Positions 1 through 64,000 of a stretch of 64,000 nt of DNA are shown here, one piece after another. Position numbers and translations under genes: made by a program. Below the pieces are notes generated by a model, which worked only from the letters and a program-made list of their open reading frames with translations, ran no database searches and was not told the origin of the DNA. Source of the DNA: Malacoraja senta (taxonomy: Eukaryota); NCBI GenBank assembly GCA_038087875.1, contig CM075993.1:9736001-9800000 (forward strand), in the 5' to 3' direction. Position 1 is the first letter of the stretch, and every line of letters begins with the position of its first letter.

Positions 1-297
1 AAACACTGGCGGAGTTTTGCACAAACATCTCTACTGCTGCATCAACAACTGCACCCAGCGGTGGGCTGCAAATCAGCATGATAGTACAAGGGGAGGAACG
101 GCAGTTGAAAAATAAATGCTGAAGATACTCATTTTTGGACAGAATTTATGTTTTCTCAGGCTTTTCTGTTTCAATGTCAGATATGCTAGGTTTTAATTCA
201 TTCTCATCCTATTCCTTCTTTTCAACTGGCACATTAATTCTTCATTTCACTTGCATTGCTCCCGTTCTACAAAACTGCTCTAATAAATCTTGGGCAA

Positions 298-510
298 AAC
301 ACAAAGTGCTGGAGAAACTCAGCGGGTCAGACAGATTCTATTTAGGCAGCAGACCGGCGATGTTTTGGGTTGGAACCCTTCTTCAGAAGTCTGAAGAAGA
401 GTCCCAAATCAAAACATCTATCCATCCCCATCACAGATGCTGCCCAACCTGCTGAGTTCCTCCGGTACTTTGCTTTGAGCAACATTCCAGGATCTTCAGT
501 CTCTTGTTTC
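298..510. mobile_element. Inverted pair of Penelope pLTR-derived short elements (degenerate hammerhead core)
   Basis: A minus copy (acaaagtgctggagaaactcagcggg...cccttcttcag) is followed by a plus copy (gtctgaagaagag...gatgctgcccaacctgctgagttcctcc). Confidence 0.75.
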
Positions 511-814
511 TAAATACAGCTTGGTGCAAGGCCAAGAAACACCTAAGTAATTCTCTATAAAACATACTTTGCAGCCTTGGCACAGTTACATTAGCTTATA
601 TCTGGACCCAATTACTTCATACTCCCCAATTCTCTCAACCAGAATGCATTGAAATTAAGTTTACATCCAACATACCAATGACAGGGGAAGTATTCCCACA
701 CTGCCTGAAGGGGTTCCCCTTCTGAAGGGTGGATCAGCCTTTACTCCAGTTTTAATGCTGTGTACGTCCACTGCTAACACCATCCCAACCCAGGCCCCGC
801 TTACAAATTGCATC

Positions 815-1010
815 TTGTTACATTCTGTCCTGCCCCCACCTCTCTTCCAGCTTTCCTCCACTCCACCACAATCAGTTTGAAGAAGGGTTCTGACCAAAAG
901 GTCACCTATCCATGTTTTCCAGAGATGCTGCCTGACCCACTGAGTTGCTCCAGCACTCTGTGTCCTTTTGGGTCTCTTTTTGTAAACCAGCACGTGCAGT
1001 GCCTTGTATC
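815..1010 (+). mobile_element. Penelope pLTR fragment
   Basis: Pyrimidine-rich leader, then cagtttgaagaagggttctgacc...gtcacctatccatg...ccagagatgctgcctgacccactgagtt. Confidence 0.7.
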
Positions 1011-1096
1011 GACATCTTGTTTCTTATCTCTCTTACCACCTCATTTTGCCTTGCTTCTATCATGTAATCACACCTGCCATCCACCTTGCACCTCAG

Positions 1097-2112
1097 AGTC
1101 ATAGAGTCAGAGTGATAGAGTGTGGAAAACAGGCCCTTCAGCCCAACTTGCCCACACAGCTAACATGTCCCAGCTACACTAGTCCCACCTGCCTGCGCTT
1201 GGTCCATATCCCTCCAAACCTGTCCTATGTACCTGTCTAACTGTATCTTATCAAAAAATGCCTTTAGAAATTTCCTTGCAACCTGTATATTTTGTTGTGG
1301 ATAAATTATGTGGGAAGCGAGAGTGTTTATGTACCAATGGCAATAACGACCCATGCTATGGCCATGTCATGATAATTTTCGGTCCTTCACAGAAAACATG
1401 CTTGCATCAATCTGTAGTTGCATGGTTAAGCATTTGTGTTGCCATGGTCCAGGATTTATTGACACAGGTTGATCATACGCTGAATAATCCAACCACATTT
1501 TTGTTTGGAAGTGGAAAGAAATAATAGAAATTGCATTCATTGCAACGTGTAAAAAGAGTTTGAGATACTGTATTATAATTTTGCTGCATGTCATTGTGGT
1601 AGATATCATGTCTTGATTGGTGAATGTTTAGTTTGTGACTTTATTTGAAGCAGAAATAATATGTGAATGCTTCATTGAGCATAATTTTGACTGGTAACTA
1701 TGCACTTCGGCCGAGCACATTATCGCACGCGTCATGCAAGCCGTCTTAAATGACCACCTAAACTGTCATTTGGCAACCTAAAAAGCTGCCTAGGTTGCTC
1801 GGCTGACAACAGAGAAAAAAGTTAAGTGAGAGCCCTGTTTTCCCCTTCACCTCGAACCTATGTCCTCTGGTCCTCGATTCTCCTAATCTGGGCAAGAGAC
1901 TCTGATTCCTCATGATTTTATACAACTCTATAAGATTACTCCTCATCCTCCTGAACTCCAAGGAATAGAGACCCAGCCTACTCAGCCTTTCCCTATAGCT
2001 CACACCCTCTAGTCCTGGCAACATCTTCTCTAAACCCTTTCAAGCTTGACAATATCTTTCCTATAACATGGTGCCCAGAAATGAACACAATATTCTAAAT
2101 GCAGTCTCACCC
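1097..2112 (-). mobile_element. CR1 LINE 3' fragment, interrupted at about 1251-1837 by a DNA-transposon-like segment
   Basis: ORF 1758-2024 reads [19 protein letters not shown] (CR1 ORF2 C-terminus). The 3' UTR lies at 1097-1250. The interrupting segment ends in gagagccctg, a hAT-like TIR with no partner found. Confidence 0.75.
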
Positions 2113-2764
2113 ACTGCTGTCTCACCTCGTTTCTTTTCCTGCGAAGGAAATAGGCAACGTTCTTCAGAGTGAAGGACGGTCTCGATCTGAAACGTCGCCC
2201 ATTTCCTTCGCTCCATAGATGCTGCCTCGCCCGCTGAGTTTCTCCAGCATTTTGTCTCCCTTCGATTTCCAGCATCTGCAGTTCCATCTTAAACAACTGT
2301 TTCTTTCCTACTCCCTTTTACTTAGCTCCACACAGGCTGTAAAACCTTTCATCTTGAGCTGCTAATTCTTTGAAAGGTGGTTACTCAGAAAATTCCCACT
2401 CCACAGATGCTAGAGTGTTAAAATATTTTTCTGCAAACCTTCAAATGCAAACCCTATGCTTGCCTTATAATGCTAACAAGCTCTTTATAAAAATAATTTA
2501 AAGACACATAATCTATTTTTGTCTTTCTTTTGCAAAGCTGTCCTCAAAGAGGTTGCTTATTTTTATTTTCAATCATCTGGTGTTGACACCTGGCTTCAAG
2601 AGTAGCATTAACATAAAAATAGATCAGATTACAAAAAGCAGTGCGAGTCCGCGAGTCCCCAATCTAATTTGCTCCTGTATAACGCTGGAATATGCCCCAC
2701 AGTTTGGAAGATCTGTTTTTGTCCATTCCATTTATTTTCATCTTGTCCAGTAATCAGTACTGAT

Positions 2765-3025
2765 TTTTAGATTTTAGAGATTCGGCACGGATTCAGGCCT
2801 TTCGGCCCACCGCGTCCATGGCCACCAGTGATCACCCCATAAACTAACACTATCCTGCACACTGGGGCCAATTTTTATCATTTTACCAAGCCAATTAATC
2901 TACAAACCTATACGTCTCTGGAGTGTGGGAGGAAACCAGAACACCCGGCCACAGGGAGAACGTGCAAACTCCGCACCCGTGGTCAGGATTGAATCCAGGT
3001 CTCTGGCGCTGTAAAGCAGTACCTC
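2765..3025 (-). mobile_element. HE1/V-SINE (tRNA-derived SINE with CR1-like tail)
   Basis: V-domain-like gtgggaggaaacc...cacagggagaacgtgcaaactcc and B-box-like ggattgaatcc. It is homologous to 55549-55880. Confidence 0.8.
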
Positions 3026-3028
3026 TGA

Positions 3029-4835
3029 AGGGCCTGTCCCACTTGGGCGACATTTGGGCGACTGCGAAGAGTCAGTGACTGACGCCCGTAAAACCGTCAA
3101 GTTGCACGACATACATGCTGACGTATGCTGTCATGAGGGTGACGCCCGGTTAGGGTTGAGGCTGTAAAATATTCTTCCTTCAATGCATGGATTTTAAACA
3201 TTAATATATTAAATTTAATACAATAAAATCAATTGTGCAAATGAAAAGATGTGCGAGTCGTTCCGTTTTATTTATAAATGTATTGGACCTCTTCCAATTC
3301 CGATCACCAGGGATGGATTCAGTGAGTGTAGACTGAACTCCCCTCTCCCCCCCATCCACCCCCATCTCTCCTTCTCCCCTCCCCTTCCCCTCCCCCCTCT
3401 TCCTCCTATCAGGGTAAAGTGGGGGGGGGGGATTGGAGAATGGGAGAAGGGAGGAAGAGGGGGAGAAGGGGATGTGAGGGGAGCGGATAGCGGATAAGGG
3501 GGAGAAGAGTGGAGCGGGGAGAAGGGAGGAGAGGAGGATGTCCCCCATTTGTAGACCCAGCCTGTAACAGCTAGATCCCACTAACATAGAAACATAGAAA
3601 ATAGGTGCAGGAGTAGGCCATTCGGCCCTTCGAGCCGGCATCGCCATTCAATATGATCATGACTGATCATCCAACTCAGTATCCTGTACCTGCCTTCTCT
3701 CCATACACCCTGATCACTTTAGCCACAAGGGCCACATCTAACTCCCTCTTAAATATAGCCAATGAACTGGCCTCAACTACCTTCTGTGGCAGAGAATTCC
3801 AGAGATTGACCACTCGCTGTGTGAAATATGTTTTTCTCATCTCAGTCCTAAAAGATTTCCCCCTTATCCTTAAACTGTGACCCCTTGTTCTGGACTTCCC
3901 CAACATCGGGAACAATCTTCCTGCATCTAGCCCGTCCAACCCCTTAAGAATTTTGTAAGTTTCTATAAGATCCCCCCAGTTTCTATAAGATCCCCCTTAT
4001 ATAAGATATAAGATCTAACAACTCATGGCCAACAGTTTAGTTCCCATGAGGAGCAGACGGAAGTTAGGGTTAGGGCTAGGGTTTCCTCCCGCCCTCCAAA
4101 GGCACACAGGTTTGTATAAATTGTCCGTAGCGTGTGTGGCATAGTGTGTGGGGCATCACTGGTCGCAGGCTGGGTCCACAAACAGGGGGGGGGGGGGCAT
4201 CGGGTAAAGTGGGGGGTGGCGGGGAAGGGAGAGGGGGAGAAGGGTATGTGTGGGGAGGGCGGTTAGTGGATACGGGGGAGAAGAGTGCAGCGGGGAGAAA
4301 GGAGGAAGGGAGGGAGGGAAGAAGTGGGGAGGAGAGGGGAGGGGGAGTGGAGAAGGAGGAATGGGGGCGAGAGGGGGGGAAGAGGGGAGAGGGGAGTTCA
4401 GTCCACCCTCACTGAATCCATCCCTGTGAAAAGAGAGTGATCGGATCTGGAAGCGGACCAATACATCTATAAATAAAACTGAACGATTCAGATATCTTTT
4501 CATTTACACAATTGATTTTATAGTATCAATTTTATTATATTAATATTTAAAATCCATGCATTGAAGGAAGAATATTTTACATCCCATCTGTGGTCCCTGA
4601 CCCCAACCCTATCCCTAACCGGGCGTCACCCACAGGACAGCATACGTCAGCGTGTGACAGGGCGCACGACATGAGACACCAAAATGTCGCCCCAGGATTT
4701 TGAACATTCCACAATCCTGGGGCGAAAGGGAAGCACCGCACGTCACTGTATGCGTCACTACGCCTCACCACGCGACAACCTCTTTTTCGGCTGTCACCTA
4801 AATGTCGCCCAAATGACGGCCAAATGACAGGCCCT
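3029..4835. mobile_element. Harbinger/PIF-type non-autonomous foldback element with long internal inverted repeats
   Basis: Termini agggcctgtc / gacaggccct, flanked by TGA/TAA. The segment at about 3160-3400 is the reverse complement of about 4340-4580. Confidence 0.7.
3583..3978 (-). mobile_element. Young CR1 3' fragment with (TTTCTATG)n tail, nested in the foldback element
   Basis: Near identical to the reverse complement of about 57660-58052. ORF reads DAGRLFPMLGKSRTRGHSLRIRG. Confidence 0.9.
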
Positions 4836-5364
4836 TAACACTGCACCTCCCTGTTCGAACAGGTGAAATACAAAGAAAAAATAATCAAATATTCACATTA
4901 TCATCTTTGGAAATATGTTAGTTTTCCCTTCAGTCTTATTTGCTCCAAAGGAATCAACCACAGCCTAGACAATGCTCTCCTCACATCCATTATTCACCAG
5001 CCATGACAACACTCAAATTGTGACCCTCTCCATTGCTTTCACATCCTTCAGTAGCAAGGTGAACCAAACTGTACTAGTATTTTGCCATTGGTCTTATGGG
5101 CATTTTCACAGTTCAACCATTACCTGGTCTTGTATTCCATGCCTATTGAATCATCATATGCAAATGTACTGTATCTTCAGGAATTTGGGAAACGAACCCC
5201 AGTCTGATGAAGAGCCCCAACCTGAAATGAGTTCTACCTAACCCTACAGATGCGACCTGACCCACTGAGTTCCTCCAGCAGTTTATTTTTTCCTCAAGAT
5301 TCCAGCATCTGCCGTCTATTGTCTCTCAAGATGCTTCTCTTTCCCCATGTAAGATTTAGCAGCA

Positions 5365-5712
5365 GCATTAGGCCATTTGGCCCATCAAGTCTACTCCGTC
5401 ATTCAATCATGGCTGATCTATCTTTCCCTCTCAATCCCATTCTCTTGCCTTCTACCCATAACCCCTGACACCTGCACTGTTCAAGAATCTGTAAATCTCC
5501 GGCATAAAAATATCCATTGACGTGGCCTCCACAACCTTCTGTGGCAATGAACTCCGCAGATTTACCACCCTCAGACTAAAACAAATCAACCTCATCTCCT
5601 TTCTAAAGGTGCATCCTTTTATTCTGATGCTATGACCTGTGGTGCTAGACTCTCCCATTAGTGGATACATCCTCTCCACATCTACTCCATCCAGGCCTTT
5701 CACCATTTCACA
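5365..5712 (-). mobile_element. CR1 3' fragment
   Basis: ORF 5452-5730 reads VKGLDGVDVERMYPLMGESSTTGHSIRIKG. Confidence 0.8.
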
Positions 5713-7238
5713 GTAGCCCCCATAACACATGTAATACCTTGCTCTGCTCTCCAGAAATACATCTAGTCACATTCTCACACTGGATTAATTTGCATTTTGT
5801 TATTTAAAAAATCCAGTAATAATCTTCCTGTGGGGAAATGCAGCAGTCAGGAGCTTGTAAGTGAAACAATGGGAATAATTATTCATCAGTTTTGAGGCTA
5901 AAGTTGAATGTTTGACAGGGAGCAAGGTACGGCAGGGAACCACAACAACAATACGCGTGGGATCGATGTATATTGACAGAAAATGTGCAAATTGTGCTGG
6001 AACCGACAGTACAGAAAAATTGGGGTCCAAATGAAAATGCATTTGCTGGAAATCAGAAACAAGAACAGAAAGCGGCAGACATTTCAGCAGTATTTGTGAA
6101 TAAAATTAGTCTTTTCATTTCAGGTCTTCTTTTCATCAGAAAAATAACTGCAATATTGTACTCGCATTAATGAACTGATTTTTTCCCATGCTTTTTGCTT
6201 TAAAAATAATACGTGGAATCCTGACGTGAAAATGTACTCAGACTGAAGGGCCTTGACCCAAAACATAACCTATCCATGGTCTCCAGAGATGCTTGCTGAC
6301 CTGCTGAGTTACTCTAGCACTTTGTGTCCTTTTGTATATTAACCAGTATCTGCAGTTCTTTGATTCTACATAAAGGTCAGAGCATGAAATTCAGTTGTTA
6401 GAACTAAACTCTTGCTTACTTCACTTTTTTCTGGCAAGTTTACTAAACACATTTCCTAGCTTTTGACAGCCAGCTGACAAGATAAGATGAGGCTGTACGG
6501 CCCAGCCGCTGCAGGGGCTTCCTCTATGCAGAGGCAGAAAGCATCCCAGAAGCTATCTGCGGTTAGGCTGTCCAAACATAGTCAGGGTTAGTTTGCAAAT
6601 TTGATAAATAAAATGTGGAAATATACACAAATGGCGTCATTCCGCAGCTGGAACAATTAGTGTTTCTGAATGGAAAATATTTTTATTTTGACTAGTGTAT
6701 AAATTGCAATGGAGGCAGAATTATTTGTCCTTCAACTGAAGCAATTCTCCAACTTAGCCTTGGAGGTTCATTTTGAACTGTGATACTATATAGTTGTTCG
6801 ATAACCTCTCTATTCAGATTATTTTTTTTGTCTTTGCTTGCACTGTTTACTGTAAACATGTTTGCATTTCTTCCACAGATGGGATTATATACTTTGCCCA
6901 CTAATCAAAGTGAAAGGTTCATCTGTTTTGAAAATATACAATTTCAGTAACTCCAAGTGTTATTAGCAGGGAGGTGTCAATAATTTAAAAAATACATTTC
7001 CCTGTCAAACCTTGTTGATTCCCTTATGTTGAATTGCTCATTCAAAAGAAGCCTATTCTCCCACATTCAGATATCCATTATTTCTCTGGATAAATCCCAT
7101 CTGGTCTATAATCCCATCAAGATCCACCATGGAAATAGAAGAGGCCATCTGTAAATTGCTCCTGATAACGACGGCTTCATTCCTTATGCTTTCTTGAATA
7201 CCATGAAAAGGACAACCAAACCCCTGAAATTAGGGTTA

Positions 7239-7749
7239 AGGGGCTGTCCCACTGGGGCGACCTAATCTGCGAGTTCAGACGTGTTTGCCCTCGACTCATA
7301 CTCGCAGCACGATCGACACGAGGTCCGAGGAGGTCTTTGTAACTCTCCTTCATGCTCGACAGTAGTCCCCACGTCCTCGAGGCCTCAGCTAGGTCACGGT
7401 GTATTTTTCAACCTGTTGAAAATTGCCCGCGAGTAAAAAAAGGTCGCCATGGAAAAAATCTATACTTTTTTTACTCGTAGGTTTAGTCCAAGTAGGTCGT
7501 AGTGGGCCGGCATGTTATTCGTAGGTAATCGAGGGTAATCGAAGGTAGTCGTAGATAGTCTTCAACATAGTCGAAGGGAGGTCGAAGGAGATCGTCTTCA
7601 CTCTCCACTATTCGGTGTCCAATTTTCCCGAAGCCAGTCGAAGATAGTCTTCAACATAGTCAAAGGAGGTCTTCAACATGACATTTTTTTCAAACTCTCC
7701 TAAACTCTTCTATACTTGCCAATTAGGTCACCGTAGTGGGACAGCCCCT
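7239..7749. mobile_element. Harbinger/PIF-type MITE
   Basis: TIRs aggggctgtcccact / agtgggacagcccct, with a TTA target-site duplication on both sides. Confidence 0.85.
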
Positions 7750-8319
7750 TTAAGGTTTGAATTTTCAGCCATTGAAATTTGTCAAAGCTACAATAGGGAT
7801 GAACAACTTATTTAAAATCCAAATTACTCTAATTCCACTCTAATTTCCCTCATACAAGTCCTTCTCTTATAATGAAAGCAGAAAGTACTCAACAGATCAG
7901 TCAGCATGTGTGGAGACGGAAGTAAAGTCAATGTTCCAGGCTAAGGACCCTTCAAAACCAGGACATATTTAGAATTGGAGAAAAGGGAAAGAAGTGCAGA
8001 GAAAAAAAAGACAATGTCTCTTACAAGATGATGATAAAGTTAGGTTATCTCACTAGAAGCAATGCAAATAGATAGATGAATGTGAACAGAGGGAACAAAT
8101 CTACTATGCAATACAAATAAATGCAGTAGCTGAAATAAATATTTTAAATATTCGTCAGTCAACATAAACAAAGAGGCAGAAAATGAGAGAACATTACAAG
8201 TTGATGATGCATCATCAGAATTGGTGATTTGTGACAAACTGGAAAGGCTGGTTTTCTGGAGAAAAAAAATCCAGTATTGAATCCTGAGACGTGTAGTGTG
8301 CCTAGTTGGAACTGGTCCT

Positions 8320-8418
8320 CGAGTCTGAAGAAGGGTCTCGACCCGAAACGTCACTTATTCCCTCTATCCAGAGATGCTGCCTGTCCTGCTGAGTTGCCAG
8401 CATTTTGTGCCTACCTTT
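8320..8418 (+). mobile_element. Short pLTR-derived insertion with intact minimal hammerhead motif
   Basis: gtCTGAAGAagggtctcgacccGAAACGTCac, flanked by the direct repeat tggtcctc. Confidence 0.8.
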
Positions 8419-9398
8419 GGTCCTCAAGCTTATGTTGATTTGTTGGAATCTTGCTGGAAGTCCAAGCCAGAGGTCAGATTTGGAGCAGGATGGAGAATTA
8501 AAGTGACAAGTAACTGAGAAATCTGTCTGGTCTAGAAGTGGCGCTGTCTCAAAATGCCAGCCCTAACATCAAGGATGATCATCATTAGGAAGAAGGTATA
8601 AGAGCCGGAAAACTGTAATGTCCAGGATCCAGAACAGCTTCTTCCCAAAAACCATCACACTACTGAACACTACAAACTCCAACCAAACTCTGAACTACAA
8701 ACTGCCTGGGTCACACTATATTGTTTATTTTTTTAATTCAACCTTTTGTTTGTTTATTATATTACCTGTTGAGTACTGTGTTTACAAACCTGTTATGCTA
8801 CAAGTAAGAATTTCATTGTTCCATTTAATACATTTGACAATAAAACACTCTTGACTCTTGATCTCTCTCACAGACTGAGTGGAAATATTCTGCTTTTTGC
8901 TTTCCTCCTTTTGATTTCAAAAGGCTTTCATTTCAATCCACTTTTACTCAGAGTAATGCAAAGTTTCTGCAAACAGCAACTAAAGCTGATGCCAAAGTAT
9001 GGACAGCAAATTGCTACACATGGCGGACGGAGGCAGGAAATCTACTTTGAGCTGGAAACCTTCTTCACCTCAGCTGGGACCACAATCAAGCACTGGCCTA
9101 GACTGCGTGCTTGATGTGAATCTACAACACACCCAAAAGCAGCAAAAGTGCTATCACTGAGCAAGGCTGCCACCCAAATTTAATTCACGTTAAAATTAGC
9201 CAAATTCATCTTTTAATTTCTTCCTCCTGCTGCTTTCCATCATTAGCTCCAAAGTAATGGCAAATGCCTGCAATATGCCAAACTCATGGCCAAACACAAT
9301 GCAGGGCCAATGAATAAGCTCAACCATCTGGTGCTCTGAAACACTAACTGTGATGGATGTACAAATGGTTCAGAAATACAGAACGCTCCAATGACTAA

Positions 9399-9605
9399 AG
9401 GGCCTGTCCCACTTGGGCGTCATTTGCACGTAATTTCCGCGACATCATTTACGACGCGCGCATGGTGCGCATTACCCGCGCATGGTGAGTGGTGACGTCA
9501 GCAGTGACGCGCAGTTGCGCGCGGCGCCCCAGGATTTTGGGATGTACAAAACCTTTGCGCGCCATCTGCGTGACGCACAAATGACGCCCAAGTGGGACAG
9601 GCCCT
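9399..9605. mobile_element. Harbinger/PIF-type palindromic MITE
   Basis: Long TIRs agggcctgtcccacttgggcgtcatttg / caaatgacgcccaagtgggacaggccct, with TAA/TTA flanks. Confidence 0.85.
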
Positions 9606-9995
9606 TTATTCTCCAACTGTAATAAAAGTCGACAGGAATGCAGAAATAGAGCGCAGCGGGAACAATTAGCAAACTCATTTGAATCCTTTTTCCAACTCAT
9701 TTTTCTCTCAGTTCCATATTTGTTTCATTTTCATTGAATTTCATCTAATCTAAAAGAGTTCCGTCCTGAAACATTGCCTATCCATGTCCTCCAGAGATGA
9801 TGCTTGACCCACTGAGCAGTGCTTTACTTTACTCAAGAATCCATGCTTCACTTAATCATTACTAGGTATTTCAACAAAATCAGTAATTGTTCTTTGTGAA
9901 TTATTAGCAATCGAAAAATTATTTGTTTCCAAATGAATGCTGTATCGAATGGTATGTTGTGCAATTCATTAATCACAAATGTGCAGAAAAGCTGC

Positions 9996-12137
9996 TGCCT
10001 ACTTTGAAGAAGTTCTCCTCCTCTCTCCGGAGACTGTTCCACACCCAACTCGCTAACTGCCCCATCTCTGTGCCGCCCCTCCCCCAGCCCTCGGGCTCCT
10101 CCTCCTCCTTTTCCTTTTTTCCTTTCTTCTCCCCACCCCCTATCAGTCTGAAGAAGGGTTTCGGCCCGAAACGTTACCTATTTCCTTCGCTCCATAGATG
10201 CTGCTGCACCCGCTGAGTTTCTCCAGCATTTTTGTGTACCTTCGATTTTCCAGCATCTGCAGTTCCTTCTTTAACACTTTGTCTACTCCACTGCGAAATC
10301 TCGTCAAGGTATGCCTACTTTGAAGAAGTTCTCCTCCTCTCTCCGGAGACTGTTCCACACCCAACTCGCTAACTGCCCCATCTCTGTGCCGCCCCTCCCC
10401 CAGCCCTCGGGCTCCTCCTCCTCCTTTTCCTTTTTTCCTTTCTTCTCCCCACCCCCTATCAGTCTGAAGAAGGGTTTCGGCCCGAAACGTTACCTATTTC
10501 CTTCGCTCCATAGATGCTGCTGCACCCGCTGAGTTTCTCCAGCATTTTTGTGTACCTTCGATTTTCCAGCATCTGCAGTTCCTTCTTTAACACTTTGTCT
10601 ACTCCACTGCGAAATCTCGTCAAGGTATGCCTACTTTGAAGAAGTTCTCCTCCTCTCTCCGGAGACTGTTCCACACCCAACTCGCTAACTGCCCCATCTC
10701 TGTGCCGCCCCTCCCCCAGCCCTCGGGCTCCTCCTCCTCCTTTTCCTTTTTTCCTTTCTTCTCCCCACCCCCTATCAGTCTGAAGAAGGGTTTCGGCCCG
10801 AAACGTTACCTATTTCCTTCGCTCCATAGATGCTGCTGCACCCGCTGAGTTTCTCCAGCATTTTTGTGTACCTTCGATTTTCCAGCATCTGCAGTTCCTT
10901 CTTTAACACTTTGTCTACTCCACTGCGAAATCTCGTCAAGGTATGCCTACTTTGAAGAAGTTCTCCTCCTCTCTCCGGAGACTGTTCCACACCCAACTCG
11001 CTAACTGCCCCATCTCTGTGCCGCCCCTCCCCCAGCCCTCGGGCTCCTCCTCCTCCTTTTCCTTTTTTCCTTTCTTCTCCCCACCCCCTATCAGTCTGAA
11101 GAAGGGTTTCGGCCCGAAACGTTACCTATTTCCTTCGCTCCATAGATGCTGCTGCACCCGCTGAGTTTCTCCAGCATTTTTGTGTACCTTCGATTTTCCA
11201 GCATCTGCAGTTCCTTCTTTAACACTTTGTCTACTCCACTGCGAAATCTCGTCAAGGTATGCCTACTTTGAAGAAGTTCTCCTCCTCTCTCCGGAGACTG
11301 TTCCACACCCAACTCGCTAACTGCCCCATCTCTGTGCCGCCCCTCCCCCAGCCCTCGGGCTCCTCCTCCTCCTTTTCCTTTTTTCCTTTCTTCTCCCCAC
11401 CCCCTATCAGTCTGAAGAAGGGTTTCGGCCCGAAACGTTACCTATTTCCTTCGCTCCATAGATGCTGCTGCACCCGCTGAGTTTCTCCAGCATTTTTGTG
11501 TACCTTCGATTTTCCAGCATCTGCAGTTCCTTCTTTAACACTTTGTCTACTCCACTGCGAAATCTCGTCAAGGTATGCCTACTTTGAAGAAGTTCTCCTC
11601 CTCTCTCCGGAGACTGTTCCACACCCAACTCGCTAACTGCCCCATCTCTGTGCCGCCCCTCCCCCAGCCCTCGGGCTCCTCCTCCTCCTTTTCCTTTTTT
11701 CCTTTCTTCTCCCCACCCCCTATCAGTCTGAAGAAGGGTTTCGGCCCGAAACGTTACCTATTTCCTTCGCTCCATAGATGCTGCTGCACCCGCTGAGTTT
11801 CTCCAGCATTTTTGTGTACCTTCGATTTTCCAGCATCTGCAGTTCCTTCTTTAACACTTTGTCTACTCCACTGCGAAATCTCGTCAAGGTATGCCTACTT
11901 TGAAGAAGTTCTCCTCCTCTCTCCGGAGACTGTTCCACACCCAACTCGCTAACTGCCCCATCTCTGTGCCGCCCCTCCCCCAGCCCTCGGGCTCCTCCTC
12001 CTCCTTTTCCTTTTTTCCTTTCTTCTCCCCACCCCCTATCAGTCTGAAGAAGGGTTTCGGCCCGAAACGTTACCTATTTCCTTCGCTCCATAGATGCTGC
12101 TGCACCCGCTGAGTTTCTCCAGCATTTTTGTGTACCT
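9996..12137 (+). repeat. Tandem array of 316-bp units (about 6.8 copies), each with a minimal type I hammerhead ribozyme motif; retrozyme-like / tandem Penelope pLTR
   Basis: Exact 316-nt periodicity, also visible in the ORF track. The motif gtCTGAAGAa-gggt-ttcg-gccc-GAAAC-GTT-ac starts at 10148, 10464, 10780, 11096, 11412, 11728 and 12044. Confidence 0.9.
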
Positions 12138-14120
12138 GCTGTCCCTAATACCCACTGCAATTTTCTTTGGACAAATGATCAAAAATAAAAATAAAGACTT
12201 GCAAATAACAGCTCTCACGATTCCAGATCTTTCCAAACAAGATTATGTCCTATGAAATAGTTCTTGAAACCCACTCACTGCTGCAATGCAGAAAACTAGG
12301 CAATAGGTGGGCACACAGCAAAATACAACAAATGGCCAAATGACTTGCTTCATCAATTCAGAGATCAATATTGATCAATTTTATACGGAATAACTGTCAG
12401 TCTTCTTTGACGTACTACCAGGGTTTATACTAATATGCAAAAATAAATTGATCATCAAGTTATTACCTCCTTTGCAAAAGGAATCTCCAACAGTGTACAA
12501 CCCCTCAGTCCTGCACTTGAACGTTAGCCTGGATTTTGTGTGCTCAGTTCTCCTGATCAGGACACACACACACACACACACATACAATGGTCTCACTCGG
12601 AGTGCTATCTAGAGTGTCACAAACGTGTCTGACATTGTATATATTTGTAACTTCCTGGTTTGGATCTCTAGAAAGCTGCTATGTTTGCTTAATCTCATTC
12701 CTAACTTTGTTACTGAACCATTTTACTTTCATCGAAAACTGCAAATTTATTTTGCTGATTTTATCTTCATTTTTTTTGTCAACATTCCGAGGAAAGCTGC
12801 AAAGCTCTCATTAAAAAGCCCATTAAAACTAGGTAATACCACACAGTCATTCTCATGTGTGATCCTAATCATCAGAACCTCAACCCAAAACATCTAGCAT
12901 CCCTCTGCTTCCATATATGCTGACTTTTTGTTTTTCGCTCTGGAGTGCAGCATTGGCAATTGTTGTATTTCCAGAAGCCTACTTGACTTTGGCAAGTAGT
13001 GGCAAAGAGGACAGGTCAAGGGAAAAAAGCTGCTATATATGATTGCATTCCCAGCCAACATTGACAATTACACACAGCCTACAAATCGGTATTAAAAAGG
13101 TCAAAGGCATTGATTATACCAATGAGGGGTGAGATTCTATAAGGTACTTCAGGAGCAAGTATTATTCTACCCAGAGGGTAGTTCGTATCTGGAACAAGTT
13201 GCCAGAGGAAGTTATTGAAACAAATATAATATGACTTAAAAGACATTGGGACAGATATGTGGAAGATATTTAGACAGTTGTGTGGAAAGTAAGGTTTTGG
13301 AGTAGGCAGATAGGGAGAGAATGCTTCTTCCCTGTTACCTGCTGGGGCACAGTTCCAGCAACCCAGGTTCAATCCAGTGCTTCCCACCTGGAGCTTGCAG
13401 GCTCTCTCCGAGACTGCAATGGCTTCTCCCAAGTGTTCCAGTTTTGTACCACATCTTGAGGAGATGCTGGTCAGTTAATTGGTTTCTGTTAATTATCCTT
13501 AGTATAGGTAAGTGGTGGGAGAATGAGGGTGGAGAGAGAGAATGAGCTGGCTCTGGGATTCATGGGATTGCTCTGAGCCTTTATATGCCAGAAGCATCCA
13601 TCCATGTCAGATGAAAACATGACAGAGAGAATTCTAAAGACACATACCCTCAAAACAAAATTGCCCTATTTCATATTAAATGGGTAATTACTTTTTCCCC
13701 CTTTAAAACATGATTCTCCCATAGCAGGAGACACCCAGTCTGAAGGGCCTCAACCCAAAACATCACATTCTGTCTCCAGAGATGCTGCCTGACCTGCTAC
13801 TCCAGTTTTGTGTCTATCAACAAACTTTCCACCCCGCCATGTCAGGATTATTGAGGACCTCATGTTTCTGTCAAGTCCCCACTTCTCTTCAAATCTCCAA
13901 TGGATACGTCTAGTCTGCCCAACTTCCCCTTATAATACAATCCACCCATTCCAGGTATTAGTTTAAACCTTCTCTGAAATTCATCTAACATATTGACATT
14001 TTTTTACGTAAGGAGATCAACACCAGACATGGTCTCACCGATGTCGTGTTTAGCTGAAGCAGAACCTCCCTAACTTTGCATCCATTTCCCAGAGCAGTAA
14101 ACAACATTTGGTAATGTTAC

Positions 14121-14946
14121 AATACAATACCGCTTATTGTCATTTGAACCTCAAATGAAGTTCAAACGAAATTTGGTTTCTGCAGTCATACAAAACAAGT
14201 AAAAAGAACCAAGACACAACACAATTTACACAAACATCTATCACAGTGAATCTCCTCCTCACTGTGATGGAAGGCAAAGTCTTATCCCTCCCCTGCACTC
14301 CACATTCTCCTCCCAATGTCAAAGTCAAAGCCCCCGGCGGGCGATGGTAAATAAGTCCCGCGGCCATTAAAGCCGCGCCGGGCGATGCAAGGCCGCGCTC
14401 CGGGTCTTTATGTTGGAGCCCCCGGCGGGCGCTAGCAAGTCCAGCAGCCATTTAAAGCCGCGCCGGGAGATGTAAGACCCCGCTCCAGGTCATCTTCAAC
14501 CCCGCAACTCGGGCGGGAGTAGCTGCCATTGCGAGAGCCCCGAAAAGCGGTCTCCCACCAGGGACCCGCGAGCTCCCGATGTCACCGTCCACCGGGCCGG
14601 TGGCTGGAGCCTCCGAATCTCCGGGGTCGGGCAGCAGCAGCGCGCCACCACAGCTCCTCCCGTTCCGAACTCGGCCAGCTCCGCGATGGTGAGTAGTCCG
14701 CCGGCTCCGCGACTGGAGCCCCAGGTCGTTCGGGTTGGAGGCCGCTCCACGGTGCTAGGCCCCAACGACAACCCGACTGAGAAAGGTCTGGTCTCCCGTG
14801 CAGGGAAAAGATTTTAAAAGTTTCCCCCACCCTCCACACATACCCAGTTAAAATAACCACTATAAACAAAACTCAAACGAAACAAAAAAATAAAAAAGAC
14901 AGACGGACTGCAGAGGCCGCTGCGATGTGAGTCGCGCCGCCCACCC
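14121..14946 (-). mobile_element. GC-rich non-autonomous retroelement with Rex1-like 3' tail
   Basis: Shares a 5' motif (gggtgg..cggcgc...tctgtctttt) and a 3' motif (gccttccatcacagtgag...tatgactg) with 32380-33544. It has internal direct repeats and no TE-like ORF. Confidence 0.6.
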
Positions 14947-16998
14947 AACATGTTACATGTTGCACCCAGGCAGCATCCCCTCTACCGAGCATGAATCCTT
15001 AATTTGGATTGCTCACACTGCCACAACTTCTTTGTATCTTTAATCACTAGAAGATCCTTTTCTTCTTCTACTATACCCATTCATTGTATTAAAATATGAA
15101 GGTAGAGCTCCACTTCTGCTGCTTTGCTAATCCGTAGTCCATTATGCTTCTCTTTACCACACAATACAACCCTAACCCAATAGTTAGAACCTTAGTTATT
15201 TAGTTTGTACTCTCTGCAGATAGATTTGTTCACAATGAAAGAAACATTCATCATTACTTTTATACTTACAATTTTAAAACATTATCAGTATAATGTATCT
15301 AATAGATTTTAAAAAAAAGATAGACACAAAGTGCTGGACTAACTGATGTGGTCTGGCAGCATCTCTGGAGAAAATGGATGGGTGATGTTTCAGGTCTGGA
15401 CCTTTCTTCATACCGAATGCCCAGCACAGCAGGAAGAAGAACCCTGACCCGAAACGTCACCCATCCTTTTTCTCCAGAGTTGCTGCCTGACCCGCTGAGG
15501 TACTCCAGCATTTTGTGACTATCTTTGATATAAACCAGCCTCTGCAGTTCGTTGTTTCTAATAATGTCTCCAATAATTCGCTGTAACCTTGGAAATAAAG
15601 AGAGCACGAGTTAACAAACTGGTTTCAAAATCCAATAGGGATTTTGAGAATAGGCAAATTAAGATTGCCTGTACATGTTTGCAGCTTTCAACGTGTACAA
15701 TCTAATTAATGGTCCAGCACAATGCTGTGTGGAGTTTGCAAGTTCTCTATGACCACCTGATTTCCTCCCGTCACAAATACGTGTGGGTATGTAGGTTAGT
15801 TGGCCTCTATGAATTGCTTCTAGTGTGTTGAAAATGAAAGTGGAATAACATAGAACTAGTCTGAAGGGTTTATCAATAGTCAGCATGGACTAGGTTGGCC
15901 AAAAGGCCTGTTTTCATGCCATATCTCCAAACTAAAAGTTCCCTGAACACACTGTAAAAGTGCAGTTTTAGGCTTCATTACTTCATTCTACCTTTAGCAG
16001 CAGATAGAAATTACACTCAATATTCATGCTGATTTGGTTAAATGAGCATACATCTATTTCAATAAACAATTGTGCTGGCCTCAACATTAAAGAACATTTT
16101 CAATCTATTTTTGCAGCAAAATAATTGGTTGGCCAAATACTATTTCCTTGTCTGAACTGCCCACAGGTTTACATATAATTTAACTGCTCCACAAAGGTCA
16201 TGTACAGACAGAAGAGGTCCAAGTCCTGAACTCTGGTACTCGCAGCTACAGTAATCCAATTAGAAATGATCACCTCGGGCCATTCCCATCCTCCCCCACA
16301 GGAGATATTTAACCAGGTTATTGAACTTGCATCGAAGGACTTTCACCTCAGACAGAAATCCCCTGGAAGCCAATTAATCAAATACCACGCATTAGGCGAG
16401 TTACAAACAAGACTAACACTGCAAAACAAAAACGTTGCCCTGTTTTGAAATAAAAAAACTGAGATTTGGAAGATTAGAAAACCTAAAAACATGTTTTTAA
16501 GTCCCCAAACCAGTCAACCAACATCTGCAGAGAGGAGACACAAAAAGCCAGAGTAACTCAGCAGGTCCGACAGCATTTCTGGAGAAAAGGAATAGGCGAC
16601 GTTTCGGGTTGAACTTCAATCTGAAGAAGGGTCTCGACCCAAAACATCACCTTTTCCTTTTCTCCAGAGATGCTGTCTGACCCGCTGAGTTACTCCAGCT
16701 TACTCCAGTCTATCATCAGTTTAAACCAGCATCTGCAGTTCCTTCCTACACCTCATCTAGAGAGAACTACCACTTTTGGATTATTAAGCATATTTCCTTC
16801 TATAGATTTTTGCTTCAAAAACACAGTATATCCAGCATTTTCTACCTTAGAACCATTTGCTCTAAAGATTTTTTACACCTTTGCATATGTACCAGTTTTG
16901 CGGTAATACCTGTACTTCCAAAGACTTTAAGCTAATGCAAATTAATGATATCAAGATATGAGTATGAGAATAAATATGAGAATATGATATCAAAATAT

Positions 16999-17095
16999 CA
17001 GTCTGATGAAGGGTTTCGGCCCGAAACGTTGCCTATTTCCTTCGCTCCATAGATGCTGCTGCACCCGCTGAGTTTCTCCAGCACATTTGTCTAAT
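16999..17095 (+). mobile_element. Short pLTR-derived insertion with intact hammerhead motif (CTGATGA variant)
   Basis: gtCTGATGAagggtttcggcccGAAACGTTgc, flanked by the direct repeat tcaaaatat. Confidence 0.8.
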
Positions 17096-18774
17096 TTCAA
17101 AATATGATATAATCCCTTCATTCAAATAGCTCCTTTTTACACCCACTTCCATCTTCCTAGACACGTAATCTTAAAAAATTAACTTGTACACTCCCTTCCC
17201 ACCCTTTGGAATTACAAAATCATATAATTTAAGAGTTCAAAGATTGCCAGTGTCTGGATCTGTATGGATGATGTTGTTGATTAAATCACCCTTTTACCAA
17301 CCCCAAAGTAAAACAAAGTGCTGGAGCAACTTAGCAGGTCAGGCAGCATTTCTGGAGGAATGATCAGGCGACATTTCGGGCTGGGACCCTTCACTTCATC
17401 TCTGGAGACAGCATCTCTGGAGAAAAGGAAAATTAATGATATTGAAATCTGATATGATCCCTTTATCCCTTCATATCTGGTCCCCACCAGAAACATCACC
17501 TGTCCATTCGCTCCAGAAATGCTGCCTGACCCAGCACTTTGTGTTTTACTCAAGACATCAGCATCTACATTTTCTTGTGACCTCGATATTATTCATGTAA
17601 ACATTTTGCAGTAAAATCAAGTCTAAACTCTGGCCATCTTCCTTATCCCTGCAGGAAACAGAACTATGTTGATTATCATTAAAATAGCAGTCTTCTGCGG
17701 CAAGTGAGTCACACATCTTCCCAAAACCTATTTGCCACTTACAAAGTCATGTTAGCAGTGTGATAAAACTCCCCACATATCTGGGTGGCAGCAGCCACAA
17801 CATTCATGATAACTGTCTAGTTGATCATGAACACACCCATTGCCTTAAACATCATCCATCAGCTGCGCCCGTGTTAGAAATATTATGACCAGGCTTCTTT
17901 TGGAGCAACTCCCAAAACCACGGCTTCCAGTCTCCAAAAGGCAAAGCCAGCAGGTCCTGTTTGCACAGTGGAGTTTGCACATTCTCTCTACCATTGCATG
18001 GGTTTCAGAAAGTTGCACGGATTTCCTCCCACATTCCAGGTTAATTAGCTTGCTGTAAAATACCCTATTGTAAATAGATGAAGAGAGAATCAAGGGAAGT
18101 TGATGAGCATGCGACCGTCAGTTTATAGGGGAATAATTGAGGGAATGCGATTGGTGGAAATGCAGAGCTGGCACATACTCAACAGACTCCTATGTTACAA
18201 GGAAATATATGGAAAGTAAAGCTACGCATAGGAAAGTATAAGAAAGAACTGCAGATGTTGGAAAAACCGAAGGTAGACAAAAATTCTGGAGAAACTCAGC
18301 GGGTGAGGCAGCATCTATGGAGCGTAGGAATAGGTGACGTTTCGGGTCTTGACCCGAAACGTCATCCATTCCTTCGCTCCATAGATGCTGACTCACCCTG
18401 CTGAGTTTCTCCAGCATTTTAGTCTACCATCGGAAAGTATGTCTACTTTTCAGCAGTATCGTATGGAGAGCAACCCAACAATAGGAATCTAGGCTGGTGC
18501 TCAGGTACATGCAAGCCATCTACAGCTGGCAGCATCTTCAAAGGCAAGCAACAAATAAGTGATTGAACCTAGCATCTTTTCAACTGCCGTTAAGATCGCT
18601 ATTCCTGCTATAACAACGTGCTCTTGGAATATTTACATTAAATCGTTGCGTTGAGAGGACTGCTTTTGCATTTCATTCATAGCAAATGCAACAGTAAAAT
18701 GTGCTCAGTCCAGGATGATGTTGACAGAATATTGTAGTGTATCATCATTGCTGTGTTCTACATTATTCTATTAT

Positions 18775-19705
18775 CAAACACACGACTGCACCTCCACAAA
18801 CACCTCTGTCAAGCTTCTCAAGTTTGCCGACGACACAACCCTGATTGGACTGATCCAGGATGGGGAGGAATCTGCCTACAGACAGGAAGTGTCACAGCTG
18901 GCGTCCTGGTGCCGTCGCAACAACCTAGAGCTCAATGCTCTTAAGACAGTGGAATTAATTGTAGACTTTAGGAGAGCTCCCCCTCCCCTCACCCCACTCA
19001 CCATCAACAACACCACAGTCACATCTGTGGAGTCCTTTAAGTTCCTGGGAACCATCATTTCCAAGGACCTTAAGTGGGAGGCTACCATCGACTCCACCGT
19101 CAAAAAGGCACAACAGAGGATGTACTTCCTACGGCAGCTGAGGAAGCACAATCTGCCACTGGCAATGATGGTCCAATTCTACAAGGCCATTGTAGAGTCT
19201 GTTCTCACCTTCTCCATCATGGTCTGGTTTGGATCAGCCACCAAGCACGACACCTGGAGGTTGCAGCGAATCGTCCAATCAGCTGAGAAGGTTATTGGCT
19301 GCAACCTTCCCTCCATTGATGAACTGTACACTGCAAGGGCCATGAAGCAAGCGGGCAAGATCATCTCTGACCCCTCTCACCCTGGCCACAAATTCTTTGA
19401 ATCACTTCCCTCTGGAAGGCGACTCCGGACTGTCAAAGCTGCCAGAGCCAGACATAAAAACAGTTTTTATCCATGAATAGTTGCTCTACTCAACAGCCAA
19501 AAATCTGTAGTTTCCCTTTGATCTGGTATTCACATGCTTGATCAATGGTGTTTTATCATTAATGTTTTATTATTATTAATGTTTAGTGTTTTCTGAGTCT
19601 TTCGTAACTGTCACTGTATGTCATGTTGTTACTTGTGGGCGGAGCACCAAGGCAAATTCCTTGTATGTGAATACTTGGCCAATAAACTTACTTACCTACT
19701 TACCC
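18775..19705 (+). mobile_element. 5'-truncated Rex1/Babar-like LINE (RT C-terminus and 3' UTR)
   Basis: ORF 18715-19476 contains KFADDTTLIGLI, FKFLGTII and KKAQQRMYFLRQL. AATAAA is followed by a (TTAC)n tail. Confidence 0.85.
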
Positions 19706-20855
19706 ACTAGAATTTTTTTTAATAAGCTTTGCAATTCTTTAAGTTTTTTCTTCGCCACCTTTTATTTGTCATTAAAAAAAAATCTATTTGTTTTGCCTTA
19801 CATCTTTCAGGATGCTCTATGAAACCAGTTCCAATAAGTTAAGACCTTAAATGTTAAATGTTCAAACATTTCTTCCGCTGGCACTCAATATCCACAGCTG
19901 TTTAATTCAACCTCCTTGAAATCCAGTGCATTAATCATGTGTTTTTATTCCATAGCAAATACTCAACATTTGCAATTCTTATTTTCAAATCCATAATTGA
20001 TCCAGCTACACCACAGTGTATTTCAGATCATTAACACCCACCGTGCCAACTAATTTCTCTTTATGTCTCCTTTGCCAATCCGTTCGTGCCCACCTCCTGG
20101 TGACCTTAACTCTTTAACCAAGGGAAAGGTTAACCAACTTTAATTAAATCCCTGTGATCTTCACAGTCCTGCATCTACCCTGACATACAATGGCATTACC
20201 ACCGTTTGAGTTGCTCACATTACCATCGATGTTTAGTGTAGATATACAGCATGGAAACAGGTCCTTTGGCCCACCGAGTCCACGCCAACCATTGATCATC
20301 TGTTCACACCAGTTCGACTCCCTACACACTAGGGACAATTTACAGAAGCCAATGGAAATTCACTTGGAGCAGCCACCTAAACATTGTGGCTTGAGAGAAG
20401 GTAAGGGACAGAGTATCCTATTGCTTCTGATAACCCAGTTTTGTTCCACCTTCATTCTACAAGGCCAATGTCAGGATAGTGATGGAATACATTCCAATTG
20501 CCTGTTAGAGTAACTAGCAACTTTCCAGAAGCTAGAAACAGCCAGGACAGAACAACTGTCTGATTGGAACCCTGACCTTAAACATTCATTCATTCCACCA
20601 CTTACACCATACCTCATGCCCTCTGAGCCCAGTGACATATTCTTGCCAAATTCGAGGAACTTTTAATACACCCTGTGCTTAACGAAGGCCCCTACGATTT
20701 CTATAACACAGGAGCCGAAGTACTCGCATGAGCAGCAATAATATCCATTAGTGGCTGCAATATGCATCTACAAAGCCATTACCTTTCGACGCTTTTCTAA
20801 CATCTCCGCAACCTGTCATCTCTAACTTCAAAAAGGACACGGTTCAAAGGCATAA

Positions 20856-21617
20856 TAGGCCTGTCCCACTTAGGCTACTGCAGGAAACTATGCAGTCACC
20901 ACATGTTCGCGGGTGGTTGCCGTGGAGTCGCCTTCATGGTTGTGAGGAGTTCCCGCATTCTGGAACTAGTCGCGGCCTCCTTATGGTCGCCGCAAATTTT
21001 TCAACATGTTGAAAAATTAGCGGCGACTAGAATGAAGCCACCATGAAGAGTAGCGAGTTTTCTCGTGCTGTAGGTGGGTCGCCAGGAGGTCCTAGTGGGT
21101 TGCCAGGAGATCAAAGGTTCATGTAGGGTGTAGCCGGTGCTGACCGGTGAATTTAATTGGCTCATTGGGGGTAAAAAACATAACAGTAGTTTTCAGAACC
21201 AAGGATAACAGACCAGTAATGTTAAATGTCCGCCAAGCTTCACAGTCGTGTATCTCTGGCATCTTAAAAGTCGTCTTCACTCCTTCTCCCCCATCTCCCC
21301 CCCTCTTTTAAAAGGATTTATCGTACACTGTGCTTTAGCCGTCTTAATTACAGCGCCAACCTTCCTATTCATCGCGATGTGTGTCTGAATCACATTGGCT
21401 TTGCATCGTGTGAATTTCACTCAGAGCTTCCCCCCGCTTGCCCTGTCCCCCGCCTGCATAACGGGCTGGTGAAGGAAGCGATGGATGTGTGTGTCTGTGT
21501 CTTGTGTCTGTGCGCGCGCATGTTCCACTCTGACAGTCGCCGTTCCAGTTGCCGGTTTTTCAGGCAACTGCCGGCAACTTGAGTCGCCTGAAAAATCGCT
21601 TAAGTGGGACAGGCCCA
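20856..21617. mobile_element. Harbinger/PIF-type MITE
   Basis: TIRs taggcctgtcccactta / taagtgggacaggccca, with a TAA TSD on both sides. Confidence 0.85.
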
Positions 21618-22254
21618 TAAGGGACCCATCTGGAAGCTCCCCTCCACATCACACTCCATCCTGATTTGCAAATATAAAGACACTCTTTTAATTATCACTT
21701 TGTCTGAATTTTGGAACAAGCTACATCACAGCACGGTGGGAGGACCTTCATCACAACAAAAAGTTCAAAAAGACAGCGCACCGTCACCTTTTCAAGGGTA
21801 GTTATAGATGGGCAATAAAGGTTCAGTTGCCAAAGGTGCTCAGATCATTAAAATATAGAAACATTTATATAACAGAAACATCTGGTTATTAGAGTGAAAA
21901 GGCTTTAACTTCAAAAAATCTTTCAATATTTTCCATTGGGTGCTGAAATGTGCCCCTCGGCTTTTCTCACAGATGACTTGAAGACATTAAGTGAAGTTAA
22001 CTATGCCAATTTTTAAATCATTTATTTACATTATTCAGTGATTAAAAACATCTTCATATAAAGTTTGAGATATTTTTTTTAATTTTAACTTAATATATAT
22101 ACCCTGTCAGTTAAACGAAGGCCCCCATGCTTTCCATAACACACAGGAGCTGAAGTATTCATGAGCAGCAATAAGCATTTGATCAAAATAAAAGACTACA
22201 TTGAAAAATTCCTCGTGTATTTGCCAAGAATAAGTTACTGGGCCAAGAGGACCT

Positions 22255-22645
22255 GACCTAATAGGAAAATGTTGGGCAGGCTAAGACTTTATTCCTTGAA
22301 ACATAAGATGCTGAGGAATGATCTTATTGAGGTGCATACAACCATGAAGGAAATAGATGGGATGAAAGCAGAGTCCCTTACCCGGGGGAGGAGAATCAAG
22401 AACCAAGGTCATAGGTTTAAGGTGAGAGGGGCAGGATTTAATAGGATCCTAATAAGCTGGGCGAGCAGATAGTTGAAGCAGGTGCAATAACAATATTTAC
22501 AAGACTCTTGGGCAGGTACACAAATAGGAAAGATTTAGAGGGATATGGGCCAAATGCAGGCACATGGGACTAGCTTAGAACGGGCATCTCAGTAAGCATG
22601 GATGATTTGGGCCTGTTCCGTGTTGTATGATTATATCTCTAAACA
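22255..22645 (+). mobile_element. Degraded CR1 3' fragment
   Basis: ORF reads LGRLRLYSLKHKMLRNDLIEV...GHRFKVRG. Confidence 0.7.
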
Positions 22646-23374
22646 CTCTGAAGACATTCTAACTAAAATGAAGAGAAAATGCTTAGGCAACGTTTGTTAG
22701 AATGGATATTAACTTTACATTAATCCCTATTAACAAACGTTGCCTAAGCATTCTACACATGGAAGGTATTCCAATAATTTGGCAATAAATCACGCAGTTT
22801 AAAGCAATTTGATTTCAAGGTTCAAATATAAGAAAAATGGCTCTGCCAATTATCTGTACAAAATAGTTATTCCTTCTGGGTTTAAATAGATTATATGATG
22901 AAATAAGTATGATTGAACTGGATTTGTTGAACAGCAACAGCATTAGGAATAAATATCTTGAGCGAAAATTCTTTCATACTTTTGTGATTTCACGTCAAAT
23001 GGCCTTCAATGTGAGAAAAATCTTATTAGATCTTTAAATCACAGAATTAGCCCTCAAGCAATGGCAGCGCCATACTTTGAGTTCCATCAATGAATGAATC
23101 AATTCAGGAAACCAAACAATGTTAACTTAATAATAGCAACTCTGGATCAGCACAAAACAGAAATTAGATATGAAGGTTATAAATAAATGATTTATGGCTT
23201 AGCTGGTCAGAAGATGTACATTGATTCAGCACACCTTGCTCCATAAAGCACTTTAGATGTGCAAATTTCAGAACACATGGAAGGAACATCTTGCTAGCTC
23301 TCTGAAACACATTCCAGCCCTCCCCCTCTCATGCCCTTTTAAACAGCATCTTGATTTCTGTGCCCCTAACATAT

Positions 23375-23820
23375 AGGTCATAAGGGCATGTGACAGGAGC
23401 AGAATTAGGCCATTTGGCCCATCATGTCTACTCCACCATTCAATCATGGCTGATCTACCTCTCCCTCCTAAGCCCATTCCCCTGCCTTCTTCCCATATCC
23501 TCTGACGCCTGTACTAATCAAGAATCTATCTATCTCTGCCTTAAAAATATCCACTGACTTGGCCTCTAGAGCAAATCATTCCACAGATTCACCACCCTCT
23601 GACTAAATACATTTCTCCTCACCTCCTTCCTAAAAGAACGTCCTTTAATTCAGAGACTATGACCTTTAGTCCTAGACTCTCCCACTAGTGGAAACATCCT
23701 CTCCAAATCCACTCTACCCAAGCCTTTCAATATTATGTAGGTTTCAATTATGCCCCCCCTCATTCTTCTAAACTCCAGCGAGTATAGGCCCAGTGCCGAC
23801 AAAAGCTGATCATATATACT
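23375..23820 (-). mobile_element. CR1 3' fragment
   Basis: ORF reads [47 protein letters not shown]. Confidence 0.8.
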
Positions 23821-24299
23821 GGTGCGGCAATGTATTTTCCAATTCCTAGCCTGGGTAATGACCAGAATTTCACATGTGAAAAGGGCCCCGACACTTTCAC
23901 TGCACACGACGAATAAAATTGACTTTGAAATGTCTGTCCATTTTCAACTACAGATATACTGCCTGACCCAGAGTTCATTCAGCACTTTGTTTTTTTTTGC
24001 TGCCATCTGCAGTCTCTACAATTTCTTCTCAGATTCAGCGAGGGAACAACGAAGGCTCTGCACTTCATTCGGTTCCGCAATCAGCACATCTAAACAGTCA
24101 CCAATAAAGCAACTATACAGATGCAGCACTGACTTATTTCAAATGATGTAAAGAGGAATTTAACTTTCATTGAAATAGAGAAGGAAAAGCCGTAGTCTCT
24201 GTCTTATTCAGCCAGGGAAGGCTGCACTCTCAGCTGTGAAAACGAACAGCATGTGGCCTGAATGGACTGTTGTCGGATTCACGGTCCATCAGGTACCAA

Positions 24300-24892
24300 C
24301 TCAACTGTTCCTCTGTTCTCCCCAGGCCCGTACCCTGCCCTTGGCTCGCTCCGTCCCATCAGCGCCGCGTTTAAAGCAGCCCCAAGCATTGTCCAGTCAA
24401 AGCGAACCGGAAAGGAATATCCCGCTACCCCTCCGCCCTGGCCATCAGCACGGGGGCTTCTGGCACTCAAGTCAGGCGCATCGCGATTGCCGTGTCCCCG
24501 GCCAGTTATCTCAGCCGATGCCAGTGCCGGCTCCTACCTGCCGTGCCCGCCGCCATCGCTCCATCCAAGCAAAGCACGGACAGCCGCACCGCGCAGCATC
24601 CCACATTACCATTGGAGCTCGGTGCAAGCCAATCACAGGCCGCCAGCCGAGACCCCTAGCAACGGGCCCTCCCTGCCTCCCTAGCAACCGGCCCTCCAAC
24701 CATAGGATCTTTGCCTCCAACAACCCCTCAGCGCAACGCCAGCAACCACGAGTATTAAATATCAATCTACCTGCCGGAGGCAATCCCTGGTTTAATTTTT
24801 ATTAAATGCTCCGGCTGGAGGAACAGCGTTGGGCCGATGGGATTTTGAGGCCTGACCCTCTTCCCGCACACGGGGTAGGGGCCTGGTGAGGT

Positions 24893-24947
<55 letters not shown>

Positions 24948-25005
24948 CCTTCGCCCATCTTCAGCTGTCCGGCGTCGTCAAGCTGCCGTTGCCTTTCAGG
25001 AAGTA
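24300..25005. promoter_or_regulatory. CpG island / probable promoter, possibly bidirectional
   Basis: GC- and CpG-rich with no recognisable TE. CCAAT boxes at 24611 (minus) and 24629 (plus), RFX-like half sites CTAGCAAC at 24656 and 24681, an ETS-like CAGGAAGT near 24997, and candidate splice donors on both strands. Confidence 0.6.
24894..24947 (+). repeat. (GGGACA)9 microsatellite
   Basis: Read directly from the sequence. Confidence 0.95.
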
Positions 25006-25799
25006 TTTTCTACAGTGAATAATTAGGAGGGAATAATTACGCCATTTAGATCCAGCGAAGGAATTCTATCAGGATGGTGTGCGCCTTGGAGGGGATCCTG
25101 GTGATGAAAGTCCATGTTCCGACTGTGTTCTTATCTGCAACATACACCTGCCCAGCTGCTGGAGGAGTGCAACAGGTTCAGCGGTGGATTTGGTAGGTAG
25201 TACACACAACAACCACAATATTTAAGAGGAAGCAGCTCAATAAGGTCATGACTAATCCAATCCTGGCCTCGGCTGTCTGCCCATAATGCACTAACAAGAA
25301 TTGCACTCATAAATTAAGCTATGGCTAATTAATGTTTAAATAGTTGTAGATAGACACAAAAAGCTGGAGTAACTCAGGGGGACAGGCAGCATCTCTGAAG
25401 AGAAGGAGTGGGTGACGTTTTGAGTTGTATTCTTTGCCCCATGCAAGTAGGCTATATGGCTTCGTAAACCAATTTATCTACCAGTGCTGGTGTCTTCAGG
25501 GATCCTTGGATGTCTCAGCAAGGTTCCTTTGTTCCTCTTGGGTGGAAAATTGGAAAGATGCATAACATTCCATATGGAACGAGAGCCTGTGGCCAATAGA
25601 TATCCACCCAGTCGATCCCCTTAAGAATCTTTCAATAAAATCACAGTCCATTCTTCTCAACTCCAAGGATAGAAACCCAACATGCTTATCCTTTCTTCCT
25701 ATATCTGCCAAAAACAATGTGAATCAATCGAATGAACCTTAAATATGGAGATCAAAATGGACTTCCAGGTGCAATATCACTGGTGCTCTATAAACCTGG

Positions 25800-26560
25800 A
25801 ATGTTGTACAACAAAGGAACAGACCCATTGATCAGCAATGTTTGTGCCAAACATGACATCAAGTTAATCTCCTCTGCCTGCACTTGATCCATATTGCACA
25901 ACCACCATTCCCTTGATATCCATGTGCCTATCTAAAAGCCTGCCTGAACAAAAACTTGCCCAGCACATTGTCTAGAAAATTTCCCCATCTCATTTCTCAC
26001 CTTAATGTTATGCCCTCTCATCTTTGATATTTTACTGGAAAAATATTCTGACTGTCTCGCCTATCTATGCCTCTCATAATTTAGTATACTTATTTCAAGT
26101 CTACCTCTTTCGATCCAGAAGAAATAAATCAAGTTTGTCCAACCTCCCCTTAAAGCTCACGCCCTCAAATCCAGGCCACATTCTGGTACATTTATTTTGT
26201 ATCATCGCCACAGTCTCCATATTCTTCCTGTCATGGGGGCGACCAGAACTTCACACAGTACTCCAAATGCGGCCTAATCAAAGTTTCATGAAGTTGCAAT
26301 ATGAATTTTCATGACTCTTATACTCAATTCTACAACTGATGAAAGCTAGCATACTGTACATCTGCTTTACCATTCTATCTACTTGTGATCCTACTTTCAG
26401 GGAGTTATGAACTTGGATCCCAAGATCTCTTTGCACATCAATGCTGTAAGGGTTTTTGCTATTAACTGTATAATTTCCCATTGCATCCAACCTTCCAAAG
26501 TGCAACATCTCCCACTTGCTCATATTAAACTCTATCTGCCATTTCAACACTCATACTAAA
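25800..26560 (-). mobile_element. Degraded CR1 fragment
   Basis: ORF 26278-26550 reads WQIEFNMSKWEMLHFG...VQRDLGIQVHNSLKV. Confidence 0.75.
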
Positions 26561-27418
26561 CCGATCTAAATCCAAGGTAGAAACAAATGCTGGAGTAACT
26601 CAGCGGGACAGGCAGCATCTCTGGAGAGAATGAATGGGTGATGTTTTGGGTTGAGACCCCGCCTCAGACTGAATTCAGCTGTATCTTCTGACAGCCATCC
26701 GTTAAAGTTTTTTTTTTAAACTCCTTTTATACTCCATAAAAGCCAAAAAAATGTAATAACTTTGCTAATTCCTTGCTGTAACTTCATGCTAATTTTCTGT
26801 GTTTCATGTAATAGGATCTTCAGATTCATTTGTACAACAACATTATGTAGAATCAATCCACTATTTTTTCCATTCTTCCTTCTAAACTGGCTACATTATC
26901 TCACATTATACTCCATCGGCCAAATTCTTGCCCAGTCATTTAACCTCAGGCTTTTTGTGTTCTCACAACTTGCTCACTGACCTATTTTGTCTTGCCAGTG
27001 ATGGTGGGGGGAGTCAGTTTATGTTGATGGTTGGAATACCAATAAAGAAGGCTGCTTCATCCAAGGTGATGACGAGCTGTTCAATAATTGCTTGACCTGT
27101 ATTCATCCAGGTAAGTGGAGAGTGTTCCATCACACTCCTGACTTGCGTCACTCCACTCTCATACCTGTGAGAAATCAGGGAGCCCCCAAACAACAGATAA
27201 CTTTGAACCTACACTATATCATTCCCTCTCTGGATGTGACTTTGAGATGCATCAGTGTCATCTGGCATAAGTAATACTTGGGATTGTACAAAGATTGCCT
27301 TTGAGGCTCTACAAACGAAGAAAGCACTTGAATTTATTCAGCCTATTTTTCACTTCTGAATTGACAAACCCAATGAAGTACTTTTGAAGTATAATTACTA
27401 ATATAGGAAATTAATTGC

Positions 27419-27812
27419 ATATTTCGCTTGGACAGCTTACACCCCAGCGGTATGAATATTGACATCACTAACTTCAAGTAACCCTTACTTTCCATCTCTC
27501 TCCATCCTTCCCCCTTCCCAGTTCTCTGACAAGTCTGACTGTCCCCCTGATTATATTGTATCTCTGTTTGCTTTGTTGTTAACTTCTCCTAGTTACCAAT
27601 GGTCTATTCTACATTTTCCTTGAGCTTCATCTATTTTGATCTCTTACACTTCCTTATCTCTGTAACTCCCCTGATGCTCAGTCTGAAGAAGGGTCTCGAC
27701 CCAAAACGTCACCCATTCCTTCTATCCAGGGATGCTTCCTGTCCCGCTGAGTTACTCCAGCAATTTGTGTCTATCTTCGGTGTAAACCAGCATCTGCATT
27801 GCCTTCCTACAC
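27419..27812 (+). mobile_element. Penelope-like element 3' end: GIY-YIG C-terminus plus pLTR with hammerhead motif
   Basis: 27419-27481 translates IFRLDSLHPSGMNIDITNFK*, which resembles a Penelope endonuclease C-terminus. It is followed by a pyrimidine-rich UTR and gtctgaagaagggtctcgacccaaaacgtcac. Confidence 0.8.
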
Positions 27813-28269
27813 AAATGAATTGCCAGTTTACCCAGAGCAAGATTCCACATTCAGCAACACAATAATAACCAAATAACCTGCTTCATTGCTGTAAAAAACA
27901 ATTATTGACCAGCTCTTCATGGATCTTTCACACCTACCCCTGTGATTCTTGAAATATTATCATGGGTTATTTTACATCTGTTGTGATAATGTCACCTTAA
28001 CTGGAAAGATTGCTTTGCTCTCTCAGTGCTGCACTAGTGTCACCTGTGATTACGTGATCACATCTCAGAAGGGTATACCCCTGGAAGGTTCATTCTCAGA
28101 TTATTGAAGGAAGGATGATTTTTATGGAAAAATATTATTTTTTCTTAATTTCTCTTTATATTAATTGTAACTATATCGATGATGGTAAAAAGGTTATTTG
28201 ATTGGATAGGGTAGATAGGTTATTTGGACATCCAGATTATTTGGATTTGGGTGTATTTGGACATCCAGA

Positions 28270-28420
28270 CAAACCAAAATGTATAAAAATGGCCTTTATT
28301 AAAACCTGGTAATGTGCACTTTAACCACATTTTTTTCTATTACAAATCTCAAATTGTGGAGTACAGAGGCAAATAAATAAATGATGGGTCTTTGTCCCAA
28401 ACATTATGGAGGGCACTGTA
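28270..28420. mobile_element. Tc1/mariner terminal fragment
   Basis: Ends in aaacattatggagggcactg-TA (CAGTG-type TIR plus TA). Confidence 0.55.
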
Positions 28421-31400
28421 GGTTCTGGAAACTTCTGCAAGTTGATGGCTATTTTTTCCAAATCAACCTTGCAGGAGCAATAAATTATTTTTGTTTATTG
28501 ATATATCATATGAATATTAGAACAGAAACAATTCTCAAGGAAAACAGAACTGGGTAAGTTATTTAGATAACAGCCTTGAATGATTTTCAGTGATACTAGG
28601 TGCCGTAAAGCCAAAGGGAAACAAAATAGTGGGTGGCAAGATATGAATGAAATATAATACTTCCTCTGTCTAGAGGTATCGTGGGAGGAATATCTGAATG
28701 ATTTTATTTTATTCTTTATGAAAGATAATCATTGAAGATGTATCCATTCAGCAGAAACCTGCATATTCATTTTCAACTGTGTTAATGTGTAACTCTATTT
28801 AAAATCCTTAAATGTAATTTCTTCTCTTGGCTTCTCCATAATGTGACCAAAGCATTACCTGAGTTAGCAAAATCAAGAGCTGTATAATATGCTGCAGGAT
28901 TCTTTGGTGAGGGTAGAAGTATAGGAAATAATGCTTGCGTGAGCTATCTTAGATCATAATTGACATTTTATTGGCATTGCCTACATGAAGAGCAGTTTAT
29001 ATCAGGTAAGATATAAAAAGATTTGGAGAACTTGCTGAGCAAGTTCAAACTGTTTCTTCAACCAAAATGTCACCCATTCCTTCTAACCAGAGATGTTGCC
29101 TGTCCCACTGAGTTACTCCAGCATTTTGTATCTATCTTCGGTGTAAACCAGCATCTCCAGTTCCTTCCTACACAAAACACCTATCTTGTACTGGCATTGG
29201 AGATTAGTCACGTGTCTGACCCACAGTCCGTCTGTCACTCACTATCTCATGACCACAACACTTGACAATCCTAGTCAAACAATGGACTTAAGATCGGAGT
29301 CAAACAATGATAAGACGGAATACAGGAAGGAGTGATATTGGGGGGGGGGGGGGGATTCATCTTGTATGTGCAGAACACTAATTTAGAATTAATATATTGA
29401 TAATGTTTATTAATAATGTTTATTGCTACAGGATTATATTCATTATTTAACATGTTCATAACAATAGCATCATTTTAAAGGGGCAAATAGAAAGCATTCA
29501 ATCTGAGGAAGAAAATAGGGAGCTCCTGGAAGAACTCAGCAAGTCAGGCTGTCTTGCTGCATTCTGGCTCCATTATTTTGAGCTGAATGTTAAATCAATG
29601 GCTCATGTCCAATCTTTCAGAGGTTCTTCAGAGCTTTGGAACTACAATTCATTTTGTGCTATTATTCAACAATTCAAGCAGCAAGTGTCTCGCACACATT
29701 TAGCGCTTCTCGGAAACTTGCATCTTTTCTAGTGTTTGTGACATTGCCAAACTTGGTGTATGCAACACAATGCTGAGATTTTTGCTTCAAGTTTTGTTGT
29801 AGTCTACAGCTGTTGTCGTGAAACTTCTGCGAACTGGCTCTCATACTGTTGAAATATATGACGGACTATTCGTCCCAACTGCCTGCCATTGAAGTTAGTG
29901 AATAGTTTTATTGTTCTGAAATTGTCAAGTTACTGCCTTTGACTCTGGCTCCTTATAATAAACTCTTCTATTTGCCCTGGATTTTAAACATCTTTTCCTC
30001 TGGGATATCTCACCCAGGTCTAATTCTCACTTTCTCACATTCAGCTTGTCCCATCAATTTGCAGGTCTGTTTCTTAATCGCATGGTTGCCTCTGTAGATT
30101 GTTCAATAGTTGACACGTTTTGGCCTAGTACTTTATTGCCTTCATACTGCAACACCTACTTCACTCAAACTACAGCAAAATAAACATGTACCTATCCATT
30201 AACCATTTGCTTCCTGTAGAGTCAGCAATATATATGTTCATGACTCTCAAGGAATGCCCTCAGTATGCACATTATTTCTGATATGATTCACCCTGGAGAT
30301 ATCACTTTCTTTAGTCAGCAACTCGCTGCTTTGCCACGGCCTTTAGGTACTATGTTGCATGATTTTCCTTTGGCTATCTTTATTAAGCAACACCCGAGGT
30401 ACTTCAGCCAGATCAGTTTATCTCCTCTGAGGAAGCTCTCATATTTACCTACTTTCCTTACAGCCCATGGTTAACATTCCTCAAGAGATGGACCATTGTC
30501 AAACTCCATCCCATGTACATCACTACCTTTGCCTAGTCAAGTCACATGCCCTTCTCAAGTTAAGCCTATTGTCATACAATAAAAAATCTTGCTTACAGCA
30601 GCATCAAAGATACACACTCAGACCATACACAAAAAGATAAATTTACATAAATAATACATTAATTATACATGACAATGAAAAGAAAAATACTGCAAAAAAA
30701 TATGAGTGCAAAACACAATGGGAAAACAAGAACATGATATGGCGAGGGGTGGCCAGTTGATAATGTTAGGGTTCAAGAAACATTCCTTGGTTTTGTTTTA
30801 TGTTGAGTGAGACACACTGACTCATCACCACTCATGTTTAGGCCGACAACAATGGTGTCACTGGTGTATTTATAGATTGTTTCGGAGCTGTGCTTACCCA
30901 CACAATGATGAGTGTAAAGAGAACAGAGCGAGGGATTTACAGCTTTGTGGTGCACCGGTGTTGTTGGTCAGTGAGGAGAGAAGTCTGTTTGCTGCACCAT
31001 CATAGTGGCTGACATTTTCTCTGCTTAAGTAGTTGCATGCTAGATGGTGATCTACAGTTTTCTATAGCTGTTTCATTCAATATGCAGGCATAGCTCTGGT
31101 CTGCTGGTATCTATTCAAAGGCTTCTTGGCACCTCACCTGTGGGATCTGCTTGGATGGAGTTGAGGCATTCTAATATATGAGTGGCTCCTGTATCTCTTA
31201 GCTGCTCAATGCTATGATTCTTTAAAAACATGTGTGTGAAAAGTGAAAGACTTGATCCAGTCTATTCCCATGATTGCTGATGCTTAAAGCCCACAACTAT
31301 GAAGAGTAACTGGACCAATTCTTTCTTCTTGTGATTCAATATTAATCTCCCTATAATGTGGCCATATATCTTTCTCAGGCTCGTATACGCATCCTAATCT

Positions 31401-32379
31401 ACCACGGACCTAATTGCCATACTGGTGATTGTTCTACATGCTACCATGAGACCTTGTCTCTAGTTCATGGCATTAGTAGACTCTCTGATATATTTTATGA
31501 CTCCAGTTTTCACACCAGCAACAATAACACCAGTCCCCCTGTCTTTTCTCCTGATTTCTTTGTTCTGAGTGCTCCACTGGATCTTGACAACATCATTTAC
31601 CCTCAGTAGCATTTCACTCTTTCAACCTACAGGGCTCATGGTCTTGTACCTCTTGAGCATCCAATATATCTGACACAAGCACTGCCTGCCATGTCACCGC
31701 TCTACCTGGAGAATCCTGTTGCCCATTGTCCAATCTGGATTACTGTCCCGCTGCTCGTTCAAGTAGCAGCAATACTCCATTTATCACTGAAAGTGTAGTG
31801 TCCTTCAGTTGCTGTATGCAGAAGTATGGCAGAACATTGTTTTTTTGAAAGCAGCATCTCTGAATTAAAAAGTCTGTACAGCACCGTATCGTGATATAAA
31901 TGTTATTGGCCCTCTTATTTTATTATGCCTTCGATGCTGTCAATGATAAGTTCTGTACCTCAAAGTTAATCACATTTTCAAATGTAAAGAAGTAATAGAG
32001 CTGTGCCTGTCACTGCCTTCTCAAGATAAGTCGAGTGAATACCAGGGAAAGGGGCTGATGTAACTCCATGTTAGGGTGTGACCTTTGTGATATCTCAAAA
32101 TGATTAAAGACATATGAAGTAGAAAACATACTGTACTGTGTGATTACTTATTAATCTGCTCCCAGTGCATATGTTTGGATCTTAAACAGCCTGTACCCTA
32201 GTTGTGTCTACAACTTATCATTCAAGGCAACTGTTATGTCCATTGCATGAACACATCCTCATAATTATCTTTGTCGATATTAATGCATTATCCTTATTAC
32301 CCTCGTTATAAGTCCACTTTCTTTCTTGATCTTCTGTCCAACCCACCTTCATATTTCATGTCATGTCATGTAAATCCAC

Positions 32380-33544
32380 CGGGTGGCGCCGTCAGCGATG
32401 GCAGCCTCGCCAACGGTCTGTCTGTCTTTTCATCTTTTTTGTTATTTTTAGTGCTATAGACCTGCACGGGAAGGTAGACGCTCCCGCCCCCATGAGTCTC
32501 GGGCAGATGGGGCTCATCAGCCTGGGAAGGCAGTCCATCTAGGAGAGGGAAAACTCTGATTTAAAACATCCACTGCTTTGTGGCCATATCCAGTCATGGA
32601 AAAGGCTCCTGGAGTAAACCTCAAGAAAATCTGGAGTTGGAGCCCCTAAGGCAGTTCGTCGTTGTCTACAACCTCGCTTTGGCAGCTCCTGCGACGGCGC
32701 TGGTGCCAAACTGTAACGGCCCTGCTGTTCCTTTGGATCGATCAGCGACGTGGAGAGGGGGGATGTGCTGCATGGGCAACAGCCTGTCCTCCATATGACA
32801 TCGCCCAGGCTTGCATCTGACCACACATCACCTGCAAACTAGGATGCATCACCCATGGTCAGCCATGACCGAAGGGGGCCTACTAAGTGTGTTTTTAAAG
32901 TTTGTGTTAATGTTCTCTGGTTTGTTTTATGTGGGGGGTGGGGGAGTGGGTCGAGGGAAACCTTTTTTCAATCTGTTACCTTGCCGGAGATGCGATTGAT
33001 TTCAGGATCGTATCTCCGGTCGCTCTATGGCCCAACATCATGGAACTGGCGGCCTTGCTCGAGACTGACTTTGAGCCCCACCGCGGGGCCGTGGACTTAC
33101 CATTGGAGCCGGCCATCCCTTACCTGGGATCGACGCTCCAACCGCGCCTACGGATTTCACCATCGAGGAGCTCGCAGTCTCAGGTAGAGGCTGATGTCGG
33201 GAAGCCCCAAGGTCGCAGAAGGTTCGGCCAGCCCCGACCCGGGGTCCGATCGGGAGGTTGATCGCCTGACGCGGATGTCCCAACCGCCGGCTGTGGGAGC
33301 CAAGATCGTCCCGACAACGGAAGGTTCGAGTGCTCCCGACTGCGGGAAAACAAAGAAGGGAAGAGACTGTACTTTTTTTTTTCGCCTTCCATCACAGTGA
33401 GAAATGCGGAGGAGTCCCTGTGGTGGATGTTTATGTTAAAATGTATTTTGTGTATTTTGTTGCTTTTTATTGGTATGACTGTATAGCAAGTCAAATTCCT
33501 CATATGTTGCAAAACATACTTGGCTAATAAAGTATGATTATGAT
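32380..33544 (+). mobile_element. Non-autonomous GC-rich retroelement with Rex1-like tail, carrying an RTE-derived SINE-like insertion at about 32457-32886
   Basis: Termini are homologous to 14121-14946, and the tail is AATAAA-gtatgattatgat. The insert contains ggcagtccatctaggagagggaaaactctga, which resembles an RTE 5' UTR. Confidence 0.6.
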
Positions 33545-35253
33545 CAAGAAGGAACTGCAGATGATGGAAAATCGAAGGTAGACAAAAGTGCTGGAGAAAC
33601 TCAGCGGGTGCGGCAGCATCTATGGGGCGAAGGAAATAGGCAACGTTTGTCTATTTCCTTCGCTCCATAGATGCTCCGCACCCGCTGAGTTTCTCCAGCA
33701 CTTTTGTCTAAGTATGATTATGATTAAGATATTCCATAACAACATCAATCATTAATCTCTAATGGGATCTGCACTTTAATAAAGGATCAGGCTGACAATT
33801 CTGAAGAAGGGTATCGACCCAAAACGTCGCCCATTCCTTCTCTCCAGAGATGCTGCCTCACCCGCTGAGTTACTCCAGCATTTTGTGTCTACCAGACTGA
33901 CAATTCTCCAAACTTCTTTCGTGTGGCGTGCACAGCCTAAAGTTGTAGGACAACTTGTTCTATTTGATCTTCTGTTTGTGCACGTCGAATTGATTGCATT
34001 AGTCGAAACAGGGCGGACCACGTGAAGGTTGCAATCTTCCACCCCATTATCCAAACTATTGCAAAAAGAGAGAACAGACAAATATGTTTATTGCATATTG
34101 ACCTCAAACCCATTACAAGAGAACTCATTAGTCTAAGATAGACACATAATGCGGGAGTAACTTAGCAGGACAAGCAGCATCTCTAGAGAGAAGGAATGGG
34201 TGACATTTCGGGTCAAGACTCTTCTTCCTTCTCTCCAGAGATGCTGCCTGTCCCGCTGAGTTACTTCAGCATTTTGTGTCTCACTTTGGTTTAAACCGGC
34301 ATCAGCAGTTCCTTCCTAAACCATTAGTCTAATTCCTCAATACAAGATAATAACCAGAAAGTGTCATTCAACTGGATCTATTCATGTTTCCCTGAAATGA
34401 CTTACCTTTTTAAACAACTAGCAACTCTTCAAAATCTGAGGACAATCTTAGTCTCACTAGCGCTACAGATCTTCATATGCACAAGCAGATCCTTGACCTA
34501 TTCCTTCTCATTGATACACCTCACAAACTCGGGGCTGAGATAACTATAAGAAACATAACCCATTCCTTCTCTCCAGAGATGCTGCCAGTCCCGCTGAGTT
34601 ACTCCAGCATTTTGTGTCTATCTATGATTATACCAATTTTGGGGGCTCATGGCCTCTTTGCATGAATAATCTCTGTTCCCTTTTTTTTTACTCATATCTC
34701 CATTCAAACTAGTTCTACGTGTTGATCCTGCCATTTTCCAAACATCATCATTTATCATCAGAATTACTTCACCCTTTATTCCTTGTTGCCATGTAATCTG
34801 GATTATTAGTTCCTGGGCCTGGTCACCTTGCATGCCTTGTGTGTAGTTTGGTTTGTCATATACACCAAGGTGCAATGTTTTGTTCACATGAAGTTCACAG
34901 GGTAAACAATATATGTACAGTAATGATAAAAATAATACAACTGTAAGTGCAAAACAGCATAATGGTGCAAGATCATAATGCAGAATCCAATTAGTGCAAA
35001 ATAATATTAAAGTGCAATAAGGATTAACTAAATGAGATAGAGTTAAGAGTAAGAGCACTTGGCAGCTCTTCCAGGATTCGGATGTGAAAGAGGTGATTGG
35101 TTCCGGAGTTTGTTAGCAGCGGGGAAGAATCTATTCTTAAATCTGGAAGTCCAGGCATTCAAGCTCCCGTGTCTGCTCCTACAAGGTAGAAAGGAGATAA
35201 GGGAATGGCCAGGATGGAAGCATCCAAGGCAATACTTCCAACCTTCCGAATAC

Positions 35254-38200
35254 AAATAGTAAGATTAAACGAGAACTTACCTAAGTTTGAAGTTTGATCT
35301 TTATTTTATGAGGAGTTACGTAGGTGATTACATGAAGAACCCCGCCAGTGCGCCTGCGCGTCAATCTTCAAAGCAGCGGTGTGAAATCACAAAAAACAAC
35401 AACCGAAGTAATATAGTCTCATAATAAAACGAGTAATACAAGAACTTCCATCTGACCTTTATGATAGAGGGTAGGGTCGTGGCGGGCACGTAATCACCTA
35501 CGTAACTCCTCATAAAATAAAGATCAAACTTCAAACTTAGGTAAGTTCTCGTTTAATCTTACTATTTTACTTCGGAGTCACGTGAGTGACTACATGAAGA
35601 TTTTAAAGCTTTGTGATTTCATGCCGTAGATCAATCCAGGCTTCTCACTGCATTGATTGACTCGGAACGAGAAATAATCAATCATGCATTCATAATAACA
35701 TTTGTACCACAAATGCAGTAATTCATTTCAATAATGAAATTAATCAGATCCCCTTTAAACCAGAGGAATTTACACAGAACTTAAAATAGTTTCTGCAAAC
35801 AATCCCGCATTAACAATAGGCCGATGGTAAAAATGTTGAAACATCAACTCATTGGACCACCCGGCGGCTGCGAGGATATGGTCGACGGGGATGTCTTTTG
35901 CCCTGGCCGCCGACGTTTCTGCTGCCCTAGTCGAGTGAGATGTAAAAACATAAGTGTTAATACCAGCAGCTGTTAAGACTTCTTTTATCCATCTGGAAAT
36001 AGTCTGTATTGAAACTCTCTTGTGTGGTTTCTTGTGTGTGATCAACAACCCAGTTTCCGTATTTTTCAAATTCTTTGTGACCTTAATGTATTGTAACAAA
36101 TATGTCTTAATACAGAGACAAGGATCATTTGGATATGCTGCTAGCATAATTTTAAATCCTGTCACACCTGGCCTAATTTGCTTTAGTAGGTCATAGATAT
36201 AGAATGTAACCTTATCTTCAGTTAGTTCCATACTGTCTATTTGTAATTTTCCAAGTGTTTGCACTCGTTGTGCTGTCACTCATGCCATAAGCATGAATAC
36301 TTTCGTACTGAGCTTGCCAAAGGTAAAGACACACTTGATGACCATTCACGAAGTAGTTTCAGTACCACACTTACATCCCAGATTGTCATGTACCTAGGTT
36401 TCAGTGGTTTGGAATTAAAGATTCCTTTCATTAGTCTGGAAACAATTGGGTGTAACCCAATTGGGTTTCTTTCTGAATCCAGAACCAAATATGAGGACAA
36501 TGCACTTCTGGCTGAATTAATTGCACTACAACTCAGACCTTCATCATAATAAAGTTTTCACAGAAATTCTAAACATTTGAAATATCTGCAGTACTTTATT
36601 GCACATTCTTTTGTACACAGAACTCTTCCCATTTCTTAATATAAGAAAGGTACTGTTTTTGAGTGCTCTTCCTCCAGGCTGCCGTAAGCATGTCCACAGT
36701 ACGCTCAGACAGTCCTCGTCCCAGAAAAGGCATTCTTAAAACCTGCAAATCAACAAATCCAAACGATCATATAATGGATGTTGTTCTTAAAACCTGCAAA
36801 TCAACGGATACCATGGCTGTGTAGGCCAATCTGGTACTACCAATACCCTTGAAGCAGCATCTTGCCTGATTTTAAGCAAACATTGGCTTATGAGGCAGAA
36901 AGGTGGAAATATATATGAAAACATACCACCCCAATGTAGTGAGAAAGCATCAATCGCCACTGCTCCTGGATCTGGTTTCCATGAGACATATCTCGATAGC
37001 TGATGATTCAAGTCGATGTCGGGCATTCCAAATCTGATTACTATATCATTGCATACCTCTTGATTCAACATCCATTCTTTATTATCATGGAACTTTCGTG
37101 ACCTGGTGTCTGCTATCGTGTTCATTCTACCTGGTAGATAGATAGCTGAAATCCAAATGTTCTTTTCAATACACCAAGACCAAAGTTGATTTAACCATTT
37201 TGTCACATGACACCGACTTAATTCCACCCATATCATTAATATAGGCAACTGCTGTTGTGTTTATTAATTTGAACTTGAACCTTCCTTTTAGTTGTGTTAG
37301 AACCGTAAGCTTGGAGTCCATAGAAACCTCCTAAAAGCTCCAAATAGGTAATTCCCCATGTCTGCAGTAACAATAACTCTTCCTGATTCCATCTGCCTCC
37401 GCAGCTAGATGTTAAGTCAGTTGCACCCCATCCTAGTGCACTGGCATCAGTTTGTAATATCATGGAAGGTTGTTCAATCAGCACTTTACCTGAACTGCTT
37501 GAGACATGTAGAATCCACCACTGCAGATTAGAAACAGTATTTGTTGTTACTTGCATGGTTCTATCAAAATGACCAGCATTTACTCTCAGTGCCTGTTCTT
37601 TGATTCTCTGCAGCTGTTGATAATGTAATGGTCCATACTGGACTGCTGGGGATCTACTAATTTTCCCAGTACTCGAGCCACCTGTCTGATTAGAGGTTTT
37701 TGCTCGTTTAACAGATTACTGCAATCTTTAATCAACTCCACCCTTTTTTCACTGGGCAAAGTAATTTGCATTTGGGCTGAATCAATTGTGAACCCCAAAT
37801 AATCAATCGAGGTACATGTTTTTAACCTTGATTTCTTTGGATGAATTTAGAAACCCCCAAACTTTCAAAAGTTTGATTTCATAACTGCAACCGATGCGTC
37901 TGTTGACTGTTTTGTCCTTCCTATAATCAGGACATCATCCAGGTATGCCATTAGTACATGCCCCTGGCTCTCAGCAACCCCAGAATTGATTTTAACAATT
38001 TTATGAATATTCTGGGAGCGAACGTTAACCCATTAGGCAGAGCTTTGAACTGCCCTAATTGGTTCATCCATGTAAATTTAAGATACTTCATATCTTGCAA
38101 GTGAACAGGCACTGAACAAAAGGATTCAGACTTGTCAAGTCTATAATAATCCTACATCCTCCATCCTTTTTTGATCGAGGGAATATATTTGACCCAAATT

Positions 38201-39918
38201 GGTGAATTTGGTAGACTGATTCTTCAATAACACCTTTTATATATAGGGTTTTGAAGCGCAGCTTGAACCTCCATTACTTCGCAAAGTGGAGAGTTCTGCT
38301 AGGAACATGCTGGACAGGCAAATCATAATTTGGAATGAATTCAATTCGAAATCCTTGTATATTATTCAGAATTACCACATCTGAAGTAATCTTCTTCCAA
38401 TGTTTATAGAAGAGACGTAATCTGCCTCCAACTTTTGGACTTAATCCAGTTAGTATGTTCCCATGAGAACCAGGTCCACCTACCTCTTGAGTCATTTGAG
38501 TATTCTGAGATCCCTGGATTCTCCCGGAAGCACCACCACTGGTTCTTACTCCCGCTGCAGGCCGCCAGCTACGTCCCTGCGTTGATGAGCGACTTGGTCC
38601 TGGTCTAGGATCCGTATGACGTCTGAAAGGATACTTCCTCTTTACAGACTTTGCAACCATTGATGTTTTTATCAATCCTGTTTTCACTTCATCTTCCAAC
38701 TCTTTAATACGTCTCCCGAGATCCTCTCCAAAGAGTAAGTTGGGTAATTGTATATTACTTGGTTTGCAGAGTGCTGCGAATTTCGGATTCATAGTAGGCC
38801 GTATAGCACCTTCCTCAGATAACTGATCTCGAAGTGGGTGCTGCATAGCAACCCCAGTGCTTCCTGATGCAACTTCGTCATCTCTTGGCTGTTATCTGCT
38901 ATTCTGGTAAAAGCAGTTATTCTAGAACCCAGCAGCTTTAATATTCTCTGCAACTGATTCCAGATAATTTGGTTCATTGCTGCTGCTTTCAGCAACCCAC
39001 AGTTACTTGGGGTCTCCTGCTTTCTTGCAGTCTCATCCATCTCCTGCTGTTCCAGCTGATGGTAAACCAAGTAATTTATTAAGGAGGCCAGTTCTTCTCC
39101 TAATGGCTCCCCTGACCCTGACGGGGCAGCGAATCCTACTGCCAGGGGTGGAACATCTGGCAGCTACCGTTCATCGCCTTGTACAGCCTCACCGTCAGAG
39201 TCGGGGTCTGAAATCTCATGACCCGTAGCACGCTCCTCATCCCTGAGGGTGCATTCCATCAGCCCTGTGCCAGGTGCTGTTGAGCTGCTTCCAGCAGCTT
39301 GGATTTCAGTACACTACTTCCTGAGTGAACTTTGCTCCAAGAGCCTATGTAAAAGGCTTTCTATTTGGGCAATACGCTCGAAAGCAGTATCTAGCCCTGT
39401 ACCAGGAGCTGTTGAGCTGCTTCCAGCAGCTTGGATTTTAGTACACTCCTCCCTGAGTGAACTTTGCTCCAACAGCCTATGTAAAAGGCTTTCTATTTGG
39501 GCAATACGCTCGAAAGCAGTATCTAGCCCTGGAGCTACTTCCATTGCCTGGGACTCCCTCCGTGGGCCGTTGGGATTTAAACCGGGGTTTACAGGCGGTT
39601 GGTCGCTAACCGTGGACTCCCGACTTCCCCGGCTTTCTGTCGGCTGTGTCGCTCGCCTCTTCCCCCTGCCCGTTTAAAAAAAAAAAAAAAAATTAAATTT
39701 TTTTTCCATGGCGTCTGTGGAAAAATCCCCACAGACCCACAGTAAACGGACCTGGAAAACATGAAAAAAGTTTCTACTTACCTTGTAGTTGAAAAACTAC
39801 AAACCACTGGAGGAGCTCTGCTCCTCACGTCCGTTTGCGTCAAGGCGTCTGACGTAATGACGCGCAGGCACACTGGCGGGGTTCTTCACGTAGTCACTCA
39901 CGTGACTCCGAAGTAAAA
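35254..39918 (-). mobile_element. DIRS1-type tyrosine-recombinase retrotransposon, structurally complete with frameshifted ORFs
   Basis: Inverted terminal repeats are present, and an internal complementary region (ICR) at 35490-35600 matches both termini. ORF remnants: gag-like (38274-39544), RT/RNase H (LQTDASALGWG, ITYLELL), methyltransferase-like (VAIDAFSLHW...IFPPF) and tyrosine recombinase (HSTRAA, AAGW...FYHR). Confidence 0.92.
35770..36279 (-). pseudogene. DIRS tyrosine recombinase C-terminal part
   Basis: HxxR motif (HSTR), AGW and the putative catalytic Tyr (HFYHR). The upstream part is in another frame (36276-36500). Confidence 0.85.
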
Positions 39919-41439
39919 TGAACTGGATGGAAGGAAGTGACTACTGTGTTCACCACTCTCTGCAGGTTCCAGTGGTTAAGAACAGGGATGTTGCCACAAC
40001 AGGCTGAGATTATTCCCATCAGAATACTTTCTATGGTACATTTGTTGAAGTTCAAGAAAATTCTTGAGGGCATGCAAAATCTTCTCAGATGCTGACGGAT
40101 TTAAATACATCAAAATCACATCAGTATGAAGGGACCAGGATAGGTTGTTAGTAATATGGATGCCGAAGAATTAGAGCTGTCAACCATCTTTACAGCAGCT
40201 CTGTTGATGAGGATATGGTTGTGTTCAGCCCCTCACTTCCTTGGGTCAACAACCAAGTTTTCATCTTATTACCATTAGGGGATAGGTCATTATCCTGACA
40301 ACATTGACAGTAGATTCTTGATCACTTTCCTATACCTTGTGTCATCATTGTTGTAGATCCAGCCAACAACAGAATAATCATCACCTAAGTTAAAGATTGA
40401 GTTGACATTGTATTTGACCACACTGTCATGCATGGATGGGTGGAGCAAGGGACTAAGCACAGAACGCTGAGGAGCAATGTTGTGGGTCAGGGTAGCGGAA
40501 ATTTTATGACCAATTCTAACCAACTGTGTCTACCGGGTTAGGAGTCCAGATGCCAGTTGTAGATGGAGGAGGCCCTAAGGACAAGGACCAGAAGTTTAGG
40601 GATGAGTTATTTGGTATGTTGTTGAAGACTGAACTCAATGAATGACATCCTGACATAGGTTGTCTTATTGTCAAGGTGATGCTGGGCTGAATGAAGTGCC
40701 GGAGAGATTGCATCTTCCATAGACCTACTTTTCCTGTGCATGAATCACTGAAGATCTAGATTGTTCAGAAAACTGACATCAATGTGAGCCATTAACAATC
40801 TTTCAAAGCACTTCATTGTGGTCTTTGGTTAGAGCTACTGGGCAGTAATTATTGATAAAGGTCACAATTTTTCTTGGGGACTGGAATGATGGAGGTTTCC
40901 TTGAAGCAGATGGGGAGAAAAGACTGTTGAAGTGAGAGGTTGACATTGTCGGCAAAGACTGCCTAGTTGATTGGTACACAATTTCAGATCCTTTCCAGGA
41001 ACCCCAAGTGTGATGGGTGTATGGAACCAGCTGCCAGAGGAGGTAGTTGAGGCAGGTGCAATTGCAACATTTAAGAAATATTTGGACAGGTACATTAATA
41101 GGACAGGTTTAGAGGGATATGGGCCAAACACAGGCAGGTAGAAACTAGTGTAGATGTGGCATTTTGATCGGTATGGGCAATTTGGGCCAAAGGGCTTGTT
41201 TCCATGCTGTATGATTCTATAACTCCATCTGTGCCAGCCGCTTTCTGAGTGTTTACCCTCAGGAAAGCAGATCTGCCTTCTCCCGACAAGATGTTTGAGA
41301 CAGAGCCAGTGAGGGAGGTTGGAGCTTTGTTTATTATTAGTAGTTATTAGATTGATTGGATCTCGAGAGCTGGACCAAATGGTTCAGGAGTACTTTTATA
41401 GGAATATATCTAACAGGTAGGTATAGAATCCATGACAAT

Positions 41440-42480
41440 GAAAAATCTGCAGATGCTGAAAGACTGAAATAAAACACAAACATTTTGAAACAATTAGCAG
41501 GTCAAGCAGCATCTGTGGAATGAGAAACAATTAATGTTCAGATCTGGGAAAGAGAGAAGTTAGTTTTCAGTAGCAGTGAAGGTAAGGAATGGTGCCCTCA
41601 TATAAAATAAAGGGATAGTTTAGAGGAGCAGTTAGCAGCATATTATACTTCTTTGTTTGTATAATATGTTATTAACAGTGAGGCTGAGTAACACACTTGA
41701 CAAGTAAAGCGGCAGAAATAGAAAACAGAACTAATATGATGACAAGCAGCAGTGACAGTTCTGATATAGACAGAAAAAAACAGGGTGTTGCCTAATGTTG
41801 AAGAATATGATATTGAGTCTAAAAGGCTTAATTGAGCATGGGGGGAAGATGAGGTGTTCTCCACGTTTGCTTTGGACCTCATTGCAACAGTGCAGGAGGC
41901 TGCTGACAAAGTTCAGAGTGAGAGTGGAATGATGAATTAAAGTGATAGTCTGAACTCTACAAACGGAACACCGATACGATACAACACGATAGAACTTTAT
42001 TTATCCCAGGAGGGAAATTGGTCAGCCAACATCACAAAACACAACAGGATACATGAAACATGAAATTAAAGTGACGAGTGGAAAGTCCAGGATTAGGGAT
42101 GTGCAAAGATTGAGGAGTGGGGGGGAGGAGTTGTACAGTTTGATCTCCTGTGGCATTCTGATGCTCCACAAAGTGATCTCCTAATCTGTGTTTGTTTTCT
42201 TCAGAACAGAGGAGTGTGAACAATGGGTGCGGTACACTAAACTGAAAGAGATGCAAATGAATCGCCGCTTCACCTGGAGGGTTTGTTTAGGTGGTGGAAA
42301 ATGAAGGGATGAAAAGACAGGTATTGCATCTTCTGTGGTTGCATGGGGAAGTGCCGTAATACCATTTTGGTATGTGGGGACAGAAGAGTGGATCAGAAAA
42401 TCACAAAGGGACTTTGAAATACTGAATGGGGAGGGGAAAGTCTGTCTGCTGATGGAATCATAGAATATATAAATGTCATT
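41440..42480 (-). mobile_element. Degraded Penelope-like element (GIY-YIG remnant plus pLTR), interrupted by a Rex1-type tail at about 41970-42135
   Basis: Remnants QTLQVKRRFICISFSLVY...HCS and KHRLGDHFVEH; pLTR-like end at 41440-41540. Confidence 0.65.
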
Positions 42481-42810
42481 TGGATTCTGAAACACAATGT
42501 ATCTGATTTAGAGTTGGCCCTTAAGCCTCATCACTGATGATATTTGGTTGGGTAGACAAAAAAGCTGGAGAAACTCAGTGGATGAGGCAGCATCTATGGA
42601 GTGAAGGAAATAGGCAACGTTTCGGGTCGAAACCCTTCTTCAGACTTTTTGTCTACCTTCGATTTTCCAGCATCTGCAGTTCCTTCTTAAATATTTGGTT
42701 GGGTGTTGCTTCCCGGTTTCCATTTAAAGTTTTCTGCGCAGTCTATCAATGAATAGAAACGGGATAGGAATTTATTTGTGTTTTGAGATGAGAAGATAGG
42801 AGTCAGATCT

Positions 42811-44760
42811 GTGGAGACTGTCACAGTGGACAAGCAAATAAAGATGTTCCCAAACCGGAAACCCTGGTTGAACAAGGAGGTTCAGGATATGCTAAGGGCA
42901 CGCAACAATGCCTTTAAATCCAGGGACACTTCTGCTTACAGTGCGGCCAGGTCGAACCTGAACAGAGGCATAAAAAAGGCCAAAGACATCCACAGGCAAA
43001 GGGTAGAAGACCACTTCAACACCGCGGACACCAGAAGCATGTGGCAGGGTGTCAGGGACATCACCGACTACAAGAGCAGCCCCGCCTGCCCCCACGGTGA
43101 TATCACACTGGCCAACGAACTAAACACCTTCTTTGCCCGGTTCGAAACTGGCAACACCACCAGGAGTGGAATAACCCCGGCCATGGCGGAGGGACAGGCC
43201 TTAACACTGAGCACCCAGGAGGTACAGTGCGCTCTGCGTAGGATCAATCCACACAAGGCTGCAGGCCCGGATGGAGTCCAGGGAAGGGTACTAAAGGACT
43301 GTGCTGTACAGCTGGCGGAGGTATTCACGAGAATCTTCAATCTGTCTCTATCTCTGGCAACGGTCCCCAAGTGCCTAAAAACAGCCACCATAGTGCCGGT
43401 GCCGAAAAAGTCCAAAGTCACCAACCTGAACGACTACCGCCCGGTTGCCCTAACTCCAATCCCAATGAAGTGCTTCGAAAGGCTGGTCCTCTCCCATATC
43501 AAATCCAGCATCCCTGCCTCACTGGACTCCCATCAATTTGCATACAGGGCAAATAGATCAACAGAGGATGCCATCTCTCTGGCTCTTCACACTGTCCTGA
43601 CTCACCTGGACAGACAGGGCACGTATGTGAGGATGCTCTTCATTGACTATAGCTCTGCATTCAATACGGTCATCCCCACCAAACTCATCACCAAACTCCA
43701 CCAGCTAGGCCTCAGCTCGCCGATATGCGATTGGATCCTGAACTTTCTGACGGAGCGACCGCAGGCAGTGAGACTGGGCCCGCACCTGTCCTCCACTATC
43801 ACCCTGAGCACCGGCACACCACAGGGCTGTGTACTAAGCCCCATGCTCTACTCCCTCTTCACTCACGACTGTGTCCCTGCATTCGACACCAACACCATCG
43901 TGAAGTTTGCAGACGACACTACAGTGATTGGGCTGATCACCAACGGTGATGAAACAAAATACAGAGCGGAGGTGCAGAACCTGGCGGACTGGTGCGCTCA
44001 TAACAACTTGTCACTAAACACCTCCAAGACCAAGGAGCTGATTATTGACTTCAGGAGGTCCCATAATGGAGAATATGCCCCAATCTCCATTTACAGGGAA
44101 AGTGTGGAGAGAGTGTCCAGCTTTAAGTTTCTGGGCACTCACATTTCAGAGGACCTCACATGGTCCACCAACACTGCTGCGCTGGTGAAGAAGGCACAGC
44201 AACGACTGTTCTTCCTGAGGACATTAAAAAAAGACTGGTCTGCCCCAACAGCTGCTGACAACGTTCTACCGCTGCACCACAGAGAGCATATTAACGTATG
44301 GCATCTCTGTGTGGTATCTCAGCTGCACGGAGGCGGAGAGGAGAGCTCTTCAGCGCGTTGTCCACAGAGCGCAGAGGATCATTGGGACAGAGCTACCAGC
44401 CTTGGAGGGCATCTACCACACACGGTGCCTCAGGAAGGCCGTCAGCATCCATAAGGACTCATCACACCCTTGTAACGGACTGTTTGAACTACTTCCCTCC
44501 GGCAGACGTTACAAGGCCTTCTACGCCCGAACCTCCAGACTCAGAAACAGCTTTATTCCAAGAGCTATAGCGGCTCTGAACCGGCCCTGCTGAGTGCCCC
44601 CCCACCCACCCCCCCTGGACAGTCTCCCTCGGATGGTCACGTCACTCAGCTTGCTTATTTATTTATCTTACTTTTCTTGTACATCGGTGGAGCTGCATAC
44701 TAAATCTCGTTGCACTGACGTGCAATGACAATAAAAGATATTATTATTATTATTATTATT
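42811..44760 (+). mobile_element. Rex1/Babar-like LINE, 5'-truncated, RT domain nearly intact (one frameshift near 44230)
   Basis: 547-aa ORF with KAAGPDG, DYRPVALT, QFAYRANRST, FIDYSSAFNT, GTPQGCVLSP and FADD. AATAAA is followed by an (ATT)n tail. Confidence 0.92.
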
Positions 44761-45123
44761 GTTATGATAGATTACACTGTGAAGGAGTAATTCAGAGGAA
44801 GATGAACGTATCCTGCTTATTGAGATTTAAGTTGTCTCTTAGATGAGAGAAGAAACTGGTCCACCTTGCTGACTGACTTGTACCTGTTTCGAGTCGGTGT
44901 ACAGTCATATCTTTTTTTCTGCACTTGTGTGGGCGTTGTCAGACCTGATCTTTGGCAAAGTGTATGCCTTTTTAAGATCAACAGTTAATGGGAAAATGGG
45001 ATGTTGCATTATGTACATTAATGGGGATAAATCAGGAGGTTTGTTTTCATGCTTGTTGACAGTTCCTCTGAGCTCTGCTGCTCAATTTCAACTTTGAAAT
45101 CATATATTTGCTGGGAAGTTTAT

Positions 45124-46512
45124 TTTTTTTTAAAATTTTTATTTATTAGAAGTACATTACATTACAACCACATACATTAATACTCGTCATTTATATCTTC
45201 TTACAATTAATGTACTCCCTTTATTTATTTTTTTACACTAGAAAAAGAAAAGATTGAAAGAGAGAAGAAAGTGAAGGAAAAAGTGCAAGTGTAGAAAAGT
45301 GTAGAAAATGTAACAACAAAAAAGGACGAAGACCCTATAAGAGCGAAATTAAAAACAAAAAGAAAAAGAGTTAAGAAATAGGCCCTAAGAAAAGAAAAGA
45401 GAAAGAGAAAAAAAGAGAAACAAATGTTTGTTTTTTTTGAGCATCACGTAAATAGGACATACCAACTCTTCAACTATCACCCCCCCTTACCTGACCTCAA
45501 TTTTTTATTTTTTTTTAAGTACTTTTGCACCCTATGTTTGTAATAATTCTATAAATGCAGACCACGTCAGGTGGAAGTGATCTGGTTTACCTGCTAGGAG
45601 GAGTCTTATCTCTTCAAGGTGTAATGTTTCAAACATATTTGAAATCCACATATTTATAGTTGGTATTGGAGCCTTCTTCCAAAATTTTAGAATTAGCTTT
45701 TTTCCAGTTATTAACCCATAGTCCATTAATTTCTTTTGAAACACATTTAGTTCTGGATCATCTTCCGTTATTCCGAAGATAATCCATTCTGCTTTGGGTA
45801 TCAGTCTTGTTTTAAATAACTTTGTAAAGATTTCAAAAATTTAATTCCAAAATTTTTGAATTTTTGTACAGAAGACAAATGAGTGCGCTATAGTTGCTTC
45901 TTGGGATTGACATTTATCACAAATAGATGATACGTTTGGGAAAATGTTATGAATTTTAGTTTTCGAATAATATAATCTATGTAAAATTTTAAATTGTATT
46001 AAAGTGTGTCTTACATTAATCGAGCATTTATGCACTTTTAATAAGTATTCATTCCAACTTTCCTTTGAAATTTTAATAGCTAACTCTTGTTCCCAGTCTC
46101 TTCTGATACCCTCCGTAGATGGTATTTGTGCATTTAAGATAATATTATACAAATATGATATTAAGTTTGCTGATTCCGCTTTTATCTGCATTGCCTCGTC
46201 CAGTACATCTGCTGGGTTATTATGATGATCTTTTGTATATTTTTTCAAATAGTCGCATATTTGAAAGTATTTAAAATATTGATTATTTCCGAGTTTATAT
46301 TTTATTTGTAATTGTTGAAATGAAAGTAATTTTCCAGTTTCATACAAGTCACCAAGCGTTTTAATTCCTAGTCTATCCCATTGTGTATAAGCTTTATCTA
46401 TAATAGAAGGACTAAACGAAGGGTTATTGACTATAGGTAATAAAAGTGATAAGTTTCTTAATTTTAAATTTTGTTTTATTTGTTTCCAAATACGGATTGT
46501 ACTATGAATAAT
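45124..46512 (-). mobile_element. 5'-truncated L1-clade LINE
   Basis: ORF2 C-terminus with a CCHC-like region (CDKC...HSFVFC) and an A-rich tail. TSD tgggaagtttat at 45112-45123 and 46513-46524. It is homologous to about 49370-50830. Confidence 0.9.
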
Positions 46513-48263
46513 TGGGAAGTTTATATAGATAGTTCATCAAAATCAAATTAGATGAATATAAGAAATTAGAAAAAGGCCAGCAGTCTTCATGGGACAAGAT
46601 AACGGATGCTCTTCTACCACAATACCATTTTCCTGTCCTCTCCCTATTTATATGTGATGATACCTTTCATTATCTCTTTATTGATTTCTTTTTAAATGCA
46701 GTCAATGTCTTAGCCTCCATATCCGGTGGTGTGAATAATTCCAGAGTTCTTAATGCTTCAATGAGGTCATCTCATTCTACTATAATCTCTAGAGAATGAG
46801 ACCCGACCTACTCAATTTCTTCTCTTATGACCAACCTACCATATCAGGTATCCAGGAAGCAGTCTGGTGAATCTTGCCACACTTTTTCTGTAGCAAGTAT
46901 ATCCTTCTTTGGGAAAGGAATTAAAAAATACACTGGTCTAACTAAGATCCTATATAATATTAGTAAGATATTCTGGTATCCTAATAAAGGTAAATGTACC
47001 ATTTACCTTTGCTACTGTCTGCTGTACCTACATGTTACTTTCTGTGACCAACGTACAAGGATGCCCAGTACCACTGAACATCAGAATTGTCCCATTCTCT
47101 CATCGTTTCTGGGTTTTTTACTACCAAATTGAAAAACTTCAGCTCACTGAGTCTGGGCAAACCATCAAGCATCAATTTGCGCTACTCTAAGTTAATTCCA
47201 TTTATATTTATCCAACATTCTCAGCAACACTGCTCCCTCCCCCTGTCTGATCCTACCACTCACCTACAGGGTCAGGGCAACTCACGGTGCGATACGATAA
47301 TTTATCCCAGGAGGAAAATTGGTCTGCTAACTGTCATAAAACACAACAAGATACAAGAAACATGAAATTAATGTGATGAGTGGAAAGGATTGGAGATGTG
47401 TAAAGATTGGGGGGGAGGGGGAGGGGAGTCAGTCTACCCCACGACAGAAAGGGGAGGAGTTGTACAGTTTGATAGCCACAGGGAAAAAGGATCTCCTGTG
47501 GCGTTCTGTACTGTATCTTGGTGGAACCAGTCTGTTGCTGAAGGTTGACCAGTGTGTCATGGTGGGGATGAGCTGTATTGTCCAAGTGGCCAATTATCCA
47601 CATGACCCAGGTAAACATCATGGGAGAAATCTAGAGCACCCAGAGGAAACCCACGCAGTCACAGGAAGAACATGCAAACTACCCACACAGACAACACCCA
47701 AGGTCAGGATTGAACCTGGATCCCTACTGTGGGGCAGTGGCTCGACAAGCTATCCCATTCTGCAGCCAATTAGAGAAAAGGTTCAGTTTAATGGCTTTCA
47801 TCTTCAAAGCAGAATACTAGGACTGATGTCTTGGTTCTGTTGCTGTGGTGAAATGGAGCATCTGCAGATGATATATTTGTCTCCAGAGTACCTGGAATGT
47901 TGAGAGCAATGGTGGAAGAGGGATTTCTATTCTGACTGTTATTCAGTGAGCCCATAACTAGTCTATCGAATTTGCCCTGGTTTGTTTTACAAGATTTCCA
48001 GAAACGGATTAGAACATATTAAGATGACTGAGATTCATGGGTGCTGGGTTACATTCTTTTCATTCATTTGATATAATTTCATATGAATTGTTTGGGTCAT
48101 ATTACAAGCATTTATAGGAAAACTCTTGAACTTGAGAGGAGCTTTAATCTGCCATACATTTTTAGGTTGTCTTTTGTTTACTTTACAACAGAGATTCTGA
48201 AACTCAGCATCCTTCCTGTCCTTTTACAGATCTCTGTGGTTGGCAAAAACGAGAGTGTTCAAA

Positions 48264-48885
48264 ATGCAAGAAGAACGAAACATTCGGATAATAGAATGGG
48301 AGGACATGGACAAGAAAAAATTCTACTCTGTTGGTCTTCTCATGGCTCTGTCAATCCGCTTAGGAGTTTATCCCATCATACTGATTAGAACACGGCTTCA
48401 GGTCCAAAAAGGCAGGAGCCATTACAAAGGCACTTCTGACGCATTCAGTAAGATTCTAAAATCTGAGGGGATACGAGGACTTTACAGAGGGTTTCTGGTG
48501 AATACGTTTACCCTAATCTCTGGCCAAGCGTATGTTACGACCTATGAACTAGTGCGCATGTATGTATCCTGCTACAGCGACAATAATGCAGTTAAGTCAA
48601 TTATAGCTGGAGGCTCAGCATCCATTGTGGCACAGAGCTTCGTAGTGCCCAGCGATGTCATTTCCCAGCACCTAATGATGGCCGGCCAGAAAGGCTACAG
48701 GGGACGATTAGAGATGTCCCAGATAACAGGCACTACCAGACAAAACTTTGGCCAGGCAAAGGAGGTTATTGTTAATATTTTCAAGATTGATGGCCCACGA
48801 GGATTTTACAGAGGATATTTAGCTGCCTTGTTGATGTACATTCCTCACAGTGCACTGTGGTGGCCTTCTTACCACTTCTTTGCAG
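48264..48885 (+). CDS. SLC25A44: Mitochondrial carrier SLC25A44(-like), first coding exon (exon 48230-48885)
   Basis: MQEERNIRIIEWEDMDKKKFY...YPIILIRTRLQVQKG...GLYRGFLVNTFTLISGQ...WWPSYHFFA matches the SLC25A44 N-terminus. Acceptor cttttacag| lies before 48230 and a phase-1 donor gcag|gtatgt lies after 48885. Confidence 0.93.
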
Positions 48886-48928
48886 GTATGTGATATTACA
48901 GTTCCTCTCATATCATCCTTTTATTAAA

Positions 48929-49360
48929 TACTAGACCAAGTGCAGACCCGTTGGGTCTGTCTCCCCAACGCGCGTTTGCGGGTGGTGGGGGGAGGGGGGG
49001 CTGCGGCATCACACTAACCACTGGGTCTGTTCCTCCAAAGCAGGGTTACGGGGTTGGAATCTTGCACCCACAAACACACACACTCATCACACCCCTTGAT
49101 ATTATCTTAATTTTATTAATTGGCTTCTTTTATCCCATCTCCACCCTATCCACTGACGAATAGCCCTCACCTCTCAGGTGCGTTTAGAGGGGGGGGGCAG
49201 AGAGAGTATGCACAGACAGAGTGGAAGAGACAGAGAGAGTGCAGAGAAAAAGATAAAGATCAAAGAGAGAGAGCAGAGAGATAGTGGCTGACTGGCGCGG
49301 CAAGTGGAAAAGTGATTTATTAAATCTTAAAATGTAAATAACTTAAAATACAACAATTTA
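48929..49360. mobile_element. Putative non-autonomous Helitron/Helentron-like element, truncated by L1
   Basis: Begins tactag, has a subterminal hairpin cagaccc-gtt-gggtctg and a partial repeat at about 49022, and has GA-rich low-complexity internal sequence. Confidence 0.35.
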
Positions 49361-49364
49361 AATG

Positions 49365-52300
49365 TTTTTTTATTTTTATTTTTATTTTTTTATTTTATTT
49401 ATTAGAAGTACATTACATTACAACCAATTACACTAGTACTCATCACATATATCTTATTATAATTAATGTACTCCATTTATTTTCTACACTAATAAAGGGA
49501 AAGGATAAGATTGAGAGAAAGAAGAAAGTGAAGGAAAAAAAGTTGTAAAAAACGTGACAACAAAAAAACAAAAACAAAAAAAGACAAAGACCCTATAAGA
49601 AAGAAATTAAACACAAGAGGAAAGAGTTAAGAAATAGACCCTAAAACAGAAGAAAAAAGAGAAAGAGGGAAAAGAGAAAAACAGATATTTTTTTTGTAAG
49701 CATCACGCAAATGGGACATACCAACTCTCCAGCTTTCATCCCCCCTTACCTGACCTCAGTTTTTTTTTTGTACTTTTGCACCCTATACTTGTAATAATTC
49801 TATAAATGCAGACCACATCAGGTGGAAGTGATCTGGTTTACCTGCCAGGAGGAGTCTTATCTCTTCTAGGTGTAATGTTTCGAACATATTTGAAATCCAC
49901 ATGTTTATAGTTGGTATTGGAGCGTTTTTCCAGAATTTTAGGATTAACTTTTTTCCAGTTATTAACCCATAGTCTATTAATTTCTTTTGGAACACATTTA
50001 GTTCTGGGCTATCTTCCTTTGTTCCAAAGATAATCCATTCTGCTTTGGGTATCAGTTTAATTTTAAATAATTTTGTAAAAAGTTCAAAAATTTCAATCCA
50101 AAATTTTTGAATTTTTGTACAGAAAACAAATGAGTGCGCTATAGTAGCTTCTTGAGATTGACATTAATCACAAATTGATGATACATTTGGGAATATTTTA
50201 TTGATTTTAGTTTTAGAATAATATAATCTATGTAAAATTTTAAATTGTATTAAAGTGTGTCTTACATTAATCGAACATTTATGCACGTTTAATAAATATT
50301 CATTCCACCTTTCCTTTGAAATTTTAATAGCTAATTCTTGTTCCCAGTCTCTTCTAATACCTTCCGTAGATGGTATTTCTACATTTAAAATAATATTATA
50401 CAAATATGATATTAAGTTTGCTGATTCAGCTTTTATCTGCATTGCTTCATCCAATACATCTGTTGAGGTATTATGATGATCTTTTGTATATTTTTTTAAA
50501 TAGTCACATATTTGAAAATATTTAAAGTATTGATTATTTCCGAGTTTATATTTTATTTGTAATTGTTGGAATGATAGTAATTTTCCAGTTTCGTACAAGT
50601 CACCGAACGTTTTAATTCCTAGTCTATCCCATTGTATGAAAGATTTGTCTGTAATAGAGGGATTGAATAAATGGTTATTAATTATGGGAGATAAAAGCGA
50701 TAAATTTCTTAATTTTACAGTTCCTCTCATATCATCCTTTTATTAAATACTAGACCAAGTGCAGACCCGTTGGGTCTGCACTTCTTTGTTTTATTTGTTT
50801 CCAAGTTCTAATTGTGCTATGTATAATTGGGTTTTTGTTATAATTTATGTTATTCAGTTTCATTGGTGAGAGAAGGATCGCTCCAATGTTTCCAGAGGAG
50901 CAGTCCTCTCTCTCCATTACAATCCAGTCCACTTGCTGGGCAGAGTTGTCCATCAGTTGAATCATATTTTTAATATTTACTGACCAATAGTAATACATGA
51001 AATTAGGGAGTGCTAAGCCCCCTAATACTTTAGCTTTGTTCAAGTGTGTTCTTTGTATTCTATGTGATTTATAGTCCCATATAAAATTCGTAATGTCTGA
51101 ATCCATTTTTAAAAAAAACTTCTTTGGTAGGTATATAGGAATCGATTGAAATAGGTATAAAATTTGTGGTAAAAAGATCATTTTTATTGCATTTATTCGG
51201 CCTATTAAAGACATCGGGAGCGTTTTCTAAAATTTAATTCGTGTATTTAATTTATTAAGTAAGGGATCAAAATTTGCTTTAAACATGCCTTGATATGTTC
51301 TAGTGATTTCGATTCCCAAGTATTTAACTTTTTCTGTAGCTATTTTAAAAGGGAATTTTAAAAGATGTGTTGAGTCTTTCGGTTTTATTGACATAATTTC
51401 ACTTTTATTCCAGTTTATTCTATATCCAGAAAAGGATCCAAAATCCTCAATTAAGTTTAATATATTTGGTATAGTAATTTGAGGTTTTGTAATGTACAGT
51501 AATATATCATCCGCGTATAAAGATATTTTATTATTTGAATATTTAGTATTATACCCATGGATATCAGGGTGTGTTTTAATTTTTTCTGCTAACGGTTCAA
51601 TTATGAGAGCAAACAACTGTGGTGATAATGAGCATCCTTGTCTATTTCCCCTTGATAGTTGAAATTTCGAGGATAATATGTTATTAGTTAATATTCTAGC
51701 TGTAGGTTTATTATATAATAGTTTAATCCATAAAATAAAATTCTCTCCCAGTTGGAATTTTTGTAATACTTTATCCATATAATTCCATTCTACTTGGTCA
51801 AATGCTTTTTCAGCGTCCAACGAGATGATTGATAATTCTTGTTCTTCAGATTTATGTGAATGCATTATATTGAGTAGACGTCTCATATTATTAGATGAGT
51901 ATCTTTTAGGGATAAACCCAGTCTGATCTGGGTTTATTAGTTTGCTAATTAGTTTGCTAATATATTTACTTAATCTTCTAGCTAGTGTTTTCGCTAATAT
52001 TTTTTGATCTGTGTTTAACATATGAACCCGGTTCTTCTATATCTTTGTCTTTTTTAAGTATTAGTGTGATCGTTGATTCAGCTAGTGTATCAGGTAATAT
52101 TTGTTTTTTAAAAGCATATTGGTACATTTTTTGTAATTGGTATAATTATGTCGTAGAAGCTTTTATAAAATTCATTAGTAAATCCATCAGGACCTGATGT
52201 TTTTCCATCCTATAATGAGTTTATTGTATCTTCTAATTCCTTAAATGAGATTTGTGCTCCCAGTTCCTCTTGTTCCTTCAACTCCAACTTTGGAAGCTTA

Positions 52301-55300
52301 CAATTATCCAAAAACTCTGTAATTTTATAGGAGTCAGTTGTCGTTTTAGATGTATACAAATTCTCATAAAATTGCGCAAATCTTTTATTAATATCCTTCG
52401 GTATGGTTAATAATTCCCCTCTATCTGATTTAATCTTTGGGATCGTATGTTCTTTTTCTCGTTTTTTTAGCTGGCGAGCCAAAAGTTTATGCGGTTTATC
52501 CCCAAATTCAAAGTGCTCTTGTTTTGTAATTTGAAAAAGTCTTATAAGTTTGGCTGATAATAGTTTATTTAATTTAAATTTTAAAATTATTATTTTATTA
52601 TGTTTATCTATTGATGGATCTTTAGCATTGTCTATATCCATTTGTCTAATAAGTTCCTCTAACTGTCTTTGTTCATTCTTATTCTTTTTATTTTGAAAAG
52701 CTTGATATGAAATTATAATACCTCTAATGTATGCTTTAAAATATTCCCATAATACAGTAGGCGATATATCTGGAGTGTCACTTATTTCAAAAAAGGCGTC
52801 CATTTGTTCTTTTAAATATATACTCGCTTGTGGATCTTTTAGGATGTGAGAATTAAATCTCCAAAACGGTTTATTCTTAGACATTCCTTCCAGTTTTAAA
52901 AAGAAAGTTAGTGGTGAATGGTCTGAAATCGAATTTGTAGGTATGTTGGGTTAAAAGTATGAGGGATTAATTTTGTGTCCACCAGGAAATAATCTATACG
53001 TGAGTATGTTTTGTGTACCATTGGATAAAACGAGTATTCCCTGCCAGTTGCATTAACAATTCTCCAAACATCTGCTATATTAGTATTGTTTATATAAGTA
53101 TTTAAAAATTCGTTTTAGATTTCGTATTCCCTCTCTGTTTTTGGCTTGATTTATCTAAATACGGATCTAAAACACAGTTAAAGTCTCCTCCTATTATAAC
53201 ATTTTGATAATTAAACTCTGCGATTATGTTCAGAATTTTATTGAAAAAATGCGGGTTGTCAAAGTTAGGCACGTATATATTTACCAAGGTAATTGGAGTA
53301 TCATGAATTTCTCCATTAACTATTAAGTATCTCCCTTCAATGTCTGTTATAGTATTCTTTGCTTTGAATGGTATACCTTTTCTTATAATGATTGACGTAC
53401 CTCTAGATTTCGAAGTAAATGAAGAGTGGTATGTTTGACCTATCCATTTCGCCCTCAACCTAGCTTGATCCTGAGATTTTAGATGAGTTTCTTGTAAGAA
53501 GATAATGTCAGAATTGTACAGTTTCAGCTGAGCTAGTATCTTAGCCCTTTTAATAGGTTCGTTAATACCTCTTATATTCCAACTACAGAATGAGACTCCT
53601 CCTAGGTTCTTTTGTTTAGCATCTTGCATTTTGAATAATTATAGTACCTTTAAATCTTGTGGTGCGTCCATATCCCAGGTCTTTGGGTATTGGGGGAAGC
53701 TTTGAATTTCTAAGTTTTGTTGGCATATCCCGTTTACGCTTATCTCTAAACACAAAACACAAACATGTGAATTTATGTGATAATAAAAAAATAAATTTAA
53801 AAAAAGTGAAAATACAGTGTCTAAAATAGTCGACACTGTAACAAGTGGCCCACCTGTAGGTGGGAGAAAACCTTGTTTCGACTTCCATTGTTGGTGTTAA
53901 ACAAATAACTCCGCTCTCTTGATTAATCATAACATATTAGAACGGGGCCTCACATTCAGATATATAATACAATTTTACCCTATATATTTCATTATAACAT
54001 ATCATATATATATTGCAATTTTAGCTACTAATTATTAAACAAATGATTTTAGCTTCAGTAATAGTCAACTGTTGGTTGAAGGGGTTAACGAGACGCGCCC
54101 CTGGACCTAAGCCAGGTGCTCGTTTCTCATCCCCTCCTCCCAATTATAGATAAGGTTTAAATTTAATAAAAATTCATATTAGTTTTGTTAGTTCATTATT
54201 TTTTATTTTTATTAGCGTCCGTAGCTATTCTAATCTAACATAGATAACTTGTTAAATTATTAGGTTGTTAATAGGATAAAATCTTACAATTGGATTTATT
54301 ATTGTAGTCTATTAAACAAATAATGCTTCTGGTATATTCCATACAGTTCAGTTCAGCTGTTTACTCGTTTTGAACAAAGAGTGTCCTTGATTCAAAATTC
54401 CATAGATAACAGTCTATCCATCCTAAACAAAACACTGCTTGGAATGGCTCTAATCTGCCAAACCTCCATTAACCGTGGAATTCTAGTTTTTTAGAATTAA
54501 TTCATACTATTAATTTCTATTTTTCAACGATGCTCTGGGCATATTTGAACGCTTCCTCAGGTTTTACAAATGACTTTTCAAAACCATTAAAAGAAATACG
54601 CATTTTGGCTGGATAAAAAACACCGAATCTGACACCTTGTTTCCCTCTTAAAAGCTCTTTAGCCTTCCCGAATTGATTTCTCTTTTGCACAATTTCATAC
54701 GGATAGTCCCTGAATATTTTGATAATGTCATTGTCCATCCGTAGTTGCACTCCATATTTGATTTTGCTCATGACATCTTCCAGTTCTGAAATGTCCCGAA
54801 ATTTCACAATAATATGTCGTGGGTGGGTTTTTCCAGCTTCAGATCTCTGTTTAAATCTTGGAACACGATGAGCCACTTCAATTTTCGGTTCTTTGGAAAG
54901 ATTAAGCAAATGTTTAAGTAAGCCCATGGCAAACTCACGAACGTCCTTTCCCTCGGTTCCCTCTGAGACTCCAAGAATTCTCAAATTCTGGCGTCTAGAG
55001 CGAGCTTCCAGGTCCAGGCTTTTGTCTGAGACTTTCCCCAATTGAGTCACCATCTGTACTGAAGTTTGCTCATATTCTTGCTTCCTTTGATCATGTTCTT
55101 GCCTCATTTTCACCATTTCAACCACTCGAGCCATATTTTTCTCCAATTCCGTAATTGTAGCCATACTTGCAGCTACTGTTTCAAGCACAGCCGTGAACCT
55201 GTCCGTAGTCATTTTTTCCATCTTGTCCATTCTCCCCGATAGTCCATCTTTCACATCATCAATTTGTTTATTTATAGTGTCCAGTGAATCAGCCACCTTC

Positions 55301-55347
55301 TGATTACCAGCGTTCGAACCCTTCATCATCTTTTCAATTTTTTCCAT
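49365..55347 (-). mobile_element. Near-full-length L1-clade LINE (ORF1 plus disrupted ORF2); 5' end lost in the assembly gap
   Basis: ORF1 54517-55347 (LEARSRRQNLRILGV). ORF2 endonuclease 53102-53629 (SWNIRG, FLQETH, GGDFN), RT 51227-52021 (DAEKAFD, RQGCSLSP, YADD) and C-terminus to 49783. A-rich tail at about 49365-49400. Confidence 0.93.
54517..55347 (-). CDS. L1 ORF1p (coiled coil plus RRM/CTD, transposase_22-like); open up to the gap
   Basis: 276-aa uninterrupted ORF with L1 ORF1 motifs RRQNLRI, AHRV and IFRDY. Confidence 0.8.
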   Translation of the reverse strand: MEKIEKMMKGSNAGNQKVADSLDTINKQIDDVKDGLSGRMDKMEKMTTDRFTAVLETVAASMATITELEKNMARVVEMVKMRQEHDQRKQEYEQTSVQMVTQLGKVSDKSLDLEARSRRQNLRILGVSEGTEGKDVREFAMGLLKHLLNLSKEPKIEVAHRVPRFKQRSEAGKTHPRHIIVKFRDISELEDVMSKIKYGVQLRMDNDIIKIFRDYPYEIVQKRNQFGKAKELLRGKQGVRFGVFYPAKMRISFNGFEKSFVKPEEAFKYAQSIVEK

Positions 55348-55548
55348 CNNNNNNNNNNNNNNNNNNNNNNNNNNNNNNNNNNNNNNNNNNNNNNNNNNNN
55401 NNNNNNNNNNNNNNNNNNNNNNNNNNNNNNNNNNNNNNNNNNNNNNNNNNNNNNNNNNNNNNNNNNNNNNNNNNNNNNNNNNNNNNNNNNNNNNNNNNNN
55501 NNNNNNNNNNNNNNNNNNNNNNNNNNNNNNNNNNNNNNNNNNNNNNNN
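55348..55548. other. Assembly gap (N run)
   Basis: Run of n characters. Confidence 1.
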
Positions 55549-55880
55549 GGCACAGTGGTAGAGTTGCTGCCTTACAGCACCAGAGATTCAGATTCAATCC
55601 TGACTACGGGTGCTTGTCTGTATGAAGTTTGCACATTCTCCCTGTGACCTGCGTGGGTTTTCTCTGGGTGCTCCGGTTTCCTCCCATGCTCCAAAGACGT
55701 GCAGGTTTGTTGGTTAATTGGCTTTGGTAAAAATATAAATTGTCCCTAGTGTGTGTCGGATAGTTTAAGTGTGCGGGGATCGCTGGTCGACGCGGACTTG
55801 GTGGACCGAAGGGTCTGTTTCCGTACTGTATCTCTAAACTACGCTAAAGTACACTGAACTAAACCTAAACTAAACTAAAG
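55549..55880 (+). mobile_element. HE1/V-SINE
   Basis: tRNA-like head ggcacagtggtagagttgctgcc...gattcaatcc, V-domain gggtgctccggtttcctccca and a CR1-like tail with (ctaaa)n. Confidence 0.85.
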
Positions 55881-57290
55881 CATCACTAGTTAAGTAGATG
55901 AACTGAAGCTTTCATTGACACAGGGGTCTACAACATTGTGACCATGACTGAGACATGGTTGATGAATGGGCAGGACTGGCATGCCAATATCCCAGGGGGT
56001 AAAATGTTCAGGGGAGATAGAGGAGGCAGTAAAAAGGGGCAGAAATGTTGCACTGTTAACCAAGGATCGCATTACCTCAGTCTTGAGGGAGGATATCTGA
56101 GAAAACACCTGAACTAAGGCCAACTGGGCAGAGATTGGGAATAAAAATGATACTGTCACCTTGTTAGGAGGTGTATTGCAGACCACTGAACAGTCAACAG
56201 GAGATGCAATGTCATATACGGAGGCAGAAATCAGAGAGATGAAATAAAAGTAGGTTATTATACTACACAATTTCAATTTCCCACACATTAATTGAGATTG
56301 CTTTAGTGTTAAAGGCTCAGAGGAGGTGGGATTTTTGAGGTAGATTCAGGAGACATTTTTAACACCTTATGTAGATAATCCAACAAGGGAACCATGTGAC
56401 TGGCCATTATGTTGGGGAATGTAGCCAGTTACAGTGCATTCAGAAAGTATTCAGACCGCTTCACTTTCTCCACATTTTGTTACGTTACAGCCTTATTCTA
56501 AAATGGATTAAATTATTTTTTTTATCAACAAACTACACACAATACACCATAATAAAAAAGCAAAAACAGCTGTTTAGAAATGTTTGCAAAGTAACTAAAA
56601 AGAAATAACTGAAATATCACATTTACATATGTATTCAGACCCTTTACTCAGTACTTTGTTGCACCTTTGGCAGTGATTACAGCCTCAAGTCTTCTTGCGT
56701 ATGACACTACAAGCTTGGCACACCTGTATTTGGGTAATTTCTCCCATTCTTCTCTGCAGATCCTCTCACGCTCTGTCAGGTTGGATGGGGAGCGTCGATG
56801 CACAGCTATTTTCAGGTCCCTCCAGAGATGTTCGATCGGGTTCAAGTCCGGGCTCTGGCTGGGCCACTCAAGGACATTCACAGACATGTCACGAAGCTAC
56901 TCCTGCATTGTCTTGGCTGTGTGCTTAGGGTTGTTGCCCTGTTGGAAGGTGAACCTCTGCCCCAGTCTGAGGTTCGGAACGCTCTGGAGCAGGTTTTCAT
57001 CAAGGATCTCTCTGTACTTTGCTCCGTTCATCTTTCCCTCGATCCTGACTAGTCTCCCAGTTCCTGCCGCTGAAAAACATCCTCACAGCATGATGCTTCC
57101 ACCACCATGCTTCACCGTAGGTATGGTATTGGCCCGGTGATGAGCGGTGCCTGGTTTCCTCCAGACATGATGCTTGGCACTCAGGCCAAAAAGTTCAATC
57201 TTGGTTTCATCAGACCAGAGAATCTTGTTTCTCATGCCTTTTGGCAAACTCCAAGTGGGCTGTCATGTGCCTTTTACTGAGGTGTGGCTT

Positions 57291-58053
57291 CCATCTGAAT
57301 GGTGGCCGATTAGGAAAAGGGGAGATGCAACGAGATCTGGGTGTCATGGTACACCAGTCATTGAAAGTAGGCATGCAGGTGCAGCAGGCAGTGAAGAAAG
57401 CGAATGGTATGTTAGCCTTGATAGCAAAAGGATTTGAGTATAAGAGCAGGGAGGTTCTACTGCAGTTGTACAGGGTCTTGGTGAGACCACACCTGGAGTA
57501 TTGCGTACAGTTTTGGTCTCCTAATCTGAGGAAAGACATTCTTGCCATAGAGGGAGTACAGAGAAGGTTCACCAGACTGATTCCTGAGATGTCAGGACTT
57601 TCATATGAAGAAAGACTGGATAGACTCGGCTTGTACTCGCTAGAATTTAGAAGATTGAGGGGGGATCTTATAGAAACTTACAAAATTCTTAAGGGGTTGG
57701 ACAGGCTAGATGCAGGAAGATTATTCCCGATGTTGGGGAAGTCCAGAGCAAGGGGTCACAGTTTAAGGATAAGGGGGAAGTCTTTTAGGACCGAGATGAG
57801 AAAATCATTTTTTACACAGAGAGTGGTGAATCTGTGGAATTCTCTGCCACAGAAGGTAGTTGAGGCCAGTTCATTGGCTATATTTAAGAGGGAGTTAGAT
57901 GTGGCCCTTGTGGCTAAAGGGATCAGGGGGTATGGAGAGAAGGTAGGTACAGGATACTGAGTTGGATGATCAGCCATGATCATATTGAATGGCGGTGCAG
58001 GCTCAAAGGGCCGAATGGCCTACTGCACCTATTTTCTATGTTTCTATGTTTCT
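57291..58053 (+). mobile_element. Young CR1 3' fragment inside the Tc1 transposase
   Basis: Open ORF to 57960 ([15 protein letters not shown]); tail tttctatgtttctatg. Confidence 0.92.
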
Positions 58054-58754
58054 AACTCTACCATAAAGGCCTGATTGGTGGAGTGCTGCAGATATAGTTG
58101 TTCTTCTGGAAGGTTCTCCTATCTCCACAGAGGAACTGGAGCTCTGTCAGTGACCATCAGGTTCTTGGTCACCTCCCTGACCAAGGCCTTTCTCCCCCGA
58201 TTGCTCAGTTTGGCCGGGCGACAAGCTCTATGAAAATGTGCGGCTATTACCTGGTGGTTCCAAAGTTCTTCCCTCTAAGAATGACAGAGGCCACTGTGCT
58301 CTTCGGGACCTGCAATGCTGCAGAAATTGTTTTATACCCTTCCCCAGATCTGTGTCTCGACACAATCCTGTCTCGGAGGTCTACGGACAATTCCTTCATC
58401 TTCATGGGTTGGTTTTTGCTCTGACATGCACTGTCAACTGTGGGACCTTATATAGACAGGTGTGTGCCTTTCCAAATCATGTCCAATCAATTTAATTTAC
58501 CACTGGTGGACTCCAATCACGTTGTAGAAACATCTCAAGGATAATCAATGGAAACAGGATGAACCTAAGCTCAATTTTGAGTGTCACAGCAAAGGGTCTG
58601 AATACTTATGTAAATGTGATATGTCAGTTATTTATTTTTAATTACTTTGCAAAAATTTCTAAACACCTGTTTTGCTTCTTCGTTCTGGGGTATTGTGTGT
58701 AGATTGATGATTAATAAAAAAGAATTTAATCAATTTTAAAATAAGGCTGTAATG

Positions 58755-61607
58755 TATCTCTGGATTGCTACCAGTACCTCGTGCTAGTAAGGACAGGAAC
58801 AGGGAGATAGGGGATCTGAATGTGTGGCTGAGGGGCTGGTGCAGGGAGCAAGGATTTAGATTTATAGATCACTGGGATCTCCTCTGGGGTAGTGGTGACC
58901 TGTACAAAAGGGACGGGTTACACGTTAACTGGAGGGGGACCGACATTCTGGCAGGCAGGTTTGCTAGGGCTACACGTGTGGGTTTAAACTAAATAGTGGG
59001 GGGAGGGATTGACAAATTGGGAGTATAAAGATGGAGTTGAAGGGGAAGTGAGTACAGGAACAATTACAAAAGATTCTCGAATTAATGGGAAGGAAAGTTC
59101 GAGAATGGATAAAAGAGTAAGGTCAGGGCCAATTGCGAGCGGTGCGAGGGGGGACGTGACTACGGAGGTCAAAGTGCTGTATATGAATGCGCGAAGCATA
59201 AGAAATAAAGTGGACGAGCTTGAGGCTCAGTTAGAAATTGGCAAGTATGATGTTGTGGGAATTACAGAGACATGGCTGCAAGAGGGCCAGGGCTGGGAAC
59301 TGAATATTCAAGGATATACCTCCTATCGAAAAGACAGACAGGTGGGCAGAGGGGGTGGGGTAGCTCTGTTGGTGAGAAATGAAATTCAGTCCCTTGCAAG
59401 GGGTGACATTGAAACAGATGTGGAGTCAGTATGGGTAGAACTAAGGAATTGTAAGGGTAAAAAGACCCTCGTGGGACTTAACTACAGGCCCCCAAACAGT
59501 AGCCTGGACATAGGGCGCAAGTTGAATCAGGAGTTAAAATTGGCATGTAGCAAAGGTAATGCTGTGGTTATTATGGGAGATTTCAACATGCAGGTAGACT
59601 GGGAAAATCAGGTTGATACTGGACCCCAAGAAAGGGACTTTGTAGAGTGCCTCCGTGAGATTCTTAGAGCAGCTTGTATTGGAGCCTACCAGGGAGAAGG
59701 CAAATCTGGATTTAGTGTTACGTAAATGAACCAGATTTGATAAAGGAACTTGAGGTTAATGAGCCATTAGGAGGCAGTGACCATAACATGGTCAGGTTTA
59801 AATCTACAATTGGCGAGGGAGAAGGGTAGATCAGAGGTGTCAGTGTTACAGTTGAATAAAGGGGACTAATGGGGCCATGAGGGAGGAGCTGGCCAAAGTT
59901 GACTGGAAAGATACACTAGCAGGGATGACAATGGAACAACAATGGCAGGTATTTCTAGGAATAATACAGAAGGTGCAGGATCAGTTCATTCCTAGGAGGA
60001 AGAAAGATTCCAAGGGGAGTAAGGGGCGACCGTGGCTGACAAGGGACGTCAGGGACAGTATACAAATAAAAGAGAAGAAATACAACGTAGCAAAGATGAG
60101 CGGGAAGCAAGAGGATTGGGTAACTCAGGATCAGTTCGTGTGGATTGGAGGGTAGCTAATCTTATCCCACTTTTTAAGAAAAGGCGGGAGACAGAAAACA
60201 GGGAATTATAGACCAGTTAGCCTGACATTGGTGGTGGGGAAGATGCTGGAGTCAATTATAAAAGATGAAATAGCCGCACATTTGGATAGCAGCAAACAGG
60301 ATCGGTCGGAGTCAGCATGGATTTACGAAGGGGAAATCATGCTTGACTAATCTTCTGGAATTTTTTGAGGATGTAACTAGGAAAATGGACAAGGGAGAGT
60401 CAGTGGATGTAGTGTACCTGGACTTTCAGAAAGCATTTGATAAGGTCCCACAAAGGAGATTAGTGGGCAAAATTAGGGCACATGGTATTGGGGGTAGAGT
60501 GCTGACATGGATAGAAAATTCGTTGGCAGACAGGAAACAAAGAGTAGGGATTAACGGGTCCCTTTCAGAATGGCAGGCAGTAACTAGTGGGGTACCGCAA
60601 GGCTCGGTGCTGGGTCCGCGGCTATTTACAATATGCATCAATGATTTGGATGAAGGGATTCAAAGTAACAAGAGCAAATTTGCAGATGACATAAAGCTGG
60701 GTGGCAGTGTGGACTGTGAGGAGGATGCTATGAGAATGCAGGGTGACTTGGACAGGTAGGGGGAGTGGGCAGATGAAGTTTAATGTGGGTAAACGTGAGG
60801 TTTTCCACTTTGGTATCAAAAACAGGAAGTCAGATTACTATCTAAATGGCGTCAAGTTGGGAAAAGGGGAAGTACAACAGGATCTGGGGGTCCTTGTTCA
60901 TCAGTCTATGAAAGTAAGCATGCAGGTACAGCAGGCAGTGAAGAAAGGCGAATGGCATGTTGGCCTTTATAACAAGAGGAGTCGAGTATAGGAGCAAAGA
61001 GGTCCTTCTGCAGTTGTACAGAGCCCTAGTGAGACCACACCTGGAGTATTGTGCGCAGTTTTGGTCCACTAATTTGAGGAAGGACATTCTTGCTATTGAG
61101 GGAGTGCAGTGTAGGTTTACAAGGTTAATTCCCGGGATGGCGGGACTGTCATATGCTGAGAGAATGGAGCGGCTGGGCTTGTACACTCTGGAGTTTAGAA
61201 GGATGAGAGGGAATCATATTGAAACATATAAGATTGTTAAGGGTTTGGACACGCTAGAGGCAGGAAACATGTTCCCGATGTTGGGGGAGTCCAGAACCAG
61301 TAACCACAGTTTAAGAATAAGGGTAAGCCATTTAGAACAGAGACGAGGAAACACTTTTTCTCACAGAGAGTTGTGAGTCTGTGGAATTCTCTGCCTCAGG
61401 AGGCGGTGGAGGCCAGTTCTCTGGATACTTTCAAGAGAGAGCTAGATAGGGCTCTTAAAGATAGCGGAGTCAGGGGATATGGGGAGAAGGCAGGAACGGG
61501 GTACTGATTGGGGATGATCAGCCATGATCACATTGAATGGCGGTGCTGGCTCGAAGGGCCGAATGGCCTACCTCCTGCACCTATTGTCTATTGTCTATTG
61601 TCTATTG
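58755..61607 (+). mobile_element. CR1 LINE (ORF1 esterase end plus ORF2 EN/RT, frameshifted and internally deleted) inside the Tc1 TIR
   Basis: Contains YKRDGLHVN (SGNH-like), YMNARSI/ITETWL/MGDFN (endonuclease) and [22 protein letters not shown] (RT). Tail is (ttgtcta)n. Confidence 0.92.
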
Positions 61608-62228
61608 TAACAAAATGTGGAAAAAGTGAAGGGGTCTGAATACTTTCTGAATGCACTGTAAATAGAGGGTTGGAGATAGTGACCTGAGCTCACGTATTTT
61701 ACAGCTCGATGATAATTCAATGATACTTTATTGTCACATGTACCGAGGTACAGTGAAATGTGTTGTTTTGGATATAACCTGGTAAAATCTTACAGGAGAC
61801 CTCACCCAGGAGTCGCCATGTTTTATGGAAAGGAAAGGGATAGACTAGTAATAAAGGCAAATTTCAATAACATTGGGGAAGACCAGGCAAAGGAACATTG
61901 GGAGCAGCAGCTTTCAGGAAAGTCTACAACTGCCCAGTGAAAAGCATTGTGTTGTAACAAGGGTTGTTGGACAATTAAGGTGCCAGATGAACGGAGGCTG
62001 GCAAACATTGTCTCCACTTTTCAAGAAGGGCAGCAGGAAAGAAGAAACTACAGACCAGTGGGCCTAAAATCAGTGGTGGGAAAAATATTGGACACAATTT
62101 CAGAGGGAGAGGATTAGTGATCATTTGGAAAGAGTGGGACTGGCCAGAGGTGGTTAACGTGGCCTTGTCATGGACAGATTCTATTGATGGAGGCATGGAA
62201 TGGAATACTTTGTCACATGTGACAAGGC

Positions 62229-64000
62229 ACATAGAAACATAGAAAATAGAAAATAGGTGCAGGAGTAGGCCATTCAATATGATCATGGCTGATAATCCAA
62301 CTCAGTACCCTGTACCTGCCTTCTCTCCATACCCCCTGATACCTTTAGCCACAAGGGCCACATCTAACTCCCTCTTAAATAATAGCCAATGAACTGGCCT
62401 CAACTACCTTCTGTGGCAGAGAGTTCCAGAGATTCACCACTCTCTGTGTGAAAAATGTTTTTCTCATCTCGGTCCTAAAGGATTTCCCCTTTATCCTTAA
62501 ACTGTGACCCCTTGTCCTGGACTTCCCCAACATCGGAACAATCTTCCAACATCTAGCCTGTCCAACCCCTTAAGAATTTTGTAAGTTTCTATAAGATCCC
62601 CCTCAATCTTCTAAATTCTAGCGAGTACAAGCCGAGTCTATCCAGTCTTTCTTCATATGAAAGTCCTGCCATCCAGGAATCAGTCTGGTGAACCTTCTCT
62701 GTACTCCCTCTATGGCAAGAATGTCTTTCCTCAGATTTGGAGACCAAAACTGTACACAATACTCCAGGTGTGGTCTTACCAAGATCCTGTACAACTGCAG
62801 TAAAAACCTCCCTGCTCCTATACTCAAATCCTTTTGCTATGAATGCTAACATACCATTTGCTTTCTTCACTGCCTGCTGCACCTGCATGCCTACTTTCAA
62901 TGACTGGTGTACCATGACACCCAGGTCTCGTTGCATCTCCCCTTTTCTAATCGGCCACCATTTAGATAATAGTCTACTTTCCTGTTTTTGCCACCAAAGT
63001 GGATAACCTCACATTTATCCGCATTATACTGCATCTGCCATGCATTTGCCCACTCACCCAGCCTATCCAAGTCACCTTGCAGCCTCCTAGCATCCTCCTC
63101 ACAGCTAACATTGCCCCCCAGCTTCGTGTCATCCGCAAACTTGGAGATGTTGCATTCAATTCCCTCGTCCAAAATCATTAATATATATTGTAAATAGCTG
63201 GGGTCCCAGCAATGAGCTTGCGGTACCCCACTAGTCACTGCCTGCCATTCTGAAAAGTACCCGTTTACTCCTACTCTTTGCTTCCTGTTTGCCAGCCAGT
63301 TCTCTGTCCACATCAATACTGAACCCCCAATACTGTATGCTTATAAGTTTGTATACTATTCTCTTATGTGGGACTTTGTCGAAAGCCTTCTGAAAGTCCA
63401 GATATAAAACATCCACTGGTTCTCCCTTATCCACTCTACTAGTTACATGCTCGAAAAATTCTATAAGATTCGTCAGACATGATTTACCTTTCGTAAATCC
63501 ATGCTGACTTTGTCCAATGATTTCACCACTTTCCAAATGTGCTGTTATCCCATCTTTAATAACTGACTCTAGCAGTTTCCCCACTACCGATGTTAGACTA
63601 ACTGGTCTGTAATTCCCAGTTTTCTCTCTCTCTCCCTTTTTAAAAAGTGGGGTTACATTAGCTGCCCTCCAATCCTCAGGAACTACTCCAGAATATAAAG
63701 AGTTTTGCAAAATTATCACTAATGCATCCACTATTTCTGGGGCTACTTCCTTAAGTACTCTGGGATGCAGCCTATCTGGCCCTGGGGATTTATCGGCCTT
63801 TAATCCATTCAATTTACCTAACACCACTTCCCGGCTAACCTGGATTTCACTCAGTTCCTCCATCTCATTTGACCCGCGGTCCCCTGCTATTTCCGGCAGA
63901 TTATTTATGTCTTCCTAAGTGAAGACAGAACCAAAGTAGTTATTCAATTGGTCTGCCATGTCCTTGTTCCCCATGATTAATTCACCTGTTTCTGACTGCA
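62229..64000 (-). mobile_element. CR1 LINE ORF2 (RT) and 3' end, continuing beyond the window
   Basis: Contains [23 protein letters not shown] and FADD. The tail, read as catagaaacatagaaa on the + strand, lies at about 62229-62250. Confidence 0.92.

What the first reader, a model, noticed from the sequence alone, without database searches (positions are those of the whole stretch)
9996..12137. Homogeneous 316-bp tandem array with one hammerhead ribozyme per unit: candidate retrozyme / circular-RNA system
Seen in sequence: about 6.8 head-to-tail units that look identical by eye. Each has GU-[CUGAAGA]-A-GGGU(UUCG)GCCC-[GAAA]-C-GUU/AC. That gives the conserved hammerhead core, a stem II capped by UUCG, a loopless palindromic stem III (AACGUU), and upstream GU pairing with the AC after the predicted cut (after 10175, then every 316 nt). 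Established: minimal type I hammerheads with palindromic stem III are typical of Penelope-like pLTRs and can cleave as dimers, and metazoan non-LTR retrozymes are tandem repeats of a few hundred bp with one hammerhead per unit that yield monomeric circular RNAs. Inference: a transcript across the array could pair neighbouring cores, cleave into 316-nt monomers and circularise. The non-integer copy number and homogeneity suit rolling-circle reverse transcription by a Penelope RT. I am not aware of a characterised chondrichthyan example but cannot search.
Basis: partly seen in the sequence, partly recalled or inferred. Interest (0 to 1): 0.9.

Follow-up and report, generated by a model that had tools for sequence, protein, structure and literature searches.

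The report
Penelope retrotransposon stutter carrying hammerhead ribozymes
The repeat is one recent insertion of a Penelope-type jumping gene whose copying enzyme most likely went round the same short piece of its own RNA several times, and sister insertions suggest that such ribozyme-bearing arrays can be born without the ribozyme.

Summary
The array is real: 6.78 identical 316-bp units, each with a minimal type I hammerhead. The unit is a fragment of a young, intact Neptune-type Penelope-like element (PLE): bases -238..+78 around its ATG, closed head to tail.

The array ends at the family's usual 3' end (-70) and has a short target-site duplication. Its junction occurs at this locus only (7 of 7 matches). 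The hammerhead 31-mer has 18,581 exact copies in the genome.

Of 66 sister loci, 12 are multi-lap arrays with their own unit lengths (26-2,145 bp), and 4 of the 12 lack a working hammerhead. Five of 15 arrays, this one included, have a geometry that needs two or more junctions in the primary cDNA. Some show junctions that differ from lap to lap.

Best reading: the PLE reverse transcriptase started internally and lapped one RNA fragment in a single insertion; later DNA-level expansion may have added units. The hammerhead was a passenger, although 5' ends are about twofold enriched at its cut site. No RNA data were available, so a 316-nt circle is untested. PLE-derived vertebrate retrozymes, one chondrichthyan included, are already in a 2026 preprint.

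The parts
9996..12137 (+). Whole insertion: 6.78 head-to-tail copies of PLE bases -238..+78 (numbered from the element's ATG); begins at +2, ends at -70
9992..9997 (+). Left copy of a probable 6-bp target-site duplication CTGCTG (last 2 bases shared with the insert)
   Evidence: 6 bp or more in 0 of 196 window-specific mismatched flank pairs and 0.7% of 9,694 general pairs
12136..12141 (+). Right copy of the target-site duplication (first 2 bases shared with the insert)
9996..10072 (+). First, incomplete lap: ORF start +2..+78; 5' end of the insertion
10072..10073 (+). Unit-defining junction +78|-238, blunt, no added bases, no GT-AG; repeated at 10388, 10704, 11020, 11336, 11652, 11968
10073..10142 (+). 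Pyrimidine-rich 3' UTR part of the pseudo-LTR (-238..-169), first copy
10143..10148 (+). TCAGTC, initiator-like (consensus recalled); family-wide 5'-boundary peak at -167/-166, inferred transcription start; overlaps the 5' arm of hammerhead stem I; one per unit
10146..10177 (+). Minimal type I hammerhead, first of 7; predicted cut GUU/A after 10175 (then 10491, 10807, 11123, 11439, 11755, 12071)
   Evidence: 5'-boundary excess at this site
10178..10277 (+). 5' UTR segment holding the family's two 3'-end positions (inferred RT start sites): -70 (10241) and -34 (10277), 36 nt apart, the PLE 'tail'
10311..10388 (+). First 26 codons of the PLE ORF (no RT or endonuclease), once per unit
   Evidence: 26 of 26 residues identical to the intact ORF of L050
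11969..12137 (+). Last partial unit (-238..-70): the stretch copied first if synthesis began at -70

Best explanation
The array is one young target-primed insertion made by a Neptune-type PLE protein from a short piece of the element's own read-through RNA. Steps: (1) shown: the unit is contiguous parent sequence -238..+78. (2) shown: the right end is the family's main 3' end and the insert is flanked by a short duplication. (3) inferred from PAc biochemistry: the protein nicked DNA and began reverse transcription inside the RNA, at -70. (4) inferred: it ran to -238, re-entered the same RNA at +78 and went round again, at least twice, stopping at +2. The template was functionally circular, either by re-entry on a linear fragment or by ligation at a non-hammerhead site; I cannot tell which for this locus. 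(5) possible: unequal exchange added some units later. The hammerhead was copied uncut in every lap as a passenger of the pseudo-LTR. The product has the anatomy of a newborn retrozyme (a start site and a dimer-type hammerhead in every unit) but no proven offspring.
For: Parent: ORFs of 1199-1239 aa in 6 of the 20 regions, RT plus C-terminal GIY-YIG. 3' ends: 52 of 108 at -73..-67 and 28 of 108 at -37..-31. TSDs: 10 bp or more in 36 of 99 insertions, mode 14, against 0 of 9,694 mismatched pairs; they also flank long arrays (L031 11, L032 11, L073 12 bp). Frequency: 12 of the 66 loci behind the first 100 of 357 matches have two or more jumps back to one re-entry point. No hammerhead needed: 4 of those 12 lack core or stem I (L074 53 bp, L075 165 bp, L078 219 bp, L090 26 bp), as does L191 (61 bp). 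Geometry: 5 of 15 tabulated arrays (window, L073, L074, L076, L128) start downstream of their end phase, so a one-junction precursor would lack part of the unit; 7.4 are expected if synthesis stops at random in a lap (P = 0.16 for 5 or fewer) and 0 under plain duplication. L076 and L128 have exactly two junctions. Re-entry on linear RNA: L072 has two laps of -167..+121 with different linkers; L090 re-enters at +48 four times with exits -775, -32, +23, +23; L074's re-entry shifts +27, +26, +24. Privacy: 4 of 4 large arrays tested have their junction at one locus only. Internal initiation and hammerhead-independent insertion are shown in vitro for PAc (PMC11167929).
Against: No cDNA or RNA intermediate was seen; every step after (2) is inference from genomic fossils. 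The window's TSD is 6 bp, not 14, and shares 2 bases with the insert on each side, so a later left-end deletion cannot be excluded. Junctions that exit at the start site usually carry linkers of 4 nt or more (7 of 10, against 2 of 34 elsewhere; hand tally, Fisher P = 1e-4), so seven clean identical junctions fit repeated run-off jumps poorly and point to a ligated template or later DNA copying. In L031 one C>T change is shared by 5 of 14 units, which shows DNA-level spread in at least one array. No TSD was found for L007, L075 or L078. L007 differs from the window unit only by 2 junction bases over -238..-70 and shares a variant carried by 253 of 5,446 parental matches.
Confidence: 0.66

Rival explanations
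1. True retrozyme cycle: an older array was transcribed, cut by dimeric hammerheads into monomers, ligated seamlessly at the cut, and the circle was rolled by the PLE RT into this site. The +78|-238 junction would be inherited from the donor.
For: A seamless re-ligated hammerhead leaves no scar, so the intact cut sites do not exclude this. 5' boundaries are enriched at the predicted cut: 33 of 100 listed matches against about 16 expected; 24 of 87 after removing deletions, variants and a duplicate (P 0.003-0.009); 8 of 23 true boundaries among the 30 fetched loci (P 0.02-0.03) (hand tallies, tested). L075 and L191 have units that begin exactly at the cut. L007 could be a donor after a 2-nt slip.
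Against: No donor or daughter with the same junction. Other +78|-238 loci differ in diagnostic bases (L058 at 4 positions, L010 and L064 at more), so that junction is a recurrent hot spot. Three larger arrays have no daughters either. The hammerhead has a 2-bp stem I and a GUU site; min-HHRs cleave poorly even as dimers (PMC4209133), and 8 of 9 Xenopus dimers did not cleave (preprint). The predicted circle is only 44% paired, z = -2.0. The model also cannot make the first array.
Confidence: 0.15
2. Local satellite birth: an ordinary one-junction partial-tandem insertion was expanded by unequal crossing-over, and its left end was later trimmed to +2.
For: One-junction partial tandems are the commonest form in the census. 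L031 shows a shared variant. This is the route proposed in 10.64898/2026.07.22.740005. The units are 100% identical, and the short TSD with 2-base overlap would fit a trimming event.
Against: It needs an extra deletion here and in L073, L074, L076 and L128, all of which keep a flanking duplication. L010, L032 and L075 would have had terminal repeats of only 10, 22 and 1 bp to seed expansion. It does not explain lap-to-lap junction differences.
Confidence: 0.13
3. Assembly artefact: a shorter insert was inflated to 6.8 units.
For: Zero differences among units; no contig spanned the array in the four runs laid (which covered only the left flank and one unit).
Against: Sister arrays with unit-specific variants have the same build; both ends match the family's biological end sites and a TSD; no gap nearby.
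Confidence: 0.05

Closest known systems
Vertebrate non-LTR retrozymes as PLE pLTR derivatives (Li, Clavereau, Pollet, bioRxiv 10.64898/2026.07.22.740005)
   Same: Tandem repeat, one type I hammerhead per unit, derived from a PLE pseudo-LTR; the paper reports them in one chondrichthyan (mean consensus 363 bp; 75% of families have at most 7 units).
   Different: That study infers kinship from co-occurrence and trees and proposes local amplification after insertion. Here the junctions, end phases and TSDs point to multi-lap synthesis at insertion, and some arrays lack the hammerhead.
Metazoan non-LTR retrozymes of coral, mussel and axolotl (Cervera and de la Pena 2020, PMC7229834)
   Same: Non-coding tandem units of a few hundred bp with type I hammerheads; PLE RT proposed as mobiliser via tandem cDNA.
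   Different: Those carry canonical hammerheads, are shown to be expressed as circles, and form large families. This unit has a minimal hammerhead, a weakly paired predicted circle, one locus and no expression data.
PAc (Poseidon) of Anolis (Frangieh et al. 2024, PMC11167929)
   Same: Internal RT initiation at two sites that delimit a 30-40-bp tail; hammerhead not needed for insertion in vitro.
   Different: In PAc the start sites lie 111-118 nt into the ORF; here the main ends lie in the 5' UTR (-70, -34) and secondary re-entry points at +24..+128. The paper found no RNA ends at the hammerhead cut, whereas genomic 5' ends here are about twofold enriched there. Repeated laps were not described in the part read.
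Partial-tandem and inverted PLE insertions (PMC2377424, PMC8557442, PMC3846280)
   Same: 5'-truncated upstream copy, inverted 5' pieces (32 loci), tails, TSDs.
   Different: Here the tandem unit is a sub-ORF fragment repeated up to 13 times with one junction.
DRT2 concatemer synthesis and R2 template jumping (PMC12039810, PMC8857657; search listings and abstract starts only), and telomerase repeat addition (recalled)
   Same: An RT makes tandem cDNA by copying one RNA segment repeatedly.
   Different: Their boundaries are programmed or assay-defined; here the boundaries differ for each insertion and the product is integrated.

Membership tests
Neptune-clade EN+ PLE (parent element) | Single ORF with RT and C-terminal GIY-YIG endonuclease | tested here: met
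   RVT_1 E 6e-6 and GIY-YIG E 2e-4, both under Pfam's curated cut-off; atlas clusters at 0.98 with the same domains; ORFs
Neptune-clade EN+ PLE (parent element) | CX2-5CXXC linker between RT and EN (Neptune or Nematis), DKG motif | tested here: met
   Read by eye in the translation (CX4CXXC; DKG); definition from PMC8557442. No tree was built, so Nematis is not formally excluded
Neptune-clade EN+ PLE (parent element) | Pseudo-LTR with hammerhead, partial tandems, inverted 5' copies, 30-40-bp tail, TSD | tested here: met
PLE minimal type I hammerhead | Conserved core, extra base before stem II, G10.1-C11.1, palindromic 15.2/16.2, no stem III loop | tested here: met
   definition in PMC4209133
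PLE minimal type I hammerhead | Stem I of 4-5 bp with covariation | tested here: not met
   2 bp; only one-sided changes (U-A/U-G) among 142 motifs, most of them one young family
PLE minimal type I hammerhead | Self-cleavage as a dimer | not testable with these tools
   Indirect only: about twofold excess of genomic 5' ends at the cut
Non-LTR retrozyme, operational definition (Li et al. 2026) | Tandem repeat with at least two consecutive units carrying a canonical or minimal type I hammerhead | tested here: met
   their rnabob descriptor was not run
Non-LTR retrozyme, biological definition (Cervera and de la Pena 2020) | Canonical hammerhead with loop 1-loop 2 contacts | tested here: not met
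   2-bp stem I, no Rfam match
Non-LTR retrozyme, biological definition (Cervera and de la Pena 2020) | The same unit spread to many loci | tested here: not met
   Junction at one locus, 7 of 7 matches; L007 differs by 2 nt
Non-LTR retrozyme, biological definition (Cervera and de la Pena 2020) | Highly self-paired monomer | tested here: inconclusive
   Circular fold -55.6 kcal/mol, 44% paired, z = -2.0 against 60 shuffles
Non-LTR retrozyme, biological definition (Cervera and de la Pena 2020) | Expression as monomeric linear and circular RNA | not testable with these tools
   None of 24 runs was raw reads; the four laid were contigs and the one RNA guess was called probably DNA
Back-spliced circular RNA copied into DNA | GT after the donor and AG before the acceptor | tested here: not met
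   0 of 11 array junctions

The most novel reading that the evidence does not exclude
The PLE reverse transcriptase, sister to telomerase, routinely laps one RNA molecule during a single insertion, by re-entering it or by rolling on a circle closed away from the hammerhead. This one activity would make pseudo-LTR tandems, hammerhead-less minisatellites and, when the fragment spans the hammerhead and start site, a ready-made retrozyme. The window array would be such a retrozyme at birth, able to give 316-nt circles from its own initiators, with L007 as a possible relative.
Probability: 0.4. Interest if true: 0.75.

Novelty: new variant of a known kind. Interest (0 to 1): 0.55.

Why it matters
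How PLEs form their tandems and where animal retrozymes come from are open questions. Schostak et al. [quoted passage not shown] 2026 proposed local amplification and call the mechanism unresolved. This genome has an intact young element and many fresh arrays whose boundaries are known to the base. They favour a third route, multi-lap reverse transcription that does not need the ribozyme, and they name the exact templates for an in vitro test. The array alone, as a hammerhead repeat in a vertebrate, is ordinary.

Tried and rejected
Rfam: no match at gathering score in the window; only two mir-1205 chance hits at E 9.9.

Expression: 24 runs listed, all as contigs, none an RNA run of the best-matching organism. 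Four were laid on the left flank plus one unit; no RNA ends, circle or array length could be read. One contig of another organism covers 9796-9999 and runs on unseen, which would fit an empty orthologous site but was not shown.

Cap-derived G: present before 6 of 10 start-site junctions inside elements (P = 0.02) but not enriched at element-genome junctions (G in 20 of 62 non-C and 9 of 38 C cases, hand tally), so weak.

Back-splicing: rejected. L010 and L064 are one insertion in a duplicated segment, not donor and daughter. L058 shares junction coordinates but not diagnostic bases.

PDB: no relative of the parent protein. Earlier scan findings: none.

Literature searches for a published multi-lap PLE mechanism returned none in their listings; the library lacks most subscription papers, and two relevant papers were not held (Arkhipova 2017, Lunse 2017).

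The census saw only the first 100 of 357 matches and only loci that include the ATG region, so re-entry points upstream of +24 are under-sampled. A few fetched loci are duplicates of one insertion (L166/L167, L173/L174, L189/L190, L010/L064) and remain in the end and TSD counts.

Full report
OBSERVATION. The array spans 9996-12137: 6.78 units of 316 bp with no mismatch. Stem II has 4 bp, stem III can only form between two copies, and stem I has 2 bp. Rfam does not detect it. The motif is common: 29 further BLAST hits in the window and 18,581 exact copies of the 31-mer in the 1.94-Gb genome.

WHAT THE UNIT IS. A search of the genome with the unit (40 of 1,518 candidates scored) led to loci where it is contiguous sequence between a GIY-YIG end and an ORF start. 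Six of the 20 regions fetched hold ORFs of 1199-1239 aa with RT and C-terminal GIY-YIG domains (the Pfam scores are below the curated cut-offs). A CX4CXXC linker fits the Neptune or Nematis clades as defined in PMC8557442 (passages). With the ATG as +1, the unit is -238..+78: part of the 3' UTR, the hammerhead (core at -163, cut after -136), the 5' UTR and 26 codons. It differs from several parental junctions at one position, so it is young.

ENDS. Of 108 mapped insertions, 52 end at -73..-67 and 28 at -37..-31. The two peaks are 36 nt apart, like the two internal RT start sites that delimit the tail of PAc (PMC11167929, parts 1-2 of 4 read). The window array ends at -70. TSDs of 10 bp or more flank 36 of 99 insertions, mode 14, against none in 9,694 mismatched flank pairs. 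The window has a 6-bp duplication, CTGCTG, matched in 0 of 196 window-specific control pairs; it is short for the family. 5' boundaries peak at -167/-166, at TCAGTC, about 5.6 times the per-position rate near the cut (a rough ratio of two different patterns). I infer a transcription start there; the initiator consensus is recalled.

SISTER ARRAYS. I fetched all 66 loci behind the first 100 of 357 matches to the ATG region. Twelve have two or more jumps back to one re-entry point, with units from 26 to 2,145 bp. Four of the 12 lack a working hammerhead (L074, L075, L078, L090), and so does L191, found separately. Each array has its own junction. For the four largest tested, every match lies at one locus: window 7, L031 13, L032 13, L073 11. 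The coordinates +78|-238 recur in L010/L064 and L058, but with other diagnostic bases, so this is a hot spot and not a lineage. None of 11 junctions has GT-AG.

WHY MORE THAN ONE LAP. The window array starts at +2 and ends at -70. A precursor with a single junction would lack -69..+1, so duplication could not rebuild the unit. The same holds for L073, L074, L076 and L128: 5 of 15 arrays, where 7.4 are expected if synthesis stops at random in a lap and none under plain duplication (L090 and L191 were not in this table). L076 and L128 have exactly two junctions. In L072 two laps of -167..+121 have different linkers, in L090 the enzyme re-entered at +48 four times with three different exits, and in L074 the re-entry shifts by 1-3 nt (the L074 shift lies in a CTC run and could be slippage). 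These cases show repeated use of a linear RNA. In L077 and L193 the inverted and forward cDNAs share the same boundaries, which fits one RNA serving both ends.

WHAT IS NOT SETTLED. Start-site exits mostly carry linkers (7 of 10 against 2 of 34), whereas the window's seven junctions are clean and identical. That favours a ligated template, homology-guided re-entry in the C-rich tracts, or later DNA-level copying; L031 shows the last, with one change shared by 5 of 14 units. L007 matches the window unit over -238..-70 except for 2 junction bases and shares a variant found in 253 of 5,446 parental matches. Kinship is possible, but the variant is commoner among the youngest full-length copies and the junction is a hot spot.

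DOES THE HAMMERHEAD CUT? Probably sometimes. 5' boundaries exactly at the cut number 33 of 100 listed matches against about 16 expected, 24 of 87 after removing 10 internal deletions or indels, 2 sequence variants and 1 duplicate, and 8 of 23 true boundaries among 30 fetched loci (hand tallies; P 0.003-0.03 for the cleaned counts). L075 and L191 have units that begin at the cut. This does not show that the array's transcript, if any, is cut. Published min-HHRs cleave poorly even as dimers (PMC4209133, parts 1-2 of 4), the PAc hammerhead needs protein, and 8 of 9 Xenopus retrozyme dimers did not cleave. No RNA reads were available.

COMPARISON WITH THE KNOWN. Li, Clavereau and Pollet (10.64898/2026.07.22.740005, parts 1-3 of 5 read; supplements closed and may list this family) report non-LTR retrozymes in 20 of 31 vertebrates, one chondrichthyan included, as PLE pLTR derivatives. 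By their operational definition this array qualifies. By the biological definition of PMC7229834 (passages and Discussion) it fails on canonical hammerhead and on spread, and expression is untested. It works like the product of a retrozyme cycle but is not shown to be a member. Other papers were seen as passages only: PMC2377424, PMC3846280, PMC6765202, PMC6155905. Four searches listed no paper describing hammerhead-independent multi-lap PLE insertion; the library is incomplete.

VERDICT. Observation confirmed; interpretation partly supported. The array is a PLE insertion made by multi-lap copying (0.66). Rivals: a true retrozyme circle from an unseen or 2-nt-different donor (0.15), local expansion with trimming (0.13), artefact (0.05). 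As a hammerhead repeat it is known; as one of a series of base-resolved array births it makes the origin of PLE tandems and retrozymes testable. Interest 0.55.

Noticed in passing
L075 1445-2105 as oriented (G000:C1:381.27 Mb) and L191 532-651: Tandem arrays (165 bp x 4; 61 bp x 2, 14-bp TSD) whose unit begins exactly at the hammerhead cut and has no hammerhead core: likely copies of the 3' cleavage product.
   Followed up: partly
L072, L081, L094, L108, L114: Re-entry at +118..+121 followed by A-runs of up to 13; either oligo(A) tails on short RNAs or bases added by the RT.
   Followed up: partly
genome-wide; e.g. window 16996-17093 and 42551-42646: Very many ~100-bp solo copies run from the inferred start site (-166) to the main 3' end (-70), SINE-like minimal insertions of the element; 1,561 exact matches to the boundary pattern.
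   Followed up: partly
L079 and L195 (G000:C1:62.70 Mb): A 2,145-bp unit of an internally deleted element repeated with two identical junctions, ending at -35: laps are not limited to short units.
   Followed up: partly
L031 (G000:C2688:130.8-136.3 kb): 13.5 x 408-bp array with an inverted 5' piece and an 11-bp TSD; 5 of 14 hammerheads share a C>T change in the UUCG loop.
   Followed up: partly
L034, L037, L038, L044, L049, L050: ORF length varies from 1199 to 1239 aa among intact copies, with tandem repeats in a proline-rich N-terminal part (78-bp repeat in L037).
   Followed up: no
window 48201-48893 +: Exon of a mitochondrial carrier gene (Pfam Mito_carr E 8e-32); resembles SLC25A44 from recall. 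Whether the array lies in an intron of this or another gene was not established.
   Followed up: partly
window 35770-38891 -: ORF pieces that look like a degenerate DIRS-type element (tyrosine recombinase, RNase H/RT-like; read by eye), next to a 132-bp two-copy repeat at 39261-39531.
   Followed up: no
window 42787-44454 +, 50164-55587 -, 57121-63914: LINE-like RT and endonuclease ORF fragments (L2-, L1/Tx1- and CR1-like by eye); a 200-N gap at 55349-55548 lies in one of them.
   Followed up: no
window 9406-9606: Short CpG-rich element with inverted ends (GGCCTGTCCCACTTGGGCGTCATTTG and its complement), very abundant in the runs laid; probably a MITE.
   Followed up: no
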